Source: a virus
Taxonomy: Duplodnaviria > Caudoviricetes
Direction: 5' to 3' (one strand)
IMG/VR virus record: IMGVR_UViG_3300017987_000115
Location: 1 to 53,459 of that record
Length of the DNA stretch: 53,459 nucleotides
In this document: positions 1 through 53,459 of the stretch, one piece after another
How positions within the stretch are numbered: the stretch's first letter is position 1
Layout of the letters: every line of letters starts with the position of its first letter
Position numbers and translations under genes: made by a program
Notes under the pieces: model-generated
What the model saw: the letters and a program-made list of their open reading frames with translations, nothing else
What the model was told of the DNA's origin: nothing
Database searches by the model: none

Positions 1-131
1 CAAAAAAAGAAGAAAGAGATGCTTGGAGTATAAGTGAATTTTGTATGACGGTTGGCGGTACAAGTTTAGAAGAAATGGAATGTTTGTTTGCTAAAAAAGA
101 AAGCGTTGGAATGAAGAGGCCTTGGAGATGA
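1..131 (+). CDS. 3' end of an upstream gene (partial)
   Basis: Frame 3 is open from the window start to TGA 129-131, overlapping the next ATG (ATGA coupling). Confidence 0.45.
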   Translation, partial: KKEERDAWSISEFCMTVGGTSLEEMECLFAKKESVGMKRPWR

Positions 132-301
132 GACTCATAAAGCGAATGTACTTTAGAGGAAAACTAAATTTTCTAAGTAACTTTTACTATTCGCTTATAG
201 AACTTGAAGGACTTGTATATCCGTCTGTTGAAAACGCTTTTCAAGCAATGAAAGACGAAGGTATAAGAAAGTCTAAAAAGATTGTAAAGAGCGCTATGTA
301 A
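128..301 (+). pseudogene. N-terminal fragment of a NADAR (YbiA-like) protein, 57 aa
   Basis: Hand translation MRLIKRMYFRGKLNFLSNFYYSLIELEGLVYPSVENAFQAMK matches the NADAR FLSNF...YPSVEH-FQA-K N-terminus, then stops. Not in the ORF track. Confidence 0.7.
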
Positions 302-570
302 TGCGTTTCGTTATAAAGTGCAGGTGTGGACAGGTCTACTACTTAGGTGACAATGAAGACCTGCCCGACAATGCAATTGATATAGCAAAGCTTTTAAAGA
401 AAAATAAGAAGGTACGTGGGTTGGAAATATCAACTAGGAAAGGTTGGGGACGTTGGGGATCTTTTAGTTGCAAAAAATGTACACGCGTTATATCTTTGGA
501 ATACTCTATTCATACCAAAGGCTCTAAGTTAAAATTCAAAGGAAATTATCCTAAGAAATATGTAGTGTGA
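301..570 (+). CDS. hypothetical protein, Cys pairs (CRC...CKKC)
   Basis: ORF coupled to the upstream stop (TAATG). Confidence 0.65.
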   Translation: MRFVIKCRCGQVYYLGDNEDLPDNAIDIAKLLKKNKKVRGLEISTRKGWGRWGSFSCKKCTRVISLEYSIHTKGSKLKFKGNYPKKYVV

Positions 571-621
571 GATCCAAAAAAATGAGTCATTTTCCGTATA
601 GGTTTACGTGGAGGAAAAATT

Positions 622-966
622 ATGTTGTGGCATAAAACGTCTTGTGTGACATGGGAATGCAATTTAGGTATTCTGACTATAGGAATTATAGAGTACAATC
701 GAAAATCTTACAGTGGTTTATTTGAAGCTCTTCCCAACTCTGTAAAGTATAAAGATAGAACTTATTTCATGCATATGAAACTTGACAGCACGTTGAACCC
801 AACTTCTGGAATAAGATCTGATTATTTTAAGTCTTTAGATGCAGCAAAAACTTCTTCAGAAAAATGGGTCTTGCACTTCTATAATAAGTTCAGAAAGTTT
901 TTTGAAATAGCAAAGGTAATAGACGAGTCTAATAAAGAGGTTGGCATTGGAGATGTTACTCTATAG
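622..966 (+). CDS. hypothetical protein
   Basis: GGAGG SD upstream of ATG 622. Confidence 0.75.
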   Translation: MLWHKTSCVTWECNLGILTIGIIEYNRKSYSGLFEALPNSVKYKDRTYFMHMKLDSTLNPTSGIRSDYFKSLDAAKTSSEKWVLHFYNKFRKFFEIAKVIDESNKEVGIGDVTL

Positions 967-1002
967 TTAAACTAAAACTAATTACAAATTACAATTGGCT
1001 AG

Positions 1003-1600
1003 GTTCGTGCACTTTTAATTTTTAAAACGTGAAGGTTTTGTTGATTGAAATTCAGTTCATTGAAGTTCGTTTCAAAATTTTCCATCACTCAGTTCGTGCA
1101 TCCCTTAACGAAAAACGTAAAACTAAATTTGATTTGAAGACGAATGTGCGAATTTTTTTCATTTTGAATTCCCATTTTTGGCACAGTTTTGGCTACAATG
1201 CAAAACTGTGCCAACTGGCTGTAAGGTTTTTGAAAATTTGAATGCAAATTGGCACAGTTTTTGTTAAGAAATGACATTTCAAAAATGTCCAAAATGATAG
1301 CAAACAGTGTGCCAAAAGTGGCAAAAAATGGTGAAAATCGCTGGTTAAAGTTTGGCGTTGTGAAAACTGTCACAATTGGCCATTTTTGGCCCCATTTTTG
1401 CTTCTTGTGCCAGATTTCACAAGTGGGGCAAAATTGCCCGCAAACACGGGAAAGACAAATTCCGGAAATTGTCACAAAACATGCGGCGAAATTTCGCTGT
1501 CAATTTCGCATATTTTTGCACACCGATTTTCAAAAAAGCCCGTTAATTTACAAAAGAATTTGCAAAAATCTTCAAAAAACTGTTGTTTTTTGGCTGTTTT
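1003..1600. repeat. non-coding palindrome/inverted-repeat-rich block
   Basis: Perfect 14-bp IR TTGGCACAGTTTTG/CAAAACTGTGCCAA at 1178-1214, third arm copy at 1249-1261, GTTCGTGCA at 1003 and 1092, near-palindrome 1454-1473, palindrome GCGAAATTTCGC 1486-1497. Confidence 0.75.
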
Positions 1601-1611
1601 TGACACATAAT
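1583..1611 (+). promoter_or_regulatory. putative sigma70-type early promoter
   Basis: ctgTTGTTT-N17-CATAAT upstream of the first small gene; same ctgTTG context as the promoters at 31958 and 34616. Confidence 0.5.
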
Positions 1612-1665
1612 TAATATATGAAAACAACAAAAGCGCTGGAAAACAACAAAAAAGGAGACTGGAAA

Positions 1666-1800
1666 ATGGAAAACTGGACACGGGAAGAATTCGACAGGGC
1701 CATGGCAGAAGCGTGGGTGCGGGCTTTGGATTTTCAAAACAAAAAACGCGCCCAGGTTTTGGCCGTGGCGGTTCGGGAAAACACTGGAAAGGAAAATTGA
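1666..1800 (+). CDS. small early protein (44 aa)
   Basis: AAGGAG SD before ATG 1666 (MENWTREEFD...). Confidence 0.6.
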   Translation: MENWTREEFDRAMAEAWVRALDFQNKKRAQVLAVAVRENTGKEN

Positions 1801-1802
1801 AA

Positions 1803-2114
1803 ATGAAAATCGGGAACAGGAAAATTTTGGTGGCGCTGTTAAACAAAATGGCGCGTGTGTCTTTGGAACGGGACGACGAAAATTTCGTTGTGTCCGAACC
1901 AGCGCCCAACGGTGTTTCTGCTGCAGCAGGAAACATGTTTGAACCGGACAACAGCGAAACCATTCTTTTGGCCGTGTGTTGGAAAGATGGTTTTGTTGCG
2001 CTGTTGGAAAAGAAAAACAACAAATGGAAAGTTTGTTGCACAAAACAAAAAGAAGAATGGGAAACACAAAACGACGCTGTCCGAAATTGGATTGGCGAAA
2101 TTTTCTGCTGTTAA
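1803..2114 (+). CDS. early hypothetical protein
   Basis: Start follows the upstream stop; AAGGA SD. Confidence 0.7.
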   Translation: MKIGNRKILVALLNKMARVSLERDDENFVVSEPAPNGVSAAAGNMFEPDNSETILLAVCWKDGFVALLEKKNNKWKVCCTKQKEEWETQNDAVRNWIGEIFCC

Positions 2115-2134
2115 AATGAAACACAACAAAAACA

Positions 2135-2166
2135 AAAACAGGACCGGCCATGGGGCTGGTCCTGTT
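2135..2166 (+). terminator. GC-rich hairpin, possible terminator or processing site
   Basis: AAACAGGACCGGCC-ATGG-GGCTGGTCCTGTTT, intergenic. Confidence 0.55.
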
Positions 2167-2214
2167 TCAACTTTATATTTTGGTTTGGAAATAACAAAAC
2201 AGGAGAATGGAAAA

Positions 2215-2556
2215 ATGGAAAACGGGAAAACAAAGATTGGTGTGTTGAGAATTTTCAACAAACAGGACTGGTTCCAATACGAAGGCGCCACGGGCTGGGG
2301 CGACAGCGGGACATGGTGCGGAACAGGCGCGCCGTTTGTTGCAACACTGGCCGTGGGCGAAAGGGAAATGGAACTTTTGGTGGACAGCATGGGCGCCCAG
2401 CTGGTCTGGTGGAACGAAATAAAAGAAATTGAAACTGTTTGGGCAATTGACAAACCGGAATTCGAAAATCGGGAAACAGCTTTTGCAGTGGCCAGTGCGC
2501 TGTGTTGTTTCACCAGTGTTGTTGAATTTGAAAAGTTTGGTTTCGTGGAAATATAA
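2215..2556 (+). CDS. early hypothetical protein
   Basis: AGGAG SD; C-terminal part of track ORF 1855..2556. Confidence 0.7.
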   Translation: MENGKTKIGVLRIFNKQDWFQYEGATGWGDSGTWCGTGAPFVATLAVGEREMELLVDSMGAQLVWWNEIKEIETVWAIDKPEFENRETAFAVASALCCFTSVVEFEKFGFVEI

Positions 2557-2713
2557 AAATGAAACACAGCACACGGCCAGCCTGTTTGGTGGGCTGGCCG
2601 TGTGCCAGCAATTCTTTAATTATGATTTTACAAAATGAAATCAAACAACACAGCGGTGTTGAAAATATAAATCGGGAAAAGAAAATTAAAAAGAAAGATT
2701 GGAGAATGGTAAA
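2556..2713 (+). repeat. intergenic double-hairpin module, copy 1
   Basis: 14-bp stem 2569-2605, small stem 2646-2661, and a 32-bp block 2660-2691 identical to 3327-3358. Confidence 0.85.
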
Positions 2714-3214
2714 ATGAAAAAGACTGGAAAGATCGAAACGATGGTTGTTTGTTGGCAGTGTGTTCAATCGTCTGCGTGTGACCACCACACACGGCTTGGC
2801 CACAAAGAAATTTCAACCGCTTACATTGACATGGAACATGGACAGGGCAGCCTGGTGTGTAACAGCTGCGGCCGCAAAATTGAATTTGGCCATTTCATGG
2901 TGCAACAGTGGTTGCGAGATTCGAAAAAGAAATTGGTGTACAAAAGAAATTCCAACAAAACAAAAAGCCTGGTAAGTTACAACGGATATGAAATTTTGAA
3001 ACAGCACCATTTTGAAAAACAGGACAGCACTGGTCGAAACGGTGCCGTGTTGTTTATGGAATATAAAGACGGCGGAGGTTTAAAGTTTGTTACAGCGGTG
3101 TTGTACAGAACGGGCAACAAATGGGACACCAGTTGGCACCAGGGCAACTATTTTGACTGTGCTGAAGATGCGAAAGAAAATTTTGACAAGCGCGTGAAAG
3201 CAAAACGCTGGTAA
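2714..3214 (+). CDS. early protein with two CxxC motifs (Zn finger)
   Basis: GGAG SD; CWQC and CNSC. Confidence 0.75.
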   Translation: MKKTGKIETMVVCWQCVQSSACDHHTRLGHKEISTAYIDMEHGQGSLVCNSCGRKIEFGHFMVQQWLRDSKKKLVYKRNSNKTKSLVSYNGYEILKQHHFEKQDSTGRNGAVLFMEYKDGGGLKFVTAVLYRTGNKWDTSWHQGNYFDCAEDAKENFDKRVKAKRW

Positions 3215-3221
3215 GAAGAAA

Positions 3222-3368
3222 AAAAATGAAACAGAAGCGTGTGGCCAGTCTGCCCCAGGGACTGGCCCACGCCAGCAATTCTAAAACTATGATTTTTGAA
3301 AACGGAAAAACAAACACAGCTGGCTGTGAAAATATAAATCGGGAAAAGAAAATTAAAAGATTGGAGAA
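3222..3368 (+). repeat. intergenic double-hairpin module, copy 2
   Basis: Stem 3237-3272 with the same 9-nt loop length, small stem 3315-3328, and the identical 32-bp block. Confidence 0.85.
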
Positions 3369-3674
3369 ATGAAAATGTTAAAAGAACTTTCGAAAATGGA
3401 AGCCCATGAAGAACTTCGAAGGCTGTTGGCAGAAAACGCAATGGAAGATGCGCTGAAAGAAATTAACAATGCGCTGGAAGGAACGATTCGTGTTCAGCGT
3501 GAAATTTCCAGCGCACTGGAAAGAGCAAAAAGCGCAAAGCGTGTAAGCGAAATGGCAAATGTTGTTGATTCGCTTTTGATACAAATTCGCCAAACGCCTG
3601 GTTTGCTGAACAGCTGGAACTTGAATTGTGTTATGAGACGTCTTGACCAGAACAGTGGCGGAGAAGGAAAATGA
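3369..3674 (+). CDS. early helical hypothetical protein
   Basis: GGAG SD; coupled to the next gene (ATGA). Confidence 0.75.
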   Translation: MKMLKELSKMEAHEELRRLLAENAMEDALKEINNALEGTIRVQREISSALERAKSAKRVSEMANVVDSLLIQIRQTPGLLNSWNLNCVMRRLDQNSGGEGK

Positions 3675-3880
3675 AAAAGAAAATCAAAATCGGAAACAAG
3701 AAAATGGTGCGTGTGTTTGCTTGCATGGCAGACCAGTGTGACCAGTGCGAAAATCTTGGCCACGAATTTGGTACATATGACAGATGGGTTTGCAAACACA
3801 AACAGGGCAGGAAGCTTTTTGACAAACATGAAGATTTCGTTCGCTGCCCGTATTTCAAAAACGGTGAAAATGAAAAATGA
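3671..3880 (+). CDS. small Cys-rich early protein
   Basis: CDQC...C...CPYF; ATGA coupling on both sides. Confidence 0.7.
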   Translation: MKKKIKIGNKKMVRVFACMADQCDQCENLGHEFGTYDRWVCKHKQGRKLFDKHEDFVRCPYFKNGENEK

Positions 3881-4158
3881 AAACAGTCGTTGTTAAAAAG
3901 GAAAAGCTGCTGTTTATAAATGGTGGCTGGGTGGGGCGATTTGAAAATGGCACAATGGCAATTTCAGTTTTGCCAAACGGCCATTTTGTTGCCCAAGTTT
4001 CGGTTGGCCCATTTCTGGAAACACCAAGTTTAGAAGTGGGCGTGTACAGAACACTTTCAAAAGCTGTTGCTGAAAGCAAAACGAAAATTAAAACCATTTG
4101 GAATGAAAGAGTCCAAAATGCGAAAAGGCTTTTGAAAAAGAAAGGTGTTCGGAAATGA
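3877..4158 (+). CDS. early hypothetical protein
   Basis: ATGA coupling. Confidence 0.7.
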   Translation: MKTVVVKKEKLLFINGGWVGRFENGTMAISVLPNGHFVAQVSVGPFLETPSLEVGVYRTLSKAVAESKTKIKTIWNERVQNAKRLLKKKGVRK

Positions 4159-4688
4159 AAACAAAGAAAATTCTGAATGCCGTGCGCAACAAACAGCACG
4201 GCCAGTGGTTGGAACTAAAATGGGACACCATGGCTTTGTACTGGAACGAAAAGCTGGTGCTGTTAACCGTTCGTTTTCTTCGTTCGTTTTTGGCAAACCG
4301 AAACGGTACAACAGCGCGTGTGTTTACCATTTTCCAAAATCGCCTTTTGCTGAAAAATGAAAAGCGTTTTGAATGCAAGAAAATGCCAGATGCGGTTCGC
4401 AAAGCCAGGCACTGGGGCGAACACGTTTTGAAGAAAATGGAAAACGGTTTGGACGAAAAGGACACGGCAGTGGTGCGCACAGTTTGCACCAGAAATTGGA
4501 ACCGTGTTTCCACAAACGCATACCAGAGAAGCCGTGGCCCAAAGGACGCCACTGTTCAGTTTGAAAACGGAAATTGGTTTGCCACCATTGACAGCCACGA
4601 CGAAATGGTGGAAGCAAAAACGTTTGAAACTCTTGACCAGGCCCAGCGCTGGTGCGATGGGAAACTATATAACAGAAAAGGAGTTTGA
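4155..4688 (+). CDS. early hypothetical protein
   Basis: ATGA coupling; AAGGTG SD. Confidence 0.7.
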   Translation: MKTKKILNAVRNKQHGQWLELKWDTMALYWNEKLVLLTVRFLRSFLANRNGTTARVFTIFQNRLLLKNEKRFECKKMPDAVRKARHWGEHVLKKMENGLDEKDTAVVRTVCTRNWNRVSTNAYQRSRGPKDATVQFENGNWFATIDSHDEMVEAKTFETLDQAQRWCDGKLYNRKGV

Positions 4689-4690
4689 AA

Positions 4691-5062
4691 ATGCCAAGAC
4701 TGGAATGCCAAGAATGCGGAAAGGATTTTTGCAGTGGTTGCGTGGGGTGGAAAAACAACCAGTGCGGTGGTTGCGAAATGCAAATGCAAATGCTTTGCAG
4801 AGAATGTTTGTATGGCCAGGAACCGAATTGCCGGAAATGTGAATTCCTGGTGGTGGACAGCGAAACCGGATATGAAAGTTGCCGTGTGATGGAAGAAAGA
4901 AACCACATACTGCCAATGGAAGAAATGGAATTGCATTTCGAACTCGGTGGTGTTTACTGTCCTTCTTTCAAACAGGTGGTAGACGATCTTGAAAAAGAAG
5001 AAAGAGAATACTTCAAAGAGGAAAGGGAAAAACAGGAAAAAGAATCTCGGACTTCTGTTTAA
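4691..5062 (+). CDS. Cys-rich (multi-CxxC) Zn-binding early protein
   Basis: AAGGAG SD; CQEC, CSGC, CGGC, CREC, CRKC. Confidence 0.75.
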   Translation: MPRLECQECGKDFCSGCVGWKNNQCGGCEMQMQMLCRECLYGQEPNCRKCEFLVVDSETGYESCRVMEERNHILPMEEMELHFELGGVYCPSFKQVVDDLEKEEREYFKEEREKQEKESRTSV

Positions 5063-5070
5063 GAAAAGGA

Positions 5071-5108
5071 AGTTGGCCCATGCTGTTTTTGCGTGGGCCA
5101 ATTTTTTA
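5071..5108 (+). terminator. intrinsic terminator ending the early block
   Basis: TTGGCCCATGC...GCGTGGGCCAA followed by a T-run. Confidence 0.75.
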
Positions 5109-5192
5109 TGAAAAGAAAATTGAAAAACGGAAATATGAAATTGGATGAAATGAAAAGGAATATGATATGAAATGTAAAAGAAAGAGAATTGG

Positions 5193-5317
5193 TTAACTCA
5201 AATGTTCCCCCCCCTCCCTCTGTTTCTTTTTAATTTAATTACTTGTGATTACGTTTGAATTTTAAAAGAAAAGAAAGAGAAGGAAAGGGGGGGGAGGGGG
5301 GAGAAGTTTGAGTTGAA
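5193..5317. repeat. ~125 bp long-hairpin element A (paralog of 31573-31693)
   Basis: TTAACTCAAA...TTTGAGTTGAA termini, C-run/G-run arms, AT-rich centre. Confidence 0.65.
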
Positions 5318-5369
5318 GTTTAAGTGTGTGTTTTAAAAGAAATGAAAAGGAAAAAGAAAGGAAATGTAA

Positions 5370-5837
5370 ATGGTTACAAAGAAATTAAAAGTAAAAGTAA
5401 AAGTGAAAAGGAAAGTAAAAGGAAACAAGAAGAAAGTTAAAGGAAATAAGAAGAAACCAAATGCCGGTGGGCAAAGAACGAGAAACGATTTTAAAACTCG
5501 AAAGGAATGGAGAAGTTTCTGTAAAGGCAAGCGCATGGGGCGTAGAAGAAATGATATATTTTGGTATGGTTATAGACAAATCGGTGCGGCCATGGGTGTG
5601 GACGAACGAACACTGCGCCGTTGGATTTCTAAAGCGGGCATTTGTTTGCCAAGATGGTCTCCTGGCAAGACCGGGTCTGTGTTTCTTGGGAAGGCGCAGA
5701 TTCCGACATTGTTGGAAAGGTTGTTGCGGGCAAAAGTGATAAAACATATTGACACTTTGGAAAGGTTGTGTAAGATGGTAACATCGGCGAACACCACAAC
5801 ACTGGGCAGGTTTGAGAATCGCATGGACAGAAACTGA
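5370..5837 (+). CDS. HTH DNA-binding protein with Lys-rich N-terminus
   Basis: YRQIGAAMGVDERTLRRWI helix-turn-helix pattern. Confidence 0.75.
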   Translation: MVTKKLKVKVKVKRKVKGNKKKVKGNKKKPNAGGQRTRNDFKTRKEWRSFCKGKRMGRRRNDIFWYGYRQIGAAMGVDERTLRRWISKAGICLPRWSPGKTGSVFLGKAQIPTLLERLLRAKVIKHIDTLERLCKMVTSANTTTLGRFENRMDRN

Positions 5838-5838
5838 C

Positions 5839-6375
5839 ATGGGCAAGTACAGTATCGTTAAAGAAAATGTGGATGAAGATTTCATTCGCATGCCATGCCA
5901 GTTGCGCAAACGAATTGGAAAGTCGCAGAAAATAAAACTTACATGGCGCATGGTTCAAGAAGTGTTTCGTGTGTACGCACAGACACGCGATGTGCGACGC
6001 ACATGTAAGATATGCGGCATCACACGAACCAGATTTAATCGGCTGTGTGAGAAGCACAGGTGGGCGCAACGTTTGGAAGTTTTAGATTCGCGTGTGGCTG
6101 AACAGGCTGACATTTCATACGAACAGTTTACAAAACGGATTCTAAAAACATGCGCTGCTTTGTTGGATGGATATGACAATCAAATTCTTGAAGGAAAGCT
6201 TCCAAAACTTTCAGCAAAGGAATTAAAATTGTTGCAAGGTATTGTTGCCACCGGATTTGGAAAACCAACTGAACATACTGAACATGAACATAAAATCAAC
6301 AACATGTCAGACAAAGAACTTTTAGAAGAAGTGAAGAAGTTGAGATTGCAAATTGCTGGCGATGATATGGATTGA
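5839..6375 (+). CDS. putative terminase small subunit
   Basis: HTH-like VRRTCKICGITRTRFNRL; C-terminal NNMSDKELL; immediately upstream of terL. Confidence 0.6.
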   Translation: MGKYSIVKENVDEDFIRMPCQLRKRIGKSQKIKLTWRMVQEVFRVYAQTRDVRRTCKICGITRTRFNRLCEKHRWAQRLEVLDSRVAEQADISYEQFTKRILKTCAALLDGYDNQILEGKLPKLSAKELKLLQGIVATGFGKPTEHTEHEHKINNMSDKELLEEVKKLRLQIAGDDMD

Positions 6376-6489
6376 CATTTGGATAGTTTTATGAAACGTA
6401 TTTCATTTCACTCCCAGTTCACGAGGGGAATTCAACCCAAAAAAATCAATGTCAATGAATTGTCCAATTTTTTAAAATGTGCTTTTCCT

Positions 6490-6537
6490 GGGACCTCTTC
6501 ACAAAAATACATGGATTTTCGTCGCCGTCCCAAAATC
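6490..6537 (+). other. putative cos packaging site (cosQ-like plus cosN-like)
   Basis: 12-nt core CGTCGCCGTCCC (reverse strand GGGACGGCGACG, cf. lambda GGGCGGCGACCT) flanked by GATTTT/AAAATC; GGGACCT (cf. lambda cosQ GGGTCCT) about 18 bp upstream; terL is GpA-type. Confidence 0.6.
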
Positions 6538-6590
6538 ACTAATGAAATTACTAATTTCGGTGCATGCATGAATTTTGCTGGGTGTTTGTC

Positions 6591-8375
6591 ATGACGCTTC
6601 ACCTTAAATCCCAAAAGCGTCAGCATAAAAAGCTATTTCTGCCTCGTAAACCCAAACCCAAGCGTAATCTCCGTAACCCATTACTTTTAATTGATCCGAC
6701 CACGTTGAAACATGATCAGCTCATACGGTACACTTCACTACTTCGTGAACATCGTGAACGTCAGGTAGCCAAAAATATTAAACTCTGGGCTATGAACCGT
6801 CGTTCCAACATATCTGAAAAACGTATATATCAATTCGAACCTCGATATCCATATCTCTCAGATATTTACACAGACCGTCACCATCAGTTGGTAGTGAAAA
6901 AGTCCGCTCAGTGTGGAATGTCGGAGTTCATGGTCACACAGGGTATGTGGCTATGCGATCATATGGCTCTCACTGCCTTATACATATTCCCAACGGCAGG
7001 TACGATGCATGATTTCGTTCAGCAGCGAGTTGATCAGGCAATATTGGTATCACCATACTTGCAATCTCGAGTTGGATTCCCTAACAATGACTCTTCCAAA
7101 AAATTCTCACGTGGACTACTCGTCTTTCGAGGTGGCTCCGAAACAAAGCATGTTAAATCAGTGGACGCTGATGCCGTATTCCTTGATGAGGTCGACGAAA
7201 TCGATCCCGAGATCGTATCATTAGCAGAACGTCGCGTAGGTGCCTCGTCTCTTAAGTGGCTTCGAAAGGTCTCAACTCCCTCTTTTCCAGATATGGGAGT
7301 TGATGCCGAGTTCCAAAACTCCACACAGTGTGAGTGGTTTATACGATGTCCCCATTGCTCCACTTTGCAACATATGGTCGGTGACCGTCTCATCAGTGAT
7401 GATCCTCGCCATCCTACCCCATACGTACAGTGCGAGAATCCACGCTGTCACCGACCTCTTAATCGTTTCGCCAAGGGCACTTGGGTTCCTGCTCAACGGG
7501 ACCCAACACTGCCGCATGGTTACCATATATCCAAACTTTTCTCCCCTGATTCTACACTGGAAGAGTTGGTCGCTGCATCCTTACAACTCGAGGAGTACAA
7601 ACGACAAACATATTATAACCAGGATCTGGGAGAAACATACACACCAAAGGGAGCTCGTCTTGACGAGGACATTCTCAATGAGTGCTGTATGCGTGGGTAT
7701 AAACTGTCAGGACGTTTAGATAAGCTTGCTTTCCAAACTCCTGGCCGAATATTCTTGGGAGCTGACGTAGGAACACCGCTGATTCATGTGAGGATATCCG
7801 TCTACTCCCAAGACTTCGAATCTAAACGAGCTCTGCACATTGGAACAGTTCGCTCTTTCCAAGAGCTCACAATCCTTTATAAGAAGTATCGGTGCACAGC
7901 TGGAGTAATAGACGCTCATCCAGAAAAACGGAAGGCTAGAGCTTGGGCTCAGAAGGTACCACACCGTCGGTTTGTTGCGTTGTTCATTGAAAGAGAAAAC
8001 GACGTTAAACCAGTTACAGTTCATCCTAAAGAAAATAGGGTTGATATAAATCGTTCGATGGTCATGGACACAATGACTGTTAGGTATATGTCAAAAAGGG
8101 TCGTCTTGCCTATAGACGCAAAACATATAAAAGGCTTCTACGCTCAGATGAAGTCTCCAGCTCGTGTTAACCGTTTAAACAAAGACGGTGAGACAATTTC
8201 AAAGTGGATTAGAACCAACAAGATCGACCACTACGCAATGGCTGAATGTTACGAAGAGTCTGCAGCCGAAATGGTCAAGCAAAAACTTATCTCAGGCCGC
8301 GATGCGGTCACAAACTCAACACTGTTGGAGCAGATGTTCCAGACTATGGGTAAGAGGGAATTTGAACATGCCTAA
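6591..8375 (+). CDS. terL: terminase large subunit, lambda GpA family
   Basis: VKKSAQCGMSE Walker A, FLDEVDE Walker B, VSTP, CPHC Zn motif, GADVG nuclease motif. Confidence 0.93.
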   Translation: MTLHLKSQKRQHKKLFLPRKPKPKRNLRNPLLLIDPTTLKHDQLIRYTSLLREHRERQVAKNIKLWAMNRRSNISEKRIYQFEPRYPYLSDIYTDRHHQLVVKKSAQCGMSEFMVTQGMWLCDHMALTALYIFPTAGTMHDFVQQRVDQAILVSPYLQSRVGFPNNDSSKKFSRGLLVFRGGSETKHVKSVDADAVFLDEVDEIDPEIVSLAERRVGASSLKWLRKVSTPSFPDMGVDAEFQNSTQCEWFIRCPHCSTLQHMVGDRLISDDPRHPTPYVQCENPRCHRPLNRFAKGTWVPAQRDPTLPHGYHISKLFSPDSTLEELVAASLQLEEYKRQTYYNQDLGETYTPKGARLDEDILNECCMRGYKLSGRLDKLAFQTPGRIFLGADVGTPLIHVRISVYSQDFESKRALHIGTVRSFQELTILYKKYRCTAGVIDAHPEKRKARAWAQKVPHRRFVALFIERENDVKPVTVHPKENRVDINRSMVMDTMTVRYMSKRVVLPIDAKHIKGFYAQMKSPARVNRLNKDGETISKWIRTNKIDHYAMAECYEESAAEMVKQKLISGRDAVTNSTLLEQMFQTMGKREFEHA

Positions 8376-11109
8376 AACAAGTAGAGTTCCGGGGTCGATG
8401 GCTCCGCTAAAGAATCCAATGCTCAACCGTGAGACAGCAATTTATTCTCTCGAGATATGGGACCTAAACAAACTCACGCCCTACAATCCCGACTCTCTGG
8501 TGCGAAAGAAGGGCATGCCTGTCTACCGTGAGATGGTGCAACGTGACGATGCCGTTAAGAGTGCACTGTTTACAAAGAAAGCCTCGCGTATGGCATCGGG
8601 CTGGGATTACTTGCCTCCAGACCCTGACGTTGAACCTCGTGGCGAGGAAATGGTCGCTTTTATAAAGCACAATTTCGAATGGATGAAAGGTACAGACTCT
8701 CAGATGATCTGGGATGTCATGGGTGCATTCGAATTTGGCTTTTCTGTTCTGGAAGAAAACTGGGCTGTTATAAAAGACGGTTCAAAATGGGAAGGAAAGA
8801 TCGGGACGTGGTCCATTAAGTCAAAAGACTCTGCCGACTTTGATCCTAAGATTGACGAATATGGTAATATGACTGGGATCATTCAAGGAAAAGGCACACA
8901 GTATCACCGAGACCTTGACGTTGAGAAGTTTATGTACCATGTAAACTTCTTTGAACGTGGGAACTATTACGGAAATAGCGACCTGCGTCCTGCGTATCGT
9001 CCTTATTATGTTAAGGATATGCTTACACGGTTCATGGGTATCTACTTTGAGAAGTATGCCATGCCGATCGCCATTGGAAAGTATCCTGTAGATCTCGTAT
9101 CTTCCGAAGAACCCAAGAGCGAGGGACAAGGTACAAAGAGTATGGCCGAGGCAGAGCGGGAACGTTTTGAGAAGGTACTCAAAAAGATCGCTACTGCAAC
9201 TGCGATGGTTATACCCAGCGACTATGAAGTTGACTTTGCGGAGTCACGTGGCCGTGGTGAGTCTGGATACTTAAACGCTTTTCGATATTTGGATATTGCG
9301 ATTGCACGAGCGATCTTGCTTCCTGCGCTTGTTACAGGGACGTCTGATACTGGTAAAGGAACGTTGGCTCAGTCACGTACTCACCAAGAGAGTTTCATGA
9401 ATGTGGTCATGATGCTTGCAGATCCTATCGAGACTACAATCAACGAGCAACTAATAAGAAAGCTTATAGATATTAATTTTGATAAACCAAAAGCTTACCC
9501 AAAGTTTAAATTCCGTGACTACGACAAGCAGATCTCGCAAAGGGTAGTTGACATATTTGATAAGTTAATTGCACGAGGTGTCTTGGATGAGTCAGACGCC
9601 AAATGGATTAGAAACCAAATCGGACTTCCTGAAAGACCGGAAGACGCTCCGCCTCCTAACTTCAGGTCTAGAGGCGAGTATGGTCCAGTGTCGACATCTG
9701 GAGGAGAGATCCTCGCTCCGGGTGGAGCTCCTGCAAAAGCTCCTACTCCCAGGCCTCGTCGGACCAAGAGAAGTTCTCCTGCGAAAGAGAAAGAAGAGTT
9801 CGCAGAAACATTAGGTAGAAATAACGGTCCGTATTCTGCAGGTCCTGGAGGAAAGTGCAAGTGCACAAAATGCGGGTATGAAATGTCCCATGATGCAGGT
9901 ACACCATGCACAAAGTTGAAGTGTCCGAAGTGTGGAGGTAAGATGCTTCGGAGCTCTCAATTCTCAGAGCAGCACTGCGATAGCATTGTAACTCTCGAAA
10001 GAGAGGAAGGATGTTATCCTGAAACACGTTCGTTCCTGGAAAACTCCGTTGCTGCCATGATGGAAGCAGAGTGTCCTCCTGAAGACTGGCCTGGAAAGAT
10101 GAATGCAACAGACTACATAGTTCATATCAATGATATATTTGAGTTTGCTGAAAAGACTGGACGAAAGTCAGATGCTGAACGGTTTAAAGCAGACTTAAAT
10201 ATGAAGCCAAGTCGTAAACTTAGTACACCTGAGAAGCGTGTTGATTACAACGGTATTCAAGCTTCGTGGCGTGCACTTATTGAACAGACTTTGGCTACAA
10301 TGACTAACAACATGGCACTTCTAAAAGATCAGATGCTTCCAAAGGTGAGGTCTTTGTATGAGAGAGGCGACGATCAAGCGTTTGATAGTTTGCAAGTTCC
10401 TTCAAAACCGATCTCTACGTTTAAGAATGCAGTAAATCAAATGTTTCTGACAGACTTTGTTCTTGGCTATAATAACTCTATCCAAGAGGTTGAAAAAGCA
10501 ACGGGCAAGGATCTTTCACAGTTTGCGGAGGTCGATGGAATACTCGCAGATCCGGCCGAAGCTCTTCAAGCTCTAACTCTCAAACGTCCTCGTCTTCGCA
10601 GGTTCCTGAAAACTTATTCCAGACGTTCCTTCACCATAGCTGGTGTTGAGAGAGCGAGGATTTTAAATGAGGCAAGACGGGTACTTGAAATCGGAGTTCA
10701 AAGAGGCTACTCTACTGACAGGGTCGTCCGTGAACTTGGAGCAGTGCTTGACAAATATACAGACCGACTTGTCAAGGGAGAGGTCGTCAAGCCAGGACGC
10801 CTTCAAACAATCGTACGTACTAATCTTAGTGAAGCGTTTAATACCGCCAGGCGTATGGCATTCGAAGACCCTGCGATATACCCTTATATAGGAGCGTATC
10901 AATATTCAGCTGTCATAGATCGAAAGACAACTGAGATATGCTTGGATTATGACGGTACGACTCGTCCAACCGATGACGCGATCTGGGATGTCATCTGGCC
11001 ACCTAATCACTTCTCATGTCGTTCAATGGTAGTGGCTTGGATGGAGGACGAGAACTTCACGTTTACAGATTATCCAACGTTGCCTCCACAGGAGGGTTTT
11101 GGAGTATGA
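8368..11109 (+). CDS. portal protein (Mu gp29/DUF935-like) fused to a Zn ribbon and a Mu gpF-like head morphogenesis domain
   Basis: FEFGFSVLE, EKYAMPIAIGKYP, TLAQSRTHQE portal motifs; C-terminal RLQTIVRTN...YSAVID...PPNHFSCRS gpF motif. Confidence 0.88.
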   Translation: MPKTSRVPGSMAPLKNPMLNRETAIYSLEIWDLNKLTPYNPDSLVRKKGMPVYREMVQRDDAVKSALFTKKASRMASGWDYLPPDPDVEPRGEEMVAFIKHNFEWMKGTDSQMIWDVMGAFEFGFSVLEENWAVIKDGSKWEGKIGTWSIKSKDSADFDPKIDEYGNMTGIIQGKGTQYHRDLDVEKFMYHVNFFERGNYYGNSDLRPAYRPYYVKDMLTRFMGIYFEKYAMPIAIGKYPVDLVSSEEPKSEGQGTKSMAEAERERFEKVLKKIATATAMVIPSDYEVDFAESRGRGESGYLNAFRYLDIAIARAILLPALVTGTSDTGKGTLAQSRTHQESFMNVVMMLADPIETTINEQLIRKLIDINFDKPKAYPKFKFRDYDKQISQRVVDIFDKLIARGVLDESDAKWIRNQIGLPERPEDAPPPNFRSRGEYGPVSTSGGEILAPGGAPAKAPTPRPRRTKRSSPAKEKEEFAETLGRNNGPYSAGPGGKCKCTKCGYEMSHDAGTPCTKLKCPKCGGKMLRSSQFSEQHCDSIVTLEREEGCYPETRSFLENSVAAMMEAECPPEDWPGKMNATDYIVHINDIFEFAEKTGRKSDAERFKADLNMKPSRKLSTPEKRVDYNGIQASWRALIEQTLATMTNNMALLKDQMLPKVRSLYERGDDQAFDSLQVPSKPISTFKNAVNQMFLTDFVLGYNNSIQEVEKATGKDLSQFAEVDGILADPAEALQALTLKRPRLRRFLKTYSRRSFTIAGVERARILNEARRVLEIGVQRGYSTDRVVRELGAVLDKYTDRLVKGEVVKPGRLQTIVRTNLSEAFNTARRMAFEDPAIYPYIGAYQYSAVIDRKTTEICLDYDGTTRPTDDAIWDVIWPPNHFSCRSMVVAWMEDENFTFTDYPTLPPQEGFGV

Positions 11110-12860
11110 TTAGAAAACGTGGAAGTATGTGGTATGTTCTTGATTCTACAGGCAAGAAGGTACTTGGAAAGCATAAAACTAAAAAGGAAGCTCTTGCTCA
11201 ACTGAGAGCTGTAGAGGCTTCTAAGCACTCCAAATATGGAGAGCCTTCTGTTGTAAATGTAATAGAATTTGCGGAGGGTACAACTGTGGCTAAAAAGATT
11301 GACGAAACTAGCGATGAGTTTCGATATCGTGTACGACCACCTGGACACTTTAGAGAAGACACGTACCGTCGCAAGGTGATTGACGAAGGAGTGTCAATTG
11401 TTATTGCGAATCTGAAACTTGATAAAGCCAAGAAAGACGAGAAGACGACTTCGATGAAGACCCAGGCTTATAGTTTTGATAAGTCAAAGTTCCCGAAGAA
11501 GTCTGACGTCAGAAAATGGCTTAAGAATACAGGCATTGCAAAGTTTGAGGAAATGTCAGAGGCGGAGGCAGAGTACATTGAAGATAACGACGTCTCACTT
11601 TTCTTCGAAGGTTACAGTGTAATTCCAGAGGTTGAGCTTTTCCATACGGGGAAGTTTGCCATCAGGAACAAGGTTGGTGAAATTGTAGGACACCAAGAGT
11701 TCGATGAAAATGACCTGGACGATGTCGAAAGGAACTATAACGAACTTTCAGATATAATTCATCCGCCGATGAAAACATCGCATGCAGAGGACAATAATGG
11801 GATGCCCGTTGCAGGTTGGGTTGAGAATGTAAAGCGTGTCGGAAAGAAACTGTTTGGTGATATTCGAACCTCCGCCAAGTGGTTTCACGACCAGATCACA
11901 AGCGGTGGTTACCGTAAAAGATCTGCAGAGTTTTACAACAACTTTACCGACGACGACGGAGAGGAACATGGTTTGACTTTGCGTGCGGCCGCTTTTGTAC
12001 CTATTGAACGGTGCAAGGGAATGCCGGATATCGCGTTCGCTGAGCAGATGCCGGATGGAGAAGCTTACGTATTCGAAGAGGAGGTCGAAATGCCTGACGA
12101 CAAGAAAAAGAAAGGCACCGACTCTGAGGAAACCAAGGACGAGGAAGAAAAGAAGTCCGAGGGTACCAAAGAAGAGGAAAAGTCCGAAGACGATAAGTCT
12201 GAAGACAAGGCCGACGAAAAGTCCGAAGGCGACGGCGACAGCAAAGAAGACAAGAAGTCCGACGACGATGAAAAGTCCGAAGATGACAAGTCCGAAGACG
12301 CTGACGAAGAAGATACTTCCGACTTCATGGAATTTCCCGAAGCGAAGAAGTCTGACAAAAAGAGTCCGACAGTTCTGGGATCGTCTCCGACGGTTCCGAA
12401 CGTCACGATTCCCATGGTCAACTTCAACGACAATCGTGAAAAGAAGTTCCTTGTCACGAAGTTCGCCGAAGCCGACGACAATCTGATCGGTGAGCTGGTT
12501 ACGACACGTCGTGACCGTTTCAATCTTCAGCAGAAAGAAGCCAAGAACTTCATTGCTGAAATGAAGAAATCAGGGAAGATGACTCCGGCGCAGGAAAACT
12601 ACGCCATGACGATGTTTTCTCCCCAGATGCAAGGCGTTGTGCTTGCCTTCGGTGAAGGTAAGCAGATGAGTATTGCTGACGTATTCAAAGGATACGTCGA
12701 AGCAGGAAAACAGGTCGTTAACTTCGAGGAAACGGCCGAGCAGAAGTCCCCCGATGGCGGACAGGACTCAGACAAAAAAGACGACGATGTGAAAAATTCC
12801 TTCCAGGCCGGAGCCAAGGTGGCTGACGAGATCATGGCTCCTGAGACGGAAGAGAAGTAA
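11106..12860 (+). CDS. prohead protease/scaffold, Mu gpI-like
   Basis: TSH...PVAGWVENVK...YRKRSAEF protease motifs; acidic linker; scaffold-like C-terminus. Confidence 0.8.
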   Translation: MIRKRGSMWYVLDSTGKKVLGKHKTKKEALAQLRAVEASKHSKYGEPSVVNVIEFAEGTTVAKKIDETSDEFRYRVRPPGHFREDTYRRKVIDEGVSIVIANLKLDKAKKDEKTTSMKTQAYSFDKSKFPKKSDVRKWLKNTGIAKFEEMSEAEAEYIEDNDVSLFFEGYSVIPEVELFHTGKFAIRNKVGEIVGHQEFDENDLDDVERNYNELSDIIHPPMKTSHAEDNNGMPVAGWVENVKRVGKKLFGDIRTSAKWFHDQITSGGYRKRSAEFYNNFTDDDGEEHGLTLRAAAFVPIERCKGMPDIAFAEQMPDGEAYVFEEEVEMPDDKKKKGTDSEETKDEEEKKSEGTKEEEKSEDDKSEDKADEKSEGDGDSKEDKKSDDDEKSEDDKSEDADEEDTSDFMEFPEAKKSDKKSPTVLGSSPTVPNVTIPMVNFNDNREKKFLVTKFAEADDNLIGELVTTRRDRFNLQQKEAKNFIAEMKKSGKMTPAQENYAMTMFSPQMQGVVLAFGEGKQMSIADVFKGYVEAGKQVVNFEETAEQKSPDGGQDSDKKDDDVKNSFQAGAKVADEIMAPETEEK

Positions 12861-12895
12861 CATTGTCGAAAAAAGTGAAAGTGAGGAAATCGTAA

Positions 12896-13264
12896 ATGCC
12901 GAGAATTCCTGGCATTACTACGAAGACCGAAGTTCACGGTGCGTGGGTTGTGCAGGACCACGTCGCAGCGAAGGACGTCGTGCTCATTGGCGACGATACT
13001 ATCTGCGGCACGGACGCTCTTCCCTCGGGCCTTGTGCTCGGACAGATCACCGCTTCTGGCAAATACGGTCCGTATGATGATGGTGCCTCTGACGGTCGCG
13101 AAGATGCGGCAGGTATCATGGTCACGGACTCTGTGTTTGCTGCCACAGCGAACGGTGATCAACTTATCAGCATGGCTGTGCATGCGGTTTGCAAGGAAAG
13201 TGGACTGACAGGTATTAATGCCAATGGCAAGACGGACCTGGCTGCTCACTTTGTCTTCGTGTAA
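12896..13264 (+). CDS. head decoration protein (lambda gpD-like)
   Basis: GLVLGQITASGKYGPYDDGASDG motif; directly upstream of the MCP. Confidence 0.85.
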   Translation: MPRIPGITTKTEVHGAWVVQDHVAAKDVVLIGDDTICGTDALPSGLVLGQITASGKYGPYDDGASDGREDAAGIMVTDSVFAATANGDQLISMAVHAVCKESGLTGINANGKTDLAAHFVFV

Positions 13265-13283
13265 GAAAGGACGGTAGAGTAAG

Positions 13284-14297
13284 ATGGACGACAGAGTTCT
13301 TCAACACACCGTCCTGACTGCGATGGTGGAGAAGTTTCCCCCTCAGGAAATGATGGGTATGGCCATGGCTCCTCGCAAGGCCACCAGCAAGATCAAAGGG
13401 GAAGTGGCGAAGTGGGACGTAAAACGTCGTGGTCGTGACATGGCCACACTGAACACTCCCGGAAGCCCGTCAAAGAAACGTGCCAATATGGTGCATGAGA
13501 CCAAAACGTCTTCGTTTGCGTACATGCGTGAATCGAAGATGGTCACTGCAGAGACCATGTGGTGGCTTCGTGAGGCAGGCAAAGATTTCGTCCAGGCAGG
13601 CGAAAAACGAGTCATGGAAGAGATGGAAGATCTCAATGGCTTTATTGATCGTCGGATGGAGTGGATGATCTGGCAGATGTTCACAGGTGAAATGAAGTAT
13701 GACGTTGATGACGTTACAGACGCTGTTGACGTTGATTATGGAATTCCCTCGGCAAACAAACCAACTGCTGGTACTGACTGGGATGACTTTGCCAATGCAA
13801 CCATCCTGGCCAATCTTCGTGCATGGAAGCGTCTGATTACCCGTGGCGCAAACATGAAACCGACGGATTTGTACATGACAGAGGTCGTGCACAATTTCAT
13901 GATTTCAAACGACGAGATCATTGCCCTTCTTCAAAATACGAAGGGTGACAATATTGTATCCGACGGAGTCATCAAGCGTATCCAGGGCATGAACGTCAAC
14001 GTGTACGACAGTGGTTGGGTTGACGAGTCGACCGGAACATACTATCCGTACATTTCTGACAAGCATATCATCATGCTTGCAAAAGGAAATCCGACTCCCG
14101 GTGGAAAAGCTACAAATGGTCTTTGGGACATTCTCGAAGGTCCGGCACTTGATGTCAAGGCTCGTGGCCGTCCTGGAAAGTTCTCCAAGTCCTGGGAGGA
14201 AGAAGACCCGTCCGGAACGCAGGCTTTGATCGACTGGTACGCACTGCCGGTACTGTACTATCCGGAAGCGGTCGTGTACGCAAGGGTTGATACCTAA
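13284..14297 (+). CDS. major capsid protein (lambda gpE-like)
   Basis: RRMEWM..Q, VDYGIPS, KSWEEEDPSG...ALPVL motifs; 337 aa. Confidence 0.9.
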   Translation: MDDRVLQHTVLTAMVEKFPPQEMMGMAMAPRKATSKIKGEVAKWDVKRRGRDMATLNTPGSPSKKRANMVHETKTSSFAYMRESKMVTAETMWWLREAGKDFVQAGEKRVMEEMEDLNGFIDRRMEWMIWQMFTGEMKYDVDDVTDAVDVDYGIPSANKPTAGTDWDDFANATILANLRAWKRLITRGANMKPTDLYMTEVVHNFMISNDEIIALLQNTKGDNIVSDGVIKRIQGMNVNVYDSGWVDESTGTYYPYISDKHIIMLAKGNPTPGGKATNGLWDILEGPALDVKARGRPGKFSKSWEEEDPSGTQALIDWYALPVLYYPEAVVYARVDT

Positions 14298-14363
14298 GAT
14301 CTCTCTGAGGTATCAGAGAAGTGAAGGGACGCAGGACGTGAAACACATGGGAGTAGCGGTCCA

Positions 14364-14408
14364 ATGGACTCGAGGCTTTTCGGAGTCTCGAGTCCATCCC
14401 TTCCTTTG
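14364..14408 (+). terminator. terminator-like hairpin after the capsid gene
   Basis: ATGGACTCGAGGCT...AGTCTCGAGTCCAT followed by a pyrimidine tract. Confidence 0.65.
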
Positions 14409-14480
14409 TAATATTACTTTTACTTGTTGTGTTTGCAATGTTAATGATATTAGCGTTGAATAAAAACTAGGAGTTTGGAA

Positions 14481-14876
14481 ATGTCAAGGTATGTGAAAGT
14501 CCTGTTGGACGGTCTCACAATCGGAGCGTCAGTATGCATGAAAGACGAGGTCGTGAAAGATCCTCCTGATATCATCTTGGAAATGGCGAAGGATCCGAAG
14601 AACACAAAGGTAAAAGTGGCTTCAGAAAGAGAGGCTCGCAAGGCCGCGTATGTAGTCGACGCAGTGACCACTACCAGAGAAGCTCAAAAAGAAGATCCTA
14701 CCGACCTTACAGTCAAAGATAAGGACGGCGTCAATCATAAGGTGAAAGACGACGACATTTCAGACGATGACGAGAAGCCGAAAAAGAAGAAAAAATCCAA
14801 GGCTTCCAAGAAGAAGGTTGTCAAGAAAAAGAAAGTGATCAAGAAGAAAAAGAAGAAAAGGTCTGACGACGAATAA
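14481..14876 (+). CDS. hypothetical protein with Lys-rich C-terminus
   Basis: AGGAG SD; post-capsid position. Confidence 0.7.
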   Translation: MSRYVKVLLDGLTIGASVCMKDEVVKDPPDIILEMAKDPKNTKVKVASEREARKAAYVVDAVTTTREAQKEDPTDLTVKDKDGVNHKVKDDDISDDDEKPKKKKKSKASKKKVVKKKKVIKKKKKKRSDDE

Positions 14877-14927
14877 CCTTCCAAGAAGCGTGGGCTGAGA
14901 CCCACGGAAAGAAGTAGGTATTTATAA

Positions 14928-15332
14928 ATGTCTCAGTGGTCCGTAAAACAGGTACTTAACAAAGTACTATCAGGTACGACTCTTCGTGTTACGACTGCAG
15001 CAGCTGCAGGTATCACGGTCAAACGTACAGAAGGTACTGGAGCACTTACGGGTCCGCTCCAGGTCCCGTCTAATTGGGCTGTAAAAGCTCGTCCACGTTC
15101 TGTAGGTGTCAATCTGGGAGCGTCTTTAACCGCGACTGTGGAGATATGGTTCAGGTCAAAGACCGGTGCCAGTTATGATCATTTGATGGACTCGTTTACT
15201 GGAACGTTTCAATACTGTCATTGGGACCCTGATAGCGATCTGATTCTTGAGGCAGCTGATGATATTGAAGTCGTTGTGACAGCTGCTAGCGGAACTGGAT
15301 ACGTTACCATCCTTGGAGAGGAGCTGGCGTAA
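14928..15332 (+). CDS. virion structural protein (beta-rich)
   Basis: ORF in the structural operon. Confidence 0.65.
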   Translation: MSQWSVKQVLNKVLSGTTLRVTTAAAAGITVKRTEGTGALTGPLQVPSNWAVKARPRSVGVNLGASLTATVEIWFRSKTGASYDHLMDSFTGTFQYCHWDPDSDLILEAADDIEVVVTAASGTGYVTILGEELA

Positions 15333-16261
15333 TGTCCTTTACAATTGATGGTCAAAGAAAAGACGTCATAGCCAAAGATGACTCTGACTATGTAGCGAAT
15401 ACTGCCGAGCGCCACGTTCAGGATACCGATAACAAGTTGGATGATGGCGGAGCCAACGAAGTTACTGCAGCAAATGCAAAAGACGCGGTTGATAAGAAGC
15501 ATACTCAAGGTACCGACCTTGGGTTGGATACTGGTGGATCAAACCCAATCACAGCAGCTACTGCAAAAACGCACGTTGATACTGTAGCAGGAAATCCACA
15601 TGCGGTAACCAAGGCCGAGGTTTCTCTGGCCAATGTGACAGATGATGCCCAGCTTAAAAGAGCCGCAGGGGACATTGGAACTTTCACTGAAAAGACTGCA
15701 CCGGTTGGAGACGATGAATTACTCCTTGAGGATAGTGCAGATTCAGACAATAAGAAGTCGGTGAAGCTAAAGAACATGCACGAGAAAACGTTGACGTTCT
15801 TTCCTGAATATCCTGGATCGGTCCAGTACGCGTATGGTGGTGGAAATTCTGACGTGGACATCAGTTCGGACCATGACTGGACAAATAGATTTAACTACGT
15901 CTCAGGCACGACGGAAGTTGCCACACCTACGCAAAAGCGTGCTCTTGTGTTCCAGTTCACTCTTCCGGAATGGTTCGAAGATGTTGACACGTCAGAAGCG
16001 GTTTCCTTCTATTACAAAGATGACGGTGGAGGGGTAGGTAATACAGGCTCCCGAATTGTCGTAAAAGACGCAAGTGGAAATACGTTTACAAGTGGTCTCA
16101 AGACTGCGGCAGGATGGACAAAGTATTCAATCTTAAAGTCTGATCTGACGACGGCAAGTTTGTCATTCAGTGCAGGCGATAAGATTACTATTGCTGTCGT
16201 TCTTGAGTGCGATCAGAGCGAGACCGCCGACGTTCGTGAAGTCGTCGTGAAGTTTGCATAG
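15332..16261 (+). CDS. fibre-like virion protein
   Basis: GNPHAVTKAEVSLANV fibre-shaft motif; beta-sandwich-like C-terminus. Confidence 0.65.
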   Translation: MSFTIDGQRKDVIAKDDSDYVANTAERHVQDTDNKLDDGGANEVTAANAKDAVDKKHTQGTDLGLDTGGSNPITAATAKTHVDTVAGNPHAVTKAEVSLANVTDDAQLKRAAGDIGTFTEKTAPVGDDELLLEDSADSDNKKSVKLKNMHEKTLTFFPEYPGSVQYAYGGGNSDVDISSDHDWTNRFNYVSGTTEVATPTQKRALVFQFTLPEWFEDVDTSEAVSFYYKDDGGGVGNTGSRIVVKDASGNTFTSGLKTAAGWTKYSILKSDLTTASLSFSAGDKITIAVVLECDQSETADVREVVVKFA

Positions 16262-16269
16262 GTGCAGCC

Positions 16270-17853
16270 ATGGCTGATAAATACGTTGATAATGTACTTG
16301 GTAATGATTCACCTAATACAGGCGGGTCAAGCGATCCGTACAAGACCATCGGGAAGGCCCTTTCCTCTGGTGGAGGTCTGACAGCAGGGGATACGTGTTA
16401 CATCAAGGACAACAGCCCGACGAACCCTTACCTGCTCGTAACAGACGAGAGCAGTGAAATCGAGGTACAGGTCAGCGGCACTTCTGGAAACCGCATAACG
16501 ATCAGGCCGTGGGATGACGGGGACACGATCGTCATCGACACGGAGGACCCCGACAACACGAAAGTATTCGACCTGAACGGCAACGACTATCTTGATTTTT
16601 ACGACATCGAGATCGACGGAAGCAGTCAGTCGGTGAATCAGATTGAAATGTGTTTTGACGTGAACGAGTGCAGTTATATCGGAATATACCGGTGCAACAT
16701 GCACGACATCGACCTAAGTAGTGAAGCCATAGGTCTGAACAATACAGGACAGACGCCACCGGCAAACAACATCGACGTCAATGACTGCGCATTTGCAGAC
16801 ATCGCAGACAGCGTGTCGTCATCGTCAGAGTGCATCGCCATAGGCGGGTGCGACGTCAACAACGTGAACATCAAGCGGTGTACATTTTCCGGGACCGTCG
16901 ACGAAGGAATCAAAACACAGTGGCAAGATGAAAACTCTGACATCAACACGATACTCATTGAGGCATGCACGTTTGACAGCACGGTTTCCGGAATCGACGT
17001 TGCCGTCAAACAAGCTCGTGACGTGATTGTACGTGAATGCTATTTTTCATCGTCCACAGACGAGGCAATCCAGCTAAACGGATCGGTGAATGTGACAATA
17101 GAGGACTGTGCATTTTTTGCCACGAAGTCTACGTCGATCAATTTCTTAGGCGCGACATTCGGTGCCAAGACGTTCAGGAATAGCAACGTTATCATTCAGA
17201 GAAACAAGTTCAAGAAAATCAATTTATCAGGATTGTCATGGCAACGTGCAATCTACATACGATGGGTCGACGACTCAGAGGGACCGATCAAAATCCTGAA
17301 CAATACGTTCCACGACGTCGTGAAAATAACTAGTGGTGGTGACGCCATTAATCTTAGACTCGAATTTGACGGGACTGTGATGTCGCAATGCGACGGAGAC
17401 GTTGTGGTCGATATTTACAACAACATTTTCACCGACTGCGACGGATATGCAATAGCGCATCAGGCCAGCGGTGACCCGACAAGTTATGGTGACAGCGTTA
17501 CTGTCAACAACGGGAACAACTGCTATAACAACAACACCGATGGAGACAGAGAAGGTTCTGTGCCGACTGGCTGGACATGGGCCAACAACGGAACGGAACC
17601 CGGTGAGGTTTCAGCGGACCCGAAGTTTATTGACGACGCAAGTGACGATGTTCGCAACCTGAGACTTCGTCACAGTTCGCCTTGCATTCGTGCAGGTGAC
17701 TTCACAAAGCTCGCTTCACGCCATGGCGGTCAAGCTGACATTGGTGGATGGGAGTACGGAGCTCCTATTGGTAAACGTCTTCAGCGTGGCAAGTATTACA
17801 GCGGTCCAACAAACGTCTCAGAGCTATTTGAGCTTGTGAGGATGGAGATTTAA
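16270..17853 (+). CDS. right-handed parallel beta-helix protein (pectate-lyase-like, possible depolymerase or adhesin)
   Basis: YVD..GND...PYKTIGKA...AGDT.YI N-terminus; repeated N-V/I-x-I-x-x-C-x-F rungs; DPKF...LRL..SPCI.AG...DIG C-terminus. Confidence 0.8.
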   Translation: MADKYVDNVLGNDSPNTGGSSDPYKTIGKALSSGGGLTAGDTCYIKDNSPTNPYLLVTDESSEIEVQVSGTSGNRITIRPWDDGDTIVIDTEDPDNTKVFDLNGNDYLDFYDIEIDGSSQSVNQIEMCFDVNECSYIGIYRCNMHDIDLSSEAIGLNNTGQTPPANNIDVNDCAFADIADSVSSSSECIAIGGCDVNNVNIKRCTFSGTVDEGIKTQWQDENSDINTILIEACTFDSTVSGIDVAVKQARDVIVRECYFSSSTDEAIQLNGSVNVTIEDCAFFATKSTSINFLGATFGAKTFRNSNVIIQRNKFKKINLSGLSWQRAIYIRWVDDSEGPIKILNNTFHDVVKITSGGDAINLRLEFDGTVMSQCDGDVVVDIYNNIFTDCDGYAIAHQASGDPTSYGDSVTVNNGNNCYNNNTDGDREGSVPTGWTWANNGTEPGEVSADPKFIDDASDDVRNLRLRHSSPCIRAGDFTKLASRHGGQADIGGWEYGAPIGKRLQRGKYYSGPTNVSELFELVRMEI

Positions 17854-17854
17854 A

Positions 17855-18892
17855 ATGAGTTGGAAAGTTCCTTCAACCACGTACCCGACTTGGTGGCGTA
17901 CACATACCAATGACAAGGTTGCAAAAAATAAATTAAATGGTACGTACCATAACAATTTTGAAGAACTGATCGACCAAAATTGGTGGTTGCATGCAAAGAT
18001 TTCTTCTTCTCTTTCAGTTGGATCTACGATAGATTTAAATGACGCTACAGGTGGGTTTGTACCTATAACCGGAAATAGTACAGCTGTGACTAGCTTTGGT
18101 TCAAATGCTCCCACTGGAATTAAGTTCAAATTGAACTTTACAGGAACAGGTAACAGGCTAACTTACAATGCAACGTCTATGATTATACCTGGAGATGCAA
18201 ATCTTTATATTGATCAGGGAGACGTAATAACTGTTATTCACAGTGGTAGTGGAAATTGGGAAGTAATAGGTGTAATGAGAGCCGACGGAATGCCACTTGG
18301 TCGTAGAGGTGTTGCAAACGGTTCTGCAGATGACGGTGTTTGGGAAATTGATACTGACCAGTCTCTGTCAACTGCAAATGATCGACTTATCCATGCCAAG
18401 AATAACGGATCGTCTAGATGGGCGATTGAGTATCAAGGGTATGAGTACGTTTCGAACGCAGGAAACGGTGGAGTGGGTATTTTAGAACGTGTACTTCGCA
18501 ACTACGCAAGGTCAGAACGTATATCAACTTACGACTTCTACAGTGGCGTTGACATTACCATTGATGGATATTGGCATGACATTGATAGTGGTTCACCAGG
18601 TGACGAAAGGTTAGATTGTAGTTCGTTTATTCCAACTGGAACAAAAACTGTTACTTTGCATGTTCAATGGCGATCTACTGTTGCTGGCCAGTATATTCAA
18701 ATAACCGGAGAAGAAAACCCGTCTTCTAATACGACGTACAATACTTTACAGGCAACCAACCCAGAAGCTAATATGTACGGGTTTGCAATTGGCACTATTA
18801 CTTTGCCCGACGATGACAGTCGTAAGTTGTCGTATTTTGCCAATGCCCAAGGAAATAACGCTAGAATTACAGCATTGAAGTGGGGTTTATAA
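17855..18892 (+). CDS. fibre or receptor-binding-like protein
   Basis: ITG..A.TS...LTYNATS.I.PG...GD......SGNW shaft motif. Confidence 0.6.
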   Translation: MSWKVPSTTYPTWWRTHTNDKVAKNKLNGTYHNNFEELIDQNWWLHAKISSSLSVGSTIDLNDATGGFVPITGNSTAVTSFGSNAPTGIKFKLNFTGTGNRLTYNATSMIIPGDANLYIDQGDVITVIHSGSGNWEVIGVMRADGMPLGRRGVANGSADDGVWEIDTDQSLSTANDRLIHAKNNGSSRWAIEYQGYEYVSNAGNGGVGILERVLRNYARSERISTYDFYSGVDITIDGYWHDIDSGSPGDERLDCSSFIPTGTKTVTLHVQWRSTVAGQYIQITGEENPSSNTTYNTLQATNPEANMYGFAIGTITLPDDDSRKLSYFANAQGNNARITALKWGL

Positions 18893-18893
18893 A

Positions 18894-19310
18894 ATGGAAA
18901 TTAGCAAGACAAGTCTTAAAAACGTCGACGATGTTATTGGAGCGGAACTCATTGCCAGAAATGACATGCGTCTTGCAATGTTAATCGTCAATAAGGCGTT
19001 GAACTCGTACGTTTCGCCAGGTGAAATTAAAGACTACGAATTGGAAGAGGTTCTACCAGAGGACGTTATAAGCGGCAACAAAGAAGTTTCTAATATTGTA
19101 AAGGCGTGTCTCGATAAGATCAAAGCTGAAAACGCTTACAATGCAATCGTTGAAGCAATAAACGAAACAGTAAGAACTGCTCAAGCTGCTCAGAAGAGCG
19201 CAAAAATTGACTCTTTGTATGCCAGAGATTTGGCTGTTTGGAAGATCAAAAGACTTTTATATAAAAACGGCGACCAGCTTCCAGCTGATATTCCAAATCC
19301 AGAAGATTAG
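18894..19310 (+). CDS. hypothetical protein
   Basis: Tightly packed + strand ORF. Confidence 0.65.
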   Translation: MEISKTSLKNVDDVIGAELIARNDMRLAMLIVNKALNSYVSPGEIKDYELEEVLPEDVISGNKEVSNIVKACLDKIKAENAYNAIVEAINETVRTAQAAQKSAKIDSLYARDLAVWKIKRLLYKNGDQLPADIPNPED

Positions 19311-19313
19311 GAA

Positions 19314-19637
19314 ATGCTTACAATGGAACCAGACGTTCAAAAAGCCTTTGATAGAACCTTTGATAAGATGGATAAAGGTTTCGAATCTTTGAATGGAAAG
19401 CATGATGAGCAAAGAGAAGAAATACATGCGCTCAACCTTACCGTTCAAAACGTTGCTCAAGCACAACCTGTATGTCGTTTGGAAATGGAACCACGTGTTG
19501 GAGCACTTGAAGAAATTAACAAAATTAAAAAACAGAGAGCGTGGGAAGTCGTCAGACCGATTTTTATAAGACTTCTAGAGGCAGTGATCATAGGGGCTAT
19601 CGTTCTCGCTGGCATTAAATTCGGCAAGGTGATATAA
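19314..19637 (+). CDS. coiled-coil protein with C-terminal TM helix (holin-like)
   Basis: Hydrophobic C-terminus IFIRLLEAVIIGAIVLAGI. Confidence 0.6.
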   Translation: MLTMEPDVQKAFDRTFDKMDKGFESLNGKHDEQREEIHALNLTVQNVAQAQPVCRLEMEPRVGALEEINKIKKQRAWEVVRPIFIRLLEAVIIGAIVLAGIKFGKVI

Positions 19638-19638
19638 A

Positions 19639-20157
19639 ATGGCTTACTCAACTTGGGAAGAAGCTGAAAAAGTTTCTCCACAGACGTCAGACTTGATTAA
19701 AACTGGAGACGGTAAAGAAATAGATACCGTCAAAGTTCTTGAGATTGTTGATATTATGATCAACGCAGAGCTCAATGAGTTGTTTATTGTACCGTTTGCT
19801 TCTCCGTATCCAAGTCTGATTATCACCATTGCTGAAATGCTCTACGTTGGTTTTGCTTTCAATGTACGTTATACAGAAGACGATCCAAATCAATTAGAAG
19901 ATAATTGGATGTGGTTGACTGGTTGGAATCTTCTCCAGAGAATTCGAAGTGGAAGTTTAATACTTACAGAGTCCAACATTGTAAAGGTTACTTCCGATAC
20001 ATACGCAAAGAAAAAGATTCTTTCCAATACTGTTGACGATTATCCGGTATTCAATCTTGGAGACGAAACATGTTGGAGAGAAGTAACACTGAACATGTAC
20101 AGAGAGCGTATATACTACGAACCAATTAGAGACGATCCTGTAAGAGACGGAAACTAG
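19639..20157 (+). CDS. head-tail adaptor (Mu gp36-like)
   Basis: MAYST...INAEL...VPF...P...L..IRSG.L pattern and gene position. Confidence 0.7.
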   Translation: MAYSTWEEAEKVSPQTSDLIKTGDGKEIDTVKVLEIVDIMINAELNELFIVPFASPYPSLIITIAEMLYVGFAFNVRYTEDDPNQLEDNWMWLTGWNLLQRIRSGSLILTESNIVKVTSDTYAKKKILSNTVDDYPVFNLGDETCWREVTLNMYRERIYYEPIRDDPVRDGN

Positions 20158-20158
20158 A

Positions 20159-20752
20159 ATGCAAATAAATATTCAGTATGAGGGCGAGCAAGAGCTTAAT
20201 AGGGCCCTTAAAATTTATGCCAAGAGCTGGAGGAATTTAAGAGAGCCTATGGCTTTGATGGGCAATCATATGTTAAAGTCTATTCACAGAAACTTCAGGA
20301 ACCAGGGTATTCAAGAGTTGGGAATTATATGGCCAAGTCTTTCAGACTTTACACTAAGGAAAAGGAAAAAGTCAAGAAAGAAAGGTGGGAGTAAAAGTCC
20401 AAAGTTTGGTAACAAAATGTTGATGGTTACAGGAAAACTGTTCAACTCAATCAAAATAATAATTAGAAAGTCTGGTCTATTAATTGTTTCGATGGTAGGG
20501 TACGGTCAGATCCACCAGTTTGGAGCTACGATACCTGAGCATGAAGAGACCGTGAGAGTTCCAGCTTCAAGACGTAGAAAAAAGAATGGAAAGTATTCGA
20601 GGGTTAGAGCTCATACAAAAACTGTGACTGTACCAACTACTGATATTCCTGCAAGACCTTTTGTGGCTGTAAAACCAAGTGACTTTGTTACCCTTGTAAG
20701 GATATTAAATAAGTGGGCTAATAAAATGGCAAGACGGGCAGGGTGGAGATAA
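20159..20752 (+). CDS. phage virion morphogenesis protein (Mu gpG-like)
   Basis: W..LS..T, L..TG.L.NSI, IHQFG, IPARPF motifs. Confidence 0.85.
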   Translation: MQINIQYEGEQELNRALKIYAKSWRNLREPMALMGNHMLKSIHRNFRNQGIQELGIIWPSLSDFTLRKRKKSRKKGGSKSPKFGNKMLMVTGKLFNSIKIIIRKSGLLIVSMVGYGQIHQFGATIPEHEETVRVPASRRRKKNGKYSRVRAHTKTVTVPTTDIPARPFVAVKPSDFVTLVRILNKWANKMARRAGWR

Positions 20753-21477
20753 TGACAGACGTTGCCTCTATTTCGGTTGCTCCAAACATTGACAACGCCT
20801 CTGTAGATATAACTCTGGCGGCTCTTCCGTCTGGAGCTACTTCTGTTGAGGTTTATAAAAAGACCGATACAGGATACGACAGTTTGGTTCATACATTTAC
20901 TGGAGCTGGATCTTACAACGACGACAATGGCGGAAGTGGATACGGTATATACTCTATCGTACGTTACGTAGCGGTTTCGATTGGAACTCCTAACGCTCCA
21001 CCTTCCAGAGACGTGTTTGCTCAAGTTGGAACGTCTACAATTTATACAATGGCCGCGCATTTGCAAGCTGTAAAAGACTTGATTGATAACGACGTAGAAA
21101 TTGTTAATTTTCATACAGAGGTTGACCAAGATCTTCCACCAAATCCTCACAGACGTTCTATATACGTTGTTCCTGGACTGGAGATACCTGATATAAGATA
21201 TGCAACAGGGTTGATGGAAAATCAATTGCCTGTATTTTGCTACGTCTGTATTCAGTCTCCGTCTAGAGTCACAGGAAAGGCAATGCTAAAGACAATTTGT
21301 GACCGTTTGAAAAAGATATTTGACTTAAATTATCGCTGGGACGAAAAGTGTTACGACTCTAACGTTAACAGCGTCGATTATAATATAAAGGCAGAAGGCT
21401 CGCAACCTAACTTCAGAATTGCGCAAGTGTCGATGACGTCATTCGCAAAGAATGTTAAGTACTTGCCGGTGCCTTAG
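20752..21477 (+). CDS. putative tail terminator/completion protein with N-terminal Ig-like extension
   Basis: Position before the tail tube gene. Confidence 0.55.
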   Translation: MTDVASISVAPNIDNASVDITLAALPSGATSVEVYKKTDTGYDSLVHTFTGAGSYNDDNGGSGYGIYSIVRYVAVSIGTPNAPPSRDVFAQVGTSTIYTMAAHLQAVKDLIDNDVEIVNFHTEVDQDLPPNPHRRSIYVVPGLEIPDIRYATGLMENQLPVFCYVCIQSPSRVTGKAMLKTICDRLKKIFDLNYRWDEKCYDSNVNSVDYNIKAEGSQPNFRIAQVSMTSFAKNVKYLPVP

Positions 21478-21487
21478 GAGGTTTGAA

Positions 21488-21688
21488 ATGAAGTACAAGT
21501 ACATTGGTGAAAAACTTCCAGTACCGGTTGTACAGGGAGTAAAGATGAGACATCTTGGAGAGATGGTGTACGAAACAGAAACAGTCAATCTCGATCCCAG
21601 GTTGTTTCAACCTCTTGACGTTTCCAGTAAAAAGGAAAGCAGTTCGAAAAAGTCGAAGAAAAAAGAATCCGAAGAGGAGGATAACTAA
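21488..21688 (+). CDS. small tail-region protein
   Basis: AGGAGG SD; MKYKYIGEK. Confidence 0.65.
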   Translation: MKYKYIGEKLPVPVVQGVKMRHLGEMVYETETVNLDPRLFQPLDVSSKKESSSKKSKKKESEEEDN

Positions 21689-21690
21689 CT

Positions 21691-22647
21691 ATGTCTTCGA
21701 GATGGGAAGGTTTTATTGGAGTCGGTCAGACCCTGTCAACCGACGTACTCACAGATGCTTATTATGTTGCTGTGGAGAACTGCGGCATGGAGCATACTGC
21801 AGAGATCGAAAGGTCTGACACAGCTCAAGGAGACCAAGAGTATCACCGTGAGACAAAGCTCATGGAAGATATTGCAGGTAATATTGAGCTTGCTGTTGAC
21901 CGTGAGAGTATTGGGTATTTCCTTAAATATCTGATAGGCGACGCTGGTTCTCCAACTGGCTCAGGACCGTACACCCATACGTTCAGCCTGCAAGATGCGA
22001 TGGAAGAGTTTTACGTTCGACGTAAAATGGGTACAGCGGAGGACAAAGTTTGGGGTAAGTGCAAAATCAATCAAGGAACATTTACAGCTGCGCAGGCTCA
22101 GAAGCTAATGGCTTCTTTTGACGTTGTTGGATATGGAGTTGTTGATGCTGGAACACATTCTGCTCCAAGCTTTACAGATATCACAGTCCAGCCATTCGTA
22201 TTCAAGCAGCTTGACTTTTATCTTGATGATCATAGTACATGGCCTCCAACAACTGAACAGGTTTCATTTGAAAGTTTTGAATGTGTTGTCAACAGAAATC
22301 TTGTCACTGATAAGAGGACCGCAAACAATTCGTACTTGCCGAGTGGACTTCCTGAAGGGAAGAGAGAAATTTCTGGAAGTTTTACTCTCGAGTATGAGAA
22401 TAGTGACCTCTACGACGATCTTCTCAATGAACAAGAGCTGATGATGTTTGCTCAGTTTACCGACGGTGCTAACTCTTTGACTCTCAAGTTCCCACGTGTT
22501 CGACTGACATCTCATGACCGTGGAGCCGAAGTTGGCGGAGGCAACGATCGTAATGTTGCAACTGTCGAATGGGACGCTTTGTACGATGCAACTGAAACTT
22601 ATTCGATGCAGGCAGTACTCACTAACCAGAAAAGCTCAGCCTATTAG
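21691..22647 (+). CDS. major tail tube protein
   Basis: GPYTHTF, GKREISGSFTLEY, LTLKFPRV motifs; no sheath gene present. Confidence 0.85.
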   Translation: MSSRWEGFIGVGQTLSTDVLTDAYYVAVENCGMEHTAEIERSDTAQGDQEYHRETKLMEDIAGNIELAVDRESIGYFLKYLIGDAGSPTGSGPYTHTFSLQDAMEEFYVRRKMGTAEDKVWGKCKINQGTFTAAQAQKLMASFDVVGYGVVDAGTHSAPSFTDITVQPFVFKQLDFYLDDHSTWPPTTEQVSFESFECVVNRNLVTDKRTANNSYLPSGLPEGKREISGSFTLEYENSDLYDDLLNEQELMMFAQFTDGANSLTLKFPRVRLTSHDRGAEVGGGNDRNVATVEWDALYDATETYSMQAVLTNQKSSAY

Positions 22648-22679
22648 TAATAGGTTGAAATAAAAAAGGAGAGTGTAAC

Positions 22680-23105
22680 ATGTCCGATGGATTGTTACTC
22701 CTGGCAAAGGACGGTCGGTACGACGACGCCGACCTGGTGCGGACTGACTTCCGTATCAAACGTGGCACGAGACGACGTGCTGAGGAAAATGACGACGACC
22801 CAGTTGTCATTACGATTTGGCTCAAACCTTTGAGCGGTGCCCAACTTCGAAAGATTTTTGATCGTTCATTGATTGAAGTGAAGAAGGGCAAAAAGACCAA
22901 GCACAAAATCAGTGCTGGAGCCTTTACAGTGGACCAAGTGGCTCTGACCATTGCAAAATGGGAAGGAGTTCTTGACCCTGAAAACGGAGAGCCTGCAAAA
23001 GTGAGTGAAGAAAACGTTGATCGTCTTCCTGGATGGATTATCAACAAGCTTCAGAAAAAAGCAAGTGAAATGAATGAGCTCTCGGAGGAAGACGAGGGAA
23101 ATTAG
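22680..23105 (+). CDS. tail assembly chaperone (gpG-like)
   Basis: Lies between tube and tape measure; ends in slippery G GGA AAT. Confidence 0.8.
   Translation: MSDGLLLLAKDGRYDDADLVRTDFRIKRGTRRRAEENDDDPVVITIWLKPLSGAQLRKIFDRSLIEVKKGKKTKHKISAGAFTVDQVALTIAKWEGVLDPENGEPAKVSEENVDRLPGWIINKLQKKASEMNELSEEDEGN
23096..23102 (+). promoter_or_regulatory. -1 programmed ribosomal frameshift site
   Basis: X XXY YYZ heptamer GGGAAAT just before TAG; the -1 frame is open to 23443. Confidence 0.85.
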
Positions 23106-23443
23106 CTAAAGCCACTAGACTTAGTTTGCAGTCAAAAGGTGGGTTGCAGACCTGTGTTGGATGTGACTCACCTCTTGACTGCTCTGAGTGCGCTCTCAAA
23201 GACGTAGATGAATGGTGCTTTGACGTATTACGTATTTTCAACAGATGCAGAAATTGGGAAAAGCTTCCATACCCCGGTGGGGTTCGACAACAACCGGAAT
23301 GGCTTATGAAGTGTTTCGACGTTATAGCGTTAGAGTACAGAAAATGGGAGACGGCTCAGTTACACAAGTCTGGTGGCTCCAGAGGTTCGAAGATCGGTAG
23401 TTCAAGGTCGAAAAGGTCTAAAAGGTTTAAGAAAAGGTTGTAA
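23096..23443 (+). CDS. tail assembly chaperone frameshift extension (gpT-like)
   Basis: No good independent start; LPYPGGVRQQPEW motif; in the -1 frame of the upstream gene. Confidence 0.8.
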   Translation, partial: GKLAKATRLSLQSKGGLQTCVGCDSPLDCSECALKDVDEWCFDVLRIFNRCRNWEKLPYPGGVRQQPEWLMKCFDVIALEYRKWETAQLHKSGGSRGSKIGSSRSKRSKRFKKRL

Positions 23444-23445
23444 AT

Positions 23446-26289
23446 ATGCCACCTGGAGTTGGAGCAGCAGCTGCTCTTTTACAAAGACTTCAAGTATTGA
23501 TCGAAGTCAAGGATAAGATTTCGAAAGGTCTTGAAGGAATTCGTGGAAGACTGCAAAGATTTGGACGATCTGTACGAGGTGTGATGAGTAGTATAGGTCG
23601 ATGGGCTCGTAGAGCTGGACGAATGTTATTGATTGCGCTTGGCGGAGCAGTAACAGGAGTTATAACAAACTTTGCTCAATTTGAGACGGCCATACGAAAC
23701 ATATGGACGTTGCTATCTGTAGGTGAAGACCAGATAAGAGGTCTAAGCAACTCTATACTTCAAATGTCGAAAGTCATACCACAAACTCCGCAAGAGCTTG
23801 GTGCAAGCGCCTACGACATTGTGTCCGCAGGTGTTACAAAACTTAGCGATACGTTATTGGTTCTCGAATATTCAGCAAAAGCTGCGACAGCTGGACTGAC
23901 AACAACCAAGGACGCGTCACGTGGTGCGATCTCTGTTATGAACGCGTTTGGAAGAACTGCAAAAGATATCCCAGACATTTTTGACCTTATGTTCAGTACA
24001 GTTCGATATGGTGTTATCACGTTTAGTCAACTTACAAACTCTATTGGTAAGATGGCAACCCAGTTTGCTGCAGCAAAGGTCCCCATGGAAGAAATGTTCG
24101 GTGCATTTGCTTTCATGACTCGAATGGGTCTTAATGCTTTCAGAGCTTCTACAGCTCTTCGCCAAGCCATTGTTCAGATCATCAAACAGAAAAATAAGTT
24201 TGAAGGATTTGCAAGTGTGTTTGATGAGTTTGGAAAATTTCGTGGTATCAATGTAATCATAGGTGACATGGTCAAGAATTTTGAAAAGATGACAGATGAA
24301 CGACGTCTAGCAAAGATGAGAGAACTGGTACCTAATATCAGAGCACAACAAGCCATTGTTGCAATGGTTAATAACTATTCTCAGCTCAGTAAGATGATAG
24401 ACCTTGTTTCAAAAAGACATGGAGCAATGGAAGCAGCGTTTAAAAAACAAATGGACGCACTTCAGATGCGTTGGAAGCTTTTGACCAATACTATTCGTGT
24501 GCTTATGATTCAAATCGGTAGCAAGCTTGCACCGTCTTTAAAAAGATTCATAGACGGTATTACCGCTGCTTTGAATGAAATCGATATGGAAATTGTGATT
24601 GATCTTATGAAAGAAACAGCAGACGTTGCAGCGTCTGTAATAGCAGCTATAACTGATAACCTTGCCAAGTCACCACAACTGATACTTGCTGCTCTAGGAG
24701 CTCTGATGGTTGGTGCGTTCCAATTGGTAAAAGGGCTTATCAAAGTAATGCTCAGAGTGAATGCAGCTCTTTGGACGCCTTCGTTTGAGATTCTTGCATG
24801 GGTTGGAGATAAGATTGTTTACAACTTCAAAGCCAAGCTTGCCAATCCTTTGATTGACGCATGGAATCTTCTGGCAAAGTTTATGGCTCCAAAAATGCGT
24901 CAGTTTATGACTCCGTTTATCGCAGCGTTTTTCCTTGCAAAGTCAAAAATACTCGACGCGTGGAATACATTGGCAAGTCCATTGTCAAATGGAATGACGA
25001 ACCTCGCAAAGAAATGGAATACACTTGCAGAAGTTACAAACAAATTACTTGATTCAAATATACCTAAACTTGACGACACGTATGATCTGACGGTCGACAA
25101 TGCTGACGCTGTTGACAACTGGACAGATGCAATGTCAAGAGCCAAGGAAACTGCAGACGGTGTAGAGATTCCACAAGTCGAAAGAATGGACGCAGGTGAC
25201 GCACCGGCAAAGTTTGAAGCAGTTTGGTCTGCAGCTGTTCAGGGAATGGGAGTTCAATTCTCAGAGGCCGCAAAAGAGTTTAGTGAAATGATTGACGAGA
25301 TATCTACAACAATGACCGATCTTGGAGGTGTAGCAGCAAGCGAAGCAATTCCTCAAGAATTGAGAGACCGTATGGACGAGCTCGGTAAAAAATGGGACAA
25401 TGTAAAAGGTAGAATGCAAGCAGCTGCTGACCAGGCAAAGAAAACAGGAAAAGAACTAATAGACGCTTCCAAACTCGAAGGTGGAAAAGAAAGTTTGGGT
25501 TTTTGGGAAAGAGTTGACGTTGTAATAAATAGGTTAAGAAAAAGGGTCGCAGCTTTGAGGGAATCTTTCAAAGCCCTTCCAGAGTCTGCACAGTTTGTAA
25601 TGAATGCGTTGCTTAAACTTTTTCAAGTTTCTTCAGATATATTTATGGCACCGTTTAAAGAACTGATGAGCGGTATACAAGATCTGTTCATGAAACAACT
25701 TGTACCGTCTTTTGATGACATGTGGAATGCTTTGCAAGAAGGAACTCTTGATGAATTTATGTCAGACTTTATAAACGGTGCTGTTGCTTTTTGGGAAAGC
25801 ATAGCTGCTAATATAGATATCCTTGTAGACGCTATCATAGGTATCATACCGGATTTAATGAGAGCTATCATAAAAGCAATACCTGAAATATTCCAAGCAT
25901 TTGCAAGAGCGATACCTGACCTTGTTAGTCTGTTCATTCAGTATGTTCCTCAAATCATGTGGGCGTTTGCAAGCGGTCTCGTCAAAGTACTTGGAGATTT
26001 CATAGCAGAGATATTCTCGTTTGGACTTGCTCATACTGAAACGTTTGACGAAAGACCTACGGCTCCTCCTGCTCCCAATATAACAACAGACGGCACAGGC
26101 GGTATTTCAACTGGAGGTGGAGCTGCAGCTACAACGTCTGGAGGTGGAACTGCTATGTCTACTGGCGGAGATGTATTTATTACAGAGGTCCATATTAGTG
26201 GAGTACTTCCTTCAAACGACGTTGTACTTTATGATGATCTGGCAGAAAAGATCAACAGAGCGCAAGCTCGTAGAGCTCGGAGAACGTAA
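23446..26289 (+). CDS. tail tape measure protein
   Basis: 947 aa, Ala-rich helical; TP901-type core (YDIVSAG, VMNAFG, D....V..G.ITF.QL). Confidence 0.93.
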   Translation: MPPGVGAAAALLQRLQVLIEVKDKISKGLEGIRGRLQRFGRSVRGVMSSIGRWARRAGRMLLIALGGAVTGVITNFAQFETAIRNIWTLLSVGEDQIRGLSNSILQMSKVIPQTPQELGASAYDIVSAGVTKLSDTLLVLEYSAKAATAGLTTTKDASRGAISVMNAFGRTAKDIPDIFDLMFSTVRYGVITFSQLTNSIGKMATQFAAAKVPMEEMFGAFAFMTRMGLNAFRASTALRQAIVQIIKQKNKFEGFASVFDEFGKFRGINVIIGDMVKNFEKMTDERRLAKMRELVPNIRAQQAIVAMVNNYSQLSKMIDLVSKRHGAMEAAFKKQMDALQMRWKLLTNTIRVLMIQIGSKLAPSLKRFIDGITAALNEIDMEIVIDLMKETADVAASVIAAITDNLAKSPQLILAALGALMVGAFQLVKGLIKVMLRVNAALWTPSFEILAWVGDKIVYNFKAKLANPLIDAWNLLAKFMAPKMRQFMTPFIAAFFLAKSKILDAWNTLASPLSNGMTNLAKKWNTLAEVTNKLLDSNIPKLDDTYDLTVDNADAVDNWTDAMSRAKETADGVEIPQVERMDAGDAPAKFEAVWSAAVQGMGVQFSEAAKEFSEMIDEISTTMTDLGGVAASEAIPQELRDRMDELGKKWDNVKGRMQAAADQAKKTGKELIDASKLEGGKESLGFWERVDVVINRLRKRVAALRESFKALPESAQFVMNALLKLFQVSSDIFMAPFKELMSGIQDLFMKQLVPSFDDMWNALQEGTLDEFMSDFINGAVAFWESIAANIDILVDAIIGIIPDLMRAIIKAIPEIFQAFARAIPDLVSLFIQYVPQIMWAFASGLVKVLGDFIAEIFSFGLAHTETFDERPTAPPAPNITTDGTGGISTGGGAAATTSGGGTAMSTGGDVFITEVHISGVLPSNDVVLYDDLAEKINRAQARRARRT

Positions 26290-26675
26290 TGTCCTATCCA
26301 AAGTTTGAATCTCTCGACTATCCGTCTTCAGGAAATACCTACACATGGGCTGAACTTCCGTCTATTCCAGGAAGCAATCCAACAGATGGCGCAGGAGAAT
26401 CTATAAAAGACTTAACACATATGAACAATGACTATGCTGTCGCTCACTATGTTGTTGGTTCTTTGAAGCATTGGGTGTTCAACTTCAGAGCAATTCCAAT
26501 TGCAATGTTTAAATCGCTTGTTATATTTGCAAAAGAAGGTGTATTTAATTTCTACCCAGATGCAGCAGTGTCTTCTACCTACTATCAGGTTCGTTGGATT
26601 CACGACGGGAAAATAGATCCTCCGCTATTGGGTGGAGGATATGTAAACCTTGAGATAGAACTCGAGGAATTCTAA
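26289..26675 (+). CDS. distal tail protein (putative)
   Basis: Follows the TMP; size and C-terminal LEIELEE. Confidence 0.6.
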   Translation: MSYPKFESLDYPSSGNTYTWAELPSIPGSNPTDGAGESIKDLTHMNNDYAVAHYVVGSLKHWVFNFRAIPIAMFKSLVIFAKEGVFNFYPDAAVSSTYYQVRWIHDGKIDPPLLGGGYVNLEIELEEF

Positions 26676-29086
26676 TGTTAATACCAGTCGATACAAGATT
26701 TGAAACTGAAAGCGAAAGAAGAGCAAACCCACGTCCGAGGTCTTTACTTGAAATTATTATGGACGACGGTTCCCACTATGAGTTTGGATATGTCTATGAC
26801 CGTAAAAGTCACAGTGACATAAATGTTTCTATACTTCAAACGGGAACTGTTGACAGAAGGTATGAGATTTTTGGAGAGGTTGGAGCAAGTTTTGCTGGCC
26901 AGGTTACGGTAACGGTTTCTAACTTAGATAAAAGATTTAACCCAGGAAACTCTTCAAGCGAATATTATTCAGGTCTACTAGGAAAAGCAGCGATACTGCA
27001 TATATTCTTTGACTTGGTCGAAGACCCTCAGTACATGTCAGAAGAGCTTTACATGGCAGACGATGAGTATATGTCAGATGACTTCACAGACGCTGTTGCT
27101 GTGTTTACTGGTATCATTGAAGAAATTGATAATAGTAATGAAGGCTATACAAGCATAATACTAAAAGACGCTCTTCAGCCTTTGGTTGAAGCCACGTTTC
27201 CAGACACTGGTTATATAGACGGTACTGGTGTAGATATTATCAAGTATCTTGTTGAGACGTACTCAAGTATAAACGTCGACGATTATTCTTACTTGGTTGC
27301 AAGAAAGTATGCACCTGGAACTGAAATGCGTTTAACATGGGAGCTTGGAGATCGTGTTATCGATAAGATTTCAGAGGTGCATAAAGCAATTGGAACGTCT
27401 TGCTTCGCAGACGAGAATAATAATTTAATTATATATAGGCTAGGTCAAGAATCTGGAGAGTATCTTTTAGCCAAAAGACGTGATACTAATACCTATAGTA
27501 TGTATGACGCAACAAAGACCGGAGACAGAGCAAATTTTAACGTCATAAATTCTCAGTCACAGTTGACACTTCTTAACGTTGTTAACCGTATTGAGTTTAC
27601 TTATACAGATTGGAATGGAGACGAACGAACTTATATTGTGAACGATACGGAGTCTCAAAATGATTATGGAGTTCGTCTTCTTCAGATATCGACAACTGTT
27701 ATAATGGGAGAAAATGTCGCGTCTACATGGCCAAGAAGAATTATAAAAAGGTTTTCACAACCCAAACGTAATTATTCTTATAAGTCTACACTACGTTTTG
27801 GAATGTTGAATCAGATAGGCGATATTATAGTACTAACAGATCCTACGCATAGTGAGTCGTCAGGGTTATTTAGAATGTTGGCTACTGGTAAGAATGTTGT
27901 AGAGACAGATGTTCAGATTGAAGTCGAAGATGTTGAAAACGAGTTGGATGATAAATTTGCTTTTGCTGGGTCTGACATTGCTGGGTACTACGGTGACAGG
28001 CGATCGGACGTTCTAGACTTCATTCATAACAAGAGTTTCCTCTATGCCAAAGACCCAGGTGTAGACGATACTCCTATGAGATGGAATACTTATTCAGGAA
28101 CCGGTGGAGCTCTTGACGTAATAGATACGGACTATAAGTTTGACGATAAGTGTGTAAACTGGACCTCCGCAGCTGCGAGTAGGAAATGGTCAACTGTTTT
28201 AAACCTACAGTCTTTGACTAATAATAGATATTATTATTTTTCTGTTTATATAAAAGGAACTCTTACGTCTGGAACACCTAAGATTGAAGTTGTTGATAGC
28301 GTAGGTACGTCTCTTGGATCTATCAGCATAACTTCTTCTTACGCAAGCTGGACGAGGATTAGCTTCAGACTTACTACAAACTCCAATACTCCGCTCGAGG
28401 TAGTGCTTGATAGTGCGGGAGCGACGTTTGACTTTTTACTTGACGGTATTCAGATTGACTTTGCTTACTGGAACGACTACGACCTTGAGCTTGGAACGAT
28501 AGGCTCCACTCCTCCTGGATGGATTACAGTAAAAGACGGAGGGACGGGGTTTACTAATCAAACTAACGGACTGCTCGCGCATGAAGGTTCTCAATGCATG
28601 ATTGTAACTAACAGTCTAGGTTTTGGGCATACGTATAGACTTCTTGACAAGGCTCTTGAGCCAGGTAGTTACACACTCTCATTTTATATGTATGCGTCTA
28701 CAGCCATGGACACCACCGACGTATCTATTCTCCAGAAAGACGGAACTCCGTTGACTACTCCAGCGTCTTTAAACTTCGTATCTGGATTTACAACTGGGTG
28801 GCCGTACATTCAATACTCGATTCCGTTTACTGTTGGCGATAACGACCTTCAGCAGTTGATGATTGAAATTAGAACCTATAACTCTGTTAACGCTTCCCCC
28901 AGGTTTGACTTGTTTGATATTGCAACCGCATTAAATGTCGACGAGTTCAAAATCTTGTGGTCGAGCTTTGCTTATGCAAGTAAGTCAGATGGCGACGCCA
29001 ACCCCGGATTCGACTCAGATGGAAACGTCAACGGTCAGATTGACCCAGGTTATATGGAAGGGTTTGAAGACCACTACAAGGCTTAA
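26675..29086 (+). CDS. tail tip/hub protein with carbohydrate-binding-like domains
   Basis: V.VSN.D.RFNP, VFTG.I, N.I.....ESQ..YG motifs; CBM-like YYFSVYIK...WTRIS...DGIQ. Confidence 0.75.
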   Translation: MLIPVDTRFETESERRANPRPRSLLEIIMDDGSHYEFGYVYDRKSHSDINVSILQTGTVDRRYEIFGEVGASFAGQVTVTVSNLDKRFNPGNSSSEYYSGLLGKAAILHIFFDLVEDPQYMSEELYMADDEYMSDDFTDAVAVFTGIIEEIDNSNEGYTSIILKDALQPLVEATFPDTGYIDGTGVDIIKYLVETYSSINVDDYSYLVARKYAPGTEMRLTWELGDRVIDKISEVHKAIGTSCFADENNNLIIYRLGQESGEYLLAKRRDTNTYSMYDATKTGDRANFNVINSQSQLTLLNVVNRIEFTYTDWNGDERTYIVNDTESQNDYGVRLLQISTTVIMGENVASTWPRRIIKRFSQPKRNYSYKSTLRFGMLNQIGDIIVLTDPTHSESSGLFRMLATGKNVVETDVQIEVEDVENELDDKFAFAGSDIAGYYGDRRSDVLDFIHNKSFLYAKDPGVDDTPMRWNTYSGTGGALDVIDTDYKFDDKCVNWTSAAASRKWSTVLNLQSLTNNRYYYFSVYIKGTLTSGTPKIEVVDSVGTSLGSISITSSYASWTRISFRLTTNSNTPLEVVLDSAGATFDFLLDGIQIDFAYWNDYDLELGTIGSTPPGWITVKDGGTGFTNQTNGLLAHEGSQCMIVTNSLGFGHTYRLLDKALEPGSYTLSFYMYASTAMDTTDVSILQKDGTPLTTPASLNFVSGFTTGWPYIQYSIPFTVGDNDLQQLMIEIRTYNSVNASPRFDLFDIATALNVDEFKILWSSFAYASKSDGDANPGFDSDGNVNGQIDPGYMEGFEDHYKA

Positions 29087-29096
29087 GGAGATAAAA

Positions 29097-29774
29097 ATGT
29101 CACAAGATATAAATCCTGTAACTGCAGCATTTCAAAAAGCTGCGGGATTATTGGATTATAAGGACCCTTGGACCGACCAATATTCTGCTCTTATTGGAGG
29201 GAATACAGGTTACAATTTTCAACGGCTTCCTAAGATGGCTTCTGAATTTACGTTTGGAAGTTCCCCAACTCCTCCAACAAATGACAGAGGACACATCATT
29301 GGAATTTATACAACGTTCACAGACAATAACCCACTTCTCATTGACGACGAGTTTGACTGGACAGACAGACTTGTTACATTCATAGGTCAGATCGGACCAA
29401 ACGACTCTAACTATACAAACTTTGAGCCAGGCGGAGCGAATATGCATCAATGGAACTCGTCAATATACTATGATGCAAATGCGTCGCCAAATCAATTTAC
29501 TTTTATAAGTGACGGGTCTGGAACTTACATAGGGCTACCGGTTATAGCCCACGGTTATTTTGCTGCAGGAAATGATTCGCCTCCCAGCTCAGACGGACAG
29601 TTGTGGATTAAGTATTATCACGGAACACCGTCTCTTCAATTGCTTGGAAAGCTTACGCCTAAGACAAACGGCGATCTTTACGGTATTATAACTGTTCCAG
29701 CTTCAATTACACAAGGTATTGTGCTTTCTGGTACGCTGATAGCGCATCCGAAAGCTGGATACAAAAATTTATAG
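29097..29774 (+). CDS. tail-associated or receptor-binding protein
   Basis: AAGGAG SD at ATG 29097; end of the tail module. Confidence 0.6.
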   Translation: MSQDINPVTAAFQKAAGLLDYKDPWTDQYSALIGGNTGYNFQRLPKMASEFTFGSSPTPPTNDRGHIIGIYTTFTDNNPLLIDDEFDWTDRLVTFIGQIGPNDSNYTNFEPGGANMHQWNSSIYYDANASPNQFTFISDGSGTYIGLPVIAHGYFAAGNDSPPSSDGQLWIKYYHGTPSLQLLGKLTPKTNGDLYGIITVPASITQGIVLSGTLIAHPKAGYKNL

Positions 29775-29781
29775 TAGGAGT

Positions 29782-30462
29782 GTGACGATGCCACCTCGTA
29801 TGAAACTTGTACTACCTCCAATCACGTTTGACGCAGGTCACGGAGGAGACCATACAGGAGCCGTGACATATTTTCCTGGGACAAAAATTCCTTGGTTAAT
29901 CGAAGCGGCGTTGAATTGGTCTGTTGTCGGTAAAGTATGCGTTGAAGCAAACGTTGCGTCAAAGTGTATTAACGAAACAAGGGTGAGACCTTGGGACGCA
30001 CCAAACCTTGAAGACAGAGCTGAATTTGCAAACTCAAAAAATTCAAACCTCTTTGTATCTGTTCATTTTAATGCAGCGGAAGATCCAAGCGCACATGGTA
30101 TAGAAGTTCTGTACCACCCTGGGTCAAAAGAAAACAGGAGCATGATAGTCGCTGAACGTATGCAAGATATATTGATACGTATGACGAGTGCAAGAGACCG
30201 AGGAATTAAACCACGTGAAGATCTTGTAGTTCTCAACAAAACACTCATGCCAGCTGTACTTGTTGAATGTGGTTTCATTTCCAATCCAGAGGAAGCTTCT
30301 TATATTGCAATGGACAGCTATCTTGATTGTCTTGCTGCTGGAATCTGGAGAGGAACTATTGAAGGGTTGAAAGCCATTGGAGTTAGACCGAAGATGGTTC
30401 CGTTGATAGAGAAGGGCGTTCCGGCCGGACCGTTCAATCCCAGAGTTCCCCAAAAACCATAG
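29782..30462 (+). CDS. endolysin, N-acetylmuramoyl-L-alanine amidase (Amidase_3)
   Basis: DAGHGG, E...N, SVHFNA, AVLVECGFISN Zn-amidase motifs. Confidence 0.93.
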   Translation: MTMPPRMKLVLPPITFDAGHGGDHTGAVTYFPGTKIPWLIEAALNWSVVGKVCVEANVASKCINETRVRPWDAPNLEDRAEFANSKNSNLFVSVHFNAAEDPSAHGIEVLYHPGSKENRSMIVAERMQDILIRMTSARDRGIKPREDLVVLNKTLMPAVLVECGFISNPEEASYIAMDSYLDCLAAGIWRGTIEGLKAIGVRPKMVPLIEKGVPAGPFNPRVPQKP

Positions 30463-30473
30463 AGGAGTTTACC

Positions 30474-30887
30474 ATGGAGATTTTGGCTCAAGTTCTGCAG
30501 TTTGTGAGAGAGGTAATGTCCCATCTTGTCGATACGGACGTTATCGCATTTTTGGTAGCTATTGTATTGGCGGTTATGAAAGTACGTCAATTCAAAGACA
30601 ACAAAATCGCAGAAGTTGCTTTGGAAGTTTTCAATTTCGTAGAGAAGATTTACGAATTGAGAACTGAAGAATACGGTGACGAACCTAGCTACATTGTCAA
30701 GGCCAGGCTGTTCAAAGAAGAGTTTGAAAGGGCTTGGAGAAAAGAAACAAAAGGAAAGAGCCCATCAGCTGTCGAGATTCACAAGGCTACCAAGGAAGCT
30801 ACAAAACGTTCTCACGAAAGAAAAAGCGGAGCTAAAAAAGTTGCCGAACTGATCAAAACTTTCGCAGCACTGAAGGGAATCAAATGA
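30474..30887 (+). CDS. putative holin (single N-terminal TM)
   Basis: VIAFLVAIVLAVM TM segment adjacent to the endolysin. Confidence 0.55.
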   Translation: MEILAQVLQFVREVMSHLVDTDVIAFLVAIVLAVMKVRQFKDNKIAEVALEVFNFVEKIYELRTEEYGDEPSYIVKARLFKEEFERAWRKETKGKSPSAVEIHKATKEATKRSHERKSGAKKVAELIKTFAALKGIK

Positions 30888-31576
30888 GCAAACGTACCAA
30901 ATGGAACAACAGGGTACGCAAAAAGTTTAACGCACCTCTCGATTATAAAGTACCTGTCTTTGCAAAGAACGACCCTATCGAAGAAATGTACGGGCTCGTC
31001 GAACCTGGCGACGCTTTACTTTCAGTCAGTTGGTCGAACGGCAGAGCCTACAAACTTCGGTACGGGTATCCTTTCACTCACTATGCGCAGGTATGCAACA
31101 ACCTTCAATTGTCCGAAGCTTTAAAGGGAGGCGTAACACTCACACGTTTTGACAAGTATTGGAAGTCCTCGTTTGCGATACTTAGGTGGAACGGCATCGC
31201 TCCAGAGCAGCAGCAGATTATAGTCAACACGGCTTTAGACCTTGTCGGTATTCCTTATGACTGGGGAGAATTGAGTTGGCTTTTAGGACAAGGTCTTATA
31301 AGTGTTGCAGCTGGACCTGTTGCGTTAACAGGAAGAGTCGGACTTGCTCTCGGTATGAAGTTCTTATCAAGACTGATGATGAAATTCAATCCGTTAGATA
31401 AAAGGACTGAATTGATATGTACTGACGTAGGGGCAAAAGGTGCACTTAAAGCGGGTCTTCCTATACATGAATTTAAAGTAGGTAAAGGATGCTACGCTCC
31501 AGCGATGTGGGCTATGCGTCCAAGCCTATTAAGTTGGATAGCTATAAGACACTGTAAAAACGGACCTCAAGATTAA
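30884..31576 (+). CDS. permuted papain-like (YaeF/YiiX-type NlpC/P60) enzyme
   Basis: PGDALL, FTHYA, EA...GV, GIPYDW, LICTDV; His precedes the catalytic Cys. Confidence 0.8.
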   Translation: MSKRTKWNNRVRKKFNAPLDYKVPVFAKNDPIEEMYGLVEPGDALLSVSWSNGRAYKLRYGYPFTHYAQVCNNLQLSEALKGGVTLTRFDKYWKSSFAILRWNGIAPEQQQIIVNTALDLVGIPYDWGELSWLLGQGLISVAAGPVALTGRVGLALGMKFLSRLMMKFNPLDKRTELICTDVGAKGALKAGLPIHEFKVGKGCYAPAMWAMRPSLLSWIAIRHCKNGPQD

Positions 31577-31693
31577 CTCAAAGTTAGGGGGATACCTCCC
31601 TCCCTTATAATCGGTCGTATACCTTTTTTACTAAGTTAGTTACTTATATTAAAAAAGAAAAGGAGACCAAGGAGCCCCAAATATTGAGTTGAA
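31573..31693. repeat. ~121 bp long-hairpin element B (paralog of 5193-5317)
   Basis: TTAACTCAAA...TTGAGTTGAA termini; shares CCTCCCTC, TTACTT and GAAAAG blocks with element A. Confidence 0.65.
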
Positions 31694-31858
31694 ATTAAAC
31701 CTGAAGCATTCACGTTACTAAACTGTTTGAAATTGTCGGTTTAGTGACGTGAATTTATAGTTTTGACGAAATTTAGTGGCGTAAACTAAGTAGCGTTCTA
31801 GAATTCACGCCTAAGGTCAGTAAAATTACGCTGTATTTGGGCTAATTCCATGGCATTG

Positions 31859-31934
31859 TAAAATATCCACAATTAACGGGCTTTATTTGAATAAAAAGAT
31901 TGTTTAAAATATCCACAATTAACGGGCTTTATTT
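31859..31934. repeat. two 30-bp direct repeats containing a DnaA-box-like ATATCCACA
   Basis: TAAAATATCCACAATTAACGGGCTTTATTT at 31859-31888 and 31905-31934. Confidence 0.85.
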
Positions 31935-31957
31935 TTTGTCTTAACCAATTTTTCCTG

Positions 31958-31986
31958 TTGCTAAAGGTCCAAAATAGAGGGATAAT
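31958..31986 (+). promoter_or_regulatory. putative sigma70-type promoter for the replication arm
   Basis: cctgTTGCTA-N17-GATAAT. Confidence 0.6.
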
Positions 31987-32132
31987 AAGCTTGATGAGAT
32001 TACCGGGAAGAAAAGACTGGGATCGCAGATTTAATCCCACTACGGTATTCTCAACAAATCCATATTCGGAGGTGTTGATGGATTCATTGGTTCGGGTTTC
32101 TTTTTCCAAAAATCAAATGAGGTGAAACGAGA

Positions 32133-32666
32133 ATGGTAAAGAAGAAAAGCAAGGGTGACAAAAGTAAAAAGTCTGTGAATGAAAAAAAGAAGTCGCAGGT
32201 TGAAAGGCTGAAAGCTCAAAAGGAAAAACTGGAGAATCGGATTGCTCCGGTCCAGGAAAGAGCTGACACACAGTTCGACAAGTTCATGGAAGTGCTTGGA
32301 AAGTCTGAAGTGAGACTTCTCAAGCACGCCATGTATTTAGAAAAGCACGAAGGTGAGGAAGACGAACGTTCTGAAAAGAAGCTCATTTCTTTCCACCGTA
32401 TCCGTGAAAGGGCCGATCGGATATTCGAGCGTTTTGTCAGGGTTGACAATCGGTTGGATAAGTACCGTGCCAAGCTTGAAGTGATTGACTCCAAGCTCGA
32501 AAAACTTCGGATCGGAAAAGCCCGTGTCTGGGTGCGGTGCGGAAACAACTCTGCGAACTGCCGTTCCATCAACTGCGCTCGTGACGTTGCGGCCATGATG
32601 CGTGCCAATGGCGACGACGTTGAAATCGTCGTGACCGACCGGGCAGTGAAACAGCTCGGTGAATAG
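32133..32666 (+). CDS. coiled-coil basic hypothetical protein
   Basis: GAGGTG SD; heptad-rich sequence. Confidence 0.75.
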   Translation: MVKKKSKGDKSKKSVNEKKKSQVERLKAQKEKLENRIAPVQERADTQFDKFMEVLGKSEVRLLKHAMYLEKHEGEEDERSEKKLISFHRIRERADRIFERFVRVDNRLDKYRAKLEVIDSKLEKLRIGKARVWVRCGNNSANCRSINCARDVAAMMRANGDDVEIVVTDRAVKQLGE

Positions 32667-32758
32667 ATAAGATAAGTTTGGATATGGAGGCGCACGCCAA
32701 CATGGTTGGCAACCAGAGCTACCTCAGAGAAACCAAAACTAAAGGAGACCATTTAATT

Positions 32759-33763
32759 ATGGCAAAGAAAAAGAAGGCCAAAGGAAAGGCCAAAGGAAAA
32801 GGCAAGGCCAAGCGTTCCCCATCGCAAAAAGGCCTGGTCAAGAAAGGCGTTCGCAAAGTCGAGCGTGGATTGAAGAAAGCTGCAAAGACCGTTTCACGCT
32901 ATGCGAAAGCTTCGGCGAAGTCGGCCAAGTACCTGGAGCAGCTTGTGTCAGTGCTTGACAGCACGAAGTCGGAACTGGCAGAGCTGAAAAAGTCAGCGTC
33001 AGCCAAGGTGCCGAAGGAAAAGAAAGAAAAGAAGTCCAAGAAGGGCAAGAGCAAAAAGGCAAAGAAAGCCAAGAAGGTCGACAAGGCCGAAGCACCGAAG
33101 AAAAGGAAGAAGGCCAAAAAAGCCAAGAAGGTCAAAAAGGCCCAAAAGGAAGAATCCGAAGACGGTCGAAAGGGCTCCCTCATTTCCAGCGATAACCAAG
33201 CACATGAAATGGGGGAGCCCATTTCATCTTTTACTAAGAGAAAAGTCACGAAGTCTTTCAGTGAAAAGTTTGTTGAAAGGGTTGCTCTGATTGAGCAACC
33301 CAGCAATATTAATAAGTTTGTTCAAGTGTTCAGAGGAGTTAGCGGCAAAGAGTACAGAGTGGAACCTATGCAGAGGTGTTCTGATGCTACGCTAGGCGAC
33401 ATTGGTGACATTGTTATTAGGCACGGTCATGGTTGGAGTCATTACTACTTCTACCCAGCAAACGGACCTATTAAAAAGAAAGATAAGTTCAGGTACTTTG
33501 TTTTGTTTGATCCGTCTATAAGATATTACATTGTTGTTAGGGATAAGTTGTCTCACATTAAACAGTCTCACCAGGCTGGTGAGTACGTTATGCTTGATAA
33601 GAAAACAGCTGCGTTGAAAAATGCAAAGACTTCTAATCATCAGTGTAGACTTCATAGAAACAAAAACGGAAACCACGGTGGACTGAAAAACCGTGATATT
33701 ATATTCAGGGACCGTAAGCTTAAGGTTAAAAGAAAGAAGAGAGCAAAGGAGACTGGAAAATGA
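32759..33763 (+). CDS. histone H1-like Lys/Ala-rich protein with a globular C-terminal domain
   Basis: AAGGAG SD; KKAKKAKK repeats. Confidence 0.7.
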   Translation: MAKKKKAKGKAKGKGKAKRSPSQKGLVKKGVRKVERGLKKAAKTVSRYAKASAKSAKYLEQLVSVLDSTKSELAELKKSASAKVPKEKKEKKSKKGKSKKAKKAKKVDKAEAPKKRKKAKKAKKVKKAQKEESEDGRKGSLISSDNQAHEMGEPISSFTKRKVTKSFSEKFVERVALIEQPSNINKFVQVFRGVSGKEYRVEPMQRCSDATLGDIGDIVIRHGHGWSHYYFYPANGPIKKKDKFRYFVLFDPSIRYYIVVRDKLSHIKQSHQAGEYVMLDKKTAALKNAKTSNHQCRLHRNKNGNHGGLKNRDIIFRDRKLKVKRKKRAKETGK

Positions 33764-34269
33764 AAAACGTAATCGAGTTTGAGATGGTCAATTACAAGCT
33801 TATGCAAAAGCTCTGTAAATTGACAAATGTGTTTGTCCAGAATATGCTGGACATGAAAGAGGACGTCGAGTTCCCTATCAGGGTAACAGTGGGCGATGAG
33901 GACGAGAGTTACGTTGTCCTTATCAAAAAGAAGTTGTCGAAGCGTCGTCGTAAAGAGCTCGAAGAAGGTAGTGACGAAATCGTGGACCTGGACGACGATG
34001 AAGAGGAAGAGGAAAAGCCGGCTAAGTTAAATAAGAAACCGGGTAAGGGTAAGGCCTCTAAGAAGGCAGTGCGGAAGGCCCCTCCAGCACACGCTACAGG
34101 CCCCATAGAGGCCCCGAAGGGGGAAGACCGGCCCAAGGCCCCGACCTCTGGACCGGTCACAGACTCCATGGGCCGTAAGGTCATAAACAACACGCCTGTA
34201 AAGGCTATGTCAAAGAACCAGGCCAAGAAGAAAAAGAAGGCCAAGGCCAAAGCCAAAAGGAAGAAGTAA
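33760..34269 (+). CDS. hypothetical protein with acidic and basic low-complexity tail
   Basis: AAGGAG SD; ATGA coupling. Confidence 0.7.
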   Translation: MKNVIEFEMVNYKLMQKLCKLTNVFVQNMLDMKEDVEFPIRVTVGDEDESYVVLIKKKLSKRRRKELEEGSDEIVDLDDDEEEEEKPAKLNKKPGKGKASKKAVRKAPPAHATGPIEAPKGEDRPKAPTSGPVTDSMGRKVINNTPVKAMSKNQAKKKKKAKAKAKRKK

Positions 34270-34270
34270 A

Positions 34271-34594
34271 ATGGGACCGAATACTGACGCGATCTTGAAA
34301 CAGGTTCGTAAACACCTTCCTTCGATCGTAGCTGAATATACAAAACTGCGACGTACGCCTGTAAACATTGGGAAAGGCGTTGACACAGTTTTGCTTGGAG
34401 ACTGGCACGGACCGCACCAGCCTATGGCAGCTGTAGATGAAGAGAACCATTTCATTTTGCTTATAGTCAACAATAGTGTTATGGTTCGCTTTCAAGCAAG
34501 GCATGACTGTGTTAAAGGTTCGTGGTTTTATCCTGTAAAGGATGTTGCAGACGCGATTGTAAAAGCGTGGGAGTCTACAAGCATATGTGAATAG
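34271..34594 (+). CDS. hypothetical protein
   Basis: Tightly packed ORF. Confidence 0.65.
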   Translation: MGPNTDAILKQVRKHLPSIVAEYTKLRRTPVNIGKGVDTVLLGDWHGPHQPMAAVDEENHFILLIVNNSVMVRFQARHDCVKGSWFYPVKDVADAIVKAWESTSICE

Positions 34595-34615
34595 GTTTGG
34601 CCGTTAAAATTCCTG

Positions 34616-34644
34616 TTGCTTTTGTTGGTGTGTTGTTGTATAAT
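34616..34644 (+). promoter_or_regulatory. sigma70-type promoter
   Basis: cctgTTGCTT-N17-TATAAT. Confidence 0.75.
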
Positions 34645-34673
34645 AACGTTTGTCATTGAAGGGAGATTGTAAA

Positions 34674-34880
34674 ATGAAAAGACTGGTTCGTTATTTGTTT
34701 TCTTGTTTGATTTGGAAGTGCGAAGTTTCTTTTCATGAAGAGACAGGCACGTGGTTCTATAATTGCACAAGTCGATTTAAGAAGAGAAAACCTTTTCCAC
34801 GTTGTGTTTCAAAGCATGGAACCAATTTTGATTCGAAGCGTGAAGCTTTGGGTGCCATGAAGAGGGCACTGGTAAATTAA
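34674..34880 (+). CDS. small hypothetical protein
   Basis: GGGAG SD; directly after the promoter. Confidence 0.6.
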   Translation: MKRLVRYLFSCLIWKCEVSFHEETGTWFYNCTSRFKKRKPFPRCVSKHGTNFDSKREALGAMKRALVN

Positions 34881-34889
34881 AACTGGAGA

Positions 34890-35522
34890 GTGAAAGTGAA
34901 GTTAAAGAAGACTGGTAAGAAAAAAACAAAAACCCAAAAGTCCAAACGCAAAAAAAGTAAACTTACAACACGTAAGACTTTTTCTGTCACGGACGATAGC
35001 CACGGACCTCCATACAACGTATGGGAAAAGATGAATCTATTCATCGATACATGTCATGGTCTAAAAGGCAAAAACCTAAGAAACTTTGTCAGGCAAACGT
35101 ATCACGATTTATTTGCAATTAGACCTGGTCCGAATATTCCAACTGCTCTTGTAAGAGCTGCATGTGGATACGAACTTCAATATAGAGGCTTCATTGAGTA
35201 TGGTATGGAGCATTTGATTTCTGACAGGTTTAAACAAAATAGAGAGTGCTTGCTTTTGTTAGACGTTAATAAGTTGCATCCTAAGTTAGGCGACATATTA
35301 CGTATTTCAATACGTAATGAAGACAAGCAATTGGAAAGGGAAGCTGCAAAAGAGGAACGTCGGCAAGCTAGAGAAAAACGTAGAGAAGAAAGACTTAATA
35401 AAAGGAAGGTGGCTAAAGGTTCTGAAAAGATTTTGAAGAAGCATAGGAAAAAGAAGCGTAAGAAAAAGAAGAAAGAAAAGACTGTTAGTGAGTACGCTTC
35501 ATTGTTGGAAGGTCTGAAATGA
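34890..35522 (+). CDS. hypothetical protein with polybasic termini
   Basis: GGAG SD; GTG start. Confidence 0.7.
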   Translation: MKVKLKKTGKKKTKTQKSKRKKSKLTTRKTFSVTDDSHGPPYNVWEKMNLFIDTCHGLKGKNLRNFVRQTYHDLFAIRPGPNIPTALVRAACGYELQYRGFIEYGMEHLISDRFKQNRECLLLLDVNKLHPKLGDILRISIRNEDKQLEREAAKEERRQAREKRREERLNKRKVAKGSEKILKKHRKKKRKKKKKEKTVSEYASLLEGLK

Positions 35523-36019
35523 GACTGGTAAAAGCGTACGCAGGTATTGGATCGAGAGAGACGCCAGATCCGATATTGGACTACATGAAAAACGTTGCCG
35601 TACTACTGGCCAATAACGGATATCTGTTGCGGTCTGGTGGCGCAAAGGGAGCTGACTCTGCTTTTGAAGAAGGGTGTGATCGAGTAAAAGGAAAGAAAGA
35701 GATATTTTATCCAGAGCGTGCTACAGATGCAGCGATTAAGCTAGCTTCTGACTTGCATCCAGCATGGCATAGGTGCAGTTCTTACGCTAGAAAACTACAC
35801 GGTAGAAATGTGCAGATTATAAAAGGGAGGTACTATCCTCGCAAAATTCACTCTGTAAAATTTGTAGTATGTTGGCAAGATCCGAACAAGAAGTTTGGTG
35901 GAACACGTATGGGAATGAGTGTTGCAGAACGGTTTGGTATAGATGTATGGAACCTTGCAATAGTAGAACTTCGTGAAGCGTTTGAGCATCACATAATTAA
36001 TAAGTTAGGGAAAGTGTGA
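35519..36019 (+). CDS. SLOG-family (DprA/Smf-like) protein
   Basis: YAGIGSRETP, LRSGGAKGADSAFEEG, GGT motifs. Confidence 0.85.
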   Translation: MRLVKAYAGIGSRETPDPILDYMKNVAVLLANNGYLLRSGGAKGADSAFEEGCDRVKGKKEIFYPERATDAAIKLASDLHPAWHRCSSYARKLHGRNVQIIKGRYYPRKIHSVKFVVCWQDPNKKFGGTRMGMSVAERFGIDVWNLAIVELREAFEHHIINKLGKV

Positions 36020-37542
36020 GGATGGTACTTAGGTTAAAACGGCGTAGGGTTTTCCAGTCTTCCCAACGCCGACTCTCTTCGCCTGAGCGTCAAGAGGGGG
36101 AGCCTTTTTCCCGGAGGCTCCCCCTACCTCACCAGTCCGAAGCACTTGACTACGGTGAGTTGCTTCGAGAGATTGCGTTGTTTATGGAAATGAGACTGGG
36201 AAAGACTATGGTTGCCATACGTTGGTTGCTTGCAAAAGGCGACGCGCTGTTAAACCTAATAGTGGCACCGTTGTCTGTTTTGTATGTATGGAAGGAAGAG
36301 CTTGCGTTGGAAGGTATACACAACGTTTATATACTGACCGGTTCACAAGAAAAGAGAATGGAAATTATAAAGAAGCATAAGAACGGTTGGTTTCTTTGTA
36401 ACTATGAAGGTCTTACGATTAATAAGAATAAGAAAAAAGGTACACCACGCCGTCCGTCTCAGATCCTCATCAGGCAGTGGGACAGTATTATTCTGGACGA
36501 GTCTGTTCGCATTAAAAGTCCCAAGGCATTCATAACTATTTGTCTGTTAAAGCATTCGTATGCAAAGTACAAAGCAATCTTGACCGGTCTTCCCGCTCCA
36601 GAAGGTCCTCAGGATTATTTCTGTCAGATGAAATTTTTGCACGGTGGGTTCATGGGAGAGTCGAATTATTGGGCTTTCATGAACAGGTACTTTAGAAAAG
36701 ATTTCAAAGGTTGGAATTGGACACCTCATCACAACACAAGAGTTAAGATCAAAGAGTGCATTCACGAAAAGGCTTTTGTAAGGACAAGGAAACAAGCAGG
36801 TATTGGTTCCCCAAAAATATATGAAAAGCGATATGTTGAAATGTCTTCGAAGCAGAAGAAAGCTTACAATAAACTTGAAGAGCAGTTTATTTATGAGGCA
36901 TATGACAAGACAAAAGAGACAAAGTGGATCACCACTAATATGATATGGCTGGCAAGACTGGCTGGAGGATTCGATCCAGACGGTGATAAGGTATCAGACG
37001 AAAAGATAAAAGAATTGCGTAGTCTTTTGGAAACGGAATTAAAAGAGGAAAGTGTTGTAGTATGGTTTAGATTCAACAAAGAAATTAAAGAAGCTTTGAA
37101 GTATCTGAAAAAGAAGATCAAGAAAAAAAATATATCCTGCCACTACGTAGCAGGCGATAATAAAAGCCAACGTGATGAGATAATATCGGAGTTCCAAAAA
37201 GGAAAGTTTAGAGTATTACTCTTCCAGATTAAGTGTGGACAGTACGGTATTAAATGTTCGAGAGCGTCTACAGCTATATACTTTTCAAATAACTATGACT
37301 TTAATGATAGAAGACAATCCGAAGATCGTATTCTTCACATGGAAAAGAAAGAGCCTTTGTTGTATATTGATTTAATAACAAAGGGAACTATTGACGAAGC
37401 AATTGTGAAGGCTCTTAGAGAAAAAGGAGCAACAGCGTCATACTTTATGTCAAGGCTTTTGCAGAATTGGAAAACAGACTTCTATGCTAAGGTTAAAGAG
37501 AAAGAAGAAGAGAAAAGGAAAAAGAAGGTTCATATCAATTGA
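36016..37542 (+). CDS. SNF2-type superfamily 2 helicase
   Basis: FMEMRLGKT, ILDES, LTG.P, QSEDR motifs. Confidence 0.9.
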   Translation: MRMVLRLKRRRVFQSSQRRLSSPERQEGEPFSRRLPLPHQSEALDYGELLREIALFMEMRLGKTMVAIRWLLAKGDALLNLIVAPLSVLYVWKEELALEGIHNVYILTGSQEKRMEIIKKHKNGWFLCNYEGLTINKNKKKGTPRRPSQILIRQWDSIILDESVRIKSPKAFITICLLKHSYAKYKAILTGLPAPEGPQDYFCQMKFLHGGFMGESNYWAFMNRYFRKDFKGWNWTPHHNTRVKIKECIHEKAFVRTRKQAGIGSPKIYEKRYVEMSSKQKKAYNKLEEQFIYEAYDKTKETKWITTNMIWLARLAGGFDPDGDKVSDEKIKELRSLLETELKEESVVVWFRFNKEIKEALKYLKKKIKKKNISCHYVAGDNKSQRDEIISEFQKGKFRVLLFQIKCGQYGIKCSRASTAIYFSNNYDFNDRRQSEDRILHMEKKEPLLYIDLITKGTIDEAIVKALREKGATASYFMSRLLQNWKTDFYAKVKEKEEEKRKKKVHIN

Positions 37543-38002
37543 TCCCGGTCTTGGTGGAACAGGATGGTCGGTCTTTGATAGGGACGTTGGAAAAGTTCCG
37601 ATTGAAGTTGGAATTATAAATAGAAGAAAAGGACACTGGTCTCACAGAGCGTTTATGATTGCGTACGGCATTGTGGAAATATGTGAAGCGTTGGAGGTCA
37701 GAGATTTGTACTGTGAGTATCCAGCTTTCTGGGACACTGTTGCTGGTACAATGGTTGCAAAGAGGGGAGACCTTTTAAAGTTGACGTTTCTTGTTGGTGT
37801 AATATGTGCGATACCGTTCGCATCTGTCAAGTGTTTGAAGAACTTTGAATTGGTTCCGGTTATAAAATGGAAAGGTCAGTTGAAAAAGAACGTTGTTATT
37901 GCCAGAATTTTGGCAAAGCTTGGAAAAGAAGCTTGTAAACGTTTTAGACTTCACATATGGGACGCTGTCGGTATTGGACTTTATAAACTGGGGTTGTTTT
38001 AA
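37484..38002 (+). CDS. RuvC-like Holliday junction resolvase
   Basis: ISIDPGLGGTGW, CEYP, WKG, HIWDAVGIG. Confidence 0.8.
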   Translation: MLRLKRKKKRKGKRRFISIDPGLGGTGWSVFDRDVGKVPIEVGIINRRKGHWSHRAFMIAYGIVEICEALEVRDLYCEYPAFWDTVAGTMVAKRGDLLKLTFLVGVICAIPFASVKCLKNFELVPVIKWKGQLKKNVVIARILAKLGKEACKRFRLHIWDAVGIGLYKLGLF

Positions 38003-38214
38003 TGGTTACAGAATGGTACTGTGAAGTATGTTGGTGTAATTATTGGACTGATCCGTCATTTAGAATTGAGATATTGGGAAATCACGAAGGAAAAAATGAC
38101 GGAACCAAATTGTGGCTGTGTGTTTGTAAAAACTGCATGTTGGAGATAGTCGAGGAGTGTGAATGGAAGAGCGAGATCGCAATTAGTATTAGAAAAAATT
38201 TAAGGGGAGAGTAA
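38002..38214 (+). CDS. small Zn-finger-like protein
   Basis: CEVC...CKNC; TAATG coupling. Confidence 0.6.
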   Translation: MVTEWYCEVCWCNYWTDPSFRIEILGNHEGKNDGTKLWLCVCKNCMLEIVEECEWKSEIAISIRKNLRGE

Positions 38215-38502
38215 ATGGGAGCGTACATTAATCCAAAGGGAATGGACAAAGAGGCTTGGCTTGATTTACACGGTAAACCTACGTGTGAAGAGAGCGTTTT
38301 ATATCACAAACCATTCGACGGTGGGTTGGTTGCTGTTTGTTTGGTTAACAATGGGCCGTTTACTGCAGCAGCTATCTTATTCGACGAAAGGGAGAAGAGA
38401 GACTTTAGTGGTCCGCATGATGCGAGACCCAAACAATGGTACTTTGTTGACGTTGAAGAAGTTAAAAACGTTTCAAATTTGGAGTGTTATATAAAAGACT
38501 GA
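38215..38502 (+). CDS. hypothetical protein
   Basis: GGAG SD. Confidence 0.7.
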   Translation: MGAYINPKGMDKEAWLDLHGKPTCEESVLYHKPFDGGLVAVCLVNNGPFTAAAILFDEREKRDFSGPHDARPKQWYFVDVEEVKNVSNLECYIKD

Positions 38503-38514
38503 AAGGAGAGAGCA

Positions 38515-38790
38515 ATGAGTTTTCAAGTCGAAAACGTAACCGGGAAAAAAGTGATGAGCGTCAACGTTAGTCTGAGAGGGAATTTTTTAAGTGTGGGCAT
38601 GGACATATATTCAAACCGTTACAAGAGGCTCGCTACAAAGCAAATGAACAATCCAAACAGAACGCCTCCGACTCACTACGACAGTTTTACAATGACACAC
38701 GAACAGGCACTGATGCTCGCTTCTCTTATCTTAAAGAAGGCAGGGGACTTGGCAGACGAAGACAACTTTGATTCGAGGGACATACAATGA
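38515..38790 (+). CDS. hypothetical protein
   Basis: AAGGAG SD. Confidence 0.7.
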   Translation: MSFQVENVTGKKVMSVNVSLRGNFLSVGMDIYSNRYKRLATKQMNNPNRTPPTHYDSFTMTHEQALMLASLILKKAGDLADEDNFDSRDIQ

Positions 38791-39017
38791 GTATCCCAAT
38801 AGCTCCAAAGTTTAAAGTAATAGCATGTGTAGGTCCGTATCAAATACTTAAAGACGACAAAGGTTTTTTCAGGGTTAAGCTTCCAGGCTATCCGATTAAA
38901 GCTGTCGAGTTTTTAACTGCCGACAAAGCCAAGTTTCAAGCAAGGAAAGCTTTGGAAAAACTACGTGCGGACGGTAAGCTGAAAGCCAGCTCGTCTGAAA
39001 GATACTGGAGACCGTGA
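38787..39017 (+). CDS. hypothetical protein
   Basis: ATGA coupling. Confidence 0.65.
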   Translation: MSIPIAPKFKVIACVGPYQILKDDKGFFRVKLPGYPIKAVEFLTADKAKFQARKALEKLRADGKLKASSSERYWRP

Positions 39018-39018
39018 C

Positions 39019-40236
39019 ATGAGCAAGAAGGACAAACTCAGAGAAAAGATAAGAGAGTATGGTTTGCCTGGTCCGCTAATGGACTGCAGTGTAGACTTAA
39101 TCCAAAGAACGCTTGCAAAGCGTGTATGGGAATTGGAGCATCCAGATAAAAAGTTTCCAAAGCAGTACGATACTATGCTTGCTAAGGACGCTAGCAAACT
39201 TTCACGTGAAGAGTTTGAAGAAAAGTTCAGCAACGAAAACTGGATAGCCGAAACAAAGCTCAACGGGTGTAGGGGATTACTTATAATCAAGCCGTTGAAA
39301 AACGGAAAGCAAAACGTTCGGATACTTTCAAGACGTCGGTCTGTCAAGACCTTTCGGTATGAAGAGAAGCAAAACAAGCTTCCGCAATTCAAAGACTTTA
39401 AATGGCATGGCGTTAAAGGGTTGACAATTATAGACGGGGAACTTTATCATCCAGAGCAACGGGCAGTGACAGCGTCTGGCACGCAAACAGAAAGTAGACT
39501 TCAAAACGCAACGTCTATACTGAACTCGCTTCCTAGCAAGGCACTGAAGACCCAAAAGAAAATTGGATTTTTGCGTTTCTGTGCTTTCGACGTTTTGTAT
39601 TACAACGGAATGGATCTTCGGAAGCTTCATCTTGAGGAAAGGAAACACTACCTGTCAAAGTTCGGAGCCAACAACGAGTGCTATGTAACTGACATTGATA
39701 TGATGAAGGGTATGATGGTTAAAGAAAGAAACGTCTTCTTTGAGATCATAGGCTTTACAAGATACTTTGACCTTCACAAGCACAAGATCAACAAAAAGAA
39801 GGCAAGCTTCTTCAAGTACTTCATGTCAGAGGTTGAAGACGGCGAGGAAGGTATAATGTTGAAGCGTCTTGACTCTACATATCAATCTGGAAAGAGGTCC
39901 AAAGACTGGTACAAAATGAAGGCTCAACAGACGTTTGACGCCTTCGTAACCGGTTTTCTCCCAGGGCAGGGCCACTTGGCTGGGTTGGTTGGTTCGGTAC
40001 GTTTCTCGGCATATGTAAATGGCGAAGAAAAGATTATTGGAAAGGTCGGAGCTTTTCCACTCAAGGTTCGACAACGCATGACCGGAAAAAATGGAAAGTT
40101 GAAAAAGAAGTGGTACGGTAAGGTTGCCGAACTTCGAGGAGCAGACGTGACCAAGAATAAAAGACTGTTCCACTGTCAGCTTGTACGATGGAGAAAAGAC
40201 AAAGACCCGGACGACTGTGTTGTGGAATTTAAGTAA
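39019..40236 (+). CDS. lig: ATP-dependent DNA ligase
   Basis: ETKLNGCR (motif I), IIDGEL, AFDVLY, EGIMLK, WYKMK; C-terminal OB domain. Confidence 0.93.
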   Translation: MSKKDKLREKIREYGLPGPLMDCSVDLIQRTLAKRVWELEHPDKKFPKQYDTMLAKDASKLSREEFEEKFSNENWIAETKLNGCRGLLIIKPLKNGKQNVRILSRRRSVKTFRYEEKQNKLPQFKDFKWHGVKGLTIIDGELYHPEQRAVTASGTQTESRLQNATSILNSLPSKALKTQKKIGFLRFCAFDVLYYNGMDLRKLHLEERKHYLSKFGANNECYVTDIDMMKGMMVKERNVFFEIIGFTRYFDLHKHKINKKKASFFKYFMSEVEDGEEGIMLKRLDSTYQSGKRSKDWYKMKAQQTFDAFVTGFLPGQGHLAGLVGSVRFSAYVNGEEKIIGKVGAFPLKVRQRMTGKNGKLKKKWYGKVAELRGADVTKNKRLFHCQLVRWRKDKDPDDCVVEFK

Positions 40237-40247
40237 GGAGAAGAGAG

Positions 40248-40520
40248 ATGATAGGTAAAGTAATTAAATGGGAGCAGTTGAATTATGAAGGGACCGTGTT
40301 TCAATTTACGTACGGGCCTTTTATCTTTCAGGTGAACACGCCGTGTCCCACTATATCGATCTACATGCCAGACGCTTGTTTCCTACCCAAGAGTTTGATC
40401 AATAATAAAGAAAGAGTTTTGGTGCGTATCTTTGAACGCAACTTGGGTCAAGTATCGTGGAAGTCTTTCAATGAAACTGTTGAAAGGTTTCTGAAGACTG
40501 TCTATGGAACAGACTGCTAG
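40248..40520 (+). CDS. hypothetical protein
   Basis: AAGGAG SD. Confidence 0.65.
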   Translation: MIGKVIKWEQLNYEGTVFQFTYGPFIFQVNTPCPTISIYMPDACFLPKSLINNKERVLVRIFERNLGQVSWKSFNETVERFLKTVYGTDC

Positions 40521-40543
40521 GTTGTTTAGTTAAGGAGAGTACG

Positions 40544-40948
40544 ATGTCGGAAGAAAGACAAACATTCAAACTACGTTTCCAACCGGGTGACCTTGCTTGG
40601 ATCGTTAACAAAGACGGTTGGGTTCAGCTTGTTATAGTTCGTTCTGTTCATTGTTGTGAAGACGGATGCACATACTCGACTATCGGCATGTGTGGCGAAA
40701 GTATAAAGCTCAAAGACCGCAATGTAACAGATGCAGATATACTCCACTTTGACGATTGCAAAATACCTGGAGAATGGTGGAGGACAAACCTTTACTATGC
40801 AAAGGAAAAACTTATCGCCCATTGGAACGAAAACTACAAAAATCGTACAGACTTTGGCGATACAGAAGAAGATGAATGGATTGGGAAAGAAGATTATCCA
40901 ACTTATAGGCCAGGCGAACATCCTACAAAGGTGGTGGATCCGAGATGA
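40544..40948 (+). CDS. hypothetical protein (SH3-like FQPGD start)
   Basis: AAGGAG SD. Confidence 0.65.
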   Translation: MSEERQTFKLRFQPGDLAWIVNKDGWVQLVIVRSVHCCEDGCTYSTIGMCGESIKLKDRNVTDADILHFDDCKIPGEWWRTNLYYAKEKLIAHWNENYKNRTDFGDTEEDEWIGKEDYPTYRPGEHPTKVVDPR

Positions 40949-41937
40949 AGTCTTTACTGGATAAAAAGAAGAAAAAGTATTCGGTCGAAAAAGACGGCAT
41001 TACACAAGGTCTGCTTCAGACCTGGATGAGCTGTCGTTACAAAGCACGTTTCTTTTTGGACGGCTGGCGAACAGTTGACACCAGAATGGCGCTGATTTTT
41101 GGTTCTCTTATTCACGGCATCAACGAGGCTGTATACAAAAAGGTTCGAAAAGGAAAAACAAAACATCCGCCTTCGACTAAAAAGATTAAGTCAATCACCA
41201 ACAAGGCTTCCAAGATTTGGATCAAAGACAATCCAAGAGCAAGCAAACGGGCAAGGGAAATGTTGGCTGAGTCTGTAATGATAGCCAATATTTTAATGCC
41301 GTTGTATTTTGAACGTTGGGAGAAAGATGATTTCAAAGAAGCAGTATGGCAAGAGGTGGAAGGAAAGTTTAATCTTCCTGTAAAATTGAAAGACGGAAGA
41401 CGTACAAGGTTCAGAGGAATGATAGACGGGTCTTTTCTTTCAAAAGGCCTTAACAAATTGTGGTTATTTGAAACTAAAACAGGTACAAGAATCAACCCGT
41501 TGAACCTTACAGACCGTTTGGCTTTTGATCTACAAGTTGGTTTCTACTTAAACGCTCTGTACAAACTTAAGGAAGCAATTCCTGAAGGCTTTCTTTACAA
41601 TAACATTCGTCGTCCAGAGCTTCGTATAAGAAAGAAAGAGTCTCTAAAACAATTCGCAGATAGGATGGAAAACGATATACAAAAAAGACCTGATTGGTAT
41701 TTTGTAAGGCTTCCGATATCTATATCAAAGAAAGAGTTTAAAGCAATACGCAAACAATTGTTTGTTATTGTACGAGAGTTTTATGATTGGTACGAAGGTA
41801 AGCTCGGACACTACAGATGTTCAGGACAGTGCGAAGGAAAGTACGGACGATGTGGATATCTTACAATGTGCGCAAACGGTGGAAAGCCGACTCCTATATA
41901 TGTAAACTCTGGTTTTAGTTATAGGGAGCTTGACTAA
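40945..41937 (+). CDS. PD-(D/E)XK exonuclease, Cas4/AddB-like with Fe-S cysteines
   Basis: SCRYK, GSLIH, GMID, FETKT, QVGFY, and C-terminal C...C...C.Y...C. Confidence 0.85.
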   Translation: MKSLLDKKKKKYSVEKDGITQGLLQTWMSCRYKARFFLDGWRTVDTRMALIFGSLIHGINEAVYKKVRKGKTKHPPSTKKIKSITNKASKIWIKDNPRASKRAREMLAESVMIANILMPLYFERWEKDDFKEAVWQEVEGKFNLPVKLKDGRRTRFRGMIDGSFLSKGLNKLWLFETKTGTRINPLNLTDRLAFDLQVGFYLNALYKLKEAIPEGFLYNNIRRPELRIRKKESLKQFADRMENDIQKRPDWYFVRLPISISKKEFKAIRKQLFVIVREFYDWYEGKLGHYRCSGQCEGKYGRCGYLTMCANGGKPTPIYVNSGFSYRELD

Positions 41938-42149
41938 TGAAAGCAAAATTGACTGGGTGGAAGTTTGAGATAGGTGAAGAAGCAAAAGTAGATGAATGGC
42001 CTGTGAAAGTCATAAGTAGATCTTTCTCTTATATAGAGAACAGTGGAGGGTTTGAGTCAATAGAAACTTATTACTGTGAGAACATTTCAGAAGACTCTGT
42101 TTGGTCTTATGAAAACTTTGATGTTGAAGATATGGAGAAGAAAAAATGA
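41937..42149 (+). CDS. small acidic hypothetical protein
   Basis: TAATG coupling. Confidence 0.65.
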   Translation: MKAKLTGWKFEIGEEAKVDEWPVKVISRSFSYIENSGGFESIETYYCENISEDSVWSYENFDVEDMEKKK

Positions 42150-42973
42150 AGGTTGTAGTCTTAGGAGCTGGTCCGGTTGGTTGTATTGCCAAGAGGCGTT
42201 TAAACCTTGTGAATATCAACGGTAATCTTTTCGACTCTATGAGCTATGACGAAATTCACAAAAGAACATTTAACCATGGAGCTCATTATCTTTGGAAACC
42301 TATTGAAGGTTTTTCTGTTAAACGTTGTAGAATTATTACAACTGTTGACGGTGATCAGGCTGTTGAAGAAAGCGTGCGTCGTTACAAAACAAAGGTTGGT
42401 CGATACGAAGAAGGGCGTGATTGGTCTAGACAGTTCAAACCGAAGTCAAAAGGATATCGAATAATATCTTTCCCTGACGTTGTAATTAACCACCATCACA
42501 AAGCCAAACGTATTGACGTGGTAAACAAGACTGTCACATTTGCAAACGGAACAGAAGACCACTTTGACGTTATTATAAGCACAATTCCTCTGAACATCTT
42601 AGTCCAGATCTCTGGTATGGTGGACAGACCGCAGTCGGTATTTGAATATCGTGAAATATACGTATATGAAACTCCGAGTATGCGTTGTAAGAACGAAGAT
42701 ATGGTTGTAGACTATGACTCGTCACCTACAGAGTCTGTATACAGACGTACATATCGAGACGGAAAATGTCATGCAGAGTCATTGAAGAAGTTTGACAAGC
42801 CTGACGCTATTTTAACGCCTGGTAAGATATGGACAAATGAGGAGACTAGAGAATGGGTAGAGCGTTTAAAAAGTTACAATATACATTGCTTTGGACGGTT
42901 CGGTACTTGGGAGGAAGATGAACTCTTGCACCAGGCGTGTGAAAAAGTTCAGAACTTTGTGGAGGGACTGTAA
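42146..42973 (+). CDS. FAD-dependent oxidoreductase (UDP-galactopyranose-mutase/protoporphyrinogen-oxidase-like fold)
   Basis: N-terminal VVLGAGPVG, GAHY, FDVIISTIPL, C-terminal FGRFGTW. Confidence 0.8.
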   Translation: MKVVVLGAGPVGCIAKRRLNLVNINGNLFDSMSYDEIHKRTFNHGAHYLWKPIEGFSVKRCRIITTVDGDQAVEESVRRYKTKVGRYEEGRDWSRQFKPKSKGYRIISFPDVVINHHHKAKRIDVVNKTVTFANGTEDHFDVIISTIPLNILVQISGMVDRPQSVFEYREIYVYETPSMRCKNEDMVVDYDSSPTESVYRRTYRDGKCHAESLKKFDKPDAILTPGKIWTNEETREWVERLKSYNIHCFGRFGTWEEDELLHQACEKVQNFVEGL

Positions 42974-43046
42974 TGTCAGGTTTCAGAGACCTTTCAATTA
43001 TATATGCAGTGACGTCATTGTCGCCGTTTATACTGTGGAGGACAAC

Positions 43047-44009
43047 GTGAAAGAGTTTGAAAAGATTTGGAAAGACCAGAGAGACTTTAATAAGAACTTC
43101 TTTCCAGCGCCAGAAACTTTCGACGATATGTCTGCTCAGACCAAAGAGCTAATACTTCATATGATGTCTGAGTGTGATGAGCTGTTGAGAGCAACGTCTT
43201 GGAAAATTCATAGGCGCAATAATAACAAGCCAAATCCTGAACAAGTGCGTGAAGAGCTTACAGACATATTCAAGTATTGGATTTCACTATGCCAGGTATG
43301 GGGAGTTTCACCGAAGCAAGCTGTCGAGGATTACTGGAGGAAAAGTATGGTAGTCCGCCAACGATATTCTGAAGAGTTTGTAATGCGTTTGAGCAAACAC
43401 CGGATAGCTCTCTTTGATATAGACGGTGTTATAGCTGACTATTGTAATGGATTTTTAAGTTGGTTGATACGAGAAGCCTCTGCGGATTCGTTAAAGTCGT
43501 TGGCTGATAGGGCAAGAAATCTTGTAGATTCTCAAGTATGGATGTGCGCCGAGTCGTTGAAAATTGGTGAAGGAAAGTGGCAGGAGCTTAAACATAGGTT
43601 CAGAGTTACAAGAGGAAAAGTCTATTTGCCTGTGTTTAAAGACTCTCTCTATCTTCTAGACCTTTGTAGGCAAAAGGGATTTAAAATCGTTCTTTTGACC
43701 AGTAGGCCGATTGACAGGTATCCTAATATATACACAGATACTCTGGAATGGCTCAATAAGCATTCAATTCCATTCGACGCCATCTGGTGGTCGTCCGATA
43801 AAGACGAGATGCTTCTCTCCAGAAACTTGCTACCTAATATTGATTTTATGGTTGAAGACAATCTTCGATACGCAGATCAAATGGCGAATATCGGAGTCAA
43901 GGTTTATTTAATCAATAGATCAAATAAACCTATAGATGTTGGACGTAAAAAGTATAAGCGTCCTGGACAAATTAAAATAATCAAATCATTAGAAGAGGTG
44001 AAGGTATGA
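43047..44009 (+). CDS. dimeric dUTPase/MazG-type NTP pyrophosphatase fused to a HAD 5'-nucleotidase-like domain
   Basis: GGAGG SD plus GTG; SECDELL...WK...EELTDIFKY; FDIDGVIADY, LLTSRP, K, VED HAD motifs. Confidence 0.85.
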   Translation: MKEFEKIWKDQRDFNKNFFPAPETFDDMSAQTKELILHMMSECDELLRATSWKIHRRNNNKPNPEQVREELTDIFKYWISLCQVWGVSPKQAVEDYWRKSMVVRQRYSEEFVMRLSKHRIALFDIDGVIADYCNGFLSWLIREASADSLKSLADRARNLVDSQVWMCAESLKIGEGKWQELKHRFRVTRGKVYLPVFKDSLYLLDLCRQKGFKIVLLTSRPIDRYPNIYTDTLEWLNKHSIPFDAIWWSSDKDEMLLSRNLLPNIDFMVEDNLRYADQMANIGVKVYLINRSNKPIDVGRKKYKRPGQIKIIKSLEEVKV

Positions 44010-44224
44010 CTGGACATCGAGATCACGAGTTTGTTGTAATTGAAAGTAAAAGGCTGGACTTACTTTTGAAGTCTGCAGGATGCCTAGTAACAGGCGACCT
44101 TACAGTGCCTGAATGGAGAGCTAGACTTAAAAAAGCAGTCGCAGACGTTAAAAAGAACGGAAGGATACTATCAGAGGTTATAGATGACGCTCTGAAAAAA
44201 CTTTTAGTGGAGGAAGAAAAATGA
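44006..44224 (+). CDS. small protein sharing the N-terminal MxGHRDH with the ThyX homolog
   Basis: ATGA coupling on both sides. Confidence 0.7.
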   Translation: MTGHRDHEFVVIESKRLDLLLKSAGCLVTGDLTVPEWRARLKKAVADVKKNGRILSEVIDDALKKLLVEEEK

Positions 44225-45279
44225 ACGGGCATAGAGATCATGCAAGGTTTACAGGGGAGGCTCCTAAGACTCCAATCGATAGGGGTCCTTTTGGACTGAA
44301 AGTTTCTCTTGATATGTGGGGACCGAAAGAAAACTTGATGGCGCACATATGGAATGAGCTAACAGCCAATTGGGGCAACGAACCTGCAAGAGTTGAAAAA
44401 GACGAAGATCTTACAACTCCGGAGATGGAACACGTGTACGAGGCGTTTGCAGGTAAAACTCTGTCACAGGTTCTTGAAGGCGTTCACTTTTGGTTCACTA
44501 TCGACGGTGTGACAAGAGCGTGCACACACCAGTTGGTTCGGACACGTATTGGAGCTGCTATGATGCAACATGGCGGACGTGATAACGACTGGCGACATCG
44601 TCCGTGGACAATGCCGGAAACGATTCATCGTGCGTGTAGTTATTTTGATAGAGAGCCTGCGGAGAAGTTTAAGTACGATGACCGCTCTTATCAAATGCAT
44701 CCGTGTGTAAGAGATCGAGAGGCTTTGGACAATTATATATACGGATCTGACGTAGACGGCGATATGGTTAAGTTAAAGCTCAGGGACCGCGTCTTTGAAG
44801 TTGTAGATGAATGCAAACAGTTATATGCAGCACTTGTTGATGCAGGTATTCCGTGGCAAGATGCTCGGAGGGTACTTCCCATTGGCCTGCAGACTTACAT
44901 TCATATCAACTACAACTACCTTGCTTTGAAAGGCGTGTTGGCAAATCGACTCGAGCATGTGATGGATTGGGAGATTAACTGCGTGTCTCAGCTGATGTTA
45001 CGTGAAATCAAAATGAAGTGCCCGTCAATATTCTCCAAGAACCTCGGTTCGCATTCTGATCGAATGAAGAAAGCAGCGTTTGAGAATATGGAGTCATGGC
45101 CTCCTGACGGAAAGTACGCTTCTGATAAGATGGGTGACGTGAGAACCCACAATCGAACGCAGATGCCGTTTTGGGTTCTTTCTCCAGAATCAATGGAGGG
45201 TGGTCCTATCGAATGGATACCTACCAATGGAATATATCCCAAAAATCTTAGACCAAAAGGAGAGAATAATGTCAAGTAA
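44221..45279 (+). CDS. thyX: divergent ThyX-family flavin-dependent nucleotide-modifying enzyme
   Basis: F.IDGVTRACTHQLVRTR, Y..LV..GIP.QDAR.VLP, WEI; signature residues are altered. Confidence 0.85.
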   Translation: MNGHRDHARFTGEAPKTPIDRGPFGLKVSLDMWGPKENLMAHIWNELTANWGNEPARVEKDEDLTTPEMEHVYEAFAGKTLSQVLEGVHFWFTIDGVTRACTHQLVRTRIGAAMMQHGGRDNDWRHRPWTMPETIHRACSYFDREPAEKFKYDDRSYQMHPCVRDREALDNYIYGSDVDGDMVKLKLRDRVFEVVDECKQLYAALVDAGIPWQDARRVLPIGLQTYIHINYNYLALKGVLANRLEHVMDWEINCVSQLMLREIKMKCPSIFSKNLGSHSDRMKKAAFENMESWPPDGKYASDKMGDVRTHNRTQMPFWVLSPESMEGGPIEWIPTNGIYPKNLRPKGENNVK

Positions 45280-46114
45280 AAAGAAGAAGACTACAAAGAA
45301 AAAAGCTTCGACGGGTCCGGTACGTTTACCTACAGAACGTTCCAAGCCCAAGCAAAAACTTTCTTCTTATTCCATACTTTTGTATGGTGAGAAGAAGGTC
45401 GGAAAGACTACAATGTGTGCCGAGCCTGAGGCCACTTTGTTTGTACCTTTTGAGCCAGGCACAAAGGCTTTGTCGGTATTTGAAATGAAACCAGAGGACT
45501 GGGGACACTTCAAAAAGATTGTCAATGCATTATGCAAAGACAAAAAGAACAGGTTCAAGACTGTTGTCATCGACACTGTGTCAGTTGCTTACAAACGTTG
45601 TTGGGAGTGGGTTTGCAAGCAGCATGTCATTGGACACCCGTCTGAGGAGAAGTGGGGCAAGGCCTGGACTGACATCTCAGACGAGTTTACAAAGACGTTC
45701 GACAAGCTAATTCATTCTGGAAAAGGCGTTATATTCGTCGCCCATTCTCACACCCAGAGAATCGAGACTGTCGACGACGAGTATGACCATATCTCTCCTG
45801 CACTCCCAAAACAAGCGAACGAATACTTCTCTGCCATTGTCGATATCTGGGCATACTATGGTTATCGAAAAGGCAAAAGGTACCTTACGATTAACGGAGA
45901 CGAAAGCGTTGCAGCTGGTCAGCGTATACCTGGTAGATTCTTGACACCAAAAGGCAAGAGACTTAAAAGGATTTACATGGGTGATAACTCTAAAGAAGCC
46001 TACAGTAATTTTGTTAAGGCTTTTAACAATACATACAAGCCACCAAAGGAGGTGACGAAGTCAAAAGTTAAAAAGACCAAGAAAAAGAGTCTCAAAAAGA
46101 AGTCCAAAAAATAA
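45269..46114 (+). CDS. AAA (Sak4/AAA_24-like) ATPase
   Basis: LLYGEKKVGKTT, VVIDTV, FVAH. Confidence 0.85.
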   Translation: MSSKKKKTTKKKASTGPVRLPTERSKPKQKLSSYSILLYGEKKVGKTTMCAEPEATLFVPFEPGTKALSVFEMKPEDWGHFKKIVNALCKDKKNRFKTVVIDTVSVAYKRCWEWVCKQHVIGHPSEEKWGKAWTDISDEFTKTFDKLIHSGKGVIFVAHSHTQRIETVDDEYDHISPALPKQANEYFSAIVDIWAYYGYRKGKRYLTINGDESVAAGQRIPGRFLTPKGKRLKRIYMGDNSKEAYSNFVKAFNNTYKPPKEVTKSKVKKTKKKSLKKKSKK

Positions 46115-46129
46115 AAGGAGAAAAGTGAA

Positions 46130-47080
46130 ATGAGTCTCAAGAGCATTTTGAAGAAGGGTCAGAAGAAATGGAAGAAGGCCCGCAAAGACGCCGAGAATAT
46201 GGGGAAGTCCCAGGTGGAAGACGGAAGGTACGTTGCGAAACTTGTTGAGGTAAAGCCCGGCAAGTCTCAGGCAGGACGCGATCAGATTGTGTTCACGTAC
46301 AAGATTCTGGAGGGCAAGCCCAAAGGCAAGAAGGTTTCTTCCTTCGAAGGAATTGAAACCGAAAAGAACCTCATGTTCCTCGCAAACAAGATTTCGAAAT
46401 TTGGATACGAGGTTCCCGAAGATGCGACTGAAATTGTCGACGTGGTCGAAGAGCTTCAGAAAGAGAAGCCGACATGTCGCATCCGTGTCAAGGACAACGA
46501 CGGCTTTGCCAACGTTTATCTTGACGGTCTCGTAGACGAGGAAGAAGTCGAAGAGTCCGAAGAAGAAGAAGAAGAAGAAGAAGACGAAGACGAAGACGAA
46601 GAAGAGTCCGAGGATGACGACGAGGAAGAAGAGTCGGAGGACGAGGATGAAGACGAAGACGAAAACGAAGAAGAGTCCGAAGAAGAAGAGGACGACGAGT
46701 CCGAAGAAGAAGACGACGAAGATGAAGATGATGAAGAAGATGACGAAGAAGAGGAAGAAGAAAACGAAGAAGAAGAGGACGAAGACGACGAAGAAGGGGA
46801 CGATGCCGACGAAGACGAGGATGAGGAAGAGGAAGGCGAAGAAATCACAAAGGGCATGAAAGTTCTCGTCAAGAAAGGCAAGAAGAAGCTTCCCGGAAAG
46901 GTCACCAAGATTTTTGAAAAGGACGAAGCGGTCAACGTCAAGCTCGATGATGGCAAGCTCTTGAAAAAGGTTTCCATCGACAAGCTCGAAGAGTACGACG
47001 AAGACGAAGTTCCCGAGGAGCCCAAGAAAAAGTCAAAGGGCAAAAATGGAAAGTCCAAAGGCAAGAAAAAGAAAAAGTAG
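46130..47080 (+). CDS. DUF669-type ssDNA-binding-like protein with a ~100 aa D/E tract and SH3/KOW-like C-terminal domain
   Basis: DGRY.AK......SQAGR.QI...Y.I.EG OB-like N-terminus next to the AAA gene. Confidence 0.7.
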   Translation: MSLKSILKKGQKKWKKARKDAENMGKSQVEDGRYVAKLVEVKPGKSQAGRDQIVFTYKILEGKPKGKKVSSFEGIETEKNLMFLANKISKFGYEVPEDATEIVDVVEELQKEKPTCRIRVKDNDGFANVYLDGLVDEEEVEESEEEEEEEEDEDEDEEESEDDDEEEESEDEDEDEDENEEESEEEEDDESEEEDDEDEDDEEDDEEEEEENEEEEDEDDEEGDDADEDEDEEEEGEEITKGMKVLVKKGKKKLPGKVTKIFEKDEAVNVKLDDGKLLKKVSIDKLEEYDEDEVPEEPKKKSKGKNGKSKGKKKKK

Positions 47081-47101
47081 CGTGAGCGAAACTTCTTTAA
47101 T

Positions 47102-47130
47102 GGGAGGGAGGCTTCGGCCTCTCTCCCTTC
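47102..47130 (+). terminator. terminator-like hairpin with a UUCG loop
   Basis: GGGAGGGAGGC-TTCG-GCCTCTCTCCC. Confidence 0.7.
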
Positions 47131-47161
47131 TGCAATTCTAAATTATAATTAGGAGTTCAAA

Positions 47162-47779
47162 ATGGAGCCTTTGAAAGTTTTCAAACCTATGCCAATGAAT
47201 ATGAGGGAGCGTCTCACAGACGAGTTTTTCGTAGAGTGCAGGTCTATTCTGGAAAAGAAGGGTAAAGATTACTCTCCAGACGACGAGGCGTTTGGCGAGA
47301 TCATAAAAATGGCACGTGCAACTAACACGTCGCCAGAACAGGTTATGTTTATCTACATGTTCAAGCACTGGTCTGCTATCCAGAGCTATGTGAAAAGAGG
47401 ACGTGTAGAGTCAGAAGAGATTCACGGAAGACTGAGTGACCTTGCAAACTACGCTGCACTAATGTCTGCTTTTATAAAGTTTTACAGGTCGGGAACTGTA
47501 AATGGCAAATCCAACGTTGAAATTTTTGATGACGATTACTATAACTTTAAACACGGTGACAAGGTAAAACTTAATCCAACCGTAAAGTTTGAAGAAATCA
47601 ACGAAGACCTTATGGACGCGTATGCTTGGACGATTGAACAGGGTGTGAAAGAGTGCAGTGATTATGTTGTTGAAGGAAAATCGTTCATAGACTCTCAAAT
47701 AAAAGAACGTCCTAAGTTCATGAAACTAAAAGAATTTCCAAATAGGGTTTTTCTTAGAAGATTGTTTGTAAGGGTTTAA
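47162..47779 (+). CDS. nucleotide-modification-associated domain 1 (Nmad1/DUF1599-like) protein
   Basis: KKGKDYS....F...ESEE....L.DLANYA.L pattern. Confidence 0.75.
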   Translation: MEPLKVFKPMPMNMRERLTDEFFVECRSILEKKGKDYSPDDEAFGEIIKMARATNTSPEQVMFIYMFKHWSAIQSYVKRGRVESEEIHGRLSDLANYAALMSAFIKFYRSGTVNGKSNVEIFDDDYYNFKHGDKVKLNPTVKFEEINEDLMDAYAWTIEQGVKECSDYVVEGKSFIDSQIKERPKFMKLKEFPNRVFLRRLFVRV

Positions 47780-47780
47780 C

Positions 47781-49718
47781 ATGGCACGTCTTAAATTAAA
47801 AAGAAAGATTCGTGCTGAACAGTCCGGAATGAACAAGCTTCGTGGAAAGTATATAGCTCTTGACACGGAAACTACTGGACTGATTCCGTACGGACCTTGC
47901 AAACACTGGGGCTTCTATCCTGCCAGACCTTTTGCCTTTTCTTTTTGTGACTGGTACGGTAACAAGGCTTATATACGTTGGGAAGTCGATCCAAAAACAC
48001 GTCGTGTTATACAAGAGAAAAAGACTGCTAAGATGATACAAGACCTTCTTGATAAGAAGGGAGTTGTAATCATATTCCACAACGCTTCATACGACTTGAA
48101 GATGATACAGTTTTCAGGTTTTGAGATACGCGGCAAGTATCACGACACTATGATTATGGCTCACGTTGTGACCGGAGGAAGTGAATTTACGTATGCACTT
48201 AAACCTATTACAGACAAGTTTTTTGACTTCCCACAACAAGACCAGAAAGATCTAATTGAAAGTGTCAGGTCAGCGTGGAAGCAAAACAAAAAAGTGCATC
48301 CTGAGTGGAAGTTCGCAGATAAAGCGTTCCAAGGAAGGCAACCTGTACAAGCAGACTATTGGATGGGTAATAGAAGGCTTTGCAAAAAGTACGCTGTTCA
48401 AGACGCAGTACGTACAATGTTGCTTTATCAGTTTTTGATAAAGAAGCTGAATAAAGATAAAGTACTTAAAGACGTTTACAGAAGAGAGATGCGGCTCCTT
48501 CCTGTTCTTGAAAAAATGGAACTGAAAGGTATGATGGTTCGCAAAGAAAAAGTTCTAGAACTGATAGAATACTATGAGAACTATATGAAAAAGCAGTTGA
48601 GGAAAGCAAATAAAGAAGGTGGTGGTAAAGACCTAAACTTCAGAAGTCATAAACAGTTAGTTAACGTATTCTTTGAGATACGGAAACACAAGCCAGAATT
48701 CTTTACACCTGGCGGAGCTCCCAAGATGGATAGCAAAGTACTTGGACGTCTCGCTGAGAAGGACAAGCTTGCCAAAGCTATTCTGGAGTATAGAACTGCA
48801 GCCCACGCTATTTCAGGTTTCCTTGAACCGTACACTAGGTTTTGGGTACCGGAAGATGGCCTGATGGTTTTACATCCAAACTTTAGACAAGTTGGAACTG
48901 TTACGGGACGGTTGTCTTGCTCAGATCCAAACTTGATGACAGTTTCTTCTGCGTCAACAGGTCGTCGTCGTTCAGATGTTGTAGAGCGTCCTCGTGAAGC
49001 TTTTGGACCTAGACCTGGTACCGTTTGGTACCTACCGGACTATTCACAGATTGAAGTGTGGCTTTTCTCTTTTATGTCTGGTGAGAAGGGTATGCAAAAA
49101 GCCTTGATGAGCGGATACGACTTCCATGGCTCGGTTGCAAATGATGTTTGGGGCAAAGAGCAAAACTTTAAAGAACGTTATAAGTATTGGAGGAAAAGAG
49201 CTAAAATTGTAATGTTCTGTAAGTTGTACGGAGGCGGAGCCAAAGCTGCTTCCAGACTTTTGGAGTGTTCGGTTGAAGAGGCAGAGGACTTTATATCAAA
49301 GTTCGATATGAGGTTTCCAGGTGTCAATAGATTTCAAAGACGTATGATCAACAGGGCAAACAGGCAGGGCTTCGTAAGAAATAAGTTTGGAAGGATTTAT
49401 TACTTACACCACAGCCAGTCTTATCGTGCAGTCAATTACCTTATACAAGGAACTGCCGCAGACATTTTGAAGAACGCTTTGTACTATGTTGATAAGATGT
49501 TGAAAGAGAAGTGGCCTGGTTGCAGTCTTTTGCTTCCTTTGCACGATGAAATATGTGTCGAAGTTCCTCTCGAGTACCACAGCAAGAGGCTTATGAGAGA
49601 AGTAATATTTGAAATGCAAAGAGACTCTGACAGGGTTGGTGTTCCAAAGCCGTTACCTGTTGGAATGAAAATATGTAAGACCCATTGGGATGAAACTACA
49701 GAAATTGAGAATGTATAA
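47781..49718 (+). CDS. polA: DNA polymerase family A (3'-5' exonuclease plus polymerase)
   Basis: DTETTG, HNASYD, TGRLS, DYSQIE, AK...F...YG, NYLIQGTAAD, LHDE. Confidence 0.95.
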   Translation: MARLKLKRKIRAEQSGMNKLRGKYIALDTETTGLIPYGPCKHWGFYPARPFAFSFCDWYGNKAYIRWEVDPKTRRVIQEKKTAKMIQDLLDKKGVVIIFHNASYDLKMIQFSGFEIRGKYHDTMIMAHVVTGGSEFTYALKPITDKFFDFPQQDQKDLIESVRSAWKQNKKVHPEWKFADKAFQGRQPVQADYWMGNRRLCKKYAVQDAVRTMLLYQFLIKKLNKDKVLKDVYRREMRLLPVLEKMELKGMMVRKEKVLELIEYYENYMKKQLRKANKEGGGKDLNFRSHKQLVNVFFEIRKHKPEFFTPGGAPKMDSKVLGRLAEKDKLAKAILEYRTAAHAISGFLEPYTRFWVPEDGLMVLHPNFRQVGTVTGRLSCSDPNLMTVSSASTGRRRSDVVERPREAFGPRPGTVWYLPDYSQIEVWLFSFMSGEKGMQKALMSGYDFHGSVANDVWGKEQNFKERYKYWRKRAKIVMFCKLYGGGAKAASRLLECSVEEAEDFISKFDMRFPGVNRFQRRMINRANRQGFVRNKFGRIYYLHHSQSYRAVNYLIQGTAADILKNALYYVDKMLKEKWPGCSLLLPLHDEICVEVPLEYHSKRLMREVIFEMQRDSDRVGVPKPLPVGMKICKTHWDETTEIENV

Positions 49719-49924
49719 TGGCTATGAGTAAACGGCTATTGTGCCAAAAAATATGCAGGTTGTCAAGAATAGTAAGAACTAGACACGGTTGTTCGAGTCT
49801 TCAAAAAGATGAACTTAAACAGCTGTATAGTTATCTTTCACTTAAGCAGAAAGAAGTAGAAGACCTCGAGCTAGAGATCTCAAGATTAAGGACTCAGCTT
49901 AAATCGAAAGGCAAGTATAAATGA
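49718..49924 (+). CDS. small hypothetical protein
   Basis: Coupled on both sides. Confidence 0.65.
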   Translation: MAMSKRLLCQKICRLSRIVRTRHGCSSLQKDELKQLYSYLSLKQKEVEDLELEISRLRTQLKSKGKYK

Positions 49925-52035
49925 TAAACCAAAAAACGTTTACGACGCATGGCGTCAACTTTACTGGAGAGTCGGGCGACCAGTGGACCGGAGACTGCCC
50001 TTTCTGTAGTAAAGAGGGAAAGTTTTACGTTAACGTCAACAATGGACTTTGGGATTGCAAGACGTGCGGTTTAAACGGAAACATTTCTGAATTTTTGAAT
50101 CAGACGTCTCTTATTTACAAGAAAAGGCTTAAGAAAAAATTACTGATTAAGCTCGCCAAGGATAGGGGTCTTCCTTCAAAGGCTTTCAAAGGATTAGATA
50201 TCGGATGGAATGGAAAGTCGTTTACTTTTCCTGTCAGAGATGCGAAGGGAAAAGTTGCAGATATTAGAATGTTTAAAACCGGATCAAAGTTTATACGTAG
50301 TACTCCAGGATGCAAGACAGGTTTATTAGGGCTAGATAAAATTGGAGAAAATGTTGAAGAGCCTATTATAGTATGTGAAGGAGAGTGGGACAAAGTTGCT
50401 TTAGATTTCCTTTTGAAAAAAGTGGGAAAACCTGGAAAGGTTGTAGCTGTTCCAGGGGCACAAGTTTTTAAGCAGCATTGGGTTCCGTATTTTGACGATA
50501 GAATTGTATACGCAATGTATGACAATGACAACCCTGGAGAGAACGGAGAACTTGTTCTTGAAAAAAGACTGACAGGGACTGCAAGTGAACTCTGGTATTT
50601 GCATTGGATAGAAAAACTTCCGTCTGGTTTTGATGTACGTGACTACGTGATCCGTGCACGTCGAGACAAAAAATTCAAAAAGTATTATAAGTCCATTATG
50701 TCAATGCTTCGGTCCTCTCCGAGGAAAGAGACTTCTAAGGATACAACGTATTTGAATGAAAAGGGTAAGAAGGTTATAACGAAAAAAGTTAAACCAATCT
50801 CTCTTAAGAAGGTATTTAAGGCATTCAACAAATGGTTGTATCTACCTAATACAGACGCGATTGAAGTTACACTTGCTGTAATGGCTTCGAATAAAATGGA
50901 AGGAGATCCGTTATGGATGTTTCTTGTCTCTCCTCCAGGGTCTTGTAAGACTGAAACGCTATCGTCTTTATCGAAATGTAAAAATGACGTATACGCAACG
51001 TCTTCTCTTACGCCTCATTCGTTAATATCTGGAGCGTCCTGGGTTGAAGGATCTGATCCAAGTTTGATACCGAGGTTGAATGGAAAGGTTCTTGTTATAA
51101 AAGACTTTACAACAATCATGCAGAAAAGGGAGCAAGAGCGTGATGAGATATTTGGTATCCTCAGAGACGCTTATGATGGTAAGTGTTCTAAGGTTTTTGG
51201 AACTGGTATTACTCGAAGCTACTCTAGCAGCTTTTCTGTTCTCGCTGCGGTCACACCACGTATATATGAAGTTGCGGAAAGCCATCAGTCGCTTGGAGAG
51301 AGATTTCTGAAATTTACAATGGCCGATAACATGAAACATTACTCTGAGGAAGAAATTATTAACAAGGCCATTTCAAACGTTAACAAAGAGAATAAGATGA
51401 AAGACGAATTGGCAAACGCTGTATATGCTTTCATGCAAAATAAATATTTGGGTTTCGTACCCGATATGCCAGACGAGGTAAAAGCGAAGATTATTGCATT
51501 GGCGAGGTTCGGTGCAAGAATGCGTGGCACTGTATCTAAAGAAAAACATCGACAAGACATTGTAAAGTCAAGACCGTCTGCGGAAGTTGGAACTCGAATC
51601 GCAAAACAGTTAACAAAACTTGCGTACTCGCTTGCAATGATAAGGAATAAAAAGTCTGTAGGTGACAGGCAGTATAAATTGGTTAAGAAGACTATGCTAG
51701 ATACTATTCCACAAAGGTCAGAGGATATTGTACGTCTTCTTTTCAAGAAGTGCAAGACTATTGACGATACATTAACAACAAAAGAAATTTCTCATGGAAC
51801 CAAGTATCCGCTTGCAACTGTGTTTAGAATTTTATCAGACATGGTTATGCTGGAAATAGTATTACAAGTTGGTCCGGCAGGTAAGCATCAGTATACACTT
51901 TCACCTTATATACGAAAGCATTTAAAGACAGCAGAACTGTACACAACGTCTGAAGAGTTGAATAGAACGTCGATGATGAGAAAACGTTTAAAGATGAAGA
52001 AGAAAAGGAAAAGAAAAAAGTTGGTGATCGTTTGA
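49921..52035 (+). CDS. primase-helicase (Zn finger, TOPRIM and AAA+ domains)
   Basis: CPFC...CKTC, VCEGEWD, YDND, SPPGSCKTE Walker A, ERF. Confidence 0.88.
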   Translation: MINQKTFTTHGVNFTGESGDQWTGDCPFCSKEGKFYVNVNNGLWDCKTCGLNGNISEFLNQTSLIYKKRLKKKLLIKLAKDRGLPSKAFKGLDIGWNGKSFTFPVRDAKGKVADIRMFKTGSKFIRSTPGCKTGLLGLDKIGENVEEPIIVCEGEWDKVALDFLLKKVGKPGKVVAVPGAQVFKQHWVPYFDDRIVYAMYDNDNPGENGELVLEKRLTGTASELWYLHWIEKLPSGFDVRDYVIRARRDKKFKKYYKSIMSMLRSSPRKETSKDTTYLNEKGKKVITKKVKPISLKKVFKAFNKWLYLPNTDAIEVTLAVMASNKMEGDPLWMFLVSPPGSCKTETLSSLSKCKNDVYATSSLTPHSLISGASWVEGSDPSLIPRLNGKVLVIKDFTTIMQKREQERDEIFGILRDAYDGKCSKVFGTGITRSYSSSFSVLAAVTPRIYEVAESHQSLGERFLKFTMADNMKHYSEEEIINKAISNVNKENKMKDELANAVYAFMQNKYLGFVPDMPDEVKAKIIALARFGARMRGTVSKEKHRQDIVKSRPSAEVGTRIAKQLTKLAYSLAMIRNKKSVGDRQYKLVKKTMLDTIPQRSEDIVRLLFKKCKTIDDTLTTKEISHGTKYPLATVFRILSDMVMLEIVLQVGPAGKHQYTLSPYIRKHLKTAELYTTSEELNRTSMMRKRLKMKKKRKRKKLVIV

Positions 52036-52382
52036 GGATTGAATTTTACAAAAAAGAATTGTGGGAATATGGACAGTATGTTTTGCACTTTATTAAAAGA
52101 CGTGACTTCAAAGGTTCTATACTTTATAAAGACGAGATACCAATTTCATGTATTCCTGGAGAAGGAGTCATACTTGAATACCTTAGACGAAAACAATGCA
52201 TGCCGGTTCTCGATGGGGTAGGAAACTTTTTTAGACTTTTAATTCATTTTATGTCGAGAGACGGTCGAGACTTCAAACAGTTCGATGGAAGATTGGCTAT
52301 TGTGGCTTTGATGAAAGGCTTGAGTTTTTTACACGGAAGAAAGGTTGAAGAATGCCAAGGAGAAAAGAAAGTTCCGTTTTAA
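52032..52382 (+). CDS. hypothetical protein
   Basis: TTG start overlapping the upstream stop. Confidence 0.55.
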   Translation: MRIEFYKKELWEYGQYVLHFIKRRDFKGSILYKDEIPISCIPGEGVILEYLRRKQCMPVLDGVGNFFRLLIHFMSRDGRDFKQFDGRLAIVALMKGLSFLHGRKVEECQGEKKVPF

Positions 52383-52702
52383 ATCAACCTGGTCAGATTA
52401 AAATTTTAGACTTTCACCGTTTTTCAGGTTGGAGTAGGAGAGGAACTGTCTATAGAATTGGACTTCGAATACCGCAATTTGACTTTCCAACTCTTCCTGG
52501 TATGGATTTTAAACCTAAAGTTATTTCCAGTGCAAGACGTTTAGATAATAAGGCGTGGTCGTTCTTTGCGTCGTGTGCAGGGTACTCAGACGTTGCTGTG
52601 AAAGACGGTACGATATTTGTATATGGAAATGGCGAAAATGACCTTGCTGAAAGAGTCTCGTATTGGCTAAAATGTAAAAAGTGGAGGGTAGTACTTCTAT
52701 GA
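52352..52702 (+). CDS. hypothetical protein
   Basis: Coupled to the downstream ATG (ATGA). Confidence 0.6.
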   Translation: MPRRKESSVLNQPGQIKILDFHRFSGWSRRGTVYRIGLRIPQFDFPTLPGMDFKPKVISSARRLDNKAWSFFASCAGYSDVAVKDGTIFVYGNGENDLAERVSYWLKCKKWRVVLL

Positions 52703-53459
52703 GTTTGTTTATGAAAAAAAGAACTCTTGGGATAATAGTTACCACTGCGTATCCAAATATAATGCGTGACATGTTTATGAAAACCATAGACAATATAAGT
52801 CACATCAAAAATAGGTCCGTACTTTTGATAAATTTCTTGGACAAGGCGTATACAAAAGGTCAGGTGAAGGAAGTAAAAAAGATATTAAAGTCCAAGGGTT
52901 GGAAAGTTAGATGTACCACTCATAGAACAGACCCAGGCATGTCCCCAAAACTTATATGGTTGAGAGAGTCCGCGTGCCAACTTTTTCCAGATGCAAAGTA
53001 TTATCTTATAACAGACGACGACATGAAATTTGGATCGGGTACTCTGAAGTATAATATACCTGCAGGACAGAGGTATCTGGAGTGCCTTGATTACATTGGC
53101 AGATTTGAAAATTGCTGCGGCGTAATGTGCAAAGGCTTCCTAGGCGGATACATACAACAGTTGAAAATTAAACCCACGTGGCATTGTGTCTACTCTATTG
53201 ACAAGGGAATGTTTTTAAGGAACGGCATGCCGATTTTGGGTTATCATATCTCACCTCCAGAAACTTGGAAACTTTACGGAGGGTACGCTGAAAAACCGTC
53301 GTCGTTTGGATGGATTTCAAAAGGCTATTGGTTTGCAAAGCAAATGAATGTTCCAATAATACATAGACCTGAGAAGAAAACTTACAAAAAGTCGAAAAGA
53401 AGTATGCACAGTTTAAAGGTCGTAACTGACAATGTTGGAAAGTACCTAGAAAAAGTTTA
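52699..53459 (+). CDS. GT-A fold glycosyltransferase (partial, runs off the window end)
   Basis: Hand translation is open for 253 codons: LGIIVTT N-terminal strand, LIWLRE, YYLITDDDMKF (DxD motif). Not in the ORF track. Confidence 0.7.
   Translation, partial: MSLFMKKRTLGIIVTTAYPNIMRDMFMKTIDNISHIKNRSVLLINFLDKAYTKGQVKEVKKILKSKGWKVRCTTHRTDPGMSPKLIWLRESACQLFPDAKYYLITDDDMKFGSGTLKYNIPAGQRYLECLDYIGRFENCCGVMCKGFLGGYIQQLKIKPTWHCVYSIDKGMFLRNGMPILGYHISPPETWKLYGGYAEKPSSFGWISKGYWFAKQMNVPIIHRPEKKTYKKSKRSMHSLKVVTDNVGKYLEKV

Follow-up and report, generated by a model that had tools for sequence, protein, structure and literature searches.

Why should one short stretch of a phage genome be nearly free of TA, GAG and CTC, and what do its bounds say about its role? 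The window, the whole 53,459-nt stretch of viral DNA analysed here, carries such a block near its left end: 4 to 5.5 kb of small genes adjoining the packaging genes, with the words purged on both strands. A preliminary description placed the block at the genome end predicted to be injected first, cleared of host-defence targets or of contexts that the phage itself modifies. Of that interpretation, a DNA-level purge ending beside terL stands, with a parallel in phage T5, whereas the loss of DarT targets, of palindromes as a class and of TA at this end only does not.

Size and bounds of the word depletion

Between positions 1020 and 4900, TA occurs 76 times where base composition predicts 310.7 (observed/expected, O/E, 0.24; 0.70 in the remaining genome), alongside 14 GAG, two CTC, two TAG and seven CTA. 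Within this range, 1620–2111 holds one TA (34.6 expected from base composition), one GAG and no CTC; 1841–2111 has no TA (20.5 expected), GAG or CTC; and 2221–2550 has two TA against 20.7 expected. Every count quoted in the preliminary description was reproduced. Its account of the extent (strongest to ~4.9 kb, weaker to ~6.5 kb, absent before ~1.0 kb) also matches 500-bp bins, in which TA O/E is 0.81–0.85 upstream of 1000, 0.17–0.40 at 1001–5000, 0.38–0.51 at 5001–6500 and 0.61–0.82 in terL. The left edge is sharp, at ~1020, with the cumulative likelihood ratio turning at ~1010–1030. The Karlin dinucleotide distance between block and remaining genome is 278 (a value of 272 was also obtained); 85 other 4-kb windows average 59.6 (sd 23.0, maximum 116.1). 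The depletion is confirmed as real and far outside chance expectation. The reported pile-up of shadow ORFs is likewise evident, those of at least 60 aa numbering 9.65 per kb in the block versus 3.80 per kb elsewhere.

Two signals overlap in the block. The purge of GAG/CTC, together with other mixed-purine steps, is block-specific, running from 1020 to ~6400 and stopping at terL. TA avoidance peaks in the block and is present elsewhere in the genome too: five distant genes (Table 1) show per-gene avoidance of comparable strength, with 43 TA at codon junctions versus 142.1 expected. In these late genes GAG+CTC is normal (0.70–1.36), and three words avoided in the block (GTC, GAC and TCG) are enriched; the 3-mer shifts of the two sets correlate at r = 0.52. 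Because TA avoidance is equal in these five genes, TA loss alone is no marker of a leading end, and the suggestion that the depletion is special to this end survives for GAG/CTC only.

Map of the block and its junction with terL

Table 1. Features of the block, its right flank and the distant TA-poor genes. Paired counts are observed vs expected; ratios are codon-controlled.
Feature	Position	Strand	Remarks
Left boundary spacer	967–1019		3′ of the stop of ORF 622–966; TA normal, 7 vs 7.2 in 53 nt
Non-coding leader	1020–1617		Palindrome-dense; TA 15 vs 63.3, GAG 0, CTC 1
Candidate sigma-70-type promoter	1590–1617	+	TTGGCT, 16 nt, TAATAT; read by eye
g1, small ORFan	1618–1800	+	TA 0 vs 6.2; GAG+CTC 1 vs 6.9
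g2, ORFan, 103 aa	1803–2114	+	TA 2 vs 12.8; GAG+CTC 0 vs 9.3
g3, ORFan, 113 aa	2215–2556	+	TA 4 vs 13.3; GAG+CTC 1 vs 12.1
Intergenic unit 1	2557–2713	+	Terminator-like hairpin 2593–2609, T-rich tail, −10-like TATGAT, 32-nt exact repeat (2660–2691); repeat families D1, D9; TA 7 vs 14.3
g4, 166 aa	2714–3214	+	CxxC pairs and small C-terminal domain; TA 14 vs 29.6
Intergenic unit 2	3215–3368	+	Paralogue of unit 1; 32-nt repeat 3327–3358; D1, D9; TA 5 vs 11.3
g5–g9, tightly packed ORFans	3369–3674, 3671–3880, 3877–4158, 4155–4688, 4691–5062	+	Three joined by ATGA overlaps; TA ratios 0.29–0.48; GAG+CTC ratios 0.00–0.32
Terminator-like hairpin	5073–5107	+	8-bp stem, 13-nt loop, TTTTTT; closes the strongly purged block
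cos candidate B	5207–5303		C-tract 5207–5222 and G-tract 5287–5303, pairable; putative function
g10, weak helix-turn-helix	5370–5837	+	TA ratio 0.70; GAG+CTC ratio 0.47
g11	5839–6375	+	TA ratio 0.61; GAG+CTC ratio 0.14
cos candidate A, GC-rich 12-mer	6520–6531	−	Site of the preliminary description; 60 nt upstream of terL
terL, GpA-type	6591–8375	+	Pfam PF05876 and PF20454; TA ratio 0.94, GAG+CTC 1.28
Major head gene			TA ratio 0.45
TA-poor gene	16270–17853		TA ratio 0.55
TA-poor gene	22680–23105		TA ratio 0.33
TA-poor gene	32133–32666		TA ratio 0.33
SSB-like gene	46130–47080		TA ratio 0.25

The leader is strongly folded (z-score −3.66; none of 20 shuffles equally stable) and repeats a ~12-nt motif in both orientations at ~1180–1315; its two ORFs, 1029–1241 and 1249–1614, show no frame preference. 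The candidate promoter holds three of the leader's 15 remaining TA and was not listed by a consensus promoter scan. Translation of g1 may start at the ATG at 1666, downstream of a GGAG. The g2 frame is the best fit to the late-gene codon-position profile, and a GGAG lies 12 nt 5′ of the g3 start. The hairpin closing the strongly purged block was found by reading the sequence; its loop, being >8 nt, kept it off the hairpin scan.

All nine block genes are ORFans. Pfam and PHROG searches of g1 and g5–g9 gave no match, and a search of 5.8 billion proteins found no relative of g8. Against 1.84 billion representatives, g4 has just one non-self match with E below 1e-5, to an 81-aa protein that shares 36% identity across residues 89–162 (E 2.9e-6). 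The signature is weaker in the g10–g11 tail, where it fades gradually. Matches of g10 to HTH_28 and HTH_23 score under the Pfam cut-offs, and g10 and g11 could possibly be a small terminase or regulators.

As the preliminary description had it, the depletion is absent from terL: the GAG/CTC ratio goes from 0.14 in g11 to 1.28, and the purge ends in the intergenic region 5′ of the gene. TerL bears the lambda GpA domains (Pfam); its ATPase part resembles SPO1 TerL (E 2.8e-29), and it has no match in T5. Candidate A matches the opening 12 nt of the lambda record better than any other site in the contig (10 matches and one gap; 1 of 248 windows). Candidate B has direct repeats on both sides (families D6, D10 and D11), and its G-tract supplies the 12-mer of highest GC content in that spacer. 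Judged from these sequences, the block probably adjoins a putative packaging cut site. Open ORFs at both ends, and the presence of the same TerL on another contig, of 62.6 kb, make it probable that the present contig is incomplete, with ~9 kb of the genome missing from it. No terminal direct repeat is evident in it. Among 120 loci of at least 6 kb encoding TerL relatives, at only ~30% TerL identity, none has such a block; their whole-locus TA O/E is 0.43–0.78, so that the block, at 0.24 and 42% GC, lies under all of them.

Depletion at the level of the double helix

Normalisation for codon and amino-acid use, which the preliminary description had named as a refuting test, leaves the depletion in place in nine of nine block genes (TA ratios 0.00–0.48, GAG+CTC 0.00–0.32). 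With the amino acids fixed and codons sampled as late genes use them, TA is observed 50 times versus 142.6 ± 8.0 expected, GAG 13 versus 66.3, CTC 3 versus 24.7, TAG 2 versus 30.9 and CTA 3 versus 26.3. When synonymous codons are permuted inside the block, 95.2 ± 5.2 TA are expected against the same 50, a count that none of 1000 permutations reached, and codon-junction TA stands at 13 versus 58.2. Log-ratios of words and their reverse complements agree (r = 0.87 over 32 pairs). Because the depletion is strand-symmetric and holds at codon junctions and in the ~600-bp non-coding leader, it is a feature that acts on DNA, not on a single RNA strand.

Protein composition follows. Relative to late genes, Tyr (0.52), Ile (0.53), Asp (0.62) and Ser (0.66), whose codons need avoided steps, are rare, and Cys (2.98) and Trp (1.74), built from favoured steps, are common. 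GAA:GAG codons stand at 96:1 in the block versus 61:39 in late genes. Just one of the 16 GAG left in 1020–5062 is a GAG codon; six lie inside GGAG 5–12 nt upstream of a start codon, in line with the earlier remark that several are Shine-Dalgarno sites.

As in classical restriction-site avoidance, some 4-mers are low in the block (CTAG 0 vs 14.0 expected, GATC 2 vs 14.0; also ACGT, TATA and GTAC). That avoidance is genome-wide, unlike the block's, and 6-bp palindromes as a class are at expectation here (66 vs 61.0), with GCGC (2.7-fold), GGCC (2.9-fold) and AATT enriched. The remaining genome avoids GCGC (0.32) and has GGCC near par; CGCG usage, too, is opposite between the two. Palindrome avoidance is rejected as the cause. 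DarT-type targets, earlier suggested to be purged, are undepleted in the block (TNTC O/E 1.31, TTTW 2.03), as are common CRISPR PAMs, so both are rejected.

Leading DNA, T5 and competing explanations

The closest parallel is the first-step-transfer DNA of T5. This segment has a bounded signature of its own (2-kb bin distance 162–240 inside, 17–98 outside; 180 overall versus 272–278 for our block), with AG/CT at 0.79 versus 1.11 in the rest of the genome, GA/TC at 0.77 versus 0.98, GAG and CTC halved, and GCGC at 5.80 versus 0.83 per kb. AG/CT, GA/TC and GAG/CTC are depleted in both segments, and in both GCGC is 7- to 9-fold denser per kb than in the remaining genome. In both, as in Tequintaviruses generally, a bounded ~8–10% of the genome carries small genes mostly of unknown function, and a large repeat- and palindrome-rich non-coding region lies at the inner edge of T5 pre-early DNA as well. 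The differences are also clear. In T5, TA is undepleted (0.99 vs 0.95), the GAA:GAG ratio is unchanged, and the segment is a 10-kb terminal direct repeat. The block has no A1, A2 or dmp homologues by Pfam and PHROG, the TerLs are unrelated, and a two-step entry would be hypothetical here. The 3-mer shifts of block and T5 correlate at r = 0.49, tied fifth to seventh among 364 control windows and unexceptional, as 7.7% of these reach 0.4. The SPO1 host-takeover module and T7 class I region are likewise clusters of small early genes at the first-expressed end, but neither the SPO1 terminal repeat (distance 40) nor T7 class I (55) has a regional signature.

It is conceivable that the block is simply a very strongly expressed early operon which, like the most abundant late genes, avoids TA (UA in RNA) to stabilise its RNA or to be transcribed and translated efficiently, and which shuns GAG and AGG so that coding sequence stays clear of Shine-Dalgarno-like words. 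The head, decoration and SSB-like genes, whose 3-mer shifts correlate with those of the block, also show strong synonymous and junction TA avoidance (0.25–0.55); GGAG occurs seven times on both strands versus 27.0 expected, six plus-strand copies being true ribosome-binding sites; and the strong purge spans the candidate promoter region to the terminator-like hairpin. An RNA-level cause does not, however, predict strand-symmetric depletion, and coding-strand CTC, CTA, CCT, GTC, ATC and TCT are depleted like their complements (z −3.2 to −5.5). The leader 5′ of the candidate promoter is purged equally, and the TA-poor late genes differ in their GAG+CTC, GTC, GAC and TCG usage. We consider this explanation unlikely. 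Alternatively, the phage itself may modify or cut short words in DNA (TA- or GAG-type contexts, for example), and the word-free block would stay readable by host RNA polymerase and regulators, or escape the nuclease with which the phage degrades host DNA. In Acinetobacter phage 15599, thymine hypermodification falls at TG, an example of dinucleotide specificity (PMC13458397, in excerpt), and T5 first-entering DNA has been proposed to lack sites of its own A1-linked nuclease (bioRxiv 10.1101/866236, in excerpt). The nucleotide module has a ThyX-like gene, a MazG-like/HAD fusion and many genes of unknown function, and further genes may lie in the unseen ~9 kb. Against this, and against the earlier idea of phage-hypermodified contexts, ~55 ORFs scanned with Pfam or PHROGs include no hydroxymethylase, kinase, glycosyl- or methyltransferase, DpdA or Que gene and no nuclease of the host-DNA-degrading type; we hold self-avoidance to be quite improbable.

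A foreign cassette, imported from a phage or other donor with this signature and little drifted since, would make the composition functionless here. At 278, the distance is of the size found between unrelated organisms, usage of GCGC, CGCG and GGCC is opposite to the remaining genome, all nine genes are ORFans, and phage early regions are mosaic and highly variable (PMC12455610, in excerpt). Recent import had been raised from the start as a check; megablast against phages, a 22-mer scan of viral contigs and two protein searches found no donor or homologue. TA O/E is below that of all 120 loci measured, and TpA abundance is reported to be tightly tied to G+C across >15,000 bacterial genomes (PMC11282364, in excerpt). 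The signal fades gradually through g10–g11 and ends at a functional landmark, and T5 shows that a regional signature can be stable and lineage-wide. Import has, in our estimate, a slim chance of being correct.

Our preferred reading, held tentatively and at somewhat less than even confidence, is that 1020 to ~6500 forms an immediate-early module at the leading end, its naked DNA purged of short words. The module would comprise the palindrome-rich leader, nine small ORFans and their repeated regulatory spacers, and two HTH-type genes. Region-specific selection on the double helix would have removed TA and mixed purine steps, sparing the latter inside GAA/TTC and CAG/CTG, with GAG/CTC hardest hit. 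The losses fall at synonymous sites, at codon junctions and in non-coding DNA and bend protein composition; the words survive where they are needed, as Shine-Dalgarno GGAG, in stop and Tyr codons, and in −10-like boxes. We infer that this end enters first, that its genes are early and that host defence is the selecting agent. The codon-controlled purge in every gene, at junctions and in the leader, its strand symmetry, the amino-acid bias, the GAG kept at Shine-Dalgarno sites, the stop at terL beside a lambda-cos-like 12-mer, the T5 signature and work on restriction of leading DNA (PMC10644984 and PMC12455610, both in excerpt) count for this module. Equal TA avoidance in five distant genes, undepleted 6-bp palindromes, DarT words and PAMs, GCGC/GGCC enrichment (odd if the host restricts them), SPO1 and T7 modules without signature, T5 without TA loss, the unexceptional r of 0.49, the 120 TerL-relative loci without such a block and a probably incomplete contig count against it.

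In T5-like phages, restriction hits only sites within the leading DNA (PMC10644984, in excerpt). In Murciavirus (Autographiviridae), loss of a motif from the first-injected region leads to escape from a Type I system, and word selection is limited to that region, as it would be in the present phage under the leading-module reading, the words in both being kept elsewhere (PMC12455610, in excerpt). There a single bipartite motif is lost, whereas in the present phage di- and trinucleotide words are purged as entire classes, across 4 to 5.5 kb. Context-specific hypermodification, as in phage 15599, shares this specificity for di- and trinucleotide words, although it has no gene counterpart among the ORFs scanned here; word-level modification specificity could make a word-free zone useful. 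Under the leading-module reading, the stretch would have to work as naked DNA prior to any phage protein, like T5 first-step-transfer DNA. Any short word open to use by host immunity or silencing proteins that recognise DNA would then be costly only here.

Extent and nature of the depletion

The block that begins at position 1020 is strongly poor in TA, GAG and CTC, and this purge is real and unusual in degree. Between 1020 and 4900, base composition predicts 310.7 TA and only 76 are present (O/E 0.24, versus 0.70 in the rest of the genome), and CTC, GAG, TAG and CTA number 2, 14, 2 and 7. Every count given in the preliminary description reproduces on recount. The bounds it gave (strong to ~4.9 kb, weaker to ~6.5 kb, absent before ~1.0 kb and in terL) match TA O/E in 500-bp bins, which drops from 0.85 to 0.20 across position 1000, stays at 0.17–0.40 up to 5000 and 0.38–0.51 up to 6500, and is back at 0.61–0.82 in terL. 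The strand-symmetrised dinucleotide distance between block and rest is 278; 85 other 4-kb windows average 59.6 ± 23.0, with a maximum of 116.1. Stop codons in six frames are about half as dense (46.3 per kb in the block versus 86.0 elsewhere) and shadow ORFs of at least 60 aa are 2.5-fold commoner.

The nine block genes (g1–g9) are plus-strand ORFs with Shine-Dalgarno sites, three pairs of which are coupled by ATGA overlaps. In 8/9, the annotated frame is the best fit to the late-gene codon-position profile; the two long ORFs of the non-coding leader show no frame preference. When the nine genes are resampled with late-gene codons and fixed amino acids, 142.6 ± 8.0 TA are expected and 50 observed, and the corresponding figures are 66.3 and 13 for GAG, 24.7 and 3 for CTC, 30.9 and 2 for TAG, and 26.3 and 3 for CTA. 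Synonymous permutation with the block's own codon usage held fixed leaves 95.2 ± 5.2 TA expected, and 0/1000 permutations are as low as the observed count; across codon junctions, 13 TA remain of 58.2 expected. The depletion thus survives codon and amino-acid normalisation, a test set beforehand, and is not a coding artefact. Glutamate is encoded by 96 GAA and 1 GAG, versus a GAA:GAG ratio of 61:39 in late genes. Tyr, Ile, Asp, Ser and Pro, which require the avoided steps in their codons, are down, and Cys, Trp, Asn, Glu and Gln are up.

The dinucleotides TA, AG/CT and GA/TC are low in the block; AA/TT, TG/CA and GC are high. Given the dinucleotides, GAG is the lowest trinucleotide (16 versus 42.6 expected) and CAG the highest (82 versus 40.0), so that, in practice, GAA/TTC is the form in which GA persists, and CAG/CTG that in which AG does. 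Once amino acids are controlled for, words and their reverse complements have log-ratios that correlate at r = 0.87 (32 pairs); this strand symmetry places the constraint on the double-stranded DNA rather than on the messenger. Among the 16 GAGs in 1020–5062, six belong to a GGAG lying 5–12 nt upstream of a start codon, and a GAG codon accounts for just one. Non-coding TAs that survive are concentrated in −10-like boxes, candidate promoters, within the repeated spacers and immediately ahead of g1.

Gene-by-gene resampling gave observed/expected ratios for TA and GAG+CTC (see table). Five distant genes are TA-poor to a similar degree, as is the head decoration gene (0.55); the TA-poor head genes lie within 12896–14297. 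In the TA-poor distant genes, codon-junction TA is also low (43 versus 142.1), GAG+CTC is ordinary (0.70–1.36), and GTC, GAC and TCG, all avoided by the block, are enriched. TA avoidance therefore comes in degrees across this phage's genes and probably tracks expression or a general property of DNA. Unique to 1020–~6400 is the loss of GAG/CTC and other mixed-purine words. The longest TA-free run of the genome measures 461 nt and lies at 46533–46994.

Coordinates and resampling ratios (observed/expected) of features in and around the block and of TA-poor distant genes
Feature	Position	Strand	TA	GAG+CTC	Description
Leader	1020–1617				598 bp, non-coding; TA 15 versus 63.3 expected, GAG 0, CTC 1
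g1–g9	1618–1800, 1803–2114, 2215–2556, 2714–3214, 3369–3674, 3671–3880, 3877–4158, 4155–4688, 4691–5062	+	0.00–0.48	0.00–0.32	small ORFans of the block
Paralogous intergenic units	2557–2713, 3215–3368				each with hairpin, T-rich tail, −10-like box, 32-nt exact repeat and ribosome-binding site
cos candidate B	5063–5369				spacer after terminator-like hairpin; pairable C-tract and G-tract, direct repeats around
g10	5370–5837	+	0.70	0.47	weaker tail of the signature
g11	5839–6375	+	0.61	0.14	weaker tail of the signature
cos candidate A	6520–6531	−			most GC-rich 12-mer of the spacer before terL
terL	6591–8375	+	0.94	1.28	large terminase
Major head gene		+	0.45		distant
Distant gene	16270–17853	+	0.55		
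Distant gene	22680–23105	+	0.33		
Distant gene	32133–32666	+	0.33		
DUF669 gene	46130–47080	+	0.25		distant, SSB-like

The phage, its block genes and the candidate genome end

The 53,459-bp contig is that of a tailed phage, with every gene on the plus strand. They include structural genes (portal, protease/scaffold, head decoration, major head, tape measure, amidase) and a replication and nucleotide module (helicase, ligase, exonuclease, a MazG-like/HAD fusion, ThyX, an AAA_24 protein, the DUF669 protein, family-A polymerase and primase). Rfam (0 families) and ARAGORN (0 tRNAs) find no RNA genes. The contig ends do not repeat. Because ORFs are open at both ends (1–301 and 52681–53459) and an identical TerL is recorded on a 62.6-kb contig elsewhere, ~9 kb of the genome is probably missing from this contig. 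ORF 122–301 (59 aa) aligns to no more than the first third of the 170-position PHROG family phrog_1017, of unassigned function (E 1.1e-7), and looks truncated or frameshifted.

Sediment and seawater metagenomes from five studies contain the DNA of this phage (seven runs, assembled contigs); four of the runs may be its source, and no RNA dataset is listed among the seven matching public runs. In four runs, the contigs equal the present sequence except for a single base at 11211, a handful of small single-contig deletions and two doubtful joints; they reveal neither starts nor ends of the genome and no usable variation. One public-run contig ends precisely at position 1. The closest TerL relatives are merely ~33% identical, many of them in Chloroflexota MAGs. 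Megablast against 50,697 phage records gave no DNA match to 1000–6600, and an exact 22-mer from the repeated spacer was absent from viral contigs. A single-protein scan for TerL relatives yielded one distant locus and a six-sequence alignment 178, for 179 in total, of which 59 shorter than 6 kb were excluded; a comparable TA or GAG/CTC block is found in 0 of the 120 measured. At one of these loci (L179, on a viral contig), positions 1–3000 lie at a distance above 200 from the rest of the locus. We rejected it as a parallel: the similar distance arises through a G+C shift (0.60 to 0.51) without TA loss, and the stretch is probably a mosaic joint.

None of g1–g9 matches a family in Pfam or PHROGs, and no A1, A2 or dmp-type pre-early protein is among them. 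The PDB sequence search with g10 and g11 returned nothing under E 0.1, and g10 has sub-threshold HTH matches only. A single weak protein match (36% identical, 74 residues) was found for g4, whose Atlas search gave scores of at most 0.81 and TM of at most 0.45. For g8, 5.8 billion proteins hold no relative. Its single-sequence model (mean pLDDT 46.8) is confident at residues 120–177 only (pLDDT 74–84), where it predicts a small C-terminal domain of a four-strand sheet and a helix. This fold weakly resembles AP2-like (Z 5.3–6.4) and DUF1508-like domains (viral E ~0.03), but we rejected fold names as too weakly based, the best matches having Z of at most 7.7 and viral E of at least 0.011. By eye, patterns like this domain also close g2, g3, g4 and g7; paralogy among block proteins is absent under E 0.04.

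The leader, at the inner edge of the segment, has a folding z of −3.66 against shuffles, and 7/8 windows in 1020–2620 score −2.3 to −4.6. Within it, a ~12-nt motif recurs with its orientation alternating, and several perfect short palindromes are present. The two paralogous intergenic units are probably terminator-promoter cassettes inside a candidate early block. A G/T-rich 7-mer occurs in the block at 1851, 3190 and 4314, each time on the plus strand; the contig has no further copy on either strand. The copies at 1851 and 4314, together with a related 7-mer at ~3709, fall where g2, g8 and g6 encode similar N-terminal segments. Its orientation would suit a Chi-like word, but there are only three copies, within similar coding segments, and we make no such claim.

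There are two cos candidates. As the preliminary description had placed it, a candidate cos (A) lies at 6520. Of all sequence in the contig, this matches the initial 12 nt of lambda's record best, with 10 matches and a gap of 1 nt (1/248 windows). The match is on the opposite strand, and the site coincides with the stop of the GAG/CTC purge. In candidate B, tracts of 8C-T-3C and 8G-A-6G lie ~65 nt apart, flanked by direct repeats of 25–33 nt, and an 11-nt word stands in two copies immediately upstream of g10. This spacer is possibly a packaging or regulatory site, and the small terminase could be one of the HTH-type genes after it (g10 and g11). Whichever candidate is right, the distance from the strongly purged block to a genome end would be between a few hundred and 1,500 bases; if the rules of lambda apply, packaging would finish with that end and ejection begin from it. 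TerL is a GpA-type large terminase with a nuclease domain (precomputed Pfam PF05876 and PF20454), as in lambda-like packaging. Its ATPase part resembles SPO1 TerL (E 2.8e-29), and for this reason the packaging mode is uncertain; SPO1 is a phage with long terminal repeats. Word depth is 15.8 and 20.8 within the block versus 14.2 beyond, not a 2-fold difference, although depths of metagenome contigs cannot settle the matter of a terminal repeat. Contig breaks near 5263–5310 were rejected as genome ends, as they coincide with a masked low-complexity tract.

Known avoidance systems and first-entering DNA

Several known systems fail to account for the purged words. Type II palindromes are not avoided as a class: 6-bp palindromes number 66 versus 61.0 expected, and GCGC (20 versus 7.5, O/E 2.67) and GGCC (22 versus 7.5, O/E 2.93) are enriched. 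The only low palindromes are CTAG (0), GATC (2 of 14.0 expected), ACGT, TATA and GTAC. The remainder of the genome has few GCGC (O/E 0.32), CGCG (0.27) and CTAG (0.25 in 6591–53459), so that GCGC behaves oppositely in the two regions. The preliminary description had also suggested a purge of DarT-type targets. The words ADP-ribosylated by DarT are TNTC and TTTW, and neither is purged (O/E 1.31 and 2.03, versus 1.13 and 1.15 in the rest). Common CRISPR PAM words are AAG, TTC, CC, NGG and TTTV; in the block these are not depleted (AAG 0.83, TTC 1.72, CCN/NGG 1.05, TTTV 2.24), and the PAM-type scan is low only for AGG (0.41), GAG and TAG.

The closest likeness was found in phage T5. Its first-step-transfer DNA (1–9140, NC_005859) is sharply bounded, with distances in 2-kb bins of 162–240 inside versus 17–98 outside. 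Both phages thus have a region with its own bounded oligonucleotide signature (distance 272–278 for the block, 180 for T5), a feature measured in this analysis and not a textbook criterion of T5-type regions. The T5 shift is partly in the same direction, with AG/CT at 0.79 versus 1.11, GA/TC at 0.77 versus 0.98 and GC at 1.57 versus 1.11. GCGC per kb is 5.80 in the first-entering DNA of T5 versus 0.83 in its remainder, and 6.6 in the block versus 0.7 elsewhere in the present phage (coding DNA); in T5, CGCG is at 2.95 versus 0.60 per kb and GAG and CTC are about halved. The 3-mer shifts of T5 and block correlate at r = 0.49, tied fifth to seventh of 364 control windows, 7.7% of which reach at least 0.4. 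Unlike the block, T5 shows neither TA loss nor a GAA:GAG shift. The T5 injection stop signal, a record annotation, lies at the inner edge, as does the leader here, which is a resemblance only. Nothing comparable to the block is seen in T7 class I DNA (distance 55) or the SPO1 terminal repeat (distance 40).

PMC10644984 describes T5-like phages as restricted only at sites in first-entering DNA, and PMC12455610 describes escape of Murciavirus from a Type I system through motif loss in the first-injected region. The literature searched describes neither an early phage region purged of TA nor a compositional signature of T5 pre-early DNA.

Possible causes and significance

We tentatively favor the reading, at somewhat under even chances, that the block forms a leading, immediate-early module and that its duplex DNA stays free of certain short words because it has to act unprotected. 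Optimisation linked to expression, which we consider unlikely, would account for TA; it fails for the strand-symmetric words and for the leader. Somewhat less likely still is avoidance of a modification or nuclease of the phage's own. Precedents for such self-avoidance appear in PMC13458397 and bioRxiv 10.1101/866236, but no such enzyme was found among the scanned ORFs; nor was a base-modification pathway recognised among them, with many ORFs lacking a family and ~9 kb lying outside the contig. That the block is a foreign cassette seems the least probable of these explanations, as no donor was found and the signal is more extreme than at every locus measured.

The favored reading of an unprotected leading module can be extended, though we regard the extension as improbable, about on a par with self-avoidance. 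This would be an uncultured marine and sediment siphovirus unrelated to T5 with a T5-like two-step entry, pausing at the palindrome-rich leader once a terminal segment of ~5.5 kb has gone in by itself. The segment would be written in a reduced vocabulary, with almost no TA and with mixed purine steps only as GAA/TTC and CAG/CTG, a general stealth code that would work at once against many defences or silencers that recognise DNA. The bounded first-entering signature of T5 would then be a milder form of the same, hitherto undescribed principle.

That leading phage DNA is vulnerable is already known, but it has been shown for single restriction motifs only. In the present phage a regional force, selection or other, rewrote 4 to 5.5 kb across whole dinucleotide classes, strongly enough to alter protein composition and to leave GAG almost solely in ribosome-binding sites. 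If the phage's own chemistry is the cause, the block is the mark of a new modification or nuclease that is context-specific. If host immunity or silencing is the cause, the list of purged words shows what the host's first-line DNA sensors recognise, and there would be a sequence-only route to the leading ends and immediate-early modules of uncultured phages. The measurement on T5 suggests a positive control for scans of that kind.

Follow-up and report, generated by a model that had tools for sequence, protein, structure and literature searches.

We have found that positions 42146–45279 of the virus record IMGVR_UViG_3300017987_000115 are best explained as this virus's version of a nucleotide module that is widespread in phages, confined to them, and located here inside the replication genes ("the window" below is the whole stretch of 53,459 nt analyzed). 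The set consists of a mini UGM-like flavoprotein, a His-less ThyX, a HAD phosphatase and often an SDR, and it recurs in unrelated cultured phages. Its genes can be identified, they occur strictly together, and the same set is present in Pbunavirus, Wifcevirus and several groups of actinophages. In our opinion there is not quite an even chance that the module yields a dUMP modified at C5, probably 5-hydroxymethyl-dUMP. Since the module is found also in cultured phages, one group of which is reported to have unexplained modified thymidines, we regard it as a strong candidate for a new DNA modification pathway. To our knowledge, pyrimidine hypermodification in phages is initiated either by ThyA-family enzymes or by TET/JBP dioxygenases, and a ThyX-based route with a flavoprotein of its own would, if true, represent a third entry point.

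An earlier note on this DNA had described a tight run of genes from 42146 onward and read it as a pathway of pyrimidine hypermodification. As a whole, we found the observation partly confirmed and the interpretation partly supported. All the ORFs listed are present in the window, on the + strand and closely packed; the starts at 42146, 44006 and 44221 each overlap the stop of the preceding gene, and the GTG start at 43047 is preceded by GGAGG. The features are:

42146..42973, + strand: mini UGM-like FAD protein of 275 aa (family profile against PDB UGMs)
43047..44009, + strand: fusion of an all-alpha NTP pyrophosphatase (dimeric dUTPase/MazG type) and an NT5C-type HAD 5'-deoxynucleotidase (Pfam, motifs)
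44006..44224, + strand: 72-aa ORF repeating the first seven residues of ThyX (MxGHRDH)
44221..45279, + strand: His-less ThyX with conserved N- and C-terminal extensions (Pfam Thy1)
45269..46114, + strand: AAA_24/Sak4-like ATPase, replication and recombination context (Pfam E 5.6e-40; phrog_124)
46130..47080, + strand: DUF669 protein with a long acidic stretch, context (Pfam DUF669 E 2.2e-6)
47162..47779, + strand: 205-aa protein, possible divergent DUF1599/Nmad1 in residues 1–110 (Atlas feature score; phrog_6802 E 1.5e-9)
47781..49718, + strand: family A DNA polymerase with a 3'-5' exonuclease domain (Pfam E 6.9e-69)
49921..52035, + strand: DNA primase(-helicase) (phrog_47 E 8.5e-25; Zn_ribbon_DnaG)
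52699..53457, + strand: GT-A-like candidate with an ITDDD motif, cut by the window end (Atlas lead, weak tblastn)

The small MxGHRDH protein pointed out before does exist (it begins with MTGHRDH, and the ThyX with MNGHRDH) and is specific to this phage, as the relatives examined have no counterpart between the fusion gene and the ThyX gene.

The gene at 44221 is, as had been proposed, a ThyX homolog of the RTR type. It matched Pfam Thy1 (PF02511) with E 2.1e-21 (77 bits against a cut-off of 24.8), and Foldseek with its AF2 model (pLDDT 86.1) retrieved the ThyX of M. tuberculosis and T. maritima at a probability of 1.00 (TMt 0.59–0.74). ThyX enzymes are characterized by the motif RHR(X7–8)S with an upstream His. 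This combination is not found in the window protein, whose motif, THQLVRTRIGAAMMQHGGRDNDWRHR, has RTR in place of RHR. Mapping the residues onto the T. maritima numbering through PDB alignments indicated that the clade (319 hits) keeps Q75, R78, R80, R90, R147 and R174, the five arginines (here R107, R109, R120, R216 and R243) being invariant in 29 members. H79 is changed to T, S or A, E86 to Q, S88 to G and Y91 to D, and the position of H53 is not occupied by His. The clade has also gained invariant blocks (GHRxH, MQHGGRDNDWRHR and a C-terminal tail), and the conserved extensions add about 130 residues. This ThyX is truly atypical. A pattern search among 185,579 species genomes gave 94 matches and no relatives of the clade.

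The main rival explanation is an ordinary supply of dTMP, in which the His-less ThyX would make dTMP and the modified bases of Pbunavirus would derive from other genes. The flavoprotein would then be a separate NAD(P)H-driven flavin reductase that compensates for the loss of H53 and H79, the pyrophosphatase a dUTPase feeding dUMP, and the nucleotidase a recycler of host nucleotides. We consider this possible but, on balance, doubtful. It accounts well for the retention of all the nucleotide-binding arginines, and much less so for the replacement of E86, S88 and Y91, for the new invariant blocks and for a clade that was not found in the cellular genomes searched.

The earlier note had proposed co-occurrence across phages as a check. 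In IMG/VR relatives the flavoprotein, the pyrophosphatase/nucleotidase and the ThyX were strictly together, but the glycosyltransferase candidate at 52699 was not conserved with them. The same order of the three genes was found in 12 of the 12 first-set loci reaching upstream and in 24 of the 26 second-set loci (the other two being cut), the latter scanned with a flavoprotein alignment narrower than the 46-member one described below. ThyA (PF00303) was absent from the 5 relatives searched and ThyX was the only Thy-type gene in the complete ones, as an ordinary dTMP supply would have it. The lack of conservation of the 52699 candidate counts against our preferred reading of a modification module, and so does the fact that no dNMP (thymidylate) kinase was found in these 5 relatives, of which four have a completeness of 93% or more. 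Relatives have an SDR; there is none in the window.

The flavoprotein (GxGxxG, a Y199-R200 motif and a C-terminal GRFGTW motif) had no Pfam hit of its own. Its family comprises 743 representatives at E ≤ 1e-3, and when a profile of 46 members was compared with the PDB the best 14 sequences were all UGMs (E 4.6e-15 to 1.2e-10), so the UGM-like FAD protein claimed before was recovered, at a length of only 275 aa. UGMs were also top-ranked by Foldseek with a weak model (pLDDT 62.6), and among these fold neighbours were NADPH- and NADH-bound UGM structures, which would suit the flavin reductase of an ordinary dTMP supply. UGMs have a three-domain architecture that includes a nucleotide-sugar-binding helical domain. 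Much of this must be missing here, presumably including the helical nucleotide-binding domain, since the matched UGM chains have 391–513 aa; Pfam GLF was not among the hits of the 46 members scanned, and a full three-domain UGM was not what we found. The single-sequence word search retrieved only the query, and two distant single members of the family used as queries found no viral loci; by two different counts, 362 and 126 phage records carry the flavoprotein.

Homology to UGM, together with the alignment of the YR motif with the FYRAT block of the A. fumigatus enzyme, brings in another alternative, namely that an unusual sugar, either a furanose or an open-chain aldose, is made or activated by the flavoprotein and ends on the base. 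A glycosyltransferase could bring it there, or the ThyX-like enzyme could transfer it directly to C5 of dUMP from a flavin N5-iminium adduct. We think this unlikely. The small size of the protein is one argument against it. Besides, in the relatives the flavoprotein was universal and the other GT-like genes were optional (10 loci), which argues against the flavoprotein supplying the sugar of a glycosyltransferase, as had been suggested.

In the family of the fusion protein, dUTPase_2 was matched by 8 of 10 members (best E 3.5e-7) and Hydrolase by 8 of 10, in agreement with the dimeric dUTPase-HAD fusion described earlier. The window protein itself scored 22.8 bits on dUTPase_2, just below the cut-off of 22.9, and the C. 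jejuni dUTPase 1w2y matched with E 4e-4. All-alpha NTP pyrophosphatases (dimeric dUTPase/MazG) carry acidic ExxE...ExxD metal motifs. These motifs (E42, E45, E70 and D73) are invariant in the family, as are DxD, TS, K and DD, and together with the Pfam matches they place the first half in this superfamily. In the HAD half D124, D126, T218, S219, K252, D270 and D271 are conserved, and motifs I–IV plus the kinship to KandZ gp61 (hhalign probability 97.9%) indicate a 5'-deoxynucleotidase of the NT5C type; gp61 scores 31.9 bits on Pfam NT5C (PF06941, cut-off 24.8) and the window protein alone 18.8, below that cut-off. A fused pyrimidine 5'-deoxynucleotidase would undo dTMP synthesis, which speaks against the ordinary supply. 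The pyrophosphatase might instead be a dCTPase of the T4 gp56 kind, with the ThyX-like enzyme modifying dCMP, as the Pfam dUTPase_2/MazG superfamily includes dCTP pyrophosphatases and DCTPP1 is among the weak PDB matches. However, the residue aligned with R174, which we take to read the uracil carbonyl, is invariant. The only chemistry known for module-bearing phages, as far as the available portion of one preprint goes (PMC12191111), is that of thymidine, and we regard a cytosine pathway as very improbable.

Two other genes of the earlier description fared less well. No match to DUF1599/Nmad1 (PF07659) was obtained at E ≤ 10 with the 47162–47779 protein or the six-frame translated window, nor to Pfam DUF1599 in 5 relatives, and the Nmad1 call beside polA, a weak one, comes solely from an Atlas feature search (a language-model lead) that scores 0.90 to DUF1599 clusters. 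The identity of the 52699 gene as a DxD glycosyltransferase is unproven. It had no Pfam or PHROG hit, one of its nearest Atlas clusters has Glycos_transf_2 in 30% of the members, and tblastn gave weak matches (24% identity, E 2e-4 to 3e-4) to 10 records of Rhizobium jumbo phages of the RHph_Y65 type, themselves carriers of the module. A pattern scan of IMG/VR gave no relatives of this gene, and it was present in 0 of the 4 relatives reaching past the primase. The GT-like gene of the relatives (280 aa) could not be tied firmly to TAGT (PF20691, absent from the window), which was matched below cut-off in 2 of 10 members (E 0.006–0.017) and was precomputed in 1 of 108 homologues. It had no match in the PDB or in cultured phages and no similarity to the 52699 candidate.

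Among cultured phages, the module is found in Pbunavirus PB1, Wifcevirus ECML-117, actinophages of five host genera and a Rhizobium jumbo phage, and the seven that we checked (ECML-117, KandZ, PB1, ShakeNBake, Wollypog, RikSengupta and RHph_Y65) all have the set. The flavoprotein was related by hhalign to PB1 gp68 (98.6%), ECML-117 hyp329 (98.3%) and KandZ gp60 (98.3%), and Thy1 was above the Pfam cut-off in 5 of 5 records searched. In the seven ThyX genes the middle residue of RxR is T, N, S or Q, never H. The proteins retain E86 and S/T88 and hence may be plain thymidylate synthases, as they are annotated, which is favorable to the ordinary dTMP supply. Neither ThyA (PF00303) nor Tet_JBP was matched in PB1, ECML-117 and KandZ, so that, with PF00303 lacking also in the 5 relatives, there is no sign in these genomes of a ThyA-based hypermodification pathway. 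The SDR of ECML-117 is 35% identical to that of the window's relatives. Wifcevirus resists restriction without a known mechanism.

According to the available portion of a 2025 preprint (PMC12191111), the DNA of the Pbunaviruses F8 and 14-1 contains thymidine derivatives of 362 and 390 Da, with only about a quarter of T replaced, in TG context, and with adducts described as a tetrose sugar alcohol and an aldopentose. The genes responsible are not named in that portion, nor mentioned in those available of the papers on Banzai and WEN7 and of a 2026 Pbunavirus preprint. The preprint that found the modification states that such phages are overlooked because they lack known modification genes. Native nanopore reads of Pbunavirus are poor, according to preprint passages, a problem cured by PCR. 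By our arithmetic, 362 and 390 Da correspond to 5-hmdU (258) plus tetritol (122) or pentose (150) minus water. These masses fit O-linked hmdU derivatives rather than C–C adducts, which weakens the sugar-handling alternative where the sugar nature of the adducts would favor it. With about a quarter of T replaced, in TG, some step must read the sequence on the DNA, and dTTP must still be needed. The depletion of the canonical dNTP that had been proposed does not fit Pbunavirus, and a pool-level hydroxymethylase alone leaves the TG-specific, one-quarter replacement unexplained. The three quarters of T that stay canonical agree with an ordinary supply; the presence of the module in Pbunavirus and in restriction-resistant Wifcevirus, on what the available text reports, does not.

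In the C5-modification reading that we prefer, the His-less ThyX would take dUMP, as suggested by the phosphate- and uracil-binding arginines that are kept, and would turn it into a product that is substituted at C5 but is not dTMP; the likeliest is 5-hydroxymethyl-dUMP, arising when the exocyclic methylene intermediate is hydrated. Flavin or a redox step tied to ThyX would come from the flavoprotein, the pyrophosphatase/nucleotidase would shape the dUTP and dTTP pools, the phage PolA would incorporate the analogue, and variable genes might decorate it on DNA (the GT-A-like one here, the other GT-like gene or the SDR in relatives). Tentatively, and as a possibility clearly short of even, we propose that this two-flavoenzyme system, ThyX plus flavoprotein, is the missing first step towards the alditol- and pentose-linked hydroxymethyl-uracils of Pbunavirus and the first flavin-dependent (ThyX-type) pyrimidine hydroxymethylase. 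In our comparison the link between module and modification appears as a correlation across a few groups.

If true, the module would supply candidate genes for the Pbunavirus modification and hundreds of cultured phages would carry non-canonical thymidines. Among them would be the PB1-like therapy phages, Wifcevirus, Rhizobium jumbo phages, the flavoprotein-bearing phages of Mycobacterium, Gordonia, Microbacterium, Streptomyces and Arthrobacter, and this large uncultured lineage. A THQxVR[T/S/N/Q/A]R ThyX together with a flavoprotein of 270–330 aa would be a genomic marker for them. Pbunaviruses are widely used in phage therapy, and the available portions of the preprints indicate that the chemistry of their DNA has an effect on restriction, on the END nucleases and on nanopore sequencing.

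Compared with known systems, the window ThyX shares fold, Pfam family and nucleotide-binding arginines with the canonical enzymes (T. maritima TM0449, M. tuberculosis), and differs in having RTR instead of RHR, in the H53, E86, S88 and Y91 positions, in its extensions and in being always accompanied by a separate flavoprotein. The latter resembles UGM (Glf) in the FAD Rossmann motif, the YDxLISTiP...YR block and the C-terminal GRF..W motif, but is about 100–240 residues shorter and always adjoins nucleotide enzymes, not sugar genes. In the literature searched, as far as available, the only printed link between ThyX and phage hypermodification is the hypothesis on SP-15, a phage with dihydroxypentyl-uracil and, in the available part of the paper, only Thy1-family synthases, gp9 and gp130 (Kropinski et al., 2018; PMC5977210). 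Its authors proposed that gp130 is a hydroxymethyluridylate synthase, an idea left there as a hypothesis. SP-15 is thus alike in being a hypermodified-thymine phage with synthases of the ThyX family only, which could be read in favor of sugar handling, but gp130 has no specific kinship to the window clade (hhalign probability 0.3%). The SDR-like ORF upstream of gp130 has no specific kinship to the relatives' SDR either.

Pbunavirus (PB1, F8, 14-1) and Wifcevirus have a homologous flavoprotein, an RTR-type ThyX and a HAD phosphatase adjoining it, annotated among the replication-module genes as ThyX, "putative flavoenzyme" or hypothetical, and polynucleotide kinase/phosphatase. Unlike in the window, with its family A enzyme, the polymerase of these phages is DnaE-type, the HAD belongs to the PNKP type and has no pyrophosphatase fused to it, the ThyX has fewer residues and is nearer to canonical, and ECML-117 has the SDR that the window lacks. 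The thymidine hypermodification of phages M6, ViI, SP10 and PhiW-14 was reportedly the subject of Lee et al. (2018). Their pathways start, in the available part of a later paper, with a ThyA-family dUMP hydroxymethyltransferase (Lee et al., 2021; PMC8989533). As far as these sources go, they are alike in having a thymidylate-synthase-type pool enzyme in the replication module, variable downstream decorating genes and only part of T replaced. Here, in contrast, there is no ThyA and the sole candidate is a flavin-dependent ThyX, and the UGM-like flavoprotein and the fused pyrophosphatase/nucleotidase are new parts.

We have found that the phage-encoded ThyX protein and two genes upstream of it form a module, with all the genes involved closely packed on the + strand:

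42146-42973, + strand: flavoprotein of 275 aa with an N-terminal GxGxxG motif
43047-44009, + strand: fusion protein of a dimeric-dUTPase/MazG-type pyrophosphatase and a HAD phosphatase
44221-45279, + strand: ThyX (Pfam E 2.1e-21)

The IMG/VR virus record carrying them (53,459 bases, linear, CheckV completeness estimate of 86%) codes for terminase, portal, major head and tape-measure proteins, and thus belongs to a long-tailed phage. Its relatives among cultured phages are distant, the best match of its PolA having 28% identity. Upstream of the helicase gene, a 166-aa protein (35519-36019) has a weak match to the Rossmann-type DprA/DNA_processg_A (E 0.0012).

The ThyX fold agrees with the family (AF2 pLDDT 86.1, Foldseek probability 1.00). 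Residues were numbered as in Thermotoga maritima from PDB alignments (chain number minus 12), on which the window clade was placed by a MAFFT alignment. The clade retains Q75, R78, R80, R90, R147 and R174, has H79 replaced by T, S or A, E86 by Q, S88 by G and Y91 by D, and lacks a His at the H53 position. New invariant blocks are common to 29 aligned clade members, namely an N-terminal GHRxH, MQHGGRDNDWRHR and a C-terminal extension. A word search recovered 319 such proteins, many from contigs of 45-75 kb, and two clade patterns run over 185,579 species genomes gave 94 pattern matches and no confirmed relative. Many members carry a zinc-ribbon-like CxxC...CxxC insert in the C-terminal extension (columns 380-460 of the clade alignment), and a single one (P0102) has a PP-binding (acyl-carrier, PF00550) domain joined to it. 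At 44006-44245 of the window, a 72-aa ORF (44006-44224) shares with ThyX the start MxGHRDH, and no ORF is present at this position in the relatives; the sequence suggests insertion of a small gene immediately behind the start of ThyX, with duplication of the first seven codons.

The flavoprotein gave no Pfam match. An exhaustive profile search revealed a distinct family with members of ca. 270-300 aa (743 representatives at E<=1e-3, 194 at E<=1e-10), and few of the 46 members scanned touch general FAD/NAD families (NAD_binding_8 in 4, DAO in 4 and Amino_oxidase in 3). The best 14 PDB sequences matched by the 46-member profile were without exception UDP-galactopyranose mutases (UGMs), with E values from 4.6e-15 to 1.2e-10, the first different match being a sulfide:quinone oxidoreductase (E 3.5e-6). 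The similarity lies in three blocks, i.e., the Rossmann motif, YDxLISTiP...YR and GRF..W. Foldseek also puts UGMs first, from a weak AF2 model (pLDDT 62.6). However, the matched UGM chains have 391-513 aa and the window protein only 275, and we therefore class it, by sequence, as UGM-like rather than as a UGM.

In the fusion family, dUTPase_2 and Hydrolase were each detected in 8 of 10 members, every metal and HAD motif is invariant, and the Campylobacter jejuni dUTPase is matched at E 4e-4. The HAD half aligns (97.9% probability) with gp61 of mycobacteriophage KandZ, a "deoxyribonucleotidase" that scores above the Pfam NT5C cut-off.

The earlier note had proposed a search for joint occurrence of the flavoprotein, dUTPase-HAD, ThyX and glycosyltransferase genes across phage genomes, and for the first three this was borne out. 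Among 19 IMG/VR loci retrieved via ThyX, all 12 reaching far enough upstream have the order nuclease, flavoprotein, fusion gene and ThyX, followed by Sak4, DUF669, usually a 205-aa gene, PolA and primase. Of the 26 loci of a second set, retrieved via the flavoprotein and overlapping the first in some contigs, 24 have the triad in the same order and the remaining two are cut. The module is a genuine and conserved functional unit of unusual composition.

Some relatives (L006 6777-7367, L011 4791-5387, L019 4354-4935) have extra genes between DUF669 and the 205-aa gene, a small methyltransferase-like one (FYETP motif) and a staphylococcal-nuclease-like one. The PolA of another (L015 14191-17352) is one 1053-aa frame in which some 260 extra residues, possibly an intein, separate the two matched halves.

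Other genes are variable. In the second set, a 280-aa GT-A-like gene, only weakly similar to TET-associated glycosyltransferases, is found in 10 loci and a reductase (SDR) gene in nine, never both in one locus; in L028-L047 the variable gene sits between ThyX and PolA. The window has neither. A VOC/glyoxalase-like gene adjoins the SDR in some relatives, and also that of Escherichia coli phage ECML-117. The glycosyltransferase candidate at 52699, previously regarded as a pathway partner, is shared by none of the four relatives whose loci extend beyond the primase. The occurrence of the flavoprotein follows that of ThyX rather than that of the GT-like genes, which speaks against a role as mere sugar supplier.

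The key result is the co-occurrence of the module outside this lineage. The nearest cultured ThyX matches come from mycobacteriophages, Gordonia phages and ECML-117, in neighbourhoods with the same gene set. ECML-117 (Wifcevirus) has a 329-aa hypothetical protein of the flavoprotein family (hhalign 98.3%, E 2.4e-14) followed by an RTR ThyX, a HAD_PNKP phosphatase and an SDR 35% identical to that of the window's relatives. In KandZ (Plotvirus), the "oxidoreductase" gp60 belongs to the family (hhalign 98.3%) and is followed by the NT5C nucleotidase gp61, the SDR gp64 (44% identity over 125 residues) and gp67, a ThyX with RQR. PB1 (Pbunavirus) has gp68 in the family (hhalign 98.6%), the RTR ThyX gp61 and a kinase/phosphatase, gp59. 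Four further records were chosen from the flavoprotein match lists (Streptomyces ShakeNBake, Arthrobacter Wollypog, Microbacterium RikSengupta and Rhizobium RHph_Y65), and all have a phosphatase or phosphohydrolase nearby. Thy1 was above the cut-off in these four and in PB1 (5/5 searched), and none of the seven cultured-phage ThyX has H as the middle residue of RxR, which is T, N, S or Q instead; one additional RHR-like string in ShakeNBake, from a different long frame, is taken to be spurious. The flavoprotein appears in 362 phage records, with Pseudomonas accounting for 292, and in 126 actinophage records. In a table of the Xenia2 genome note (PMC11385102), oxidoreductase, phosphatase, FabG-like reductase, MazG-like and ThyX-like families fall in largely the same actinophage clusters. 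Pfam searches of PB1, ECML-117 and KandZ found neither ThyA nor Tet_JBP.

The RHph_Y65 gene gp191 (L060 6950-7912), 1.5 kb upstream of ThyX, is annotated as "polysaccharide deacetylase" yet is similar across 92% of its length to the flavoprotein of ECML-117.

Unusual DNA properties are reported for two phage groups with the module. According to a preprint (PMC12191111), virion DNA of Pbunavirus F8 is resistant to enzymes whose sites contain TG, and about a quarter of the thymidine in F8 and 14-1 is replaced by new nucleosides (362 and 390 Da), assigned by the authors to a tetrose sugar-alcohol and an aldopentose derivative. Pbunavirus is there described as having no known modification genes, and the words "ThyX" and "thymidylate" are absent from the preprint text available to us. 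The masses are those of 5-hydroxymethyl-deoxyuridine plus such additions (258 + 122 - 18 = 362; 258 + 150 - 18 = 390). Another preprint (2026) describes poor native nanopore reads of Pbunavirus, remedied by PCR, and Wifcevirus isolates are reported to resist the tested RM systems by a mechanism not known (BASEL paper).

The best-supported mechanism, which we favour tentatively and at slightly less than even chances, is that the His-less ThyX, assisted by the flavoprotein, would convert dUMP to a C5-modified dUMP, probably 5-hydroxymethyl-dUMP, while the pyrophosphatase/nucleotidase fusion would shape the nucleotide pools and the variable genes may decorate the modified base. Against it, T is replaced in Pbunavirus in the TG context only, which implies a step at the level of DNA and a continued supply of dTTP; the cultured homologues are nearer to canonical ThyX than the window clade; and no nucleotide kinase was found in five relatives of the window. 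The ordinary reading, a ThyX acting as dTMP synthase with the flavoprotein as its flavin-reductase partner, we consider somewhat less likely.

In Bacillus phage SP-15, a ThyX-family protein is described, as a proposal rather than a demonstration, as hydroxymethyluridylate synthase. The gene for the atypical Thy1 protein gp130 of SP-15 is immediately preceded by an ORF (L052 695-1339) that carries an SDR-like YxxxK motif and showed no relationship to the SDR of the window's lineage. In a 2026 NAR paper that leaves ThyX unmentioned, 5-hydroxy-dCMP is made by ThyA homologues with flavin.

Follow-up and report, generated by a model that had tools for sequence, protein, structure and literature searches.

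A phage-only ThyX-fold protein with a rewritten, conserved active site: a candidate enzyme for altered thymine in phage DNA

The phage modified-pyrimidine pathways worked out so far, as described in PMC8989533 and PMC13390438, all start from a ThyA-type enzyme, and known thymidine hypermodification likewise begins with a member of the ThyA family (PMC8989533). The ThyA-family dNMP hydroxymethylases, e.g., the T4 dCMP hydroxymethylase and the dUMP 5-hydroxymethyltransferase of M6/ViI-type phages, provide a C5-modified pyrimidine nucleotide before replication (PMC8989533); the role proposed below for a ThyX-like phage enzyme is similar, although the fold is unrelated and the cofactor would be flavin. 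In ThyX (FDTS, EC 2.1.1.148) itself, strict conservation and a critical role are reported for Ser88 and Tyr91, mutation of Tyr91 slowing the reaction approximately 1000-fold (PMC8316439; PMC11940539); His53 stacks on folate, and steering of the carbinolamine and of the flavin OFF state is attributed to Ser88, Tyr91, and His53 (PMC11940539). According to PDB titles, Glu144 mutants of ThyX have been solved with folate, and folate was still present in crystals of the H53A mutant of the T. maritima enzyme (4gtf). One ThyX paralog, PolB of polyoxin biosynthesis, a UMP/dUMP C5-methylase, is reported to have been recruited beyond the synthesis of dTMP as a DNA precursor (PMC5954106). A search of full-text literature yielded neither a DNA-modification role for a ThyX homolog nor the motif variant described here.

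The gene considered here lies in a 53,459-nt stretch of DNA from an uncultured marine phage (the window), and its features are listed in Table 1. It starts with an ATG located 3' of a GGAGG ribosome-binding site and overlapping the stop of the preceding ORF. The product is a ThyX-fold homolog, as the preliminary description had claimed. It matches Pfam Thy1 (PF02511) at residues 56–269 with 77 bits (cut-off 24.8) and does not reach the NCBIfam thyX equivalog TIGR02170 (62.8 bits, cut-off 87.9). Structure prediction with AlphaFold2 (pLDDT 84.4) yields the ThyX fold: only ThyX structures are among its top matches in the PDB (Foldseek E 7.6e-9), VIA-align gives Z 13.5 for 3gwc_B (rmsd 3.5, 210 residues) and Z 13.4 for 1o26_A (205 residues), and the fold match spans residues 22–283. 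PolB (4p5a/4p5b) is a structural match as well (Z 13.2); it differs in being bacterial and still methylating, and its sequence match to the window protein is weak (E 0.035).

Table 1. Positions of the ThyX-like gene, its sequence features, and its upstream neighbours in the window.
Feature	Coordinates	Strand	Remarks
Small flavoprotein, 275 aa	42146..42973	+	GxGxxG motif; UDP-galactopyranose-mutase / amine-oxidase fold
MazG/dUTPase_2-like NTP pyrophosphatase + HAD phosphatase fusion	43047..44009	+	Frame open from 42891
72-aa ORF	44006..44224	+	Between the MazG-HAD fusion and the ThyX-like gene
ThyX-like flavoenzyme gene (P0001), 352 aa	44221..45279	+	ORF; Pfam Thy1; ThyX fold
Folate-side helix KTLSQVLEG, residues 79–87	44455..44481	+	L81 and G87 replace two His
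Active-site loop, residues 107–127 (RTRIGAAMMQHGGRDNDWRHR)	44539..44601	+	Replaces RHRxxSxxxxSxRY; mapped on 31 canonical sequences
QDARRVLP, residues 213–220	44857..44880	+	Nucleotide-binding Arg kept; ungapped phmmer alignment to T. maritima ThyX
RLEHVMDWEIN, residues 243–253	44947..44979	+	dUMP-activating Arg (R174 equivalent) kept as R243
C-terminal extension, ~78 aa	45043..45276	+	Absent from canonical ThyX; alignment of relatives, structural match

The active site was mapped on a MAFFT alignment of 139 representatives, those with His at both diagnostic positions being taken as canonical (n = 31). Canonical and variant sequences form a gradient with 93 intermediates; at the 45 positions conserved in at least 80% of the canonical sequences, the window protein retains 32 residues and alters 13. 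Its residues 107–121 (RTRIGAAMMQHGGRD) stand in place of RHRxxSxxxxSxRY with a one-residue insertion: the His of RHR is T108, the first Ser is A113, the second Ser is G118, the Tyr is D121, and the Arg is retained as R120. The corresponding residues of T. maritima ThyX are His79, Ser83, Ser88, Arg90, and Tyr91. The GHxSxxEH helix has lost its two conserved His, in whose places stand L81 and G87; SVLEH of M. tuberculosis ThyX pairs with QVLEG in the alignment, and at position 81 all 31 canonical sequences have His and 10 of 12 members of the subfamily have Leu. Which of the two positions is His53 depends on the numbering that we assume for ThyX; both are lost in either case. Q213 stands where canonical sequences have Glu (E144 in T. 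maritima), AQWEIR becomes MDWEIN (residues 248–253) with D249 in place of its Gln, and the residue equivalent to R165 is altered.

Compared with ThyX of T. maritima (TM0449) and M. tuberculosis, the protein lacks both helix His, the RHR His, both motif Ser, Tyr91, Glu144, and the Gln of AQWEIR, and adds the insertion, an invariant MQHGGRDNDWRHR loop, an N-terminal GHR(P/D)H peptide, and the C-terminal extension. It shares with them the fold, the THQxVR, DAR..LP, and WE motifs, and the nucleotide-binding Gln/Arg set (Q104, R107, R109, R120, R216, and R243). The preliminary description, aligned by eye, had listed the loss of the RHR His, both Ser, and Tyr, the absence of the folate-stacking His in KTLSQVLEG, the change of AQWEIR to MDWEIN, and the retention of the substrate-contacting Gln/Arg residues and AR.VLP (ARRVLP, residues 215–220). 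All of this is borne out, the loop losses being read against the 31 canonical sequences, except that its loop positions A112, H117, and R120 shift with the insertion to A113, G118, and D121. Its suggestion that a pyrimidine nucleotide is bound agrees, as far as sequence goes, with the ThyX fold and the retained dUMP-holding Arg and Gln residues. It further suggested FAD binding, on which the changes of the RHR His and of the R165 equivalent bear.

A rival reading is that of a thymidylate synthase, i.e., of a divergent phage ThyX that still converts dUMP to dTMP, with D121, H117, W124, and L81 replacing Tyr91, Ser88, and His53, and with neighbouring genes as salvage helpers (a dUTPase feeding dUMP, a nucleotidase, and a flavin reductase). 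All dUMP-binding residues, the R174 equivalent included, are kept; the score exceeds the Pfam Thy1 cut-off and the ThyX fold is complete; the canonical–variant gradient has its 93 intermediates, and the relatives are annotated by JGI as thymidylate synthase; the H53A mutant bound folate in the crystal, as the 4gtf title indicates; and D121, H117, and W124, all invariant, could do the work of the missing ThyX residues. Moreover, the ThyA-family domain (Thymidylat_synt, PF00303) has no match in the window or in five related phage records, and a second thymidylate synthase was not found in them, hence the gene is the sole one of thymidylate-synthase type in this phage group and plain dTMP synthesis is possible. 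This has to be set against the replacement of the two strictly conserved, critical residues Ser88 and Tyr91, of which the latter, when mutated, costs about three orders of magnitude in rate (PMC8316439; PMC11940539), against 13 of 45 canonically conserved positions having changed together and then become frozen, against a score under the thyX equivalog cut-off, and against the link, described below, to a UDP-galactopyranose mutase (UGM)-like flavoprotein, to glycosyltransferases, and to phages with proven modified thymidine, a link that plays no part in plain dTMP synthesis. On balance, we regard continued dTMP synthesis as somewhat unlikely. The earlier suggestion that the enzyme may not perform methylene-THF-dependent dTMP synthesis is thus upheld in part: the changed critical residues and the gene context make it plausible, but some likelihood stays with plain dTMP synthesis.

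Conservation analysis shows that R107, R109, and M115 to H126, and with them the replacement loop RTR..MQHGGRDNDWRHR, are invariant in 33 aligned relatives, which are 49–61% identical overall. Invariance at this level of divergence indicates a selected new active site and not decay, and a pseudogene or a chance ORF is ruled out by it. A catalytically dead ThyX that binds only nucleotide or flavin, e.g., a regulator or a scaffold in the replication module, would fit the loss of residues critical for ThyX catalysis; however, the loop replacements are invariant polar or charged residues (H117, R120, D121, N122, D123, W124, R125, and H126), a pattern of a new active site rather than of relaxed selection, and the substrate-binding arginines are all retained, which makes a dead enzyme highly improbable. 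In the C-terminal extension, S277, S279, D280, W293, P295, K298, R308, H310, Q314, P316, W332, T335, G337, and P340 are invariant, and structural matches to T. maritima ThyX stop near residue 283; the subfamily also carries the GHR(P/D)H peptide at the N-terminus (MNGHRDH in the window). Subfamily loci (55 in IMG/VR) come from uncultured phages only, and 185,579 prokaryote genomes contain no relatives.

The ThyX-like gene is immediately preceded by two genes, those of the flavoprotein and the MazG-HAD fusion, in 31 of 31 sequences whose upstream DNA extends to 2.2 kb or more (the window included). The flavoprotein gene, approximately 1.2 kb upstream in the window, encodes a protein with no Pfam family at E 1 or better; its AlphaFold2 model (pLDDT 92.3) has the UDP-galactopyranose mutase 4dsg_B as the best Foldseek match (E 5.6e-12), at 13–16% identity, and its structure-atlas matches belong to the Amino_oxidase family. 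Like UDP-galactopyranose mutase, it has an N-terminal GxGxxG and a C-terminal GRFGxW-like motif, but with 275 residues compared with approximately 470–510 it must lack much of the substrate domain. Complex prediction for the ThyX-like protein with the flavoprotein gave a score of 0.06 (mark 0.32), which counts neither for nor against a complex. The MazG-HAD fusion likely starts at the GTG at 43047, 5 nt past a GGAGG, as judged from the DNA and homologs; it shows weak Pfam matches to dUTPase_2, MazG, and HAD, PHROG matches to nucleotide pyrophosphohydrolase, 5'-3' deoxyribonucleotidase, and polynucleotide kinase families, and the HAD motif FDIDGV, and a PDB sequence search with it returned nothing useful. 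The 72-aa ORF is coupled to both of its neighbours by ATGA overlaps, and its N-terminus, MTGHRDH, echoes that of the ThyX-like protein; the 55 subfamily loci contain no homologs of it. Given its constant pairing with a small flavoprotein and an enzyme that splits nucleotides, the ThyX-like protein probably serves to produce an altered thymine for phage DNA.

Tailoring genes vary among the relatives. In 25 of 42 sequences, the module includes a GT-A glycosyltransferase of the DNA type; its family matches are below curated cut-offs (Pfam TAGT, 22 bits, cut-off 27.5; PHROG 842, beta-glucosyl-HMC-alpha-glucosyltransferase, E 1.8e-6), and a PDB sequence search gave nothing useful. A radical SAM/SPASM enzyme is found in the module of six relatives' loci, and a carrier-protein domain is fused to the ThyX-like protein in one locus; the window has no tailoring gene, be it a glycosyltransferase, a radical SAM enzyme, or other. 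With such neighbours, the enzyme might be a hydroxymethylase of dUMP (or dCMP) that depends on flavin and folate, the ThyX-fold counterpart of the ThyA-type hydroxymethylases of T4 and SPO1; in it, water instead of hydride adds to the exocyclic methylene intermediate and the base is then glycosylated in the glycosyltransferase-bearing relatives. A MazG-type pyrophosphatase beside a hydroxymethylase follows the logic of T4 gp56/gp42 and is counted in its favour, as is the fact that the residues changed here (Ser88, Tyr91, and His53) are those credited with steering the carbinolamine and the OFF state. The relatives' glycosyltransferase, moreover, resembles those described as acting on hydroxymethylcytosine DNA (PMC13390438). 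Folate dependence is, however, a poor fit to the change of both folate-site residues, His53 and Glu144; the flavoprotein partner would have no role; the window lacks the glycosyltransferase; and the products reported for Pbunavirus phages are far heavier than hydroxymethyl-dU (PMC12191111). We therefore hold a hydroxymethylase to be decidedly unlikely.

A distant version of the pair is found in cultured phages. The flavoprotein profile matches proteins of Pbunavirus SN (E 4.9e-6), F8 (E 5.2e-6), and 14-1 (E 2.2e-6), weakly at 21–22 bits, and also of Wifcevirus ECML-117, Plotvirus KandZ, and Streptomyces phage Dryad. A ThyX-like gene of non-canonical type lies within approximately 7 kb of the match in five of these six phages (not counting Dryad); in Dryad, both a flavoprotein match and a ThyX-like gene are present, approximately 7 kb apart. 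Dryad gp58, which adjoins the flavoprotein and a phosphatase, was rejected as ThyX-like (BLASTP E 0.62, no Pfam family). The SN set comprises gp61 (ThyX-like), gp67 (flavoprotein), and gp59 (HAD), and F8 and 14-1 encode homologs. BLASTP of the flavoprotein against ECML-117 AFO10510, KandZ gp64, and SN gp68 gave no match, nor did hhalign against SN gp71 and gp68, gp67 being the true SN homolog.

The Pbunavirus ThyX aligns with the window protein with an hhalign probability of 97.8% over 179 columns, and the ECML-117 gene is 28% identical by tblastn. As in the window, ThyX of Pbunavirus, ECML-117, and KandZ is non-canonical (RTR or RQR, folate-side His absent), a flavoprotein profile match is near the ThyX-like gene, an HAD phosphatase is beside or near it (HAD_PNKP in ECML-117; SN gp59), and the module adjoins replication genes. 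In contrast to the window, the proteins lack the MQHGGRDNDWRHR loop, with approximately 28–30% identity over 180–200 residues, the gene order is different, the MazG domain is unfused, the polymerase is DnaE-like instead of PolA, and ECML-117 and KandZ add a short-chain dehydrogenase. A ThyA-family enzyme was found in none of these cultured phages (0 of 5). According to a 2025 preprint, F8 and 14-1 DNA contains a sugar-like hypermodified thymidine, thymidine-derived nucleosides of 362 and 390 U replacing approximately one quarter of T, and the modification has a TG context (PMC12191111); the text of the preprint assigns no genes and does not mention ThyX, and its extended data may list genes. 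Such a context points to modification at the DNA level and not of pool nucleotides.

Taken at a rough probability of 55%, our preferred reading is that the gene encodes a working, neofunctionalised ThyX whose product is a C5-substituted dUMP other than the thymine nucleotide. From the observed fold, residue pattern, conservation, synteny, and phage-only distribution, we infer its substrate, its product, and the roles of its partners as follows. Within a fixed three-gene phage module, the MazG-HAD fusion would break a canonical dNTP (dTTP/dUTP) down to its monophosphate and nucleoside; the mini flavoprotein of UGM type would supply or process the group for attachment, or keep the flavin reduced; and the ThyX-like enzyme would still bind a pyrimidine deoxynucleotide, most likely dUMP, against the flavin. 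With its folate-side and carbinolamine-handling residues swapped for a new conserved set, it would attach to the uracil C5 a group other than plain methyl, and the modified dUMP would enter phage DNA. A glycosyltransferase may then decorate the base in many relatives, the window phage having a minimal set without it. Selection on the variant site, nucleotide-binding residues kept beside replaced folate/carbinolamine residues, the phage-only subfamily, the fixed synteny and variable tailoring genes, and, in cultured phages, the distant pair, the modified thymidine of F8 and 14-1, and the absence of ThyA are counted for this reading. Counted against it are the distance of the Pbunavirus ThyX, the weakness of the flavoprotein matches there, the TG context, the glycosyltransferase matches below cut-offs, the assembly of the DNA from ordinary metagenomes, the absence of a second thymidylate synthase from the phage group, and the lack in the window of a tailoring gene, a kinase, and a deaminase: thymidylate-kinase-family kinases and dCMP deaminases are found in none of five records (the window and four near-complete relatives), hence a nucleotide modified at the pool level would need host kinases. 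If true, a ThyX-fold enzyme would be a second, flavin-based root of DNA hypermodification and would provide candidate genes for the hypermodified thymidine of therapeutic Pbunavirus phages, found in 2025 without a pathway. The module could also mark modified DNA in uncultured phages by sequence, which bears on restriction evasion, host range in phage therapy, and sequencing bias; the question is directly testable with cultured F8, 14-1, ECML-117, and KandZ and with recombinant protein.

A more specific and more speculative version, in our estimate unlikely, is that the enzyme has swapped its one-carbon donor, the reduced flavin forming an N5 iminium with a sugar aldehyde whose carbon, in place of the folate methylene, is passed to C5 of dUMP. 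A 5-(polyhydroxyalkyl)- or C-glycosyl-deoxyuridine would result, preparation of the sugar falling to the UGM-like flavoprotein and the HAD phosphatase. The same covalent flavin chemistry is described both for UDP-galactopyranose mutase, on sugars, and for ThyX, on formaldehyde (PMC8316439). By our own arithmetic, deoxyuridine plus a pentose minus H2O plus 2H gives 362, and deoxyuridine plus a hexose minus H2O gives 390, i.e., both nucleoside masses reported for F8 and 14-1. Such a donor swap would add a new class of reaction to DNA base modification and identify the genes still missing for Pbunavirus.

Elsewhere in the window, no tRNAs were found, Pfam and PHROG scans of 20 other ORFs gave mostly no match, and the DNA polymerase (PolA) is at most 28% identical to that of any cultured phage. 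None of the cultured phages is close. It is found in eight sequencing runs from six studies, comprising seawater and sediment metagenomes with no RNA run listed; since ordinary metagenomes sufficed to assemble its DNA, a modification, if there is one, is no obstacle to sequencing.

The long ORFs of the window (53,459 bp; estimated completeness 86%) all lie on the plus strand. The product of the ThyX-like gene scores 77 bits against Pfam Thy1 (cut-off 24.8) and matches PHROG thymidylate synthase families as well, and does not reach the NCBIfam thyX equivalog cut-off (62.8 vs 87.9). Strong PDB matches of its AlphaFold2 model (pLDDT 84.4, with 33 relatives as input) are ThyX without exception (Foldseek E 7.6e-9); VIA-align yields Z 13.5, rmsd 3.5, and 210 aligned residues for Mycobacterium tuberculosis ThyX and Z 13.4 for Thermotoga maritima ThyX, the matches spanning residues 17/22 to 283/320 of the model. 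Therefore, the preliminary description correctly called the product of 44221–45279 a ThyX homolog.

Comparison with canonical ThyX was based on the 150 best representatives out of 1.84 billion proteins, among which 960 proteins pass E 1e-3, 100 pass 1e-10, and 30 pass 1e-30. Those representatives that reach 190 aa (139) entered an alignment to which two phage ThyX-like proteins were added, and we took as the canonical set the 31 representatives with His at both diagnostic positions. This set shows the motifs G-HxSVxEH, RHRxA-SYSQxSQRY, EDAR..LP, and R....AQWEIR. In the query, Leu81 and Gly87 stand in place of the two His; the RHR His is replaced by Thr108, with one extra residue inserted after Arg109; the two motif Ser by Ala113 and Gly118; the motif Tyr by Asp121; the Glu of EDAR by Gln213; and the Gln of AQWEIR by Asp249. 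Gln104, Arg107, Arg109, Arg120, Arg216, and Arg243 are retained; of 45 positions at least 80% conserved in the canonical set, the query keeps 32 and differs at 13. HMMER agrees with the multiple alignment, pairing SVLEH...RHR of M. tuberculosis ThyX with QVLEG...RTR of the query, and gives a gap-free T. maritima alignment over query residues 186–273. The earlier claim that the RHR His, both Ser, the Tyr, and the folate-side His are lost is confirmed, and all sequence strings quoted for it are found in the protein. One ThyX-like representative, P0197 (700 aa), is interrupted past Thy1 position 165 by an intein that has Hint and intein-splicing domains.

The roles of the replaced residues are known from T. 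maritima ThyX, whose numbering here follows two papers and PDB titles, with an inferred 12-residue shift between chain index and residue number. Ser88 and Tyr91 are described as strictly conserved and critical, both close enough to hydrogen-bond to the hydroxyl of the flavin carbinolamine; mutation of Tyr91 slows flavin oxidation approximately 1000-fold; His53 stacks against the pterin of folate and acts with Tyr91 to keep the reduced flavin in an OFF position; and Arg174 activates dUMP (PMC8316439, PMC11940539). PDB titles list folate-containing structures of H53, E144, and R174 mutants. Given these roles, the query pocket has changed on the side of folate and carbinolamine and has kept its nucleotide side. 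Still, the new Asp121, His117, and Trp124 could take over lost functions, and H53A ThyX still crystallised with folate (4gtf).

A protein search yields 319 relatives at E ≤0.001; the 120 listed are 45–61% identical and 292–510 aa long, many on contigs of 50–77 kb. In 33 aligned relatives (49–61% identical to the query), Arg107, Arg109, the whole stretch from Met115 to His126, and the N-terminal H-R-x-H are invariant, and invariant positions are also numerous in a roughly 78-aa C-terminal extension absent from canonical ThyX. Judged from these sequences, the pattern marks a new active site kept by selection, not decay. A CxxCxH...CxxC insert is present in 44 of the 120; a single relative has an intein, and another ends in a phosphopantetheine-carrier domain. 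The subfamily occurs in 55 IMG/VR loci (59 of 158 pattern matches confirmed), and none of 22 pattern matches was confirmed in 185,579 prokaryote species, one genome each. In the cultured-phage collection, no record covers 80% of the protein (best identity about 30%). The phage has no close relative in culture: identity of its DNA polymerase to any cultured phage does not exceed 28%.

The kept gene order is SNF2 helicase, RuvC-like, exonuclease, small flavoprotein, MazG–HAD fusion, ThyX-like, Sak4-like ATPase, DUF669, PolA, and primase. The flavoprotein and fusion genes lie directly upstream of the ThyX-like gene in each of the 31 sequences (the window among them) whose upstream DNA extends for 2.2 kb or more. 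The flavoprotein model (pLDDT 92.3) most resembles UDP-galactopyranose mutase (4dsg_B, E 5.6e-12, TM by query 0.64), a weak match by sequence; the protein Atlas places it with amine-oxidase/protoporphyrinogen-oxidase-like and several virus-only clusters. The 72-aa ORF, with no homolog among the 55 loci, shares its N-terminal peptide with the ThyX-like protein, where it is family-invariant (MNGHRDH); elsewhere in the window and the 55 loci the pattern occurs only at ThyX-like N-termini and in one stray 37-aa frame (locus L044). This ORF may have arisen by partial duplication or may act as a docking peptide.

Features of the window and of related phage records
Record	Feature	Position (strand)	Details
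Window	Small flavoprotein	42146–42973 (+)	275 aa; invariant GxGxxG
Window	MazG–HAD fusion	start most likely GTG 43047	after GGAGG; dUTPase_2/MazG-like pyrophosphatase + HAD phosphatase, motif FDIDGV
Window	72-aa ORF	44006–44224 (+)	ATGA overlaps with both neighbors; starts MTGHRDH
Window	ThyX-like gene	44221–45279 (+)	352 aa; ATG after GGAGG; start overlaps preceding ORF's stop
Window	DUF669-type protein	46130–47080 (+)	
Window	DprA-like protein	35519–36019 (+)	166 aa
SN	Flavoprotein profile match (gp67)		E 4.9e-6
F8	Flavoprotein profile match		E 5.2e-6
14-1	Flavoprotein profile match		E 2.2e-6
ECML-117	Flavoprotein profile match		E 3.3e-5
KandZ	Flavoprotein profile match		E 2.9e-5
Dryad	Flavoprotein profile match		E 1.3e-13; ~7 kb from Dryad ThyX-like gene
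Dryad	gp60, gp59, following 338-aa protein, and ThyX-like gene	L062 6001–8423; record 34606–35034	
ECML-117	adh_short	L060 8601–9284	109 bits
KandZ	adh_short	L061 1156–1881	63 bits
L027	Tailoring island	7627–8400, 8584–9873	
L047	Tailoring island	7252–9659	
L007	Tailoring island	5421–6173	

Non-canonical ThyX genes of the same kind are present in ECML-117 (Wifcevirus), KandZ (Plotvirus), and Pbunavirus SN; they read RTR or RQR, lack the folate-side His, and have Ala or Phe in place of Tyr. By hhalign, the family profile is related to SN gp61 with 97.8% probability. Matches to the ECML-117 protein occur in 424 phage records, of which Pseudomonas phages account for 292. Searching cultured phages with the flavoprotein profile gives matches near the ThyX-like gene in SN, F8, 14-1, ECML-117, and KandZ, and a structural search of viral models adds Pseudomonas phage PA5 (E 2.3e-9). 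HAD phosphatases lie in the same blocks; ECML-117 and KandZ also have a short-chain dehydrogenase absent from the window's module. No ThyA-family gene is found in F8, 14-1, SN, ECML-117, or KandZ. In Streptomyces phage Dryad, the flavoprotein homolog gp60 adjoins phosphatase gp59; the 338-aa protein that follows is not ThyX-like.

Virion DNA of F8 and 14-1 is reported to contain novel nucleosides (362 and 390 U) in TG context, replacing about a quarter of thymidine and interpreted as a sugar-alcohol and a cyclised sugar derivative; the preprint text available assigns no genes and lacks the words ThyX and thymidylate (PMC12191111). 

The best-supported reading is that of a ThyX-derived enzyme acting on C5 of dUMP with an altered group or ending. 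It would still activate dUMP at C5 against reduced flavin, and would deliver a different group or end the reaction differently; the product would be a modified thymidine analogue fed into phage DNA, while the MazG–HAD fusion may lower the competing canonical nucleotide. Plain dTMP synthesis is the unlikelier alternative, retaining a sizeable minority share of the probability because a thymidylate-kinase-family kinase and a dCMP deaminase are each found in none of five records (the window and four near-complete relatives); no second thymidylate synthase is found in the window and related phage records; the window has no tailoring gene; the Pbunavirus relatives are distant; and the TG context suggests a modification step on DNA rather than in the nucleotide pool. 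Bolder than the reading of altered C5 chemistry, and quite improbable, is the idea that flavin N5 carries a sugar aldehyde that serves as the donor. By our arithmetic, dU + pentose − H2O + 2H equals 362, and dU + hexose − H2O equals 390. We found no published account of this ThyX variant, nor any that places a ThyX-fold enzyme in DNA modification; PolB, a known neofunctionalised ThyX, is described as still a methylase (PMC5954106).

The tailoring genes absent from the window (glycosyltransferase, radical SAM/SPASM enzyme, carrier-domain fusion, methyltransferase-like ORF) are seen in relatives. A GT-A glycosyltransferase is present in 25 of 42 sequences spanning ThyX-like to DUF669, usually between Sak4 and DUF669 (far upstream in locus L038). 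It scores 22.6 bits with Pfam TAGT, under the cut-off of 27.5, and matches PHROG 842 beta-glucosyl-HMC-alpha-glucosyltransferase (E 1.8e-6), a family adding sugar onto modified cytosine in T6-type phages (PMC13390438). Six loci encode a radical SAM/SPASM enzyme, and three of the six are identical copies; only locus L047 has a carrier domain fused to the ThyX-like protein, along with a methyltransferase-like ORF. In these relatives the tailoring genes form a variable island inside the replication module.

The phage is marine and recurrent: 81–100% of sampled words from window positions 40000–49000 are present in six seawater and sediment metagenome runs of four studies, four of the runs being flagged as possible sources of this same record. 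The DUF669-type protein has an unbroken mid-protein acidic run of roughly 100 Glu/Asp and a probable single-strand-binding role. The 166-aa protein of the replication module matches PHROG 768 "DprA-like DNA recombination-mediator" (E 3.6e-40) and, weakly, Pfam DNA_processg_A (18.5 bits).
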